From Gemmatimonadota bacterium (GTDB taxonomy: Bacteria > Gemmatimonadota > Gemmatimonadetes > Longimicrobiales > RSA9), in contig JAGTUV010000009.1 in assembly GCA_018224305.1 (NCBI GenBank), positions 1 to 34,107 on the forward strand: 34,107 nucleotides of DNA, read 5' to 3'. This document shows positions 1 to 34,107 of this stretch, one piece after another; position 1 is the stretch's first letter; every line of letters starts with the position of its first letter. A model generated the notes under the pieces. That model had not been told where the DNA came from. It worked only from the letters and a program-made list of their open reading frames with translations, and did no database searches. The position numbers were made by a program, and so were the translations under genes.

Positions 1-1
1 C

Positions 2-880
2 CTGGCGCGGGCGCGCGCGGCCTCGGGTGATTTCCTGCGCCGCGTCTTCAAGAAGGCGGAGCAGGATCAGATCTTCTTCATGGGTGGCGCGATCGCGTTC
101 AACGTGCTGGTCGCGATCGTGCCGCTGGCTCTGGCCGTCGTGGGTGTCGCCGGGTTCTTCCTTCAGGCCCAGGAGGGCGTCAGTCCCGCCGACCCTGTCG
201 TACAATACCTCCTCCAGGTCCTGCCGCCGGTCAGCCCCGAGTTCGCCGAATATATGAGCGAGACGCTCAACGAGATCATCAGCCAGTCCACAGGGCTGTT
301 CACGATCGGTACCATCGTCTTCGCATGGCTCGCCACTCGACTGGTCGGAACTCTGCGCGCTGCGTTACGCGAGATCTTCGACATCCAGCAGGATCGCGGC
401 ATCGTTGCAGGCAAGTTCTTCGATCTCCAGATGGTGTTCGTGGCCGGGACCCTGCTCGCAATCAACATTGCGATCACCGTCGCTCTCGATCTCGTGACGG
501 ATGCGGGCATCGAGTTCCTCCACGTCGCCGCCGGACAGGAGTCGCTGCTCCGGGGTCTGATCCGGCAGGCGCTGGCGTTCATGACGATCTGGTTCATGTT
601 CGTGCTGATCTACCGGTATCTGCCCGCGCGCCGGATCCAGTGGCGTACCGCCCTCATCTGCGCGACGTTCACAGCGGTGCTCTTCGAGCTGATGAAGGCC
701 GGCTTTGCGTTTTACTTCCAGAACGCGAACTACGCAACGACCTACGGTGCGCTCGGCTTCGTCGCGATCGTCGTGATCTACGTGTACTACATGGCCCTCG
801 CGTTCATCCTCGGTGGACAGGTCGGACAGGTGGCGTCGCTCCAGCGGATCCGCCGCCGGCAGAAGGAACGGCTCGGCTGA
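2..880 (+). CDS. YihY/virulence factor BrkB family inner-membrane protein (5' end outside window)
   Basis: Frame is open from base 2 (LARARAASGDFLRRVFKKAEQDQIFFMGG). Multi-TM, with family-like segments 'LRAALREIF', 'LIYRYLP' and 'YATTYGALG'. Confidence 0.85.
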   Translation: MARARAASGDFLRRVFKKAEQDQIFFMGGAIAFNVLVAIVPLALAVVGVAGFFLQAQEGVSPADPVVQYLLQVLPPVSPEFAEYMSETLNEIISQSTGLFTIGTIVFAWLATRLVGTLRAALREIFDIQQDRGIVAGKFFDLQMVFVAGTLLAINIAITVALDLVTDAGIEFLHVAAGQESLLRGLIRQALAFMTIWFMFVLIYRYLPARRIQWRTALICATFTAVLFELMKAGFAFYFQNANYATTYGALGFVAIVVIYVYYMALAFILGGQVGQVASLQRIRRRQKERLG

Positions 881-936
881 GTTGTCCGGGACGGGTATAC
901 CTGTCCCCAACCCGTTCCCGCTATTAGCTTTCGCCC

Positions 937-1386
937 ATGTCGAAGAAGACTGTCGCGCGCAACAAGAAGGCCTTCCACGAGTATCACATCCTGGACACCT
1001 TCGAGGCCGGGATCGTTCTCGTCGGTCCGGAGGTCAAGAGCATCCGCGCCGGCAAGGTCAGCCTGGCCGAGGCGTTTGCCCGGGTCGACGGCAGTGAGGC
1101 GTTCCTCTACGGGATGCACATCAGCCCGTATGACCCGGCGAGCACGTTCAACGTCGATCCGATACGGACGCGCAAGCTGCTGCTGAACCGCCGCGAGATT
1201 CGCAAGCTCATCGGCGCGACGCAGCAGGAGGGATTCACGCTGGTACCGCTGGAACTGTATCTGAACGATGGCTATGTCAAGGTTGCCCTGGCGCTCGGAC
1301 GCGGCAAGAAGCAGTTCGACAAGCGCGAAGACGTCAAGAAGCGGGATGCGCAGCGCGAGATGCAGCGGGCGATACGTCGTGGTTGA
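937..1386 (+). CDS. smpB: SsrA-binding protein SmpB
   Basis: [28 protein letters not shown] and GKKQFDKRE are hallmark SmpB motifs. Confidence 0.98.
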
Positions 1387-2626
1387 TCGCGTGCGCACGT
1401 TCGCCGTGGCGCTGCTGCTGCTGCTCGTGGCGGGGCAGGCCACCGCGCAGCCTGCACTGCGCATTGGCGGTGCGTCCACGCACGTCGTCCAGGGTGCGGA
1501 GGTCGATGGCGCCGCGGCCTATCCTGCCCGAGCGCTGGAAGCGCTCGGGTTCCGCGTCGCAGTCACGCCCGCCGGCATCGAGGCGGTATCGGGTACGGAC
1601 ACGCTGAAGTTCTGGAACACCTCTCCGTATTTCCGGGCACGCGGCGGGCTCCATCAGCTCGCGTATGCGACATCCGAACTCGACGGCACGTTCTACCTGC
1701 CGGAACAGTTCTTCATACAATGGCTGCCATCCGCATTTCCCGACCGCTTCCAGTTCCGCGACGGCGCACTCCACGCGGGCGGCGGTTCCGTGACGTTGGC
1801 AGCGCGCGCAGTGTCGGCACAGCCGGTGGTGCCGGCTGAGCGACCGCGCGAATCCGCCCCTCGCGAATCCGCCCCTCGCGAATCCGCCCCTCGCGAATCC
1901 GCTGAGCCGCGTGCGCGCGCGCCGCGGGTCGTGGTGATCGATCCCGGCCACGGTGGACGCGATCCGGGCAAGGTCGGCGCGAACGGGCTGCGTGAGAAGG
2001 ACGTGACGTTGATGGTGTCGCAGCGCCTCGCTGCCGTTCTGGAGGAGCGCGGGTACGAAGTCCACCTGACGCGTACGACGGATACCTACGTCTCGCTGTA
2101 TGACCGGCCGCGGCTGGCCAACGAGTGGAAGGGCGACCGTCCGGTCGCGGTGTTCCTTTCGATCCATGCGAATGCTGCCACGGCAAGCTCTGCACGCGGC
2201 TTCGAGACGTTCTTCCTCTCGGAGGCTCGCACCGAGGATGAGCGGCGCGTGGCAGAAATGGAGAACGAGTCACTCCGCTTCGATGATCACTCTCACGCTG
2301 TGGCGGAAGCCGGCCTGGATCAGGTCCTGAGCACACTCCGCAGCGATTTCCTGATGCGCGCGTCACACGATCTGGCCGCAGTGGTTCAGGAGCGAATGGC
2401 GGATTTCCACCCCGGACCAAACCGCGGCGTCAAGCGCGCGGGCTTCGTAGTGCTCGTTGGCACGGTCATGCCGGCGGTGCTGATCGAAACGGCCTTCATC
2501 TCGAATCGCGACGACGCGCGTCTGCTCGGCACGCAGTCATTCCAGCAGAAGATCGCCTGGGGCATCGCGGACAGTGTGGAGGAATTCTTCACACGCAATG
2601 AGCACTTGTGGGAAGACGGCCGATGA
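1379..2626 (+). CDS. N-acetylmuramoyl-L-alanine amidase (Amidase_3, AmiC-like) with signal peptide
   Basis: [25 protein letters not shown] and PAVLIETAF Zn-amidase motifs. Hydrophobic signal ([16 protein letters not shown]). Start is GTG 1379 or 1391; the track start at 1268 lies inside smpB. Confidence 0.92.
1847..1902 (+). repeat. 15-bp tandem repeat CGCGAATCCGCCCCT x3.7 (RESAP linker in the amidase)
   Basis: Exact units at 1847, 1862 and 1877, partial unit at 1892. Confidence 0.95.
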
Positions 2627-4284
2627 CGCCCCTCCGCCTCGCCGTGCTCGCGGGGATGTTACTGCTTGGCGGCTGCGGCTATTTCAATTCGCTTTACAAC
2701 GCGAAGCGGAACTTCTCGACCGCGGAGCGCGCAACCCGCAGCGGCGATCGTACGACGGCGGCACGCGAGTATCGCGCTGCCATCGACCGCGCCGCGGTCA
2801 GCTACCGCAAGTACCCGAACGGCCGCTGGGCGGATGACGCGCTGCTCCTGCTCGGTCGCGCCCGCTTCGAGCTGGGAGAGTACGAGGCGGCTGCCGCGGC
2901 TATGGAGACGCTCCTCGAACAGTCCGATGATGCGCAGCAACGCGCGGTGGCGCATGCGTACCGGGGAGCCGCGCTTTTCATGCTCGAGGATCTGCCGGCA
3001 GCGATTGCGCACCTCGACAGCGCCGCGAGCGCACTGCGCGAGGACAGCGAGGACGGCGCGTTTGCGCGGTTGTGGCGCGCGCGCACTGCGTTCGAGCAGG
3101 GTCGTAGCGAGGCCGGCTGGCAGGACCTCACGGCGGCGACGTCAAGTCGTCGAATGGCGCACCGTATCGCCATGGAGGGAGTTCGGCGCAGCTTGCAGCA
3201 GCGTGACTCGGCACGCGCGTTCGAGTTCATGCATCATCTCGCGCGGGCGCCGCACGAGGGCGGGTCGCAGATGCGGGCGGATTCCATCCTGGACGTGCTC
3301 GGCCGCGAATGGTCGCCGTCGATCGCGTTCGGCAGTTCAGCACCGATCGGCCAGTCCGACTGGCCTGCGGACGTTCGCGACGCGATCGCGCTGACCCGCG
3401 CGCGTCTGGCTGTCCGGGCGGGCGACCCGGATACCGGTCTCGCGATGGCCATGCAGCTCGGCAATACCATCAACCTGGGCATCGGCAGCAGGGCGCGGCG
3501 GCTGGCTGCGGAGATCCGGCTTGCAAAGGCGGAGTCGACCGACGAACTGGAGGACGTTCGCTCCGTGCTCCTTCCCGCATACGATGATCGTCCCGCGCTC
3601 GAGCTGATGCGCCGCGTGCGTGCCGCGCAGATCCTGCTGCGCAACGGCCAGGATGCCGGCAGTTCGATTTCGCTGTTCGCCGCGGCGGAACTCCTGCGTG
3701 ACGAGGCAGGTGCACCGCTGCTGGCCCGCCGCGTCTTTCTCGATTTCGCCGCGCAGCAGCCGAGCATCTGGGCGGGGAAGGCCGCGCTGGCCGCGCACCA
3801 GATCGCGCAGTCCGAAGAAACCGCCGCAGCATTGGTCCGCCTCGCGACCAACCCGTACGTGAGCTCCGTACGCGGCACGACCTATGACGCCGCGGAGATC
3901 GACCGCGCCGAGGAACGTCTCGCGTATGGCATCGCGGGGCTGCGCACGGACGCGATTGCCGAAGCGATCCGCCGTGATGTAGCGGTCGGTCGGGCAGTCA
4001 CGGTGCTGGACAGCACGCGGCTCGCCGCGCGCAACGACAGCGTACGCATCGCCTGCGGCATGCTCATCGATTCGCTCAGTGTGGGTGGCATCCGCGCGGA
4101 CAGCACGCGTTCCGCGTGTCTGCGCGGCGATACCACCCGTGTACGCTTCGTGCTGAACGCCGATACCGTGCTTCTGCGTGACTCTACGGCCGGCGCTGGC
4201 CAGCGCGTTCCCGACCGGACGGCGCCCGACACGGTCCTGGCCCCTCCGGACACCATGCTTCTCTCCATTCTCACGCACCGTTAG
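2623..4284 (+). CDS. Tetratricopeptide-repeat lipoprotein
   Basis: ATG 2623 overlaps the amidase stop (ATGA). Lipobox LLGG-C. TPR-like helices (WADDALLLLGRARFELGEYEAA). Confidence 0.8.
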   Translation: MTPLRLAVLAGMLLLGGCGYFNSLYNAKRNFSTAERATRSGDRTTAAREYRAAIDRAAVSYRKYPNGRWADDALLLLGRARFELGEYEAAAAAMETLLEQSDDAQQRAVAHAYRGAALFMLEDLPAAIAHLDSAASALREDSEDGAFARLWRARTAFEQGRSEAGWQDLTAATSSRRMAHRIAMEGVRRSLQQRDSARAFEFMHHLARAPHEGGSQMRADSILDVLGREWSPSIAFGSSAPIGQSDWPADVRDAIALTRARLAVRAGDPDTGLAMAMQLGNTINLGIGSRARRLAAEIRLAKAESTDELEDVRSVLLPAYDDRPALELMRRVRAAQILLRNGQDAGSSISLFAAAELLRDEAGAPLLARRVFLDFAAQQPSIWAGKAALAAHQIAQSEETAAALVRLATNPYVSSVRGTTYDAAEIDRAEERLAYGIAGLRTDAIAEAIRRDVAVGRAVTVLDSTRLAARNDSVRIACGMLIDSLSVGGIRADSTRSACLRGDTTRVRFVLNADTVLLRDSTAGAGQRVPDRTAPDTVLAPPDTMLLSILTHR

Positions 4285-4286
4285 CC

Positions 4287-5204
4287 ATGCATCTGGCGCA
4301 GACACTGCTCGGTGTCGAGTTCCAGAATCCCGTGCTCCTCGCCAGCGGCACCTGCGGCTATGGTGCGGAACTCGATGGCTTCTTCGACATCGATAGCCTC
4401 GGTGGGCTGGTCATCAAGGCCGTCACGGCCGATGTCCGCGCCGGTAATCCCGCGCCCCGCGTTGCCGAGTTCCCTGCCGGCATGATCAACTCCGTCGGCC
4501 TGGCGAACCCGGGGCCGGAGGTCGTACGCACGGAGAAATTGCCCTGGCTCGCGCGGCGGCTGGCCAGGGCACGGGTGCTCGTCAACATCGCGGGTCGTTC
4601 CGCCGACGAGTATGGCGAGATCATCCGCTCCCTCGATGACGTCGCCGGCTTCCATGCGTACGAGCTGAACGTCTCCTGTCCGAACGTGAAGGAAGGCGGC
4701 GCGATCATCGCCACGCGCGAGGATCTGCTCGCCGCCGCCGTTCGCGCAGCGCGCCGGGCGACGCGACGGCCGTTGTCGATCAAGCTCGCGCCGAACGTGC
4801 CGGACATCGGCCGCATGGCCGCGATCTGCGTCGACGAAGGCGCCGACGCGCTCACGCTCGTGAACACGATGCCCGGACTGCTGTTCGACACCGGGTCGCG
4901 CAGGCCCGTCCTGGGTGCGGGCAGCGGCGGCATGAGCGGGCCAGGCCTCCTGCCGATCGGTGTCCACGCAGTTGCGCAGGCCCGCCGGCGCGTCGCCGTG
5001 CCGATTCTCGGTGTGGGTGGTATCCGAACGGCCGCGGACGCTGTACAGTATCTCCTCGCCGGAGCCAGCCTGATCCAGATCGGCACAGCCAGTTTCGCGG
5101 ACCCTCGCGCCGCAGAGCGTGTACTCAGGGACTTGAAGGGATGGGGCTCGGCCCATGGGATTGGCAGTGTCACGGAACTCGTGGGAAGCGGCCTGTCCGC
5201 GTAA
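4287..5204 (+). CDS. pyrD: Dihydroorotate dehydrogenase, family 1 catalytic subunit
   Basis: NPVLLASGT, GNPAPR, NSVGLANPG, ELNVSCPN (catalytic Cys), KLAPN and GVGGI. Adjacent to pyrF. Confidence 0.95.
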   Translation: MHLAQTLLGVEFQNPVLLASGTCGYGAELDGFFDIDSLGGLVIKAVTADVRAGNPAPRVAEFPAGMINSVGLANPGPEVVRTEKLPWLARRLARARVLVNIAGRSADEYGEIIRSLDDVAGFHAYELNVSCPNVKEGGAIIATREDLLAAAVRAARRATRRPLSIKLAPNVPDIGRMAAICVDEGADALTLVNTMPGLLFDTGSRRPVLGAGSGGMSGPGLLPIGVHAVAQARRRVAVPILGVGGIRTAADAVQYLLAGASLIQIGTASFADPRAAERVLRDLKGWGSAHGIGSVTELVGSGLSA

Positions 5205-5219
5205 GGGGTCGCACAGACT

Positions 5220-5927
5220 ATGTCCGAAATCATCGTAGCACTGGATCTGCCATCTGCCGCGCAGGCACTCGACCTCGTCGATGGCCTGGGCGACAGTATC
5301 GATTTCTACAAGGTCGGCTCGCCGCTGTTCACGCGCGCGGGCCCGTCGTTCGTGGGCGAGCTTCGCAGCCGCGGCAAACGCGTCTTCCTCGATCTCAAGT
5401 ATCACGACATTCCGAGTACCGTCGCGAATGCGGTTGAATCGGCCGCCGAACTCGATGTCGAGATGGTCACGCTGCATGCTTCCGGGGGCGAGGCCATGAT
5501 GCGCGCGGCACGCGATGTCGTCGGCGATGACGGCCCGCGCCTTCTGGGCGTGACGATCCTGACATCGTTCACTGCGTCCGATGTCGAGCAGGTATGGAAC
5601 AAGGAGATTCTATCCGTACGCGATGAAGTGGCCCGGCTGTCCAATCTCGCCGTGGATGCCGGTCTGCACGGCGTCGTGACCTCGCCGCTGGAGGTCGAAT
5701 CGCTCAAGCGCCGTCACGGCGCCGACTTCATTGTCGTGACTCCCGGAATCCGGCCCGCGGGTGAGGGATTGGGCGACCAGGCCCGAACTGCCACTCCCGC
5801 CGAGGCCGCACGCGCAGGCTCCGATTTCCTCGTGATCGGGCGGCCCGTCCTCACCGCGGCCGATCCTCGCGCCGTGGTCCGTGCCGTTCTGGCCGAGCTC
5901 GAGGCCGCGCCGCAGGTGGCACAGTGA
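5220..5927 (+). CDS. pyrF: Orotidine-5'-phosphate decarboxylase
   Basis: IVALD, FLDLKYHDIPSTV, VTPGIRP and VIGRP. Confidence 0.97.
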   Translation: MSEIIVALDLPSAAQALDLVDGLGDSIDFYKVGSPLFTRAGPSFVGELRSRGKRVFLDLKYHDIPSTVANAVESAAELDVEMVTLHASGGEAMMRAARDVVGDDGPRLLGVTILTSFTASDVEQVWNKEILSVRDEVARLSNLAVDAGLHGVVTSPLEVESLKRRHGADFIVVTPGIRPAGEGLGDQARTATPAEAARAGSDFLVIGRPVLTAADPRAVVRAVLAELEAAPQVAQ

Positions 5928-6364
5928 TCTCCTGGTTCCGTACGCGCGTTCTCCTCTCGATCACAGCGTTCATGATGCTCGCGTCCGTCCCTGTCGCTGC
6001 ACAGGACCCCGGTCCCACGCTGCAGCGCGTGGCGTCCGCCTGGCACAAGGGTGATGCGAGGAGTGTCGCTTCACTCGGCGCGCGGGATGGCATCTCGCTC
6101 GATGTGGACGGCAGCACTGTCGGTCCGCTCGGTACCCGGCAGGCCTCAGCCGTGCTGCGGAGTGTCTTCGAAGACCGGGAGAGCGTGTCCGCTGCCCCCC
6201 GGATCAGCAGGACCGTCGGCGGCGATCCCGCGCGCGCGTTCGGCGAGATCACCTGGACAACCCGCGCGCGCGGCACCACCATACCCGAGCGCGCCACTCT
6301 CTTCGTCGCATTCGTCCGCGAGGGCGATGCCTGGCGCATCACCGAGATTCGCCTCTTGCGATGA
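5924..6364 (+). CDS. Secreted hypothetical protein (DUF4783/NTF2-like resemblance)
   Basis: GTGA overlap with pyrF and ATGA overlap with the next gene. Signal peptide ends VAA-Q. The C-terminal 'WRITEIR' strand is NTF2-like. The family call is tentative. Confidence 0.6.
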   Translation: MISWFRTRVLLSITAFMMLASVPVAAQDPGPTLQRVASAWHKGDARSVASLGARDGISLDVDGSTVGPLGTRQASAVLRSVFEDRESVSAAPRISRTVGGDPARAFGEITWTTRARGTTIPERATLFVAFVREGDAWRITEIRLLR

Positions 6365-7272
6365 TTCAGCGGCCGGATTCCGTACCACAGACAGGTCCAC
6401 AGTTCGACTGGCGTGAGGCGATGCACTGGGAGACGATCCTCAGGATCGTGCTCGTCATTGTCATCGCCATTGTCGCATATCGCATCACCACCGTCCTGAT
6501 CGCTCGTCTCCTCAAGCGTGAGATCGAGGAAGAGGACCCGATCGTCCGGCGGCTGCGTGAGCAGCGGGCGCAGACCATGGCCAGCCTGCTCGGCAGCGTT
6601 GCGCTGGTCACGATCACGATCGTCGTCGCGCTCACGGTACTCGATATCCTGCTCGACAACATCGCACCCATCCTTGCCTCGTTCGGAATACTCGGCCTCG
6701 CGTTCTCGTTCGGTGCGCAGTCGCTCGTCAAGGACGTCATCAGCGGCACGTTCATGCTGATGGAGGGACAGTTCGGCATTGGCGATGTGGTGCGGCTCGG
6801 CGACGTGTCCGGGGCGGTGGAGAAGATCACGCTCCGGACCACCATCCTTCGCGACATCGAGGGTGTCGTGCACATCATTCCGAACGGCGAGATCACCCGG
6901 GTCAGCAATATGACGAAGGCGTGGTCCCGGGCCCTGTTGAGAATCGGCGTGGCCTACAAGGAGGATGTCGACCACGTGATGGATGTCCTGCGAGACGAAC
7001 TCCAGGAGTTTTACGCGGATCCGGAGTGGCGCGGCCTTCTTCTCGAGGAGCCGAGCGTGCCGGGCATCGATGACATGGCTGACTCCGCGATCATCATTCG
7101 TGTCATGGCGAAGACCCTGCCGCTGAAGCAGTGGGATGTGGCGCGTGAACTGCGCCGTCGCATCAAGAACCGCTTCGACCGCGAAGGTATCGAGATCCCG
7201 TTCCCCCACACGACCATGTACTGGGGCGACGGTCAAATGCCCGCGCTGCACCCGGACCGCGATCAGAGCTGA
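6361..7272 (+). CDS. Small-conductance mechanosensitive channel (MscS/YbiO-like)
   Basis: GLAFSFGAQSLVKDVISG, QFGIGDVV, GAVEKITLRTT, IPNGEI and GIEIPFP. Confidence 0.93.
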   Translation: MIQRPDSVPQTGPQFDWREAMHWETILRIVLVIVIAIVAYRITTVLIARLLKREIEEEDPIVRRLREQRAQTMASLLGSVALVTITIVVALTVLDILLDNIAPILASFGILGLAFSFGAQSLVKDVISGTFMLMEGQFGIGDVVRLGDVSGAVEKITLRTTILRDIEGVVHIIPNGEITRVSNMTKAWSRALLRIGVAYKEDVDHVMDVLRDELQEFYADPEWRGLLLEEPSVPGIDDMADSAIIIRVMAKTLPLKQWDVARELRRRIKNRFDREGIEIPFPHTTMYWGDGQMPALHPDRDQS

Positions 7273-7280
7273 GAGCCGAC

Positions 7281-8735
7281 ATGCCGCTGCGCCTCTACAA
7301 TACCATGACCCGCCGGCTCGAAGAGTTCGTGCCACTCGACTCCACGCGGGTAGGTGTGTATGCCTGCGGGCCGACGGTTTACCGTCCGCCGCACATCGGC
7401 AACTTCCGCACGTTCGTTTTCAACGACCTGCTCCACCGATACCTGGAGTGGAAGGGATTTGGCGTCACGTTCGTCATGAATCTGACCGACGTCGAGGACA
7501 AGATCATCAACGAGGCTGCGGGCATGGGAGTCTCCATCGGCGAGGTCACGGCGCCGATGGCCGACGCGTTCTTCGCCGACCTGCGAACCCTGGCAGTGCT
7601 GCCGGCCGATCTGTATCCCCGGGCGACCGAACACATCGACGAGATGATCGACATCATCGAGCGGCTCGAGAAGCGTGGACACGCCTATCGCGCTCCGGAC
7701 GGCTCCGTCTACTTCGACATCTCCTCCTTCCCGACATACGGCAGGCTCGCGCGCATCGAAGCGCAGTCCATCCGTTCGGGTGCCGGTCTCAGTACGCGTG
7801 CAGGAGGGATCGACGCGGACGAATACGAGAAGGCCGACGCACGTGATTTCGCGCTGTGGAAGGGCGTGAAGGATGTGGATCGCCAGGTCGGTGCTGCCTG
7901 GCAGACGCCGTGGGGCGAAGGCCGGCCCGGCTGGCACATCGAGTGTTCCGCGATGAGCATGGCCGCGCTCGGCAGCACGTTCGACATCCATACGGGCGGT
8001 GAGGACCTGATATTCCCGCACCACGAGGACGAGATCGCACAGTCGGAAGGTGCGTCCGGCGAACCATTCGTCCGCTACTGGCTGCACGTGAAGCACCTGC
8101 TCGTCAACGGCGAGAAGATGTCGAAGTCGAAAGGCAATGACTTCACGATCGATCAGCTGCTCGAGAAGGGGTACTCTGCGTCCTCGATCCGCTACCTGAT
8201 CATCAGTGCGCAGTACCGCAAGGAACTGAACTTCGCGTTCGACGGTCTCGACACAGCCCGCACGGCCATTCAGCGGCTGCTGGATTTCGAGCGTCGTCTC
8301 ATCGACATGCCGACGGCCGCTGATGCGCCGCTGTCACGGTTGCACGAGATCACAGAACACGCGTTGCACGATTTCGAGAAGGCGATGGATGACGACCTCA
8401 ACACGCCGAATGCACTGGCGGTCGTGTTCAACTTCGTGCGTGAGTGCAACGCGGAGCTGGACCGCGACACGCCCACAGCCCGGGCTGCAACGGACGCTGC
8501 CCGCGATGCGCTCGCGAGCATGGACCGCGTGCTCGGCATCCTCGAGATCGCGCGTGTCGAACGCGCGGATGTCGCGGACGATCTGGCCGTGTGGGCGGAC
8601 GGTATGGTGGCGGAACGTCAGGAAGCCAGACGAAGGCGGGACTATGCGGAGTCGGATCGCATCCGCGATGAACTCGAAGGCCGGGGAATTGTCGTGGAGG
8701 ACACGCCGCAGGGGCCGCGCTGGAAAAAGGCCTGA
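7281..8735 (+). CDS. cysS: Cysteine--tRNA ligase
   Basis: YACGPTVY, HIGN (HIGH), GRPGWHIECSAM, FPHHEDEIAQ and KMSKS. Confidence 0.98.
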   Translation: MPLRLYNTMTRRLEEFVPLDSTRVGVYACGPTVYRPPHIGNFRTFVFNDLLHRYLEWKGFGVTFVMNLTDVEDKIINEAAGMGVSIGEVTAPMADAFFADLRTLAVLPADLYPRATEHIDEMIDIIERLEKRGHAYRAPDGSVYFDISSFPTYGRLARIEAQSIRSGAGLSTRAGGIDADEYEKADARDFALWKGVKDVDRQVGAAWQTPWGEGRPGWHIECSAMSMAALGSTFDIHTGGEDLIFPHHEDEIAQSEGASGEPFVRYWLHVKHLLVNGEKMSKSKGNDFTIDQLLEKGYSASSIRYLIISAQYRKELNFAFDGLDTARTAIQRLLDFERRLIDMPTAADAPLSRLHEITEHALHDFEKAMDDDLNTPNALAVVFNFVRECNAELDRDTPTARAATDAARDALASMDRVLGILEIARVERADVADDLAVWADGMVAERQEARRRRDYAESDRIRDELEGRGIVVEDTPQGPRWKKA

Positions 8736-9111
8736 GCAGCCTGGCCGGCGACGGCGCACGCCAGTCGCCACGAAACGCTCGGCCAACGCTTCGCAGCAGC
8801 CTGACGTCGCCGCCGCCGGGCACCCGGGCGGCAGGATTACGAGTTACAGCGCGACCACAGTTCGTCCGATCCGCCACGCGTGGCGGTATCGATGGAGCTG
8901 GCCGCGGCGCGTTTCTGTCGACCGCTTGCGACGGGACCTGCATCTTCGCAACAGCCTGGGAGCCACACCCCGGCGCCCGTGACGCTGCCGGCAATCCGGA
9001 CTAAACTGCTGTCAGTGATACGGTTCTGCGTTATGGCGCGGGGATCGGCTGGATCCGCCATGCCGCCCGCGCACGGATACAGGTGGTAGTTCCGTGCCGG
9101 ACCAGGCCACC

Positions 9112-9141
9112 TTGACGCGGCCGGTCAGGTGTGGCGAGATT
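9112..9141 (+). promoter_or_regulatory. Possible sigma70-type promoter of tRNA-Thr (TTGACG-N18-GAGATT)
   Basis: Good -35, weak -10, 33 nt upstream of the tRNA. Confidence 0.35.
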
Positions 9142-9173
9142 TTGCGGGCAATTCAGTCCGGTACAGATGTTCC

Positions 9174-9246
9174 GCTCGCGTAGCTCAGCTGGTAGAGCAG
9201 CTGATTTGTAATCAGCAGGTCGTCGGTTCGAGTCCGACCGCGAGCT
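9174..9246 (+). tRNA. tRNA-Thr (anticodon TGT), CCA not encoded
   Basis: Acceptor stem GCTCGCG/CGCGAGC, D-arm TAGCTCAGCTGGTAGAGC, anticodon stem GCTGA/TCAGC with loop TTTGTAA, T-loop GTTCGAGTC. Confidence 0.97.
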
Positions 9247-9468
9247 TTCCTTCCGACGTGCTTCATCCCAGGTTTCGGTCCGCCTCGTTGTGCGGTACGG
9301 CTGGCCGCAGCTGTGCCTGCGCCTCCAGCTTCTTCCGGTATCAGTCCGCGCGGGCGTCGTCCAGACAATGTCGCAGACCATGGGCATGCTTTCGACTTCG
9401 AAGAAGACAGCGAACTCTGCCGTTCCGCCGGAGCTTGTTGAGACGCGCCAAGGCTCACGCCGAGAGAC

Positions 9469-11454
9469 TCAGCTGGTACGGTCCGTTTCGCGGCGGCGCG
9501 GCGGTGCCGCCAGCTCTGACGTCGACAGTGTGCGCTGCACCAATGGCTCGCCGCCTTTGCGCACGACGTAGCTCTCCATCGCGAAGTACTCCGGCAGCCC
9601 GAGTCGGTCCAGCCAGCCGGCGGTGGAACGGTTCCGCTCCTCGACGCGCTGCCAGAATTCGCGGTCGTCGTGCCCGGGAAACGGCGCGCGGTCCTTCTGG
9701 CTCTGGTGCTTGAAGATGGCCAGTATCTTCATGCGCAGTTCGTCCTCCGACATCGGTACGAGTACGTCCGCCTCGGCGATCGACCACTCCTGCCACGCTC
9801 CCCGGTAGTACCACACCTCCGGCTGGTCACCGCTGTACTGTTCCAGTGCCTGGTGCACCGCCTGCAGGCACATGCGGTGCGTTCCGTGCGGATCCGACAG
9901 GTCGCCGGCAACGAACACATACTCCGGCCGATGCTCCTCCAACAGCTCGAGCGTGATCTTCACGTCCGCGGGACCGATCGGGTCCTTCTTCACCTTGCCG
10001 GTCTGGTAGAACGGCAGATTGAGGAAGCGGGCCTGCTCGCGCTTCATGCCGAACGTCTCGATACCCGACACCGCTTCCGCTTCACGAATCGATTTCTTTA
10101 TCTTCTGCACGGGTTGCGTGTCCACCTCGCCCGGCCGGCGCGCGCGCATCCACTGTTCGGTATCCTCCACGATCTTCCACGCCGGCAAGTCATCAGCGTC
10201 GAAATCGCGACCGAAGCGACTCAGAAAGTCCAGGTACCGACGGACTTCGTGGTCGAACACTGCTATGTTGCCGGACGTCTGGTATGCGACGATGATGTCG
10301 TTGCCGTTCTGATGCAGCTTGTTCAGGATGCCGCCCATCGAGATCACATCGTCGTCGGGGTGCGGGCTGAAGACGATAACGCGCTTCTTCAACGGCAGCC
10401 GGCTCTTGCCGCGGATCTTCGAGAGAAGAGCATTGAACACTTCGCCATTGATCGGACCGGGCGTACCGTAGCGAGCCAGCAGGGAACTGAGGTGGTGTTC
10501 CCGGTAGTCGAGCGCGTCCAGCTTTAGAACGGACTTGCTCGTGACCTCGCTCAACCAGATGAGAGCCCTGATCTCCAGATCGCGCGTCCAGGTAACCTCT
10601 CCCACCACCCACGGCGTCTTGACCCTCGTAAGTTCGGCGGCTGCCGCCTCATCGAGATAGAACGTGGCGCGGGGGTGTTCCTGCAGGTACGTCGCGGCAA
10701 CGTCAGGCGAGATCGCACCTTCGACGGCACGTCGGATGATGGCTGCCTTGTGCTCGCCGGTTGCGAGCAGCGCGATCTCCTTCGCATCGAGAATCGTAGC
10801 GATACCCATGGTGATCGCCTCGATCGGCACATTCTCCTCGCCAAAGAAGTCCGGTGCGGCATCGCGCCGGGTCAATGTGTCCAGCGCGATGACGCGCGTG
10901 CGGCTCTCGAATCCCGAGCCCGGTTCATTGAAGCCGACGTGTCCCGTCTTGCCGATGCCCAGGATCTGGAAGTCGATACCACCCGCGGCACGGATGGCCT
11001 CCTCGTACTGGACGCACTCTTCCTCGACCTCGTCGCGAGATACATTGCCGCGCGGGAAGTTGATGTTGTCCGGATGGATATTGATGCCGTCGAACAGATT
11101 CTCGTCCATGAAGCGCCGGAAGCTGTGGATGCTGTCCGGTTCCATCGGATAGTACTCGTCGAGGTTGAACGTGATGACGTTCGAGAAGTCGAGCCCTTCC
11201 TCTCGATGCATGCGGATCAGTTCGCGATACACCTCGATCGGTGTGCTGCCCGTCGCCAGGCCCAGCACCGGCTGCTCGCCGCGAGCCGTCTTCTCGCGAA
11301 TGATATCTGCAACGCGGTTGGCGATGATCCGCGCGAAATCATCATGATTCTCGAAAATGACAACGGGCACCTTCTCACGCCTGGACCGCGAGGACTGCTT
11401 ACGGCCCGTAACCGTCGGGGTGCCCGGACCGGTTGCGCTGGCTGATGGTTCCAT
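9469..11454 (-). CDS. nagB: Glucosamine-6-phosphate deaminase fused to a C-terminal PIG-L/LmbE deacetylase-like domain
   Basis: LGLATGSTP, FNLDEY and GIGKTGHVGFNEPG. The C-terminal domain has FSPHPDDDVI and DPHGTH. Start placed at ATG 11454 (AGGGAG upstream). Confidence 0.93.
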   Translation of the reverse strand: MEPSASATGPGTPTVTGRKQSSRSRREKVPVVIFENHDDFARIIANRVADIIREKTARGEQPVLGLATGSTPIEVYRELIRMHREEGLDFSNVITFNLDEYYPMEPDSIHSFRRFMDENLFDGINIHPDNINFPRGNVSRDEVEEECVQYEEAIRAAGGIDFQILGIGKTGHVGFNEPGSGFESRTRVIALDTLTRRDAAPDFFGEENVPIEAITMGIATILDAKEIALLATGEHKAAIIRRAVEGAISPDVAATYLQEHPRATFYLDEAAAAELTRVKTPWVVGEVTWTRDLEIRALIWLSEVTSKSVLKLDALDYREHHLSSLLARYGTPGPINGEVFNALLSKIRGKSRLPLKKRVIVFSPHPDDDVISMGGILNKLHQNGNDIIVAYQTSGNIAVFDHEVRRYLDFLSRFGRDFDADDLPAWKIVEDTEQWMRARRPGEVDTQPVQKIKKSIREAEAVSGIETFGMKREQARFLNLPFYQTGKVKKDPIGPADVKITLELLEEHRPEYVFVAGDLSDPHGTHRMCLQAVHQALEQYSGDQPEVWYYRGAWQEWSIAEADVLVPMSEDELRMKILAIFKHQSQKDRAPFPGHDDREFWQRVEERNRSTAGWLDRLGLPEYFAMESYVVRKGGEPLVQRTLSTSELAAPPRRRETDRTS

Positions 11455-11688
11455 TCCGGCAGTCGCTCCCTGGATCATATATGCAGTGGTGCGGCAATGT
11501 ACTGCCGCCGGAGTCCCGTGCAACGATTGCACGATCTGCTCCATCGCCTGGAAACCCGGGTATCGAGTGGATCGGCGCACTGAGACGAGGGCCGCGGAGT
11601 CAGCGTATTTTCCTGCCCCGACCGGGGGAGTTGGATAGGTCCGCCGCCTCCGGCGTATGGCCTGAGGCGGAGTCGTGTCGAAGTCGAG

Positions 11689-12156
11689 TCACGTGGTGGT
11701 GGCCTCGAGTGTGGAAGTGCAGTGCGGGCAGCGCAGCGCCTGAATCGGGATCGTCGTGGCGCAGAAGGGGCACGACCTGTCTGTCGGGGACTCCGGCTCC
11801 ACCTGCTCCTGGCGCCGCAGCTTGTTGATCGCTTTCACGAGCAGGAAGACCGCGAACGCGACGATCAGGAATGCGATGATGTTGTTGATGAACTGGCCGT
11901 AGTTCAGGGTCACCGCACCGGCCGCCTGGGCATCCGCGATGGTCACGTAGGGTGAGGCGGGGTCGCCCTCGCGCAGGATCATGAACAGGTCCTTGAAGTC
12001 GACACCTCCGAGCATCAACCCGACGGGCGGCATGAGCATGTCGTCGACCAGCGACTTCACGATCGTGCCGAATGCGCCGCCGATGATGATGCCGACGGCC
12101 ATGTCGACAACATTGCCCTTTACGGCGAATTCCTTGAACTCCCCCATCATCGCCAT
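11689..12156 (-). CDS. mscL: Large-conductance mechanosensitive channel with C-terminal CxxC...CxxC zinc ribbon
   Basis: [32 protein letters not shown] and [10 protein letters not shown]. Tail CPFC...CPHC. AGGAG RBS before ATG 12156. Confidence 0.95.
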
Positions 12157-12370
12157 CTTCGGCTCCTGAGACCGGGATGCCATGCATCGGACAGGCCAAT
12201 CTGCGGCTGGATCCCGCTCCGGACAAGCCAGGTTCATGGCGCGGCCGACGTCGCGGGCGTGTCTCGGACGTGCCGCGGGTGAGTCCGTCGCGGTGACCTC
12301 GTCCTCAACCACGACGTGCCGCGCGCGAGTAGTCGCGGTGACCCGGGCTTGACCGTACCGTGCCGGTCGG

Positions 12371-13141
12371 TCAGCCGGTCTGGCTGCCCGTGGGTCCGCC
12401 GGTCGATTTGTCCCCGCGCGATTCCGTCAGGTCCCGGGCCACGCGATCGCACAGGCGGTCCAGCTCGAGCGTCCGTTTGCGGACATAGGCGCGGAACCCG
12501 ATCCTGCACGCGGCGTAGGTACCGCCGATCACGGCCACCGGAATCGCGACAGCGAGAGCCGCAGACCCGAGCGTGCCTGCGATGGCTCCTCCCGCTCCGA
12601 GTCCCACCCCTCCACCAACGCCACCGAGGACGCCACCGAACAATCCGCCGGCGAGCTCGCCGTAGCGGTCCTCTGCCTCGATGCTCGTATTTCCTCCATG
12701 CGCGCTGACGCGCACGGTCGTGCGGCGGCCGGAGCTCGTCGATACCGTCCATGTAAACGTGCGACCGACGAAGCGTGGCTCGCCGTCGTCACCCGACATA
12801 AACCCGATGGTCATGACGAGTCGCTGAAGCGCTGCCTCGTCGGCTTCGAAGGGAAGGGTGTGCTCGGCCCGCACGCGCAGAGGGCCGCCGGCCAGGCGCG
12901 CTACGGCGCCGGATGGACGTGCCGCCCGTTCGATCTCCAACTCATGTGCCGCTGCCCGTAACCGCCCGACATCGATGTGCGCCTCGGCCGCGACTTCCTC
13001 CAGCTCCGCAAGCGTGAGCCCCTGCGCCTGCCTCGTGGCCGGGGCGCTTCTCTGCGCACGCGTGGCATGCTCGAGCAGCTGTCGCACCTCCGTATCCGTA
13101 TAACGACGCACGGGTACGTCCCTCTCGCCCTTGTCGCTCAT
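12371..13141 (-). CDS. Hypothetical membrane protein (Gly-rich TM hairpin)
   Basis: [12 protein letters not shown] and [18 protein letters not shown]-terminal motifs. [20 protein letters not shown] segment. Start ATG 13141 is inferred. Confidence 0.7.
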
Positions 13142-13251
13142 GCCGCTAAACTGACAGGACCACTGTGCGGCCGCAATCCGGAACGTGCGCCGCGGTGGAT
13201 CCCTCGACGTCCGGCCCGGTCGCACACACTGACCAGGGCGGCATTCGTGGT

Positions 13252-13280
13252 TTGACCCCCTATCGAACCCGGCATACGTT
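13252..13280 (+). promoter_or_regulatory. Sigma70-type promoter for the folD-like gene (TTGACC-N17-TACGTT)
   Basis: 5/6 -35 match, exact 17-bp spacer, TAnnnT -10 located 38 nt before the ATG. Confidence 0.6.
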
Positions 13281-13317
13281 GCCCGGCGATGACGTTCACG
13301 CACGGACACGATCCATA

Positions 13318-14160
13318 ATGGCGGCAGTGGTTCTCGACGGCACGGGCCTCGCCCGGCGGCGACTGCCGATGCTGGCTGCGCGCGCAGAAGCCGTGCTCAC
13401 CCGCCGCGGACGCGCTCCCGCTCTTGTCCTCGTCACGTTTGGCGACGACCGCGGGCACGCGCCGCACGTCGCTCGCAAGCAGCGCATGTGCGCCGATGCA
13501 GGCGTGGATCTCATTCCGCTCATCTTCGAGCCCGGTGTCCGGACGCGCGTGGCGCTCGCGCATATGCGTGAGCTGCTGAAGGAGCGTTCGTTCGACGGTG
13601 TCTTCGTGCAGGTTCCCTTTCCGGATGGGATCGACGGCGACTCGCTGGTGTCGGCCGTGCCGGTCGAGCTGGATGTGGACATCATGACGCCGGTCCGCAC
13701 CGCCCGCTACATGAACGGCACCGATGTGCTACCGCCCGTGACCGTGTCGGCAGCCCTGCTCCTGCTGGACGAATACGACATCTCGATCGAGGGTCGGCGC
13801 GGGATCGTGGTTGCGGAGGAGCACCCGTTCTCACTCATGCTGCGCGCAGCGCTCGTCCTGCGCGGCGCAGACATGCGTGCTCCCGTGCATCCGGCAGATC
13901 CCGGCCTGAAGGAGCATGTGCGTGCAGCGGATCTCGTGGTCGTCGCCGCGGGAGTTCCCGGGCTGCTGCATTCCACGATGATCAGGCCGGGAGCCGTCGC
14001 GATCGATGCCGGCTACTTCAACGCCGGTGGTCGCGGCGACATCGATCTCACCGGCGGCATCGACCACCTCGCCGCGATATCGCCCGTGCCCGGGGGCATA
14101 GGGCCCATGACGATTTCGGCACTGCTCGAACGTGTGGTGCTGTTCGCCGAGCAGAACTAG
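13318..14160 (+). CDS. folD: Divergent FolD-family methylene-THF dehydrogenase/cyclohydrolase homolog
   Basis: MAAVVLDG, DGVFVQVPFP, ADLVVVAAG, GAVAIDAG, GDID and SPVPGGIGPMT. The GRSxxVG motif is absent. Confidence 0.8.
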   Translation: MAAVVLDGTGLARRRLPMLAARAEAVLTRRGRAPALVLVTFGDDRGHAPHVARKQRMCADAGVDLIPLIFEPGVRTRVALAHMRELLKERSFDGVFVQVPFPDGIDGDSLVSAVPVELDVDIMTPVRTARYMNGTDVLPPVTVSAALLLLDEYDISIEGRRGIVVAEEHPFSLMLRAALVLRGADMRAPVHPADPGLKEHVRAADLVVVAAGVPGLLHSTMIRPGAVAIDAGYFNAGGRGDIDLTGGIDHLAAISPVPGGIGPMTISALLERVVLFAEQN

Positions 14161-14176
14161 TGGACTGTCTCCAGAG
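14157..14176 (+). repeat. Copy of 20-bp element CTAGTGGACTGTCTCCAGAG overlapping the folD stop
   Basis: 18/20 identical to the reverse complement of 14744-14763. Confidence 0.75.
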
Positions 14177-14257
14177 CAACGTCAGCACCGAGAGATGACT
14201 GGGACGCGCACGCGAACCGCCGCGTACTCATTCCACGTGCCTCCAGTGTGCATCGCG

Positions 14258-14713
14258 TCAGAATCGCTCGCCCTGCGCTTCGCGGAGGTGACTGCCGACC
14301 GGCCGGATGCGCGTCCACATCGCCCAGAAGTACAACGCGGCGCCCGCGATCTGGCCGAGTCCGCCGAGCACTACGATCCATGGCAGAACCGCTACGTCGT
14401 ACCACGCACGCATTGCTTCCGCCACGAATCGGGAGCCGGTGGACACGGCGAGAATCCAGTATGCGGCCTGAATCCGCCCGGGTGAGTAGCGAGTGTCATC
14501 CTTCGGCGCGCGCGGGAACAGCCACAGCGCCACGCCGAAGATCAGAAACATCACGAACCCTACGAACACGGCATGCGCGTGCGCGGACACGAGGTGAGGA
14601 TGCGGCCAGATGCCGAACAGCTCCCGGCGCACGAGCAGCCATCCTCCGAGCGCCAGGCCGGAGAATAGAAACAGAATGCCAGTCTTGATGAATCGCCGGA
14701 CGAGTGTATACAT
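14258..14713 (-). CDS. Small 4-TM heme-copper-oxidase-homology (single-unit HCOH/NnrS-like) membrane protein
   Basis: MYTLVRRFIKTG...SAHAHAVFVGFVMFLIFGVALWLFPR. Four hydrophobic segments. Paralog of 19934-20374. Confidence 0.75.
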   Translation of the reverse strand: MYTLVRRFIKTGILFLFSGLALGGWLLVRRELFGIWPHPHLVSAHAHAVFVGFVMFLIFGVALWLFPRAPKDDTRYSPGRIQAAYWILAVSTGSRFVAEAMRAWYDVAVLPWIVVLGGLGQIAGAALYFWAMWTRIRPVGSHLREAQGERF

Positions 14714-14715
14714 GG

Positions 14716-14763
14716 CTAGTCGACTGTCTCGAATGCCGCGGAACTTTGGAGACAGTCCATTAG
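14716..14763. repeat. 48-bp imperfect inverted-repeat (MITE/REP-like) element with CTAG/CTAA ends
   Basis: CTAGTCGACTGTCTCGAATG ... CTTTGGAGACAGTCCATTAG; the arms are 16/20 complementary. Confidence 0.7.
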
Positions 14764-15176
14764 TCGTCTGCCTTCGCAGCCTGCTGCCCACCCCGACCGG
14801 ACCCGCCCTGAGCACCGGCCTCGAGCGCGACGGTCAGGAGAAACGCTGCACCCGCCTCGGATTGCACCGTGTGCGGCAGGCCCGCGCCGGCCGACAGCAT
14901 CTCACCAGCAGCGACATCGTGAGATTGCCCGCCGATCGTGAAGCGGATCGACCCATCCAGCGGCTGCACCGTGATCGGTCCGTCCGCGCTGTGCTCCGCC
15001 AGCTCTCCGCCCGGCCCGAGCACCACCAGTGTCACACGCAGCGGTCCGTCCTTGAGCAGAGTACGCGCCGAACGGCCGTGCTTCTGAATGGTCGCCGGGT
15101 CCGCAGTACGCTCACGTTCCTCGTGGAGCTGGAACACCATGACATCGCCGGAGAGCGGGCGCTGGATGGAGGGCAT
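14760..15176 (-). CDS. Cupin domain protein
   Basis: GGELAEHSADGPITVQPLDGSIRF and AGEMLSAGAGLPHTV. TGATG coupling to the upstream gene. Confidence 0.85.
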   Translation of the reverse strand: MPSIQRPLSGDVMVFQLHEERERTADPATIQKHGRSARTLLKDGPLRVTLVVLGPGGELAEHSADGPITVQPLDGSIRFTIGGQSHDVAAGEMLSAGAGLPHTVQSEAGAAFLLTVALEAGAQGGSGRGGQQAAKADD

Positions 15177-15433
15177 CAGGACACCTCCGCCGCGTCGGTC
15201 AGTCGAACGACGATCACGCGCCACGTCTCCGGGCCCTGCTCCAGATAATCGAAGCTGAACGCGTCATCGCCACGCGTCGCACGCAGCGTGTAGTACATGC
15301 ACTGCGGATCGTGGTCGACCACGAGCTCCAGCGACTCGCCGATCCCGAGCGATTCATATGCACCCATGATCTGCTCGTAGCGATGCCTTGGCTCGACCGG
15401 CCGGACGTCCAGGCGTATCTGCGTCTTCATCAT
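15176..15433 (-). CDS. DUF2249 domain protein (TusA/SirA-like)
   Basis: LDVRPVEPRHR, LVVDHDP and YLEQGPETWRV. Confidence 0.88.
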   Translation of the reverse strand: MMKTQIRLDVRPVEPRHRYEQIMGAYESLGIGESLELVVDHDPQCMYYTLRATRGDDAFSFDYLEQGPETWRVIVVRLTDAAEVS

Positions 15434-16164
15434 GTGCCTCCAGTTTCAGTTCGGACCGGCAGGCGCACCAGGTCCGGCGCAGCCGCCGTGCTGCCGCAGC
15501 CCCACCCGCCGCGCCGGCCGAGCCACGTCTCCCACGCCACGCGATAGCGCGTCGAGCTCGGTGCCAGCACGAGCGGGCCGTCATATCCCGCGAGCGCGAG
15601 CGTGCCCATCAGCGTTCCGATGCCCCTGCCTTCCTGCATCGAAGTCTCCGGGCCGCCGCCAATCAACCGGATGTACCGCAAAGCCGGTCCCTGCCGCTCC
15701 AGTACGAATTGCGCATGTTCTGAAACGTCGCCGCTGGCGGTATCGATCTCCCATCCGTAATCGAGGCCCGCCGCGTGCGCGGCCGGATGCCAGGTTGCCG
15801 GCTGACCCGTTGCGAGAGCGAGCGCGCGCCCGCCTGCATCGATGATCGCGCGCGCGCGTTCAGCCCGCTGATCGATGCTGCATTCGCACGACACGATAAC
15901 AGGAGCGCCGAGCGCCTGTGACAGCCGCGCGAGCTGCTCTGCATCAGTCGCCGCGTCCGTGCGGTAGCCCGCAATCGTCACGCCTTCTGTTGCGGCGCTC
16001 GCCAGCGCGGCAGCGACGGCACGCGACCAGTCGCCGTCGGCATCGATGCCGTGCCCGTCGCCCGCACGTAGCTCGAGCGCGGGAAGACCTCGCGCCGCGC
16101 ACGCTGCCGCGAGATCGTCGAGTGAAGCGTCCGGCGCAGCGGCGGAGCTCAGTCCCAGCCGCAT
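15430..16164 (-). CDS. Degenerate xylose-isomerase/AP-endonuclease-2-like TIM-barrel protein with C-terminal GWGCGS
   Basis: MRLGLSS...LAAACAARGLPALEL...GHG N-terminus and LALAGYDGPLVL C-terminus. ATG 16164 is coupled by TGATG. Confidence 0.6.
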   Translation of the reverse strand: MRLGLSSAAAPDASLDDLAAACAARGLPALELRAGDGHGIDADGDWSRAVAAALASAATEGVTIAGYRTDAATDAEQLARLSQALGAPVIVSCECSIDQRAERARAIIDAGGRALALATGQPATWHPAAHAAGLDYGWEIDTASGDVSEHAQFVLERQGPALRYIRLIGGGPETSMQEGRGIGTLMGTLALAGYDGPLVLAPSSTRYRVAWETWLGRRGGWGCGSTAAAPDLVRLPVRTETGGT

Positions 16165-16403
16165 CAGGCTGCGGTCCTCGAGATCTGCACGCGCCACACG
16201 GCGGGACCCTGCTCCAGGTACTCCCAGCCGAACTGGCCGGCGTGCTCGAACTCGAACTGGTAGCGCAGCGGTTTCGGATCGTGATCGTTTACCAGTACGA
16301 ACGCCTCTCCCGCCTCGAGCGAGGTGAACGTCTGGAAGATCGTCGGATGCTTCTCGCGCGGCGGAATGACCCGCACGTCGAGAACTCTCTGTGTGTCGCT
16401 CAT
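16164..16403 (-). CDS. DUF2249 domain protein
   Basis: LDVRVIPPREKHPTIF, LVNDHDPKPLRYQF and YLEQGPAVWRV. AAGGAG RBS. Confidence 0.92.
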   Translation of the reverse strand: MSDTQRVLDVRVIPPREKHPTIFQTFTSLEAGEAFVLVNDHDPKPLRYQFEFEHAGQFGWEYLEQGPAVWRVQISRTAA

Positions 16404-16441
16404 GTTACTGCTCCTTCGTTCGAGTTTCAGTTGCTGTGCCG

Positions 16442-17398
16442 TCAGTTGCTGCGCCGGATGAACACACGCACGAGATCCGGCTCCTGCTCCCGTACGTCGT
16501 ACGTGAATCCGCGTTCCTCCAGCATCGGCAGCAGGAACTGCGGCACACGCACATTGATCTGAACGAGCGTCGCTCCCGCCGGCAGCTGCTCGAGCGCGGC
16601 CAGCGTGCGCACCATCGGCTCCGGCGGTTCGAGGTCACGAACGTCGATAATCACCACGTCCTGCTCCGCGTCCGGCGCTGCATCGCCACGAGAAAGGTCG
16701 GGTGCTTCCGGAGAGGGCCCGTCGGCTGGAGCCCGGGCGCCGGCCGCGGGGCGGGCGACCGCGTTACCCCCTGGCTCCTGATCGGGCACCGAGGGCTGGG
16801 CATCGACAGCAGGCGGATGAAACCACACACGCCAGTCGTCGTCCGCCAGTCGCTCGGTCCAGTGCTCGAGACCCTGACGCTTCATGACCGCATAGAGCGG
16901 CACCGGCTCGAAGATCGCCCGCACGCAGAGCACACCACCCGCCGGCACCGTTCGCAGTGCTGCCATGATCAGGCTGAAAGGCTCACGTCCGGCACGCAGT
17001 TCGTCGCGCACGTCCAGCTCGATGACATCCTCGGAAGCGACGCGCTCCAGAGCTTCCGGACGCTTACCCGCATTGCTCGACACCACGTCCCCGTCCTCCT
17101 TCGTGCGTGACTCCACGTTCGCCGGTGCGGCGTGTGACTCCACCTTCGCCGGTGCGGCGCGCGACTCCACGCTCACCGGTGCGCCCGACCCATGCGCGTT
17201 CAGCCGAGCCACGAGCTCCTCCGCATTGACACCCGCCACCCGCGCCGCCTGCTCTACCGTCACGAGCCGCGCCATCACTTTCCTCATTCCTGCATGCCGC
17301 AGTCGCTCAAAGGCCGGCGAGAGCGATACGAACACATCGATTAGCGATTCATCGCGCCCGATCACCGTTGACACTCGGTCCGTACGGGAGATCACCAT
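16442..17398 (-). CDS. DUF1858 + 2x DUF2249 fusion protein
   Basis: N-terminal '[15 protein letters not shown]...[22 protein letters not shown]' (DUF1858-like), then [14 protein letters not shown]...FEPVPLY and [16 protein letters not shown]...RVPQFL. Confidence 0.82.
17107..17183. repeat. 27-bp tandem repeat x~3 (VESxAAPA linker)
   Basis: GACTCCAC cores at 17109, 17136 and 17163. Confidence 0.85.
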
Positions 17399-17688
17399 GC
17401 CCCCTCCTGGATCATCTCCGGATTCCACGCGGGCTCCCACACCAGATGCGGATGGACTTCCTCGACACCGGGCACTGCGGACACCGCGTTAACAATCGCA
17501 CTCGTGATGTGGCGCTCGAGCGGACAACCGGGCGTCGTCAGCGTGTACGTCACCGTCACCGTGCGCTCGAAGACGTTCACGTCGTAGACCAGGCCGAGCG
17601 TCATGATGTCCAACCCGATTTCCGGGTCTATCACGGTTGCCAGTGCGGCGCACACCGCTGCCTCCTGCTCTTCCGCCTGCGGGATCAT
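17392..17688 (-). CDS. Metal-sulfur cluster assembly factor (DUF59/SufT/MIP18)
   Basis: [30 protein letters not shown] and LVWEPAW. ATG 17688 overlaps the upstream stop (ATGA). Confidence 0.93.
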
Positions 17689-18989
17689 GGTCGCGTTCTC
17701 CACAGTTTCAGCATCTGTGCACTCTCGATCACCACGCCCGTCAGCAGCATGAGTGCGCTGACGCGCGCAGCGACAGGGTATCCGGCGACGATCGCCGCAA
17801 TCATTCCGATCGTTCCCAGCACCAGTGCGCTCACCGCCAGCGTCGCTGCGCGCGTCGAGTACAGCTCCGTGACGAGAGGCACGGGCCGCGTGCCCGCGAG
17901 CGGGCCGAAGCGGTGGTACCACACCAGGAATGGCACGATCTTGTAGTAGTGCGCCGCAACGAAGAGGCTGATACCGAGGAGCACGGCGGCCACGTACGCA
18001 GTTGCGACGCGCGCACTCGCGACCGAAAGCAGTACCGGCGTCGACAGCACCAGTGCGAGGGCCAGAACGGACAGTGCCGCGGCGGCGAGGCGCATCCCCG
18101 GATCCAGCGCAGGACGATGGCGGCGTGCATAGAACGATCGGGCCTGCAACAGGAACGCGGCACAGCCCGCCGCGATCAGCACCGCAGGCGTCCAGTAGCT
18201 CACCAGTCGCGGCGCGTGATGCAGGAACGCGAGCACGCCCGTCCCCGTCGCGATCAGCGCCACGGCCGCCTTCGCAAACCGGTCGCCCGCGCCGTGGCTG
18301 AGCAGGAACATCGGCAGCAGGCGATGGCCGACACCGATCATCACCAGCAGTACCCAGCCGGCGATCGCCACGTGCAGGTGCACGCCCAGCGCGGCGACGC
18401 GTCCCGCACCGAGGTAGCCCCAGCGCAGATTGCCCGTAAGCGCCAGGCCGAGAACCAGCGTGATCATCAGAAAGAATGCAGCGCATGCGAGCGCCCACCA
18501 CGTTACGTCGCGTCGCTTCGATGCGTGCAGTGTCGCGGCCAGATTGCCGACGAAGAGCAGGATGCCCGCGCCGAACGTGGCCGCGCCGGCCAGCATCAGA
18601 ACCGGACGGTACAGCACGAGTCCGATCACGAACGCGGCCAGGCCCGGCACGTACAGCGCGAAGCTCGCGTGCGCCAGCCGCACTGAACGGATCGGCTTCC
18701 CCAGCGCCACCGGCAGGAACTGGTACAGCGCGCCCATGATCGATGTCGTGATCCAGCCCAGCGTGAACAGGTGCGTGACACCCGCGACCCGCGGCGACAG
18801 AAACGCGCCGCCCGCCAGGTCGCCCGCGACCAGAACCACGCCCGCGGCACCAGACAGCAGGAACAGCAGCGCGGCAGCGAAGTGCTCGCCCGGCAGGATG
18901 AACGGCGGCGCGTTCGCGCCCGCCATACCGGGCGCCGCTGTCGGCACAGTCTGCGGTTTCGTGCCGGCGCTCCTCGTGCGCACATCCAT
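17685..18989 (-). CDS. ~12-TM heme-copper-oxidase-homology (triple-unit HCOH/NnrS-like) membrane protein
   Basis: Three repeats: [45 protein letters not shown] and [20 protein letters not shown] 18989 is coupled (TAATG) to the regulator. Confidence 0.72.
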
Positions 18990-19720
18990 TACGCCGCTCC
19001 TCTGCGATACGTGCAGGACGCGTCTCCCGCCGGGATGTAGTTCAGACGCGTCAGCCGCTCGCCCATCAGCTCCCTCACGAACGCCAACTCCGCGCGGCAG
19101 GGAACCCGCGTCACGTCCACCACCTCGCGCAGCGGGCAATGACACAGCCGAAGCTCGGGCTGTTCCGCTCCCTCGTGCGCCAGCGCCATGAACCCCAGTT
19201 CGGAGAGGATCCGGGCCGCCTCCTCCGCCCGGGCCGGACCCTCCAGCCCTGCGACCCGCGTCAGCGCGGCGTCACGCCGCTCGGCGATGTACTCGTCGAA
19301 GAACTCCTCGAGCAGCGCTTCATTTCCAGTCGACACCAGGTGCATGACCAGGCCCCGAAGGACCTCGCCTTCACGACGCGGGAACAGCGACTCCGATGCG
19401 GCCGTCAACGCGTACACCACCTCCGGCCGGCCAGGCCCCGAACGCCGCGTGCCCCGCCGCTCCACCAGGCCCTCCGCCGTCAGCGCCTGCAGATGATGCC
19501 GGACCGTCTCGACATTCAGCCTCGCCTCCTCCGACAGCAGCGGGATCGTCGCCGAGCCCCGACGCTTGAGGCTGTTCACCAGCTCCCGCCGCGTCCCGTT
19601 CAGCCCCGGCGCACTCATGCCCGCCGGGCTCGCCGCCGGCACGCTCGGCCCCAGCGCGCCAGCCGCCAGTGCGCTCAGCGCCGCCTGAACAATCTCTTCC
19701 CGGCCGCCGTTGCGGTCCAT
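18989..19720 (-). CDS. SufR-like HTH transcriptional regulator with Fe-S ligand motif
   Basis: HTH ([15 protein letters not shown]...[12 protein letters not shown]). C-terminal CP-x11-C-x2-E...C ([17 protein letters not shown]...GDASCTY). GGAGG RBS. Confidence 0.85.
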
Positions 19721-19767
19721 TCACCCTCCGTTGTCGTACGGGTCAGACGATCGCCGTACTGCCTGCC

Positions 19768-19793
19768 TTATTCAAGACGATGTTCTTGATAAT
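19768..19793. promoter_or_regulatory. Palindromic operator TCAAGA-N6-TCTTGA in AT-rich flanks
   Basis: Perfect 6-bp arms at 19772-19777 and 19784-19789 in the divergent intergenic region. Confidence 0.55.
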
Positions 19794-19795
19794 TA

Positions 19796-19814
19796 TGTGG
19801 GGAGTTTCCCCACA
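19796..19814. promoter_or_regulatory. Palindromic operator TGTGGGGA-GTT-TCCCCACA
   Basis: Perfect 8-bp arms. A related site lies at 28424-28445. Confidence 0.6.
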
Positions 19815-19933
19815 ATGCCGTCCTCCGATCCACTACATCAGAATCCGCTCGCGCCCGACGGATGCCGATTCACCTATTTCCTACCTTTATGTCGTGAATC
19901 GCCGGACGTCGGATCGAGACAACGACAGGACCC

Positions 19934-20374
19934 ATGGAACCATTCGTCAGGAACTTCATCCGATCGAGCCTGCTGTGGCTGGGCGGCGGCGTATTGCTCG
20001 GGGTGTGGATGGCGGTGTCACCGCAGGCGATCCTCTACCGTCCTGCCCACGTTCATGCGAACCTGCTCGGCTTCGTGAGCATGATGATCTTCGGCGTCGC
20101 ATACCACGTGATTCCGCGATTCACAGGCAGCCCGTTGCGCAGCCGCAGGGTTGCGGTGCTGCATCTGTGGGTGGCGAATGTCGGCCTCGTGGGCCTGGTT
20201 GGCGGCTGGCTGCTGCGGCCATCGATGTGGGAAGCGGGCACGGCAGCGGTGATGACGGGTGGGGTCGTGAGCGCCACCGGCTCGTTCCTGTTCATCGGCA
20301 ACCTGTGGCTGACGCTCGGTCCGGTCCGACGGGCAGCGCGCCCTGGCGTCCTGCACTCTGGACCTGCCGCGTGA
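19934..20374 (+). CDS. Small 4-TM single-unit HCOH/NnrS-like membrane protein
   Basis: MEPFVRNFIRSS...PAHVHANLLGFVSMMIFGVAYHVIPRFTG. AGGA RBS. Paralog of 14258-14713. Confidence 0.78.
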   Translation: MEPFVRNFIRSSLLWLGGGVLLGVWMAVSPQAILYRPAHVHANLLGFVSMMIFGVAYHVIPRFTGSPLRSRRVAVLHLWVANVGLVGLVGGWLLRPSMWEAGTAAVMTGGVVSATGSFLFIGNLWLTLGPVRRAARPGVLHSGPAA

Positions 20375-20441
20375 CGCGGGTCGCACTGTCCTGGCGGTCG
20401 CGCACTGGATGGTGGCGGACTGAACCCCCATTGTATACGAC

Positions 20442-20657
20442 ATGACGGAGTCGATGATGAGCAGAGCAACTGTGATGCAGATGACAGTCAATGAAACGAT
20501 CCGCCGGTTCCCGGCGACGGTCGAGATCTTCAACCGATACGGCATCGATGCATGCTGCGGCGGCGCGGCGTCGGTGGCGGAGGCGGCGGTGCGCGATGGC
20601 GCCGATCCGGTAAAGCTACAGGGCGAGCTGTTGAGCGTAATCGGAGCGGCGGCGTGA
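20442..20657 (+). CDS. Stand-alone DUF542/ScdA_N domain (N-terminal domain of RIC/YtfE Fe-S repair proteins)
   Basis: TVNETIRRFPATVEIFNRYGIDACCGG matches the IDxCCGG motif. Confidence 0.88.
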   Translation: MTESMMSRATVMQMTVNETIRRFPATVEIFNRYGIDACCGGAASVAEAAVRDGADPVKLQGELLSVIGAAA

Positions 20658-20965
20658 ACGCGCTCCCGATCGGACCGGGTGCGCGGGACGACCGTCCGGC
20701 GACCGCGCTCCTGTACGACCATCCGAACGCCCGGATCGTCGCCTTTCACCTGCTGCCCGGGCAGCAGGTCGCCGAGCATCGCAGCACTTCGACCGTGACC
20801 GTGCATGTGACCGAGGGCTCCGGCGTATTCCGCGGATCGGAGTCCGAGTCGCGGCTGGAGACGGGACAGATCGCGGTGTTCGAGCCGGACGAGGTGCACT
20901 CCATCGATGCCGGCGCGGAGCCGCTCCGCTTTGTGGCGATCATCACCCCGCGACCGGGCGGCTGA
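20654..20965 (+). CDS. Cupin domain protein
   Basis: GTGA overlap with the ScdA_N gene. PGQQVAEHRS...VTEGSG...PDEVHSI. Confidence 0.85.
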   Translation: MNALPIGPGARDDRPATALLYDHPNARIVAFHLLPGQQVAEHRSTSTVTVHVTEGSGVFRGSESESRLETGQIAVFEPDEVHSIDAGAEPLRFVAIITPRPGG

Positions 20966-20971
20966 ACGTTC

Positions 20972-22078
20972 ATGGCCACACTCTCCCCTGCGGCACCGGT
21001 TGCGGTTCGACCGGACTGGCGGCTCGACATCCCCGAAGAGAAGCGGCGTCCCATCCGCGTCTGGCTGTGGAGCATCGCCGCGCTGACGTTCGGTGTGATG
21101 GTCGTCGGAGGAATCACGCGCCTGACGCTGTCCGGGCTGTCGATCGTTTCCTGGGACCCGCTCTTCGGCGTGATACCGCCGCTCAGCGACGCGCAGTGGC
21201 AGGCGACGTTCGAAGCGTACAGGCAGTTCCCGGACTACGACTGGCGAACCGGCATGACACTCGCCGAGTTCAAGTTCATCTTCTTCTGGGAGTATCTGCA
21301 CCGCCTGCTTGCAAGGCTGATCGGATTCGCGTTCCTGATCCCGTTCGTCTGGTTCCTGGCGCGCGGCTACTTCAACCGTGCGCTTACGGGTCGTGCGCTC
21401 GCACTGTTTGCGCTGGGCGGGATGCAGGGCGTCATGGGCTGGTTCATGGTGATGAGCGGACTCGTCGACCGCCCGAGCGTCAGTCATTACCGCCTCGCCG
21501 CACACCTGAGTCTGGCCTTCCTCATCTTCGGCTACGCGCTCTGGCTCGCGCGCGACCTCCGCCTGACGCGGGCACGCGCTGTGGTGGACCCGGGCGTCCA
21601 TCGAATGATGTTACGCGGTCTGGCGCTGCTCGGCGCTGTGACGAGCGTGCAGATCGTATGGGGTGCGTTCGTCGCGGGGCTGCGTGCCGGCAAGTTCTAT
21701 CCGACGTTCCCGCTGATGGGCGGCAGCCTGGTCCCGGCGGAACTGCTTCGTCTCGATCCGTTTACGCGCAACTTCGTCGAGAACCCCGTCGCAGTGCAGT
21801 GGATGCACCGCGTGCTTGGCACGCTGCTGCTCGTCGTCGCAGTCGTCTTTGTCGCGCGCGTGCTCCGTTCCGCTGCTGATGCGCTGTCGCGCCGGCTCGG
21901 CGTCATCGTGCTGAGCCTCATCTCCGTGCAGTATCTGCTCGGTGTTCTGACGCTCGTGTATCTGGTGCCGATCAGCCTCGGTGTGATTCACCAGGGCGTC
22001 GCGCTGGTGATCTTCGGTGCATGGCTGTGGTGGCTGCACCACGTGCGGAACCTCGATGTGCAGGGAAGGGCAGCATGA
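20972..22078 (+). CDS. ctaA: Heme A synthase (COX15/CtaA type 2)
   Basis: VGGITRLTLSGLSI, FWEYLHRLLAR, WFMVMSGL, RLAAHL, QWMHR and HQGVA. Confidence 0.95.
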   Translation: MATLSPAAPVAVRPDWRLDIPEEKRRPIRVWLWSIAALTFGVMVVGGITRLTLSGLSIVSWDPLFGVIPPLSDAQWQATFEAYRQFPDYDWRTGMTLAEFKFIFFWEYLHRLLARLIGFAFLIPFVWFLARGYFNRALTGRALALFALGGMQGVMGWFMVMSGLVDRPSVSHYRLAAHLSLAFLIFGYALWLARDLRLTRARAVVDPGVHRMMLRGLALLGAVTSVQIVWGAFVAGLRAGKFYPTFPLMGGSLVPAELLRLDPFTRNFVENPVAVQWMHRVLGTLLLVVAVVFVARVLRSAADALSRRLGVIVLSLISVQYLLGVLTLVYLVPISLGVIHQGVALVIFGAWLWWLHHVRNLDVQGRAA

Positions 22079-23436
22079 AAGCGGAACGCACGCCGGATCT
22101 CGCCACCTCCACTCCGTCTGAGGGCAGGCCGGATCTCACCGGCGCAGGTGCGCCATCCGGCAGGCCGGATCTCGCCGGGATCGATTTCGCGCAGTCACCG
22201 TTCCTCGTCATCTGGGAGGTCACGCGCGCATGCGACCTCGCCTGCCTGCACTGCCGCGCGGAAGCGGTGACGAATCGCAATCCGCTGGAGCTGTCGACGG
22301 AGCAGGGGAAGCGCCTCATGGACGACGTGCGCCGGTTCGGCCGGCCTCTGTTCGTCCTCACGGGCGGCGATCCGCTGAAGCGTCCCGACGTTGTCGAACT
22401 CGTCGAGTACGGCGCTTCGATCGGGCTGCGCATGGCGATGACTCCATCCGGCACGCCGCTGATGACCGAACCCGTGCTCCGGGACCTGAAGGCGGCAGGA
22501 CTCTCGCGCCTGGCGGTGAGTCTGGATGGGTCGAGCGCAGACATCCATGACGCGTTCCGGGGGGTCGAGGGGTCGTGGGCCTGGACCATCCGGATGCTGG
22601 AGGTCGCGCGCGAGATCGGGCTCACGACACAGGTCAACACGACGGTCAGCATGCACAACCTCGACGATTTCGACGCGCTGTGCGACCTGATGGTCCAGCT
22701 CGGCATCACGCTCTGGAGCGTGTTCTTCCTCGTGCCGACCGGTCGTGCGAAGTCCGGCGACGTCGCGAGTGCCGACGAATTCGAGAGCGTGTTCCATCGC
22801 ATGTATGACCTGTCACAGACAGCGCCGTTCGACATCAAGAGCACGGCCGGACCGCAGTATCGGCGTGTGATCCTCCAGCGCCAGGTCGCTGAACGCCGCG
22901 CGGGCGATCGCACGGCCGCTGTAACTCCGCTGACGGCAGGTGTCGGCTTTTCGCTCGCTGACGGCGTCGGCCGGGCCAAGGGCGTGAACGACGGCGATGG
23001 CTTCGTCTTCGTGAGCCACGTGGGCGCAATATACCCTTCCGGGTTTCTCCCGCTCGCGGCCGGCAACGTGCGCAAGGACGACATCGTGGATGTGTACCGC
23101 AATGCGCCGCTGTTCGTGGAGTTGCGCGACCGCACACGGCTGAAGGGGAAATGCGGCGTCTGCGAGTACCGCGATGTGTGTGGTGGAAGCCGGGCTCGCG
23201 CGTATGCCGTGTCCGGTGACTACATGGAGTCCGAGCCATTCTGTGCGCACGTGCCAGCACGCTGGCAGCGCATGGTCGATGCGGGCGAGGCCGAGCCGGT
23301 GGCGGAGTACTTCGAACGCCGCGGGCTGACTGATCGGTCGCTGCCGGTCATTGATGACGGTGTTCCGGCGCAGGGACGGGCGGCGCGCGGTCAACCGCCG
23401 GCTGGTGGTCAGATGCCGTCCGCGACGGCGACTTGA
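22075..23436 (+). CDS. Radical SAM/SPASM protein, TIGR04053-like (AhbD/NirJ-related)
   Basis: WEVTRACDLACLHCRA, LTGGDP and FFLVPTGR. SPASM region KGKCGVCEYRDVCGGSRARA...PFC. ATGA overlap with ctaA. Confidence 0.88.
   Translation: MKAERTPDLATSTPSEGRPDLTGAGAPSGRPDLAGIDFAQSPFLVIWEVTRACDLACLHCRAEAVTNRNPLELSTEQGKRLMDDVRRFGRPLFVLTGGDPLKRPDVVELVEYGASIGLRMAMTPSGTPLMTEPVLRDLKAAGLSRLAVSLDGSSADIHDAFRGVEGSWAWTIRMLEVAREIGLTTQVNTTVSMHNLDDFDALCDLMVQLGITLWSVFFLVPTGRAKSGDVASADEFESVFHRMYDLSQTAPFDIKSTAGPQYRRVILQRQVAERRAGDRTAAVTPLTAGVGFSLADGVGRAKGVNDGDGFVFVSHVGAIYPSGFLPLAAGNVRKDDIVDVYRNAPLFVELRDRTRLKGKCGVCEYRDVCGGSRARAYAVSGDYMESEPFCAHVPARWQRMVDAGEAEPVAEYFERRGLTDRSLPVIDDGVPAQGRAARGQPPAGGQMPSATAT
22092..22178 (+). 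repeat. 36-bp-period imperfect repeat (xPDL x3) in the radical SAM N-terminus
   Basis: GCCGGATCTC cores at 22092, 22128 and 22164. Confidence 0.8.
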
Positions 23437-23451
23437 CGGCGGCCTTTCACG

Positions 23452-23946
23452 ATGTCCTTCTACTTCATCAACGTGACGGTGCACGTGTTCGCCGCGCTGT
23501 TCTGGCTCGGCGGTATGTTCTTCCTCGCCGTAGTCGGTGCCCCGGTCCTGCGGGCCGTCGAGCCGCCGGAACTGCGCGCGATGCTGTTCCGCCGGCTCGG
23601 CGAACAGTTCCGTACGGCTGGCTGGATCGCCATCGTCATTCTCCTGGTCACGGGAACGCTCAATCTGTATTTCCGCGGCATGCTGACGCTCGATGTTCTG
23701 GCGAGCGGGGATTACTGGAGTTCACGATACGGCCGGTCGCTCGCGTGGAAGGTCGGTGCCGTGACTGCGATGCTGATCGTTCAGGCAGTGCATGACTTCG
23801 GAGTCGGCCCTGCCGCAGCCCGCCTGACGCCCGGCACACCGGAGGCGCTGGCGATACGCCGGCGTGCGGCGCTGCTGGCCAGATTCAGTGCCGTGCTCGG
23901 CATCATCGTGGTCATTGCAGCCGTCAGGCTCGCACGCGGCGGGTGA
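23452..23946 (+). CDS. CopD/DUF4149-like 4-TM membrane protein
   Basis: VHVFAALFWLGGMFF, LLVTG, LAWKV and AVHDF. Confidence 0.72.
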   Translation: MSFYFINVTVHVFAALFWLGGMFFLAVVGAPVLRAVEPPELRAMLFRRLGEQFRTAGWIAIVILLVTGTLNLYFRGMLTLDVLASGDYWSSRYGRSLAWKVGAVTAMLIVQAVHDFGVGPAAARLTPGTPEALAIRRRAALLARFSAVLGIIVVIAAVRLARGG

Positions 23947-24000
23947 CGCGCACGTCGAGGAGCGAGGGGCGATCCTGTGCCGGCGACCGGACCGCGTGGA

Positions 24001-24870
24001 TCAGAAGGGAAGCAGCAGGTCCGCCACCAGTGCACCCAGCACCAGCGGCAGCACGAGCAGTGAGCTGAAGAAGAGCCGTCGTGCGGGGAGGCGTTCCGGC
24101 TCGCGCACGAACCGCCAAGCAAAGAGTACGTATCCTGCTGCCGTCGTGCCGGCGATGGCCGCGTACAGTGCACCGATCGGTGCCGAGAGGCCGAGCATCA
24201 CAACGCACACGAGCATCGCGAACGCGTACATGAACGAGACCCGGGCGCTCGACCGTCCCGTGGGTTCCACGATGTTCAGCAGCACACAGCCCGCTCGCTC
24301 ATAGTCCTCCCTGCCCAGACAGCCGATGGCCAGAAAGTGTGGTATCTGCCACATGAACAGCACCCCGGTCAGTGCCAGTGCCGCTCCGTTGATCGGCACG
24401 CCCGCAGCCGTCCATCCCGCCAGCACGGGTAGTGCACCGGGGATCGCGCCCGCGAGGGTGCAGAAAGCGGTGCGGCGCTTGAGCGGTGTGTACAGATAGA
24501 CGTAACTGACGTGGCTCAGCACGAGAAATACCGTCGCGGGCCAGGGCAGCAGGCTGACCGAGATGACGAACCCCACGGCGCTGAGGCTCCAGCCGAAGAG
24601 GCCGGCGTTGCGCGGACTGATCATGCCGGACGGGATGGGCCGTCCGGCGGTGCGGCGCATCCGTGCATCGCCCGTACGCTCGGCCAGGTGATTCAACGCT
24701 GCTGCCCCCCCGGACATGAGCATGGTCGCGAGCAATGCAATGGCGAGTCGCACGGGCTGGCCCCACCCGCCCGTCGCCGTGATGAAGCCCGCGGCAGCGC
24801 TCGTGCCGATGAACAGCGTGATGCCGGGCTTCGTCAGCTCGTAGTACCCGCTCAGTACGCGCGCCGACAT
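24001..24870 (-). CDS. ctaB: Protoheme IX farnesyltransferase (heme O synthase)
   Basis: ELTKPGI, DARMRRTAGRPIPSG, YTPLKRRT, GAIPGALP and WQIPHF. Confidence 0.95.
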   Translation of the reverse strand: MSARVLSGYYELTKPGITLFIGTSAAAGFITATGGWGQPVRLAIALLATMLMSGGAAALNHLAERTGDARMRRTAGRPIPSGMISPRNAGLFGWSLSAVGFVISVSLLPWPATVFLVLSHVSYVYLYTPLKRRTAFCTLAGAIPGALPVLAGWTAAGVPINGAALALTGVLFMWQIPHFLAIGCLGREDYERAGCVLLNIVEPTGRSSARVSFMYAFAMLVCVVMLGLSAPIGALYAAIAGTTAAGYVLFAWRFVREPERLPARRLFFSSLLVLPLVLGALVADLLLPF

Positions 24871-25772
24871 CAGAGACGACCCACGAGGTTAACGATCGCC
24901 GCCGAGCCCCCCGTAGTCGCGTACGCGATCCGGCCATCCCGATCGATGATGTAGACCAGTGACGGATGTGTGATCTCGCCCGTGGTCATATCTCTCACAC
25001 GCGGGACCTCCCATGCGTCGAGCGCGCCCTCCACATCATCGACCGATCCACCGAGCACCCATGCATCGGCCGCCGGAAGTCCCCACGACTTCGCCATCGC
25101 CGGGAGCCGCGAGGGCGTATCGCGCCACGGATCCAGCGTGACGACCAGCACCGTGACGTCCATGCCGCCGGCCGCCAGATCGTACTGCGCCGTGAGCACG
25201 TGCTTCACGACGAGCGGGCATATCGTCTCGCAGTGTGCGTACGCGAACGTCACGAGCACCGGTGCTCCGCGGAACTGCGCCAGCTCCCGCGTAACACCAT
25301 CGTGCGCCTGTAGTGCGAGAGCCGGCGCACGACGGTCGAGTCTCGGGTAGGTGGATGGAGGAAGCTCGCCGTCCGCATCCGGTATGAATGCCAGTGCGCG
25401 CGCCTGCTGCACTCTCGCGCCCGCACCAATGACCAGCACCATGCAGCCGATCGCCAGTGCGCCCAGTGTTGCCGACAGAGCCCGCGACGTACGGGCACGT
25501 TCCGCGAGCCGGCGCACGCCGCCCCACCACGCGATCAGCAGAATGATGAGCATGCCGAGCGGGCCGAAGATCAGGCCGATCCAGCCGCCCGCATCCGGCA
25601 GTCCGCTCTCGGTCACGCCGAAGCACACGTAGCGTGTGCGCTCGAGCCACACGGGCCCATCCTGCACCGGCCAGAAGGCCAGTGCCCACCACGCACTCGT
25701 AATGACGAACAGTGCGATCAGTCCGGTCATCACGATTCGCGCTTCCCGGTCCGGTGCAGGCGGGTGCGTCAT
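24870..25772 (-). CDS. SCO family CuA chaperone with 3-TM N-terminal extension
   Basis: FAYAHCETICP (CxxxC), TLDPWRDTP and ITHPSLVYIID. N-terminal TM block with RYVCFG. TGATG coupling on both sides. Confidence 0.88.
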   Translation of the reverse strand: MTHPPAPDREARIVMTGLIALFVITSAWWALAFWPVQDGPVWLERTRYVCFGVTESGLPDAGGWIGLIFGPLGMLIILLIAWWGGVRRLAERARTSRALSATLGALAIGCMVLVIGAGARVQQARALAFIPDADGELPPSTYPRLDRRAPALALQAHDGVTRELAQFRGAPVLVTFAYAHCETICPLVVKHVLTAQYDLAAGGMDVTVLVVTLDPWRDTPSRLPAMAKSWGLPAADAWVLGGSVDDVEGALDAWEVPRVRDMTTGEITHPSLVYIIDRDGRIAYATTGGSAAIVNLVGRL

Positions 25773-27526
25773 CAGCCGATCTTCCACACGAAGGACAGCA
25801 GCTTCCAGTTCGCGAAGTAGTAGATCGCGAACGCGGCGAGGAACACGGCGACGAGAATCATGGTGCCGGGTGCCTGACCCAGGCGTCCCGTCGGCAGGTT
25901 CGCCTCATCTGCCACGGTCACGGGACGCGGCGGGCGAGTGATACCCTGTGGCAGACCCTTCGCGCCGGGTACGCGGTCCGCTTCCGTGAACGGCTTGCCG
26001 AAGAACACCGACCACACGGTAATCAGGATGTAGAGGCCGCCGCCCAAAGCCGCAACGAGGCCGCCGAGCGCCATGATCCCCATCAGCGCGTCGACCGCGG
26101 GATGGAATGCCTGCTCGAACGGTGCGCCCGTGAAGCCGATATCCCAGTGCCGGCGCGGTACGCCGAAGCCGCCCGAGAACGACATGAAGATCGAGAAGAC
26201 CAGCATGCCGCCCGCGAACATGTACGGCTGTATTTGCGCGAGCCGCCAGAACGCCACTTTCTTGCGGAAAATCAGCGGGATCAGGTAGTACGTCAGGCCC
26301 ATGAACGCCATCGTGGTGCCGCTCACTACCGTTGCGTGGAAGTGGCCGGGCACGCGGAGCGTGTTGTGTACGACAATGTTGATCTGCTCCGTACCGATCG
26401 TGACTCCCGTGATTCCACCGACGAAGCCGAACACGACGATCGACAGTGCGAGCGAACTGAAGCCCGGGTCACCCCATGGCGCTCGCTTCACCCAGCCGAA
26501 CAGGCCCTGCGATGCACCGCGAAGCCGCTGGCCGATCTCCACGCCCGCCGGCACCGTAAACCCGTGCAGCATGCTCGCCAGTACCGCCATGTACATGAAG
26601 TAGCTGGTGTTCACCACCTTCCACGACGAGCTGAAGCCGGGGTCCACCAGCAGATGGTGTGCGGAGGCCATCGAGATGAACAGGATGTAGAGCACGAACG
26701 CCGTGCGGCTGATCTTCTCGCTCAGTACCACGGATCCGACCGTGAGCGCGCCCAGCAGGTACCAGATCGCAACCATCGCCGCGACGTTGATCTGCTGCGA
26801 CGAGTGGCCGAGCGCCCACCAGAGCATACGATACACCTGCGGATCGACGCTCATCCAGCCGATCGACCAGAAGAACGTCGGGATGTACGTGGCCGCCCCG
26901 TGCAGCAGCGTGATCACGGCGATGATGGCCGCCGCAACAGCGCCGTACGTGACCAGCGGCAGCGATCCCTCGTACGTCTTCTCGCGCTTCGCGATCACGA
27001 GCGTCGCGAAGAACTGGAAGCACACCAGCAGTGCGCCCACCGCGAAAAAGATGATGCCCAGGTAGTACAGCGGGTCCGCGCGCAGCGGGATGTAGGATGT
27101 CATCAGAACGTCGGCCTTGCCGGTCCAGATCATCCACTCGCACAGCGTTGCTCCCAGCGTCATCAGCCCGAAGTTGAACCACCCCAGCTTCGGCGCGGCG
27201 ATCCTGCTGTTGAGCATCGGGCCCGCCGCGAAATACAGGACGGCCATCTCGAAGAAGATGATGAAGAAGATCAGCATCGTGAGTCCGTGCGCCGTCAGCA
27301 CCCGATAGAACATTACGGGATCCAGCAGGTGCACCGCCTGCCAGCGCGTGAGCAGTATCAGGATGGCGCTGACGCCGCCGATGAGCAGGGCCACGGTCGC
27401 GGCCACGGCATTCGCCTTGATGAGTCGTTCCGCCGGACGATGCAGCTTCAGCCCGGTTACCTCGCAGGTGCGGAACACCTCGCCGGGGCCGCTTCCACCC
27501 TGCGGCGTCTCGAGTACCGTTGCCAT
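25772..27526 (-). CDS. Heme-copper oxidoreductase subunit I, B-family-derived, probable eNOR-type nitric oxide reductase
   Basis: All six His ligands are present (LTAHG, LGHSSQQ, SAHHLL, PGHFHA), plus PRR. Gln stands in place of the cross-linked Tyr (H+4). Candidate Glu ligand in VPAGVEIG. Confidence 0.85.
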   Translation of the reverse strand: MATVLETPQGGSGPGEVFRTCEVTGLKLHRPAERLIKANAVAATVALLIGGVSAILILLTRWQAVHLLDPVMFYRVLTAHGLTMLIFFIIFFEMAVLYFAAGPMLNSRIAAPKLGWFNFGLMTLGATLCEWMIWTGKADVLMTSYIPLRADPLYYLGIIFFAVGALLVCFQFFATLVIAKREKTYEGSLPLVTYGAVAAAIIAVITLLHGAATYIPTFFWSIGWMSVDPQVYRMLWWALGHSSQQINVAAMVAIWYLLGALTVGSVVLSEKISRTAFVLYILFISMASAHHLLVDPGFSSSWKVVNTSYFMYMAVLASMLHGFTVPAGVEIGQRLRGASQGLFGWVKRAPWGDPGFSSLALSIVVFGFVGGITGVTIGTEQINIVVHNTLRVPGHFHATVVSGTTMAFMGLTYYLIPLIFRKKVAFWRLAQIQPYMFAGGMLVFSIFMSFSGGFGVPRRHWDIGFTGAPFEQAFHPAVDALMGIMALGGLVAALGGGLYILITVWSVFFGKPFTEADRVPGAKGLPQGITRPPRPVTVADEANLPTGRLGQAPGTMILVAVFLAAFAIYYFANWKLLSFVWKIG

Positions 27527-28143
27527 CAGTTGACCTCCAGCGCCTGCGCGGCTTCGCCGGGCATTGTTCCGTCCTCATTCGTCACGAGTACCTTGCCCAG
27601 CATCAGGTGATGGCCTACACCGCAGAATTCGTTACAGATCACCCCGAAGTCGCCCGCTTCGGTCGGCACGATCTTCAGTCCATAATCGTATCCGGGGACG
27701 ATCTGGAAATTGATGTTGACGGGATACAGCGAGAAGCCGTGGTTCACGTCCGTGGACGACAGATGCAGCGTGTACTCGGAGCCCTTCCGCAGCTTGAGTA
27801 TCGGGTACCAGCTCCACATGCGTCCGAGCATGTACACGTCGCTGCCCGGAGGCGGTTCGACAACCGGGAACCCGTTCATGGTGCCCACCTGGTAGTCCGC
27901 TACGAACTGATTGACGCGCGCCTCGAACGCGGCTGGCTCCACCCTGCTTCGGATGCCCGACGCGTTCTGTCCGCCCTTCCAGTGCCAGAGCGGCATCATC
28001 GCGAACAGCACCATGCACCACGCGAACGCGATCCCGAACCACACCTTCTCGGAACGGTGTGCGGGCACCCACCAGCGCCCCTTCGGCGAGACCATGCCGG
28101 TGTTCATTGGGCGCCGGTCTCCGTCCTGCGCCGGGGCGGTCAT
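27526..28143 (-). CDS. Heme-copper oxidoreductase subunit II (CuA)
   Basis: DVNHGF and CNEFCGVGHHLM CuA motif. One TM helix, as in ba3-type subunit II. ATG 28143 overlaps the upstream stop (ATGA). Confidence 0.93.
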   Translation of the reverse strand: MTAPAQDGDRRPMNTGMVSPKGRWWVPAHRSEKVWFGIAFAWCMVLFAMMPLWHWKGGQNASGIRSRVEPAAFEARVNQFVADYQVGTMNGFPVVEPPPGSDVYMLGRMWSWYPILKLRKGSEYTLHLSSTDVNHGFSLYPVNINFQIVPGYDYGLKIVPTEAGDFGVICNEFCGVGHHLMLGKVLVTNEDGTMPGEAAQALEVN

Positions 28144-28319
28144 GGCAGCTCCGCCGTCGGCATGCTCGTGATCTCCCACAGGCCCCAGCCCGTGTAGATC
28201 ACGCCCATGATCACAATCCCCGCGATCATCAGAAGCAGCCAGTTGTCGTAGAGCCGCTGGCCGAGCGGCTCCTTCGCTGGGTCGTTGTCGTATGCATCAG
28301 GTGTGCGATCACTGCTCAT
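28140..28319 (-). CDS. Small single-TM subunit (subunit IIa-like), 59 aa
   Basis: GGAG RBS. QRLYDNWLLLMIAGIVIMGVIYTGWGLWEI. First gene of the oxidoreductase operon. Confidence 0.75.
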   Translation of the reverse strand: MSSDRTPDAYDNDPAKEPLGQRLYDNWLLLMIAGIVIMGVIYTGWGLWEITSMPTAELP

Positions 28320-28423
28320 GGTTTGCTCCGGTGACTGAAGTCGGCCCGGCATAAGTGGAGTACAGCATGTAGATATGAGGATATACCGGGCAGCGGCGGC
28401 GGCCATAGTCGGATTCCTGAACC

Positions 28424-28445
28424 TTTATCAGGATATTCCCCACAA
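28424..28445. promoter_or_regulatory. Putative regulator site TTTATCAGGATATTCCCCACAA
   Basis: 16/22 identical to 19794-19815. Lies in the second divergent intergenic region. Confidence 0.45.
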
Positions 28446-28526
28446 CGAACACGGGGTTCGGCCCCTACTTTACCGTGTGCCGCCCCAGCAGGGTTCGGCC
28501 GATTATTCCTCTGGCGATGGGCGAGG

Positions 28527-30074
28527 ATGCAGCCGCGGTTCAGCTATCGAAGCATCTCACGGGTGGACACCTGGCTCAATCGCGTCTACACGTCACGCTA
28601 CAACCCTCTGTATCACAGCGGTGCGATAGTGATCGCAATGCTCCTGGTGCTGCTTGCGACCGGGTTGTATCTGCTCATCTACTATCGGATCGGCGCGCCG
28701 CACGCATCAGTCGAACGCATCGATGCGCAGTTGTGGACGGGCCGCTGGATCAGGGGTCTGCATCGCTTTGCGTCGGATGCGGCGGTCGTGGCTGCGCTCG
28801 TGCATGCGTTCCGGATGTACGCGCAGAGACGCACGTGGGGGCCGCGCGCACTCGCGTGGGTCAGCGGAGTAGTCCTGCTGGTTGTGATCATGGTATCCGG
28901 CTGGACCGGTTACGTGCTGGTGTGGGACACGCACGCACAGCTGATCGCGGCGGAAGGTGCGCGGTGGCTGGATGCGCTGCCGCTGTTCAGCGAGCCGATC
29001 GGTCGCTCGTTCGTCGGCGAGAGTGACCTGCCCGGCGGATTCTTCTTCCTGAATCTGTTCGCGCACATCGCACTGCCGATCGGCATGGGGGTTCTGCTCT
29101 GGGTTCACATCGCACGCGTGGCGCGGCCGGTGCTGTTGCCGGCGCGCCCGGTGCTGTGGGGGAGCATCGCCGCGCTCACGCTGCTCGCGATCGTCTGGCC
29201 CCCGCCGATGGCGCCCGCCGCGGACCTGCTGCGCGTGCCACAGAATGTGCCGGTGGACTGGTTCTTCGGATTCTGGCTCCCGCTGACGATACGGCTGCCC
29301 GCATGGGGGGTGTGGCTGCTCGGCGTTCTGGTGCTGGCTCTCTTTGCCGCCATCCCGTGGCTGACAAGGCCGCGTCCCCAGGAGCTGCCTGCGCCCGCCA
29401 CTGTCGATGAACGCACATGCACCGGCTGCGAGCAGTGCGTTCATGACTGCCCGTACGATGCGATCGAGATGATCGCTCGAACAGGTGACAGGGAAGGGAT
29501 GATCGCGCGGGTGAAGACGGAGCTCTGTACGAGCTGCGGCATCTGCATAGGTTCGTGTCCGCCGATGGCCATCAGCGCGCTCGGCACGTCTGCGCGCGCG
29601 CAGCTCGAGGAGGCGCGCGCGTTCCTGGCGGAGGAGACGCCGGGGGAACGGGACCTCGTGATCGTCGGCTGCAGCTGGAGCGGCGCACGTGCGGAGGCGG
29701 AGCGATCCGGTGCGAAGTTCATGAGCGTGCCATGCATCGGTGCGATGCATTCGTCGACCGTGGAGATCCTTCTGCGCGGCGGTGCCGGCGGCGTGCTGGT
29801 AGCCGGCTGCCCCGAGCACGACGGCCGGACACGTGAAGGAGTGACCTGGACTGAGGAACGCCTCTTTCAGGGACGTGCCGCCGACCTGAAGCCGCGCGTC
29901 GATCGCAGCCGCATCCGGCTGGTCCAGGCGACGCTCGGGGAAAAGGTACTCCTCCACGAGTCCGTGCGTGCGTTCGCTGCCGAGATTGATGCGCTCGCTG
30001 ACGCCAACGGTGAGATCGACGTCGTCGATCTGTGCAGAAAGGCTCAGCCCGCCGTCCAGGAGGAATCCTCGTGA
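28527..30074 (+). CDS. Cytochrome b(bc1/b6-like) + 2x[4Fe-4S] ferredoxin + MvhD/FlpD-like fusion protein
   Basis: Two H-x13-H pairs (GLHR...LVHA and FAHI...WVHI), GWTGYVL and PEWY-like PVDWFF. CTGCEQCVHDCP and CTSCGICIGSCP. MvhD-like VGCSWS, VPCIG, GVLVAGCP and SRIRLV. Confidence 0.85.
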   Translation: MQPRFSYRSISRVDTWLNRVYTSRYNPLYHSGAIVIAMLLVLLATGLYLLIYYRIGAPHASVERIDAQLWTGRWIRGLHRFASDAAVVAALVHAFRMYAQRRTWGPRALAWVSGVVLLVVIMVSGWTGYVLVWDTHAQLIAAEGARWLDALPLFSEPIGRSFVGESDLPGGFFFLNLFAHIALPIGMGVLLWVHIARVARPVLLPARPVLWGSIAALTLLAIVWPPPMAPAADLLRVPQNVPVDWFFGFWLPLTIRLPAWGVWLLGVLVLALFAAIPWLTRPRPQELPAPATVDERTCTGCEQCVHDCPYDAIEMIARTGDREGMIARVKTELCTSCGICIGSCPPMAISALGTSARAQLEEARAFLAEETPGERDLVIVGCSWSGARAEAERSGAKFMSVPCIGAMHSSTVEILLRGGAGGVLVAGCPEHDGRTREGVTWTEERLFQGRAADLKPRVDRSRIRLVQATLGEKVLLHESVRAFAAEIDALADANGEIDVVDLCRKAQPAVQEESS

Positions 30075-30637
30075 GTGCAGCGCCCATGAACCCGGAACGA
30101 GGCCGTGCGGTGCGCACCCGAATCGTCCGCTGGCTCGCGCCCGTGCTCGTCACTGCCGTCATGACCGTGGGCATCGGCTGGCTTGCGCGCGCACCCTATC
30201 AGCCACCAGGCTCCGACAGCGCGACACTGCGACTGTCGTGGCGGTTGCGCGCGCCCGTCGCGGAGACGTGCAGGCCTCGTACGCAGGCCGAGCTCGATGC
30301 GCTCCCCGTGCATATGCGTACGCCCGAAGTCTGTCAGAGCCGTAGCGCGGCGTACGACCTCATTGTGCAGGTGGACGCGCGGACTGCGGACACCTCGAGG
30401 GTGCTGCAGGGCGGCGCGAAGGGCGACCGCCCGCTCTTTGTCCTGAAGGAACTGTCGCTCGAACCCGGACCGCATCATGTCCGCGTCCGCTTCGCCTCCG
30501 GTGCCGGCTTGCCGGCGGAAGAGTCTGTCGTTCTGGCGCTCGACACCGTGCTGCACATGCATGCTGGCACAGTTGATCTCGTCACTCTCGGTCCCGACGG
30601 CCGCACGTTGATTGTGCGGCAGTCGACACAGCCATGA
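30071..30637 (+). CDS. Membrane-anchored hypothetical protein with C...HM...C motif
   Basis: GTGA overlap with the fusion gene. One TM helix, then TCRPRTQAELDALPVHMRTPEVC and a beta-rich domain. Confidence 0.72.
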   Translation: MSAAPMNPERGRAVRTRIVRWLAPVLVTAVMTVGIGWLARAPYQPPGSDSATLRLSWRLRAPVAETCRPRTQAELDALPVHMRTPEVCQSRSAAYDLIVQVDARTADTSRVLQGGAKGDRPLFVLKELSLEPGPHHVRVRFASGAGLPAEESVVLALDTVLHMHAGTVDLVTLGPDGRTLIVRQSTQP

Positions 30638-30650
30638 AAGGGTTGTTCCA

Positions 30651-32123
30651 ATGACGACTATCGAATATCCGATGCCCGTTATCATCCAGGGCGGCATGGG
30701 CATTGGCGTGTCCGGCTGGCAACTGGCGCGCGCTGTATCGCGTCGCGGTCAGCTCGGCGTCGTGTCCGGTACTGCCATCGACTCGCTCTTCGTGCGACGC
30801 CTCCAGGATGGGGATCCGGGCGGACATGTGCGTCGCGCGATGGAGCACTTTCCGCTGCCGGACGTGAGTGCGGCCGCACTCGATGCGTACTTGCTGCCCG
30901 ACGGGCGCGCGGGCGCGCCGTATCGGGCCCTCCCCATGTGGCGCCAGATCGTGAGCCAGGCACGCGAACAGGTCACCATGCTCGCCAGCTTCGTCGAGGT
31001 GTACCTGGCCCGGGAGGGCCACGAGGGTATGGTGGGGATGAACCTGCTCACCAAGGTCCAGCTTCCGAACCTCGCCACGCTCTACGGCGCGATGATGGCG
31101 GGCGTCGACTGCATCATCATGGGAGCCGGCATCCCGCGCGAAATCCCTGCCGTGCTCGATGCGTTCGCAGAGGGACGTCCAGCCTCCATGAAGTTCGATG
31201 TGGAAGGACTGGAGCGAGGCGAGAGTGAGAGCATCACATTCGATCCGGCCCGGCACTGGACCGGTGCCGTGCCCGCACTCCACCGGCCTCTGTTCTTTCC
31301 CGTCGTCGCCGCCCACTCGCTTGCGACCATGCTCGCGCGCAAGTCGGTGGGCCGTATCGATGGCTTCATCGTCGAGGGTCCGACGGCCGGCGGCCACAAT
31401 GCGCCGCCGCGCGGCGCTACGGTCATGAATGACCGCGGCGAGCCGGTGTACGGTGAGCGTGATACCGTCGACCTCGACGTGATGCGCAGCCTGGGCCTCC
31501 CTTTCTGGCTCGCCGGCGGAACGGGCTCCGCGGAAGGCCTGCAGGCCGCCCTCCGCGCGGGCGCCGCGGGCATCCAGGTCGGCACCCTGTTCGCCTACGC
31601 CGATGAAAGCGGCCTCGCCTCCGATCTGAAGCATCGCGTGCTCCAGCAGGTGCGCTCCGGCGGTGCCGATGTGGTGACCGATCCGCGCGCCTCTCCGACC
31701 GGGTTCCCGTTCAAGGTCGTCGGCCTCGATGACACCAATTCCGATGACACGCTCTACGCCGGGCGCGAACGCGTGTGCGATCTCGGCTACCTGCGCAACG
31801 CCTACCGACGCGAGGACGGCAGGATCGGCTACCGCTGTGCCGCCGAACCGGTCGATGCATTCGCCAAGAAGGGCGGCTCTGTCGATGAGACGGACGGCCG
31901 CAAGTGCCTCTGCAACGGACTCATGGCCAACATAGGCCACCCACAGGAACGGGACGACGGCCCGGAGCGCGCCCTGATTACCAGCGGTGATGATCTGCTG
32001 CTCATGAAGGACTTCCTGCGCACGCGGGAGTCATATACCGCTGGCGACGTCATCGATTACCTCCTCGGCGTCCACGCGTCCGATCCGGTAACAGGGGCCA
32101 GCGTCCCGGCCGAGGCCTCATGA
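30651..32123 (+). CDS. Nitronate monooxygenase/FabX-like FMN TIM-barrel with Cys-rich C-terminus
   Basis: IIQGGMGIGVS, VEGPTAGGH, AGIQVGTLF and SPTGFP. Cys residues in VCDLG, YRCAAEP and KCLCNGL. Confidence 0.85.
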   Translation: MTTIEYPMPVIIQGGMGIGVSGWQLARAVSRRGQLGVVSGTAIDSLFVRRLQDGDPGGHVRRAMEHFPLPDVSAAALDAYLLPDGRAGAPYRALPMWRQIVSQAREQVTMLASFVEVYLAREGHEGMVGMNLLTKVQLPNLATLYGAMMAGVDCIIMGAGIPREIPAVLDAFAEGRPASMKFDVEGLERGESESITFDPARHWTGAVPALHRPLFFPVVAAHSLATMLARKSVGRIDGFIVEGPTAGGHNAPPRGATVMNDRGEPVYGERDTVDLDVMRSLGLPFWLAGGTGSAEGLQAALRAGAAGIQVGTLFAYADESGLASDLKHRVLQQVRSGGADVVTDPRASPTGFPFKVVGLDDTNSDDTLYAGRERVCDLGYLRNAYRREDGRIGYRCAAEPVDAFAKKGGSVDETDGRKCLCNGLMANIGHPQERDDGPERALITSGDDLLLMKDFLRTRESYTAGDVIDYLLGVHASDPVTGASVPAEAS

Positions 32124-32201
32124 CGTAAACGGCCTGCGCGGACACCGGGGAACGGCCTTGCTCGGAGTCCGTATTTGAGCGACATTCCACGCTCGGAACA
32201 C

Positions 32202-32275
32202 GCGGGCGTAGCTCAGTTGGCTAGAGCGTCAGCCTTCCAAGCTGAATGTCGTGGGTTCGAATCCCATCGCCCGCT
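32202..32275 (+). tRNA. tRNA-Gly (anticodon TCC), CCA not encoded
   Basis: Acceptor stem GCGGGCG/CGCCCGC, anticodon stem TCAGC/GCTGA with loop CTTCCAA, T-loop GTTCGAATC. Confidence 0.97.
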
Positions 32276-32287
32276 CTGTGTAAGAGA

Positions 32288-32322
32288 AAGCCCCGTCATC
32301 ATTTACGCTGGCGGGGCTTCTT
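32288..32322 (+). terminator. Hairpin downstream of tRNA-Gly (possible intrinsic terminator)
   Basis: AAGCCCCGTCA/TGGCGGGGCTT stem with one G-U pair, 10-nt loop, short U-rich tail. Confidence 0.55.
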
Positions 32323-32616
32323 GCTGTCCGGCGAGTAGTGCCCAGAGGCGGTGTATAAATTATCTACTGGGCCATGCCCCCCATGTGAGATCGTATTCCT
32401 CCGTTCGACGGCCAAATGGTCCCCCCGGCGCACGTCCTTTTCTTGTTCCTCCCAGAGCACGCGTGGTCGCTGAAGGTGACTATCGACCTGACGGAGCGTT
32501 GCCAGAGGTGGTGTCAGAAACCCACCGACGCGGGCTGACCGGGTCAAAGGAGCGAAACACAGGAGTGGAGCGCCATGAGAACGTGGCTGCTCCCGTTTCT
32601 GCATCATGGCAACCCG

Positions 32617-32880
32617 TCAGACAGCGTCGGGGGGCAACACTTCATCAATCGCATAGATCTCAGACAGCAGTGTTGCTAGTTCTTCGATAGGCACGCTGGC
32701 TATCAAGTTTGTTGTAGGAGGTGTGAGAACTTGCTTAAATGCATCCTTCTCCTCGTCCGGCACCAACTCGAGGACGAGACGCACGAGCTCATCTCGCCTC
32801 GCTAGAAGGTCCTCCGTCGTACGACCGGCGGCGATGTCGAAGTCTAGCGCGTTGATCGGGTAATCACGATCGAACTCCAC
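32617..32880 (-). CDS. Small acidic hypothetical protein (87 aa)
   Basis: GGAGG RBS before GTG 32880. Helical, acidic composition. Downstream of the lipoprotein gene. Confidence 0.6.
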   Translation of the reverse strand: MEFDRDYPINALDFDIAAGRTTEDLLARRDELVRLVLELVPDEEKDAFKQVLTPPTTNLIASVPIEELATLLSEIYAIDEVLPPDAV

Positions 32881-32960
32881 TTACTGATCCTCCATTGATG
32901 AGGAACTCGCCTGCGAAACGCAGCCATTCCCTACGCCCCGCAGGCGAGCGGCAACTCTGC

Positions 32961-33650
32961 TCATCCGCCCGTTGGCACCTGCCAGACGTCGCCCTTGAAC
33001 TCGTGTGAGCCGTCACGTTTTCTCACCGGCGTGACCTGGACGCTCATCAAGCCGACGCGATGGCATACGGCGATATACACACCCTTGGCCATCCAGACTG
33101 TGGAATCTGACTGGTTCGTAAATGGATCTATCGCATACGGCCGGAAGATTCCAGTACTCGCTGTTGGGTCCGACTTGAACGTCTGGTTCTCGTGCGGTCC
33201 TCTGAAAATGAAGGGTCCAAGCGGAATTTCTCGCCACGTCTTCAAATGAAGCGCCGTGTTTCCTCGAACCCAGGCCGGGCAGGTTGCCACCTCAACGCTC
33301 TCTAGGCAATCTCCGGGGACGCTGGGGTCACAAAGACGATAGGTGGTAGGCTGATAGCTTCCCCCACCGCCGCCGCTACCGCCACGGGGATAGCCAGGAT
33401 CGTCGTAAGTCGTAGGGTCGTATGGATCCCAATCATAGCACCACCAATCATCGCACCAGCAACCCCCATCACTGCACCCGTCTACCTCGATGGGGTCCAG
33501 AATACAGAGGCCCTCCTCGACACAGGCGTCCGTGGCCCCGGACGGTGTAAGGCCCAAGGGTTCAACAATCTCACCCGCCGGTCCAGTAACGTCCGCGCAG
33601 CTTGTAGCCGCGAACGCCGTGAGCAACAGCAACATCATTCTCAGCCGCAT
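32961..33650 (-). CDS. Hypothetical lipoprotein with Cys/Trp/Asp-rich segment, Gly linker and C-terminal domain
   Basis: GGAGGT RBS before ATG 33650. MRLRMMLLLLTAFAATS-C lipobox-like signal. GCSDGGCWCDDWWCYDW and GGSGGGGGS. Confidence 0.7.
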   Translation of the reverse strand: MRLRMMLLLLTAFAATSCADVTGPAGEIVEPLGLTPSGATDACVEEGLCILDPIEVDGCSDGGCWCDDWWCYDWDPYDPTTYDDPGYPRGGSGGGGGSYQPTTYRLCDPSVPGDCLESVEVATCPAWVRGNTALHLKTWREIPLGPFIFRGPHENQTFKSDPTASTGIFRPYAIDPFTNQSDSTVWMAKGVYIAVCHRVGLMSVQVTPVRKRDGSHEFKGDVWQVPTGG

Positions 33651-33952
33651 TTGGACACCTCCCTGGTCTCGGGTGGAAGCCCCGCATGATTCGCCTCTGA
33701 CGATCTGTCGTTGGACGAAGGGGCATCGGCGGCGGGGGCCAGTGTCACCTTGACCTGTGGAAGCTTGCAGCGTCCCACGAACTCCCGCGAACAAGGTGGG
33801 GAAGGGGTATCATCGAGCTATCATCGTAGCCGGGGTGCTCGGTCTGCCCAGCTTTCTGAGGGATTGTCAGCTTCCTATTGAGATCACCGATGCTGCCGGG
33901 CTGATACGTAAGCCCCGCTAAGTGGCAGCACGGCGACGGCGCGGAAAGGTTG

Positions 33953-34003
33953 TGCCGAGGGTTGTGTCAAAACCCCACCAACGCTGGCTGACGCTGGCTG
34001 ACG
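33953..34003 (+). repeat. Arm-type-site-like repeats upstream of attR
   Basis: GGTTGTGCC/GGTTGTGTC with 12-bp spacing and ACGCTGGCTG x2. 33953-33992 is 32/40 identical to 32500-32539. Confidence 0.65.
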
Positions 34004-34064
34004 ATCGGACCCCGAAAACCGCATGAATCTGCGAAAGTGAGCGTCCGTCAGGCGCAGTTCAGTC

Positions 34065-34107
34065 GCCTTCCAAGCTGAATGTCGTGGGTTCGAATCCCAT
34101 CGCCCGC
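34065..34107 (+). repeat. attR-like duplication of the tRNA-Gly 3' half
   Basis: GCCTTCCAAGCTGAATGTCGTGGGTTCGAATCCCATCGCCCGC is identical to 32232-32274. It begins at the anticodon arm and runs to the window end. Confidence 0.93.

Follow-up and report, generated by a model that had tools for sequence, protein, structure and literature searches.

A Drp/HCO-homology module and a SufR-like regulator in divergent operons beside an eNOR locus of a Gemmatimonadota genome

In a sediment Gemmatimonadota genome, two divergent operons encoding DUF2249 proteins, oxidase-like membrane proteins and a SufR-like regulator lie next to the genes of an eNOR-type nitric oxide reductase, which raises the question of what such a gene set is for and whether it serves its neighbour. 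They occupy positions 14258–23946 of the window, that is, of the whole analysed stretch of 34,107 nucleotides. An earlier note on this DNA had read them as about 14 tightly joined genes under SufR-like control and as an uncharacterised module that builds or repairs iron, haem and copper centres for the adjacent NO reductase.

Gene content and layout

Gene calling by codon usage together with Pfam and NCBIfam scans yields 15 genes in this region, nine in a minus-strand and six in a plus-strand operon, with a divergent intergenic region of 213 bp between them. These genes and the adjoining ones are as follows.

14258–14713, minus: 4-TM single-unit HCO-homology protein (partial COX1 match, 24.5 bits)
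14760–15176, minus: cupin A (Cupin_2, 28.5 bits)
15176–15433, minus: third DUF2249 protein (PF10006, 75.9 bits)
15430–16197, minus: U255, 255-aa xylose-isomerase-like TIM-barrel protein
16164–16403, minus: DrpA-like single-domain DUF2249 protein (PF10006, 111.6 bits)
16442–17398, minus: DrpB-like protein, DUF1858 plus two DUF2249 domains (TusA-fold; Pfam)
17392–17703, minus: DUF59 (FeS_assembly_P/SufT-like) protein (PF01883, 70.6 bits)
17685–18989, minus: MEM, 12-TM membrane protein of 434 aa
18989–19720, minus: REG, SufR-like regulator, first gene of the minus operon
19768–19793, no strand: candidate operator, 26-bp palindrome TTATTCAAGACGATGTTCTTGATAAT
19934–20374, plus: 4-TM single-unit HCO-homology protein, first gene of the plus operon
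20442–20657, plus: stand-alone ScdA_N domain (RIC/YtfE N-terminal domain; PF04405, 50.4 bits)
20654–20965, plus: cupin B (Cupin_2, 29.4 bits)
20972–22078, plus: CtaA, heme A synthase (COX15-CtaA, 337.5 bits)
22075–23436, plus: radical SAM/SPASM protein of family TIGR04053 (472.6 bits, cut-off 395)
23452–23946, plus: CopD-like/DUF4149 4-TM protein (CopD 41.2, DUF4149 36.5 bits)
24001–24870, minus: CtaB, heme O synthase, outside 14258–23946 (TIGR01473, 223 bits, cut-off 210.3)
24870–25787, minus: SCO1/SenC copper chaperone (PF02630, 78.9 bits)
25772–27526, minus: eNOR-type heme-copper oxidoreductase subunit I (COX1, 219.7 bits)
27526–28179, minus: eNOR subunit II, CuA-type cupredoxin (COX2, 22.3 bits, cut-off 22)

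Of the 13 intra-operon junctions, eight are overlaps of 1–34 nt and five are gaps of 6–67 nt, which bears out the tight joining that had been described. The domain inventory of the earlier note was likewise recovered by the Pfam and NCBIfam scans: the 3.57-Mb assembly encodes no DUF2249 domains beyond the four seen here, and neither sufBCDS nor iscSU was found within 14258–23946. SufB and SufD are encoded on another contig of the same genome, where sufB begins mid-gene at the contig end, so that the suf operon promoter is unassembled. The core order REG-(Mrp)-MEM-DUF59-DrpB-DUF2249-TIM-DUF2249-cupin is kept in 80 loci of other genomes, and the arrangement is therefore not due to chance.

The regulator and its candidate operator

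REG matches Pfam HTH_5 and, from end to end, NCBIfam TIGR02702, the latter with a score of 42 bits where the cut-off is 178.8. Residues R74, H76, G97-R98-P99, C195, C208, E211 and C236 are conserved in 64 homologues, with a cysteine/glutamate spacing of C-X12-C-X2-E-X24-C. The same spacing and the GRP AT-hook are found in Mycobacterium tuberculosis SufR, which has C179, C192, E195, C220 and an RRH motif, and REG possesses every COG2345 sequence mark given in the SufR cryo-EM preprint (R-x-H, GRP AT-hook and the cysteine/glutamate pattern). Judged by these published marks, REG is a member of the SufR-like (COG2345/ArnR-type) family of [4Fe-4S] transcription factors, to which ArnR, a [4Fe-4S] protein that senses NO and represses nar and hmp, also belongs.

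An unbiased palindrome scan identified the operator core, TCAAG-N8-CTTGA, at 19772–19789; the consensus of the full candidate site is ATTRTCAAGG-N6-CCTTGAYAAT. Its flanks are rich in A/T, as suits the AT-hook mode of recognition described in the SufR preprint. The genome holds a single exact copy, located in the shared intergenic region. Across 1.31 Mb of sequence from 81 loci the exact core occurs at 34 sites, every one of them at an operon start or in a divergent intergenic region, and a reversed control pattern occurs one to five times per 3.2–4.3-Mb genome. Sites detected by a weight matrix, which was built from the same loci on which it was scored, are present in 49/59 REG-bearing loci versus 0/22 loci lacking REG, many of the latter being truncated or derived from lineages with another regulator; 50 of 52 such sites are intergenic. 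In two of five near-complete relatives (G021 and G380), the top-scoring site immediately precedes the MEM operon. In G016, G029 and G040 the module is not preceded by the exact motif; of these, at least G016 and G040 have a Crp/Fnr regulator in place of REG. The family marks and the shared operator make it likely that REG controls both operons, as had been proposed. We infer that REG binds the 26-bp palindrome: carrying a [4Fe-4S] cluster, it would probably repress both operons from this single site, and loss or nitrosylation of the cluster, caused by NO or changing O2, would release them by analogy with what has been shown for SufR and ArnR.

The encoded proteins and the neighbouring eNOR

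MEM, for which the longest ORF of 486 aa was rejected in favour of the 434 aa given by codon usage, has no match in the Pfam scan, NnrS included. Its AF2 model (pLDDT 94.3) finds its best Foldseek matches in CcoN, CyoB and COX1, with TM scores up to 0.73, and some homologues exceed the Pfam COX1 cut-off. H73, H204, H206 and H232 are invariant across homologues, the conserved histidines being located in TM1, TM2, TM6 and the TM6–7 loop; the canonical binuclear-centre ligands, a conserved HH pair in TM7 and a His in TM10, are missing. As modelled, MEM is thus a heme-copper oxidase subunit I fold that lacks the canonical CuB and helix-X histidines. It consists of repeats that share homology with the 4-TM proteins and constitutes a three-unit "HCO-homology" protein. 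Of these smaller proteins, the one at 14258–14713 covers COX1 profile positions 310–391 at 24.5 bits, under the cut-off of 34.8, with an H-x-H motif aligned to H395-F-H397 of eNOR helix X, and the one at 19934–20374 covers positions 316–397 at 34.3 bits against the same cut-off, with H39 and H41 conserved. The count of three HCOH proteins in the earlier note thus holds, two of them small with sub-cut-off matches and the large one with the subunit I fold.

Several observations connect MEM with the soluble products of the minus operon. The DUF59 gene, in whose product C60 of the TTxGCP motif is kept in at least 90% of the 75 sequences compared, follows MEM in 74–77 of 80 loci. Among nine long MEM homologues scanned, three (P0123, P0126 and P0144) are fused to DUF59 and one to DUF2249 plus ScdA_N. 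Complex prediction suggests that MEM and DrpB may associate, with weak support: the score is 0.47 (best control 0.01), contact agreement between runs is at least 77% and partner pLDDT at least 65, on a mark passed by 58/80 solved complexes and 2/110 mismatched pairs, of which only 7/80 solved complexes and both mismatches score at or below 0.60. The DrpB-like protein is found in 73–75 of 80 loci, and in 21/73 it carries the DrpA-like protein at its C-terminus. The latter has a conserved DHDP motif and, as read from its sequence, no signal peptide; kinase, receiver and DNA-binding domains were not found in the Drp-like proteins by Pfam scan. U255, present in 42/80 loci, matches nothing in Pfam or NCBIfam and groups by features and structure (ESM Atlas) with AP_endonuc_2 TIM barrels, as well as with an ESM Atlas cluster whose members carry DUF2249. 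Cupin A, present in 31/80 loci, conserves H62 and H102 in 33 sequences.

In the plus operon, the ScdA_N protein retains a conserved C38-C39-G40 motif. Stand-alone ScdA_N (12 loci) and full RIC (13 loci) have no locus in common, and the gene for cupin B, in which H42, E80 and H82 are conserved, comes after that for ScdA_N in 10 of the 12 loci and is here translationally coupled to it (start at 20654, end of ScdA_N at 20657). The nearest characterised relative of the radical SAM protein is the heme b synthase AhbD; the AhbD model TIGR04545 gives 355.2 bits, below its cut-off of 500. The presence of a ChdC-type gene in the genome makes coproheme a probable intermediate, on which an AhbD-like enzyme could act. 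The CopD-like protein conserves H11 and H114 and is encoded near eNOR in 10/80 loci.

Subunit I of the adjacent eNOR contains H241-S-S-Q-Q245, in which the site of the cross-linked Tyr is occupied by a Gln that is invariant in 8/8 sequences and is the published diagnostic of eNOR; subunit II reaches 45.6 bits with CoxB (TIGR02866), under the model cut-off. Around close homologues of this eNOR, in 80 loci of which 53 are at least 15 kb long, the conserved partners are SCO1 (beside eNOR in 70/80), subunit II, a small ORF, a cytochrome b/Fe-S fusion and an Rrf2 regulator, and Drp/HCOH genes occur in just 3/80 (3/53 of the longer loci). A variant of haem a serves as cofactor in the eNOR, CtaA is frequent in eNOR operons, and the link of CtaA and CtaB to eNOR is already published. 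Of the cofactor supply that had been proposed for the reductase, CtaA, the AhbD-like radical SAM protein and the CopD-like protein plausibly fit, together with the adjoining CtaB and SCO1; the remaining module genes do not.

Distribution of the module and competing explanations

Among 401 Gemmatimonadota genomes, MEM is present in 85. NirK-like genes occur in 54/85 MEM-bearing versus 79/316 other genomes (odds ratio 5.2; the tally takes in one unpublished genome, G157) and eNOR in 32/85 versus 67/316 (odds ratio 2.2), both ratios ignoring phylogeny and hence overstating the link. The co-occurrence with NO enzymes that the earlier note had called for is thus seen, and across these genomes the module tracks NirK more than eNOR; 20 of the 85 have neither. 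Neighbours of the module loci include a DUF59-ParA Fe-S carrier (29 loci), full RIC (13), NirK-like genes (10), eNOR (7), hemerythrin (6), Rrf2 (6) and a second Tyr-less HCO (5), and NirK, eNOR or this second HCO lies inside the fetched flanks of only 19/80.

The explanation we favour, with about even confidence, is a divergon switched by REG, in which the module of the minus operon protects, re-metallates or matures iron centres under NO, with a RIC-like pair and cofactor supply for eNOR coming from the plus operon. MEM, copper-less but with an oxidase fold and invariant histidines, would probably bind haem and may form a membrane platform for the DUF59, DrpB-like, DrpA-like, TIM-barrel and cupin proteins. 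From such a platform, Fe-S, non-haem iron and haem centres of NO-exposed enzymes could be maintained during nitrite reduction, which would make the module an accessory system rather than a main-pathway catalyst. The plus operon would contribute ScdA_N, joined by a cupin in place of hemerythrin, and a second 4-TM oxidase-like protein; CtaA for haem a, the AhbD-like enzyme for O2-independent haem b and the CopD-like protein would supply the neighbouring eNOR.

It is possible, if unlikely, that the Drp-like proteins, perhaps with MEM as a membrane sensor, instead detect nitrate, nitrite or NO and modulate transcription of N-oxide respiration, with no action on metal centres. According to the Thermus study (DrpAB 2018), loss of DrpA or DrpB raises expression of DnrS, DnrT and nitrate reductase, loss of both leads to nitrate-independent induction, and the authors view the two proteins mainly as nitrate sensors, DrpA being periplasmic; the Haloferax authors also suggest a sensor role. 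The same Thermus study, however, reports an added maturation defect: nitrate reductase is produced in the drpAB double mutant but shows little activity. A periplasmic sensor also fits poorly with the cytoplasmic DrpA-DrpB fusion and the missing signal peptide, and signalling in general with the domain content of the Drp-like proteins, with an Fe-S sensor regulator (or Crp/Fnr in other lineages) belonging to the module itself, and with constant partners from the Fe-S assembly and repair families DUF59, Mrp and RIC. As a search limited to NarG found none in this genome (best match 21 bits), a nitrate-reductase sensor would probably have no target here.

MEM, alone or with the 4-TM proteins, might also be an NnrS-like protein, either a haem enzyme or a carrier, by which NO or iron-nitrosyl species are consumed, bound or exported, the soluble proteins acting as electron, iron or assembly partners; this, too, we consider improbable. 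It would suit the full subunit I fold with its four invariant histidines and the presence of NirK and MEM in one operon in G016. Moreover, Pei et al. 2014 are said to place NnrS inside the HCO-homology group, many members of which are reportedly predicted to function in denitrification or in the detoxification of NO. Yet MEM lacks the canonical binuclear-centre ligands and any match to Pfam NnrS, the core operon encodes no electron-input subunit (CuA or cytochrome c), and an eNOR is already present in the genome.

The proposal of the earlier note, a dedicated assembly line of all some 15 genes for the iron, haem and copper centres of the adjacent eNOR, appears very unlikely. The gene set and the eNOR lie directly side by side both here and in three independent close-relative assemblies (L081, L084 and L088), MEM-DUF59-DrpB-cupin stands straight after SCO1 in the eNOR operon of L045 and L047, and the published proximity of CtaA and CtaB to eNOR genes points the same way; against this, Drp/HCOH genes are rare at eNOR loci, eNOR is missing from 53/85 MEM-bearing genomes, 67 eNOR-bearing genomes are devoid of MEM, and the module can also be found next to NirK or another HCO, or with none of these nearby. 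That REG is a housekeeping SufR, its palindrome and neighbours belonging to a regulon for general Fe-S homeostasis that is not specially tied to N-oxides, is hardly probable: REG is the sole SufR-like gene detected in the assembly, DUF59 and Mrp are general Fe-S factors and, because the suf promoter falls outside the assembly, REG could also control suf here, but its TIGR02702 score is far below cut-off, suf genes occur in 0/80 module loci, the five near-complete relatives have no operator-like site by sufB, and in several loci the operator stands ahead of NirK, RIC and HCO genes.

The DrpB-like protein is identical in architecture (DUF1858 plus two DUF2249 domains) to Thermus DrpB, which upholds the link between DUF2249 and DrpA/DrpB drawn in the earlier note. 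Denitrifying conditions induce the Thermus drp genes and raise the expression of all four Haloferax DUF2249 genes (log2FC 3.2–8.7), and a passage of the Haloferax paper on Pei et al. 2014 agrees in outline with the prediction linking HCO-homology proteins to denitrification. The term "uncharacterised module" is apt as regards biochemistry but not as regards its parts, which are in print (DrpAB 2018; HCO-homology families 2014): the minus operon represents, in Gemmatimonadota form, a widespread and known, though biochemically unstudied, Drp/HCO-homology module.

The divergent operons in their genome

Gene calling by codon log-odds, with the Pfam-supported genes of the window as training set, combined with Pfam and NCBIfam scans of the products, yields 15 genes at 14258-23946. 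They form two divergent operons on either side of a common intergenic region; the gene inventory that an earlier note had drawn up for this region is thereby upheld.

14258-23946, both strands: 15 genes in two divergent operons
14760-15176, minus strand: cupin of the minus operon
15430-16197, minus strand: 255-aa TIM-barrel protein
17685-18989, minus strand: MEM, a 12-TM oxidase-fold membrane protein
18989-19720, minus strand: REG, a SufR-like regulator
19721-19933: 213-bp intergenic region
19768-19793: 26-bp palindrome, the candidate operator
20654-20965, plus strand: cupin of the plus operon

The minus operon comprises, in order, REG, MEM (434 aa, no Pfam family), a DUF59 protein, a protein with DUF1858 and two DUF2249 domains, a DUF2249 protein, the 255-aa protein without family, a further DUF2249 protein, a cupin, and a 4-TM protein that matches COX1 in part. 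The plus operon runs from a second 4-TM COX1-like protein through a stand-alone ScdA_N protein, a cupin, CtaA, and a radical SAM/SPASM protein of TIGR04053 to a CopD-like protein. The minus-strand genes past it encode CtaB, SCO1, and a heme-copper oxidoreductase of two subunits. Genes upstream of 14258 are of the housekeeping kind (e.g., folD, mscL, cysS). Also encoded upstream are a 633-aa fusion of a glucosamine-6-phosphate isomerase/6-phosphogluconolactonase domain with a PIG-L deacetylase domain (9469-11370, minus strand) and an MscL channel with a C-terminal zinc-ribbon-like tail, for which UPF0547 and DUF2089 matches stay below the cut-offs (11689-12183, minus strand). A promoter consensus scan of 14000-24100 returned no promoter-like sites, and terminator-like sites numbered 7 against 4.1 expected, an uninformative outcome.

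The window has a G+C content of 65% and, judged by its nearest relatives, stems from a Longimicrobiales-like Gemmatimonadota genome. The host assembly amounts to 3.57 Mb in 436 contigs at 95% completeness; the same DNA is present in two sediment-metagenome DNA runs, both from one study, and no RNA run was listed as containing it. A NirK above the curated cut-off is encoded on another, 3.5-kb contig of the host genome. NarG was not found there (best match 21 bits), nor were nar genes within the window, and Sec-type NosZ yielded no match above its cut-off in the host genome. On this search, which covered NirK, NarG, and Sec-type NosZ, the host looks like a nitrite-to-N2O organism. The reading preferred here, which we consider evenly poised between right and wrong, is that the two operons would constitute a module, switched by REG, for the upkeep of metal centres under NO.

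The membrane protein and its partners

The AlphaFold2 model of MEM, built from 58 sequences, shows 12 helices with a pLDDT of 94.3 and a pTM of 0.91. Its best Foldseek matches are the catalytic subunits of cbb3, bo3, aa3, and ba3 oxidases and of cNOR, with a TM score by query of up to 0.73 (CcoN), E-values of 7e-7 and weaker, and identities of 10-16%. Profile alignment by hhalign places the 4-TM family on four-helix units 1 and 2 of MEM with probabilities of 93% and 75%, and both 4-TM proteins of the window match positions 310-397 of the COX1 profile, their H-x-H motif aligning with H395-F-H397 in helix X of the neighbouring oxidoreductase. In terms of fold, MEM therefore corresponds to a complete subunit I made of three 4-TM units and the 4-TM proteins to a single unit. 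Because direct hhalign comparison of MEM with the subunit I alignment of that oxidoreductase gives a probability of only 7.7%, homology between MEM and the oxidases rests on the fold, on the bridge formed by the 4-TM proteins, and on homologues scoring above the Pfam COX1 cut-off. At E <= 1e-30, 541 representatives out of 1.84 billion belong to the family, and to our knowledge none of its members has been purified so far. We take the membrane proteins of the window to be HCO-homology (HCOH) proteins, relatives of heme-copper oxidases (HCO), as named by Pei et al. 2014; HCO-homology families, NnrS included, are reportedly the subject of that work (Pei, Li, Kinch & Grishin, Protein Sci 23:1220). 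The latter is cited to that effect as ref. 36 in PMC11218638.

Four histidines are invariant in MEM, namely H73 (TM2), H204 and H206 (both TM6), and H232, with H36 (TM1) and H257 and H258 (TM7-8 loop) being near-invariant. H73 aligns with H80, the low-spin haem ligand of the neighbouring oxidoreductase. The six-histidine set of canonical HCO and NOR enzymes (TM2, TM6, the TM7 HH pair, and the TM10 H-x-H) is incomplete in MEM: there is no conserved histidine in TM10 and no TM7 HH pair, so that MEM is devoid of a canonical binuclear centre. A haem site of other geometry is plausible. The fold and the invariant histidines could also belong to an enzyme, and MEM might then be catalytic itself or detoxify NO in the manner of NnrS; given the incomplete histidine set, and given that neither NnrS (PF05940) nor any other Pfam family matches MEM at E <= 0.01, such a function seems improbable.

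Homologues of the window genes recur around MEM. Eighty loci carrying it were fetched, mostly from Gemmatimonadota and in a few cases from Gaiellales, Thermoleophilia, Myxococcota, and Acidobacteria, and tblastn detects the DUF59 protein in 77 of them, the DrpB-like protein (DUF1858 with two DUF2249 domains, named after its Thermus counterpart) in 75, the DrpA-like protein (DUF2249) in 64, REG in 57, the TIM-barrel protein in 46, and the minus-operon cupin in 31. When the called ORFs are clustered, the order REG-(Mrp)-MEM-DUF59-DrpB-DUF2249-TIM-DUF2249-cupin-(4-TM) recurs. The minus operon is an already known but uncharacterised module, the parts of which are known in outline. Among further neighbours annotated by Pfam in the 80 loci are a DUF59-ParA/NUBPL Fe-S carrier (29 loci), full RIC, i.e., ScdA_N plus hemerythrin (13), a two-domain copper oxidase of NirK size (10), eNOR (7), hemerythrin (6), Rrf2 (6), and a second HCO lacking the cross-link tyrosine (5). 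The second HCO (L026, L035, L043, L048, and L071, e.g., L071:5951-7441) is adjoined by a subunit II, SCO1, and a 263-aa protein and carries the motif G-H-M/V-Y/F-I-N, with asparagine at the tyrosine position. Asparagine at this position is typical of sNOR and bNOR, and the enzyme may represent another NOR family. In two genomes of another Gemmatimonadota family, a Crp/Fnr regulator instead of REG heads the module: the operon reads Crp-MEM-DUF2249-NirK in G016 (L163, G016:C2) and Crp-MEM-DrpB-Caa3_CtaG in G040 (L164, G040:C3), Caa3_CtaG being a copper-insertion factor. Genes for an Nramp transporter and for a 4-TM oxidase-like protein lie close by.

The DrpA-like and DrpB-like proteins show the architectures of their namesakes in Pfam, a single DUF2249 domain and DUF1858 followed by two DUF2249 domains, respectively, and a PF10006 search of a Thermus control genome returned no match. 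No solved structure matched the DUF2249 protein searched, the DrpB profile hitting only a DUF1858 entry (2fi0_A). The DUF59 protein scores 70.6 bits against PF01883 with C60 conserved; it reaches 88 bits against the SUF-associated equivalog TIGR02945, for which the cut-off is 143.4, and its gene is not located beside suf genes.

Gene fusions link these proteins to one another. Among nine unusually long MEM homologues scanned for extra domains, three have DUF59 at the C-terminus and one contains DUF2249 together with ScdA_N. A DrpA-like domain is fused to the C-terminus in 21 of 73 DrpB-like genes, 30 of which contain DUF1858. The fusions constitute evidence that MEM, DUF59, DUF2249, and ScdA_N domains act as one complex. 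Structure prediction for MEM with the DrpB-like protein falls into the class 'weak support' (score 0.47 against 0.01 for the best control, contact agreement of at least 77%, partner pLDDT of at least 65). Of 80 solved complexes, 58 reach this mark, as do 2 of 110 mismatches; at scores <=0.60, only 7 of those 80 complexes do so, together with both passing mismatches. Taken alone, such a prediction would more often be wrong than right, and the fusions raise its prior. A signalling role for the module is unlikely in our estimate. For a periplasmic sensor in particular, the predicted absence of a signal peptide from the DrpA-like protein and the fusions argue in favour of a cytoplasmic complex on MEM instead.

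In the plus operon, the stand-alone ScdA_N protein (71 aa) retains the Cys-Cys-Gly motif. Its gene is followed by a cupin gene in 10 of 12 loci and is divergent from REG in at least 8. RIC/YtfE proteins combine ScdA_N and hemerythrin in one polypeptide; the window protein scores 33.8 against a TIGR03652 cut-off of 204.7, and the 12 loci with a stand-alone ScdA_N and the 13 loci with full RIC have none in common. We infer that ScdA_N and cupin may jointly act as an analogue of RIC, with the His/Glu/His cupin standing in for the di-iron hemerythrin. The presence of CtaA, and of CtaB next to the operon, is consistent with the need of eNOR for haem a. The radical SAM protein passes TIGR04053 (472.6, cut-off 395) and stays below the cut-off of 500 for the AhbD model TIGR04545 (355.2); a literature search on TIGR04053 found no publication. 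A ChdC-type gene is present in the host genome, which makes coproheme a likely intermediate, and a role of the TIGR04053 protein as an O2-independent decarboxylase would be sensible at low O2.

Denitrification context, regulator, and candidate operator

Subunit I of the neighbouring heme-copper oxidoreductase carries H241-S-S-Q-Q245, invariant in eight of eight aligned relatives, in place of the H-x-x-x-Y of oxygen reductases, and retains the remaining metal ligands H80, H290, H291, H395, and H397. Glutamine at the cross-link tyrosine position is given as the eNOR criterion in PMC8756737, and on these residues the enzyme is classed as an eNOR, by type a putative NO reductase. The genes around it are the following.

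27526-28179, minus strand: adjacent eNOR subunit II, a cupredoxin
28140-28319, minus strand: 59-aa ORF just upstream of eNOR subunit II
28563-30074, plus strand: 503-aa fusion protein divergent from the eNOR operon, joining a cytochrome b N-terminal domain to two [4Fe-4S] ferredoxin motifs and an FlpD-like domain
30071-30637, plus strand: 188-aa protein directly after the cytochrome b fusion
30651-32123, plus strand: 490-aa nitronate-monooxygenase-like protein downstream of the cytochrome b fusion, near eNOR in 2 of 80 loci

In 80 loci centred on subunit I homologues at least 66% identical, eNOR is accompanied by subunit II (77 loci), the 59-aa ORF (72), the cytochrome b fusion (72), SCO1 (70), the 188-aa protein (68), and Rrf2 (47). 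The fusion and the 188-aa protein may be a dedicated electron-input module for the eNOR clade of the host, and the 59-aa ORF is a candidate small eNOR subunit. CopD-like and CtaB genes are found in 10 loci each, CtaA in 8, and radical SAM in 6. MEM, DUF59, and DrpB occur in just 3, which belong to the closest relatives of the host genome. The proposal of the earlier note that the module serves the adjacent NO reductase is therefore not borne out from the side of the enzyme. Two MEM loci (L045 and L047, about 7.3-12 kb) display the order eNOR-SCO1-MEM-DUF59-DrpB-cupin in one direction, and there the eNOR operon seems to include the module; as a general account, a dedicated assembly line for eNOR is nonetheless very unlikely.

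Profiling of 401 Gemmatimonadota genomes detected MEM in 85, eNOR in 99, and a NirK-like protein at E <= 1e-50 in 133, a set that includes the unpublished genome G157 and of which 50 pass the curated NirK cut-off. NirK-like proteins are encoded in 54 of the 85 MEM-bearing genomes and in 79 of the 316 others (odds ratio 5.2), eNOR in 32 of 85 and 67 of 316, respectively (odds ratio 2.2), and 20 of the 85 have neither. The co-occurrence with NO enzymes anticipated in the earlier note is thus found, although the tests overstate the link because the genomes are related. The direction is clear: the association of the module is with nitrite reduction and NO generally.

REG is the sole SufR-like gene detected in the assembly. 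It matches TIGR02702, the model of cyanobacterial SufR, from end to end at 42.2 bits, below the cut-off of 178.8 for SufR proper, and HTH_5 at 29.4 bits; no SufR-type entry among solved structures was matched. According to a cryo-EM preprint on M. tuberculosis SufR (bioRxiv 10.64898/2025.12.26.696629), members of COG2345 are marked by an RRH motif, a central GRP AT-hook, the ligands C179, C192, and C220, and E195 three residues after the second cysteine, the three cluster-binding cysteines being arranged as C-X12-C-X27-C. In an alignment of 64 REG homologues, R74 and H76 of the winged-HTH R-x-H motif are kept in 63 and 60, the AT-hook residues G97, R98, and P99 in 64, 58, and 64, each of C195, C208, and C236 in 64, and E211 in 56. 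The resulting C-X12-C-X2-E-X24-C spacing is identical to that of the M. tuberculosis protein. The only other characterised COG2345 member is ArnR of C. glutamicum, a [4Fe-4S] repressor of narKGHJI and hmp the DNA binding of which is abolished by NO (PMC12343034). Owing to these conserved marks with identical spacing, REG is classified from its sequence as a SufR-like, ArnR-type putative Fe-S regulator and not as the suf repressor itself.

A search for any 5-nt inverted repeat with a spacing of 0-9 nt upstream of REG in related loci brought out one pattern, TCAAG-N8-CTTGA, in 19 sequences. The 80 loci and the window, 1.31 Mb together, contain 34 exact copies of the core, all of them at the start of the REG operon or in a divergent region shared with a NirK, ScdA_N, 4-TM, or HCO subunit II gene; a reversed control pattern amounts to 1-5 copies per 3.2-4.3-Mb genome. 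A 26-bp weight matrix (ATTRTCAAGG-N6-CCTTGAYAAT) yields 52 sites, 50 of them intergenic, and places a site in 49 of 59 loci with REG and in none of 22 without, the matrix having been trained on the same loci that it scores. In the host genome, the exact core is found once, at 19772-19789, between both operons, with A/T-rich operator flanks in a genome of 65% G+C. When five near-complete relatives were searched, the best site lay directly upstream of the MEM operon in G021 and G380. REG is therefore predicted to bind the candidate 26-bp palindrome. On the 3.5-kb NirK contig of the host, no site with <=3 mismatches was detected. A one-mismatch site in G040 was put down to chance, as it precedes a MerR/B12-binding regulator unrelated to the module. 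Seven bp from the operator, at 19796-19814, lies a perfect inverted repeat, TGTGGGGA-GTT-TCCCCACA, which may serve as a second site for protein or form an RNA hairpin. Repeats like it are confined to the closest relatives (e.g., L001, L005, and L023), and the corresponding palindrome TGTGGGGA-N3-TCCCCACA was rejected as a family-wide operator, being kept only there. A plain SufR regulon is highly improbable, as the 80 MEM loci contain no suf genes and no operator-like site was found near sufB in the five near-complete relatives; SufB and SufD of the host sit on another contig, the suf promoter being missing from the fragmented assembly.

Proposed role and comparison with known systems

Upkeep of metal centres under NO could proceed as follows. 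Cluster-loaded REG would occupy the palindrome and repress both operons. NO produced by NirK at low O2, or oxidative loss of the cluster, would cause REG to leave the DNA. MEM would then assemble with the DUF59 and DUF2249 proteins at the cytoplasmic face and, together with the TIM-barrel protein, the cupins, and the ScdA_N protein, keep the iron centres of NO-exposed enzymes functional, while the haem and copper genes would provision eNOR. This proposal draws support from three lines of published work. The Thermus drpAB operon is located downstream of narCGHJIKT, and its mutant makes nitrate reductase protein with little activity, a maturation-type phenotype (PMC6282519); all four Haloferax DUF2249 genes are reported to be induced under denitrification (PMC11218638); and DUF59 proteins are described as acting in Fe-S protein maturation.

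A further-reaching reading, probably wrong, regards MEM, DUF59, and DUF2249 as a Suf/Isc-independent membrane machine and thus as a new pathway of metal-centre maintenance. Here, a haem-binding oxidase descendant would capture iron, haem, or nitrosyl-iron at the membrane and pass the cargo to TusA-fold DUF2249 carriers and DUF59. In nitrite, nitric-oxide, and nitrate reductases, these would rebuild Fe-S, non-haem-iron, and haem centres, and the machine would be switched on by a new NO-sensing branch of SufR-like proteins with its own operator. If true, it would set the amount of active denitrification enzyme and hence the N2O per cell.

The MEM family comprises hundreds of protein clusters, and the module lies beside nitrite and NO reductases in several phyla. 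Judged by the outcome of drpAB loss in Thermus, the module may decide how much denitrification enzyme is active, a matter of relevance to N2O emissions. The putative SufR-like Fe-S sensor, with its defined candidate 26-bp operator, offers a regulatory handle and extends the regulator family beyond suf and nar/hmp. New here are the predicted SufR-like regulator with a defined operator instead of Crp/Fnr, the fusion-based case for a putative MEM-DUF59-DUF2249-ScdA_N complex, the ScdA_N and cupin pair as a candidate RIC analogue, and, relative to the portions of the literature consulted, the combination of the module with haem and copper genes beside eNOR.

Several known systems resemble parts of this arrangement. 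AhbD heme b synthase is the closest characterised relative of the radical SAM protein, both being radical SAM/SPASM enzymes, whereas that of the window is a member of TIGR04053, a sister family. With RIC/YtfE/ScdA, the window shares an ScdA_N protein with Cys-Cys-Gly, and in 13 related loci a full RIC gene stands at the corresponding place; the window has no hemerythrin di-iron domain but a separate cupin with conserved His/Glu/His. HCOH proteins resemble MEM in having 12 TM helices in three 4-TM units, an oxidase fold, and few histidines; the independent 4-TM proteins of the window resemble TM9-12, and the gene context hints at denitrification or NO. Most three-unit HCOH families reportedly keep two histidines, in contrast to the four that are invariant in MEM, and MEM differs from NnrS in remaining unmatched by the Pfam NnrS family. 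The eNOR of Rhodothermus marinus (Murali et al. 2024, PMC11214002) likewise has glutamine at the tyrosine site, a CuA-type subunit II, and CtaA and CtaB nearby; compared with that locus as described in the accessible part of the paper, the window adds the Drp/HCOH module, the AhbD-like radical SAM protein, and the CopD-like protein beside eNOR.

The DrpA and DrpB proteins of Thermus thermophilus (Chahlafi et al. 2018, PMC6282519) have domain architectures identical to those of the window proteins, and in both organisms the two genes are neighbours with a link to N-oxide respiration. In the window, however, the gene order is reversed, and the pair shares its nine-gene operon with DUF59, TIM-barrel, and cupin proteins and with membrane proteins that resemble oxidases. 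A SufR-like regulator takes the place of DnrS/DnrT, and the direct position downstream of a nitrate reductase operon, as seen for drpAB, has no counterpart in the window, which contains no nar genes. REG in turn resembles SufR and ArnR in its winged-HTH R-x-H motif, GRP AT-hook, three cysteines at SufR spacing, and glutamate three residues after the second cysteine, and the A/T-rich flanks of its candidate operator fit AT-hook recognition as described in the preprint (bioRxiv 10.64898/2025.12.26.696629). It differs from SufR in that it does not adjoin suf, scores below the SufR equivalog cut-off, and has an operator sequence of its own; its predicted targets are the Drp/HCOH and the RIC-like/haem operons. 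Control of N-oxide genes and NO sensing are features of ArnR.

Follow-up and report, generated by a model that had tools for sequence, protein, structure and literature searches.

A Rieske-less cytochrome b-ferredoxin-MvhD fusion encoded with eNOR-type NO reductases, and its possible role as their electron module

Introduction

What does a cytochrome b of the bc1 type do beside an NO reductase when it has neither a Rieske protein nor a cytochrome c1 to work with? The question is raised by a gene in a 34,107-nucleotide stretch of a Gemmatimonadota contig, analysed here at its full length and called the window. The gene encodes a cytochrome b continuous with ferredoxin and MvhD/FlpD-like domains, and it lies next to an operon for a heme-copper enzyme resembling eNOR, an enzyme reported in the accessible portion of PMC11214002 to be common in nature and a genuine, N2O-producing NO reductase. 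The original prediction for this locus, made from the letters of the window, took the fusion to be an electron conduit for the NO reductase or an aid to the maturation of its cofactors. The reading that we favour, to which we give roughly an even chance, is that the fusion and the ORF downstream of it make up a membrane-spanning redox module that works with the neighbouring eNOR and feeds electrons to its CuA site.

Results

Domain architecture of the fusion protein

The reading frame is open throughout, and its 515-residue product falls into the parts listed in Table 1. The membrane part, with six transmembrane helices, is a diheme cytochrome b of the bc1/b6 type: Cytochrome_B (PF00033) matches residues 24-196 at E = 1.6e-15 (57.9 bits, cut-off 27.2), and phmmer aligns the same part to the b6 chain 6rqf_I at E = 6e-17. 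An AF2 model (pLDDT 93.3, pTM 0.90) holds the membrane and soluble parts in a single fixed arrangement; Foldseek aligns the membrane part of the model with bc1 cytochrome b along some 285-335 columns and with b6 at a TMt of 0.70, and the model shows elements like the cd and ef elements of bc1. All four heme histidines and all eight ferredoxin cysteines are invariant in an alignment of 54 sequences. Among 255 relatives, comprising 121 close and 134 distant ones, the four histidines are present in every sequence, and the sole exception among the cysteines is one serine at C301. Within the string PVDWFF (residues 242-247) the aspartate D244 is kept by all 121 close relatives and by 126 of the 134 distant ones, and W245 of the xDWF motif is poorly kept in the distant set (51/134). 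At the position of the cysteine that binds heme cn covalently in b6 (FYCLGG, CxGG), the fusion has a histidine (LYHSGA).

The ferredoxin part carries the motif CxxCxxCxxxCP twice, as C298xxC301xxC304xxxC308P and C334xxC337xxC340xxxC344P, and is matched by Fer4, Fer4_7 and Fer4_21; it would hold two [4Fe-4S] clusters on what is predicted to be the cytoplasmic side. On these points the original prediction, of a bc1-type diheme cytochrome b with four histidines and a PVDWFF string fused to two [4Fe-4S] motifs, is borne out by family matches, ligand conservation and fold alike.

The MvhD/FlpD-like domain that had also been predicted is present as well, and its cysteines depart from the usual set in a way that had been overlooked. 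FlpD (PF02662) matches residues 395-490 at E = 5.2e-9 (36.6 bits, cut-off 22.3) and is matched by 46/54 of the aligned relatives at E <= 1e-3. C382, C403 and C428 are invariant, and two of the five MvhD cysteine positions are serine and glycine in the clade of the window protein, which therefore holds a three-cysteine variant. The second cysteine of CPxxxC, present in 111/134 distant relatives, is a glycine (Gly433) in 118 of the 121 close ones, where the neighbouring H431 and D432 are fixed (119/121 and 121/121). The solved MvhD chains 9sw2_D and 7bkb_F match weakly (E 0.08-0.6), with three cysteine positions aligning. The C-terminus of HdrA2 in NCBIfam matches at E = 1.7e-17 and has the order Fer4 then FlpD in common with the fusion; the scores stay below the curated NCBIfam cut-offs, both for cytb_ExtP (NF040969, 87.9 bits against 290) and for HdrA2 (NF040770, 62.8 against 1100). 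A profile search of the genome returned no second FlpD gene, leaving the fusion as the sole one, and no Hdr or hydrogenase families occur among its conserved neighbours.

Table 1. Features of the fusion locus and its surroundings (window coordinates)
Feature	Position	Strand	Basis
Fusion gene, 515 aa: diheme cytochrome b, then 2x[4Fe-4S] ferredoxin domain, then MvhD/FlpD-like domain	28527..30074	+	ORF, Pfam, AF2, Foldseek
Cytochrome b four-helix bundle, aa 24-196; heme ligands H79, H93, H180, H194	28596..29114	+	PF00033, phmmer
Helices E and F, aa 207-279; p-side loop with PEWY-like P242-V-D244-W-F-F247 (nt 29250-29267)	29145..29363	+	DSSP of model, bc1 alignment
Two [4Fe-4S] binding motifs, aa 291-347, predicted cytoplasmic	29397..29567	+	Fer4 families, invariant Cys
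MvhD/FlpD-like domain, aa 395-490	29709..29996	+	PF02662, alignment to MvhD chains 9sw2_D and 7bkb_F
Split-off fourth module, 183 aa from ATG 30086 (longest ORF from GTG 30032)	30086..30637	+	phmmer, alignments, AF2
Small membrane ORF heading the eNOR operon, up to 88 aa	28140..28406	-	tblastn; no family match
eNOR subunit II, 217 aa: one TM helix and cupredoxin domain, complete CuA site	27526..28179	-	PF00116
eNOR-type heme-copper subunit I, 584 aa	25772..27526	-	PF00115, alignment to T. thermophilus ba3
SCO1/SenC-type copper protein, 305 aa, long N-terminal membrane extension	24870..25787	-	PF02630
Heme o synthase (CtaB)	24001..24870	-	TIGR01473, 223 bits vs cut-off 210
Heme a synthase (CtaA/COX15), accessory cluster gene in Gemmatimonadota	20972..22078	+	PF02628, E 9.5e-101

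A fourth module encoded downstream

The reading frame originally proposed for the unit stands, but its end at 30074 does not: judged from the sequences of relatives, the next ORF belongs to the same unit and supplies a fourth module that the original prediction had passed over. In most distant relatives a counterpart of this ORF, identified by phmmer, is fused to the C-terminus of the fusion protein. Its product combines one transmembrane helix with a beta-sandwich, predicted to be periplasmic and modelled by AF2 at a pLDDT of 92.7, in which H76, M77 and C83 are invariant in the alignment. No Pfam or NCBIfam family covers it, and in the ESM Atlas it meets only clusters of hypothetical proteins without Pfam families. 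The best Foldseek match in the PDB is the luminal domain of HGSNAT (E = 5e-4, TMq 0.39); VIA-align wide, with a best Z of 7.0, returned generic Ig-like, CBM-like and cytolysin domain-4-like sandwiches. Cupredoxin, Rieske, DOMON-type and copper-chaperone folds did not stand out in these comparisons, which exclude none of them, and among such generic fold matches no redox cofactor site is recognisable in the sandwich.

The module also varies among relatives. Its His-Met pair reads YQ in the version that accompanies a Gallionella paralogue (see below), and its Cys pair is absent from some relatives. The relative P0243 has a CxxCH motif downstream of the sandwich, and in a Chloroflexi ORF listed in Table A3 of PMC8756737, without discussion in the accessible text, cytochrome b6, FlpD and an Fe-S domain are joined by a cytochrome c domain; as observations on the periplasmic end, we count both for the electron-module reading. 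A search for longer relatives, weak evidence in itself, found no fused forms above 902 aa.

The divergent operon encodes an eNOR-type enzyme

As originally predicted, the fusion gene is divergent from an eNOR-like operon: 120 bp separate it from the small ORF on the opposite strand, which is followed by COX2-like, COX1-like, SCO and heme o synthase genes. No convincing palindrome is found in the divergent intergenic region. In subunit I, GHSSQQ (residues 240-245) aligns to GHPIVY of ba3, so that glutamine replaces the cross-linked tyrosine; such a glutamine in place of the active-site tyrosine is the criterion given for eNOR in PMC8756737 (section 2.7.1 and Table A4). Subunit I also keeps histidines equivalent to the heme and CuB/FeB ligands H72, H233, H282, H283, H384 and H386 of ba3, and the CuA residues of subunit II (H147, C182, E184, C186, H190 and M193) are invariant in 71 sequences. 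By these sequence diagnostics the heme-copper enzyme is of the eNOR type. The full CuA site implies that the enzyme needs an electron donor on the periplasmic side. According to PMC11214002, the eNOR purified from R. marinus consists of two subunits and reduces NO with TMPD and ascorbate, which argues that the module is unnecessary for catalysis itself.

A complex prediction pairing the periplasmic domain of subunit II (residues 66-217) with the beta-sandwich (residues 38-183), with both alignments supplied, scored 0.01 against a mark of 0.32; as run without controls, it speaks neither for nor against binding. The small ORF adjoining subunit II was found by tblastn in 83/87 loci of a first set and 24/60 loci of a second, more distant set, counting loci that have both COX1 and the fusion. 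A role of the module as a replacement for heme a synthase was set aside because CtaA is present in the window.

The accessory genes raise the question of whether the fusion serves the assembly of the enzyme. The fusion and SCO, joined in Gemmatimonadota by CtaA, CtaB, a CopD-like protein and a radical SAM protein, might send electrons outward, which would hold copper, iron or thiols in the reduced state during the insertion of CuA, the active-site metal or heme As into eNOR. Among loci with COX1 and the fusion, SCO adjoins the fusion gene in 82/87 of the first set and 46/60 of the second, the remaining 14 distant loci having no SCO match, which tells against this idea. SCO usually lies between enzyme and fusion; the two are jointly missing from the Gemmatimonadota genome G190 and jointly reduced to remnants in G126, a pattern that a maturation unit fits equally well. 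The accessory genes of the 101 clustered loci are cofactor genes (CtaB in 19, CtaA in 18, CopD-like in 13, radical SAM in 11), and ferric and cupric reductases, with a diheme cytochrome b and a cytoplasmic reductase, have a layout that resembles the fusion. The activity of eNOR purified without the module (PMC11214002) is likewise in keeping with such a role. Nevertheless, we consider it unlikely. The fusion is specific to enzymes with the eNOR glutamine (143/147 adjacent enzymes) and does not stand beside A- or B-family oxidases, whose assembly requires CuA and heme a as well; a cytochrome c-like tail occurs in some forms; and a wire of five cofactors, a near one-to-one gene dosage and detection in a proteome (the last in the Ferrigenium preprint, 10.64898/2026.01.22.701106) look more respiratory than chaperone-like.

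The fusion gene accompanies eNOR across more than 15 phyla

An eNOR-type enzyme lies within 10 kb of the fusion gene in 151/180 loci from >15 phyla (91/100 of the first set and 60/80 of the more distant loci). Twenty-two of the loci without an enzyme have less than 5 kb of upstream flank and only seven have enough, so that 151 of 158 informative loci place eNOR beside the fusion, and the genomes of all seven exceptions encode an eNOR-like subunit I at another place (52-66% identity). Of the 147 adjacent enzymes with sequence at this site, 143 carry GHxxQQ. The co-directional order small ORF, subunit II, subunit I, (CtaB), SCO, fusion occurs in 16 of 91 first-set loci and 56 of 60 distant ones. 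Of 201 Gemmatimonadota genomes, 42 contain the fusion and 42 an eNOR-like subunit I, both being present in 41 and neither in 158; in 40 of those 41 the two genes share a contig. Fusion-bearing eNOR operons occur in Gemmatimonadota, Proteobacteria, Nitrospirota, Verrucomicrobiota, Rhodothermales, Aquificae and one archaeal MAG, and a search from a Rhodothermales relative of the fusion gave seven loci, all in MAGs. This breadth of the family had escaped the original prediction. In G190 an eNOR-type cluster (GHGTQQ) stands without SCO or the fusion gene nearby, and the fusion is absent genome-wide; except for a protein kinase, the neighbours of that cluster have no Pfam families.

The genomic link of the fusion to eNOR is thus very strong and close to obligate, and synteny together with co-occurrence supports well the view that the fusion belongs with the NO reductase. 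The architecture would have lost this connection had it been found mostly away from eNOR, which is the reverse of what the loci show. Of the earlier idea of an electron conduit, the tie to the enzyme therefore holds, and the choice between conduction and SCO- or heme-related maturation is a matter of interpretation.

Given such a link, it is very unlikely, in our estimation, that the fusion is an independent oxidoreductase between the quinol/quinone pool and the cytoplasm, or a redox sensor, that is merely induced together with eNOR under NO or low-oxygen stress and exchanges no electrons with it. The seven loci in which the fusion gene lies apart from eNOR could be read in this way, as could the NO-stress-type genes (DUF2249/DUF1858 and DUF59) found near it in the window. 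Against it stand the near-perfect co-occurrence at genome level, the single co-directional operon of most phyla, and the genomes tested, among which the fusion gene was never seen on its own in one that lacks eNOR.

No bc1-type partners in the genome

The window contains no Rieske or cytochrome c1 gene, as had been noted at the outset, and the 95%-complete genome offers no cognate partner elsewhere: no bc1-type Rieske protein, cytochrome c1 (PF02167) or second cytochrome b was found in it, and the C-terminal cytochrome b domain PF00032 has no match genome-wide. Despite the absence of PF00032, the p-side loop of the fusion has a P-x-D-W-F-[FY] string with the kept aspartate, and its alignment to bc1 reaches past helix D. 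None of the three PF00355 matches in the genome is of the bc1 type, one being a soluble Rieske protein of 111 aa flanked by SufD-like and SufS-like genes and the others a ring-hydroxylating oxygenase-like protein and an FAD-oxidoreductase-Rieske fusion. Rieske families are also missing from the conserved neighbours of the fusion. The genome does encode an ACIII-like ActB/ActC pair and, elsewhere, A-family and B-family oxidases.

A flavin-bearing paralogue in Gallionella

A Gallionella locus (L135) encodes a 525-aa cytochrome b-Fer4-FlpD protein and, in the same operon, an FNR-type paralogue that shares its cytochrome b (31% identity, E = 7e-49). Where the Fe-S/MvhD part otherwise stands, the paralogue carries the Pfam domains Fer2, FAD_binding_6 and NAD_binding_1, that is, a [2Fe-2S]-FAD-NAD(P)H module, and the ORF after it is homologous to the one for the beta-sandwich (hhalign probability 99%, E = 8e-18). 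The replacement of the Fe-S/MvhD part by an NAD(P)H-flavin module argues that soluble reductants trade electrons with the cytoplasmic end of these proteins. Section 6.5.2 of a preprint on Ferrigenium straubiae (bioRxiv 10.64898/2026.01.22.701106) describes cytochrome b-[Fe-S] and cytochrome b-[Fe-S]-FAD-NADH proteins in an eNOR operon, reports that these homologues were detected in the proteome during denitrifying Fe(II)-oxidising growth, and proposes a quinol:NAD+ oxidoreductase driven by NO reduction.

A bifurcating or reverse-flow module would fit that proposal. Quinol would be oxidised at a Qo-like pocket, with one electron going uphill in potential to eNOR and the second travelling by way of bL, bH and the Fe-S clusters to a low-potential cytoplasmic acceptor. 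For the window protein this acceptor might be ferredoxin or an MvhD partner, for the Gallionella paralogue NAD(P)+. The drive would come from a quinol-to-NO potential span of more than 1 V, the second electron passing the pair of b hemes, both [4Fe-4S] clusters and the [2Fe-2S] cluster of the MvhD type. The aspartate kept at the PEWY position, the bc1-like cd and ef elements of the model, and the ferredoxin-type clusters with MvhD at the cytoplasmic end all speak for this scheme, MvhD elsewhere serving flavin-based bifurcating Hdr complexes. The same coupling is advanced in the Ferrigenium preprint (10.64898/2026.01.22.701106), and the Rieske/cytochrome b complexes of anammox bacteria, with their NAD(P)-binding Fe-S subunits (PMC5600118), also point towards it. 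Yet the Qo-type bifurcation that is known requires a high-potential centre docked at the quinol site, and neither a Rieske protein nor a substitute cofactor is identifiable; W245 is poorly kept in distant relatives, and reverse electron flow has no obvious need in heterotrophic Gemmatimonadota. Fer2-FAD-NAD modules like that of Gallionella, moreover, usually work as NAD(P)H-oxidising donors. On balance we regard bifurcation as distinctly unlikely.

Discussion

Our preferred reading, in which the module feeds the CuA site of eNOR, draws on the invariant ligands and the confident model, the synteny, GHxxQQ and co-occurrence that tie its gene to the enzyme, the swapping of its cytoplasmic part, the cytochrome c-like additions in some relatives, the lack of bc1 partners, the CuA site itself and the proteome detection of homologues. 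According to this view, the MvhD-like [2Fe-2S] site and the two [4Fe-4S] clusters would form a short wire on the cytoplasmic side, leading to the n-side heme b, and the two b hemes would move electrons across the membrane. On the periplasmic side, a retained Qo-like pocket, marked by the aspartate of the xDWF motif, and the tethered beta-sandwich may then hand electrons to CuA of subunit II without any Rieske protein or cytochrome c1. A cytoplasmic donor, the quinol pool or the two together might supply these electrons.

Several observations weigh against this reading. The beta-sandwich has no recognisable redox site, and the MvhD domain of this clade is without the canonical fourth cysteine. 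G190 possesses an eNOR-type cluster and no fusion gene. ActB/ActC could already feed CuA enzymes through cytochromes c, and the purified two-subunit eNOR is active alone (PMC11214002).

A literature search turned up no paper joining cytochrome b and MvhD with a heme-copper enzyme. The original statement that no characterised example exists is thus still good for biochemistry, but not for description: Gallionellaceae homologues appear in the 2026 preprint (10.64898/2026.01.22.701106) and the domain combination in Table A3 of PMC8756737.

Whatever the module does, a large clade of eNOR operons shares this Rieske-less combination of cytochrome b, Fe-S, MvhD and a putatively periplasmic beta-sandwich, and the fusion is a sharper genomic marker of the fusion-bearing eNOR clade than subunit I alone. 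If it does deliver electrons to the enzyme, it would constitute a new respiratory branch for aerobic or microaerobic denitrification that bypasses bc1 and ACIII, and the energy yield of N2O formation would have to be counted differently. Were bifurcation to prove true, the module would open a new route to low-potential reductant: in bacteria from more than 15 phyla, NO respiration would directly yield a strong reductant and add to the membrane potential. The fusion is also a natural case of a bc-type cytochrome b without a Rieske partner, and as such bears on the origins of bc complexes (see the scenario in PMC5600118).

Comparison with known systems

The closest description is that of the Ferrigenium operon, which likewise comprises eNOR II, eNOR I, heme o synthase, sco1 and cytochrome b fusions (10.64898/2026.01.22.701106) and whose Gallionella equivalent is L135. 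In the preprint the fusion genes are termed "rather unusual" and taken as possible markers of Ferrigenium, whereas we find the family in more than 15 phyla; MvhD/FlpD goes unmentioned there, and an "eNOR scaffold protein" is named that may be a counterpart of the beta-sandwich module. The window differs in that the Fe-S/MvhD form is the sole one present and the fourth module is encoded by an ORF of its own. The anammox Rieske/cytochrome b complexes resemble the fusion in joining a bc-type cytochrome b to a cytoplasmic Fe-S or NAD(P) oxidoreductase part, and differ in that they retain cytochromes c and the Rieske protein, are built from several subunits instead of a fusion, and, in the accessible text of PMC5600118, have no link to eNOR.

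With the MvhD of Mvh-Hdr and the C-terminal ferredoxin-MvhD part of HdrA2, the fusion shares PF02662, the Fer4-FlpD order and three cysteines; in the window, by contrast, the domain is tethered to a membrane cytochrome, and hydrogenase and Hdr are absent from the conserved neighbourhood. The likeness to cytochrome b of bc1 and b6f extends to the diheme four-helix bundle, the histidine pattern, helices E and F with the p-side loop, and the acidic residue at the PEWY position. The fusion departs from these complexes in having only six helices, with Fe-S domains, probably cytoplasmic, where bc1 has helices G and H, and in coming from a genome that offers it no Rieske protein, cytochrome c1 or PF00032 match. 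In NADPH oxidase and ferric reductase, in MsrQ and in NarI-NarH, two stacked b hemes join a cytoplasmic redox module to the opposite face of the membrane, and the Gallionella paralogue also has an FAD-NAD(P)H module. The heme-binding folds of these systems are unrelated to the bc type, their acceptors are different and none of them came up as a sequence or fold match, but in its layout the proposed module would be closer to NADPH oxidase, ferric reductase or MsrQ than to a bc1 complex running a Q cycle.

RESULTS

A cytochrome b-ferredoxin-MvhD fusion with conserved heme and [4Fe-4S] ligands

The original prediction that a diheme cytochrome b, two [4Fe-4S] motifs and an MvhD/FlpD domain are joined in one protein is borne out by an intact reading frame, by three Pfam parts that each score over the curated cut-off, and by the cofactor ligands: the four heme-ligating histidines and eight ferredoxin cysteines are invariant in a 54-sequence alignment and essentially invariant among 255 relatives. 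In NCBIfam, b-type cytochromes and the HdrA2 end that carries ferredoxin and MvhD matched below threshold, and nothing scored above it. An AF2 model built from the 54-sequence alignment is very confident (pLDDT 93.3, pTM 0.90). Its membrane region resembles bc1 cytochrome b across ~285-335 aligned columns and b6 at a TMt of 0.70; six helices are predicted in the fusion rather than eight. Homology with bc1/b6f predicts an n-side location for the N-terminus and for the end of helix F; the Fe-S and MvhD domains would then be cytoplasmic, and the P242-V-D-W-F-F247 loop would face the periplasm. The Asp of this loop is conserved in 121/121 close and 126/134 distant relatives.

Alignment of the MvhD domain to solved MvhD chains indicates that C382, C403 and C428 are kept everywhere. 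The second Cys of CPxxxC is present in 111 of the 134 distant relatives and is Gly in 118 of the 121 close ones, where His431 and Asp432 are fixed; a cluster site of three Cys plus His/Asp is plausible in this latter group. Two Gemmatimonadota genomes have a broken fusion gene (G137:C6:188957-190466 and G189:C36:289106-290548), one changes frame at ~aa 223, the other contains a single in-frame TGA, and sequencing errors or decay could account for this.

Features of the fusion gene and its surroundings (window coordinates unless marked aa)
Feature	Position	Strand	Remarks
Fusion gene	28527..30074	+	intact ORF, 515 aa
Cytochrome_B	fusion aa 24-196		Pfam
Two 4Fe-4S motifs	fusion aa 291-347		Pfam
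FlpD/MvhD	fusion aa 395-490		Pfam
Beta-sandwich ORF	30032..30637 (longest form; likely start ATG 30086)	+	homologue of the C-terminal extension of long relatives
Nitronate-monooxygenase/FabK-like flavoprotein	30612..32123	+	follows beta-sandwich ORF
tRNA-Gly(TCC) gene	32202..32276	+	after FabK-like flavoprotein
Small membrane ORF	14258..14815	-	weak partial PF00115 (COX1) match, profile positions ~310-397
Small membrane ORF	19934..20374	+	as preceding ORF
DUF1858 protein with two DUF2249 domains	16442..17440	-	upstream of regulator
DUF59 (FeS_assembly_P) protein	17392..18501	-	upstream of regulator
ArsR-type regulator	18989..19720
Radical SAM protein	22021..23436	+	between CtaA and CtaB; recurs in 11/101 loci
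CopD-like/DUF4149 membrane protein	23452..23946	+	between CtaA and CtaB; recurs in 13/101 loci

The fusion gene travels with eNOR

All heme and CuB histidines of the divergently encoded 584-aa subunit I align with those of T. thermophilus ba3, and Gln replaces the cross-linked Tyr of ba3 (GHSSQQ versus GHPIVY). Because this Gln defines eNOR in section 2.7.1 and Table A4 of PMC8756737, we assign the neighbor to that class. A complete CuA site, unchanged across 71 homologues, is found in subunit II. Next in the operon come SCO and heme o synthase, with CopD-like, radical SAM and CtaA genes farther out. The small COX1-fragment-like ORFs form one family, present in 14 of 101 clustered loci. Domains of the DUF1858, DUF2249 and DUF59 types are frequent companions of NO or oxygen stress genes. 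In the 120 bp that separate the divergent eNOR operon and fusion gene, two copies of a direct repeat, GGGTTCGGCC, lie 37 bp apart at 28454..28463 and 28491..28500 and might be a regulator site.

Two collections of loci were drawn from species-representative genomes. Set 1 comprises 100 distinct loci retrieved with two queries, the fusion protein and an alignment of moderately distant relatives; the latter search matched at least 390 relatives among 600 stretches, and the best 80 were kept. For set 2, an alignment built from the most distant relatives served as the query; the best 80 of 546 relatives (600 stretches) were kept, and they span SAR324, Nitrospirota, Thermodesulfobacteriota, Alpha-, Beta-, Gamma- and Zetaproteobacteria, Verrucomicrobiota, Rhodothermales, Aquificae, Rokubacteria, Myxococcota and one Hydrothermarchaeota MAG. 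The eNOR genes are present in 91 set 1 loci, 7 extend less than 5 kb upstream, and 2 show no enzyme despite a 10 kb flank; the corresponding set 2 figures are 60 with the enzyme, 15 too short and 5 without it. An eNOR-like subunit I (52-66% identity) is encoded elsewhere in 7/7 genomes with a non-adjacent fusion gene and, within the same identity range, in one short-flank genome; another short-flank genome yielded none. Thus, an occurrence of the architecture mostly away from eNOR, which would have spoken against the original prediction, is not what these loci display.

Where the active site is covered, GHxxQQ is present in 143 of 147 neighboring enzymes, the other four being one partial match, two uncovered and one GHMLQF. 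The last belongs to a Nitrospirae MAG (L126, from ~3879), whose heme-copper gene adjoins the fusion, is only 30% identical to the window's subunit I and lacks both Tyr and the eNOR Gln at this site. In one Bdellovibrionales and one Acidobacteriota MAG, the subunit II frame runs into subunit I without a stop (L091:6708-9056, 783 aa; L103:6573-8495, 641 aa), which may mean a II-I fusion or an error in the assembly.

Among 201 evenly sampled Gemmatimonadota genomes, 42 carry the fusion and 42 an eNOR-like subunit I; both occur together in 41 (40 on one contig), and 158 lack the two. One genome, G126, has a decayed cluster (L115, G126:C1:2060000-2076000, ~7375-9030) comprising SCO in three out-of-frame pieces, a truncated Fer4-FlpD fragment spanning query aa 330-503, and a beta-sandwich ORF that is still intact; its surroundings contain no heme-copper genes, and the genome yields no match to subunit I at E <= 1e-100. 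Another, G190, has a more distant eNOR-type cluster (L114, G190:C3:20000-38000, 7541-10001; 44-48% identity) of a small ORF, subunit II and a subunit I with GHGTQQ; no SCO or fusion gene is found there, and the sole cytochrome b of the genome is a conventional one located elsewhere.

A fourth module and the absence of bc1-type partners

An exhaustive representative-level search with the fusion returned 3998 cluster representatives at E <= 1e-3, of which 413 reach E <= 1e-30. Among 150 listed relatives, 109 are at least 620 aa long; their C-terminal extension matches the window's next ORF by phmmer in 82, and the remaining 27 have the same TM-plus-beta-rich tail as judged by eye. This ORF has no family in Pfam or NCBIfam and is confidently modeled as one TM helix and a beta-sandwich (pLDDT 92.7), for which fold searches retrieved generic sandwiches only; its residues H76, M77 and C83 do not vary among 79 homologues. 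A homologue is detectable in 96 of the 100 set 1 loci, fused in 15 (mostly non-Gemmatimonadota with co-directional operons) and separate in 81 (mostly Gemmatimonadota, like the window). It is a fourth module, overlooked by the earlier sequence-only reading. A relative, P0243, bears a CxxCH motif downstream of its beta-sandwich domain, and Table A3 of PMC8756737 lists a Chloroflexi ORF combining a cytochrome c domain, cytochrome b6, an Fe-S domain and FlpD; both are compatible with a periplasmic beta-sandwich. The FabK-like flavoprotein recurs at 76% identity in 1/100 set 1 loci and weakly in one more, and is therefore probably not a member of the unit.

In the window's own genome (95% complete), the fusion gene is the single PF00033 match and the single FlpD, and genome-wide searches found no PF02167 or PF00032 match. 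The three Rieske-domain proteins are all of soluble or oxygenase type, and the cognate Rieske/c1 partner envisaged as a counterargument was not found in bc1 form in this assembly. The genome does encode an ACIII-like ActB/ActC pair and, within 3.6 Mb, four heme-copper enzymes: eNOR and, on contigs C141, C104 and C188, an A-family oxidase (GHPEVY), a B-family oxidase keeping Tyr (GHAIVY) and a NorB-like enzyme (HLWVEG). When all ORFs of 101 loci were clustered, no cytochrome c, Rieske, hydrogenase or Hdr gene emerged as a conserved neighbor; the only accessory families were CtaB, CtaA, small COX1-fragment-like, CopD-like and radical SAM proteins.

DISCUSSION

The best functional clue is a module swap in Gallionella (L135). 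There, subunit II, subunit I, CtaB and SCO are followed by a 646-aa protein in which a cytochrome b (31% identity to the window's, E 7e-49) is fused to Fer2, FAD_binding_6 and NAD_binding_1, then by a 173-aa beta-sandwich ORF homologue (hhalign probability 99%, E 8e-18), a 469-aa weak COX1-like protein and a 525-aa cytochrome b-Fer4-FlpD protein of the fusion's family. An NAD(P)H-flavin module thus replaces Fe-S/MvhD on the same cytochrome b, which suggests that the cytoplasmic end exchanges electrons with soluble reductants. The locus agrees with the Ferrigenium straubiae operon in section 6.5.2 of a 2026 preprint (10.64898/2026.01.22.701106), which terms the two cytochrome b genes 'rather unusual', records the proteins in a proteome and puts forward a supercomplex with eNOR that would act as a quinol:NAD+ oxidoreductase. 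For the fusion, a bifurcating or reverse mode of that kind seems to us quite improbable. The COX1-like proteins of the window and L135 may correspond to the preprint's 'eNOR scaffold protein'.

We favor, with a probability of about one half, the view that the unit is a dedicated Rieske-less transmembrane electron module supplying eNOR. In this view, a cytoplasmic donor would send electrons along the Fe-S chain and both b hemes to eNOR, and quinol might also contribute at the retained Qo-like pocket. The predicted link to the NO reductase is firm as a genomic association; as a mechanism, the conduit stands at these even odds. Several observations weigh against this electron-supply reading. The beta-sandwich shows no recognizable cofactor site, and its His-Met pair is missing in the homologue beside the Gallionella paralogue. 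SCO and the fusion gene co-vary, a pattern equally well explained by an eNOR-specific maturation role together with SCO, which we regard as unlikely. Furthermore, eNOR without the fusion exists, and the purified R. marinus enzyme, as described in PMC11214002, works as a two-subunit enzyme with artificial donors. That the fusion is merely a co-regulated enzyme or sensor is, in our judgment, very unlikely.

No biochemically characterized member of the family appears in the literature examined. Cytochromes b of bc type with cytoplasmic oxidoreductase subunits are already known from anammox bacteria (as described in PMC5600118), and Gallionellaceae homologues of the fusion are already included in preprint 10.64898/2026.01.22.701106. 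Within the literature searched, three findings appear to be new: the complete anatomy of four modules, the near-obligate association with a single large eNOR clade in many phyla, and the assignment of the cytoplasmic end to MvhD, with its clade-specific ligand change.
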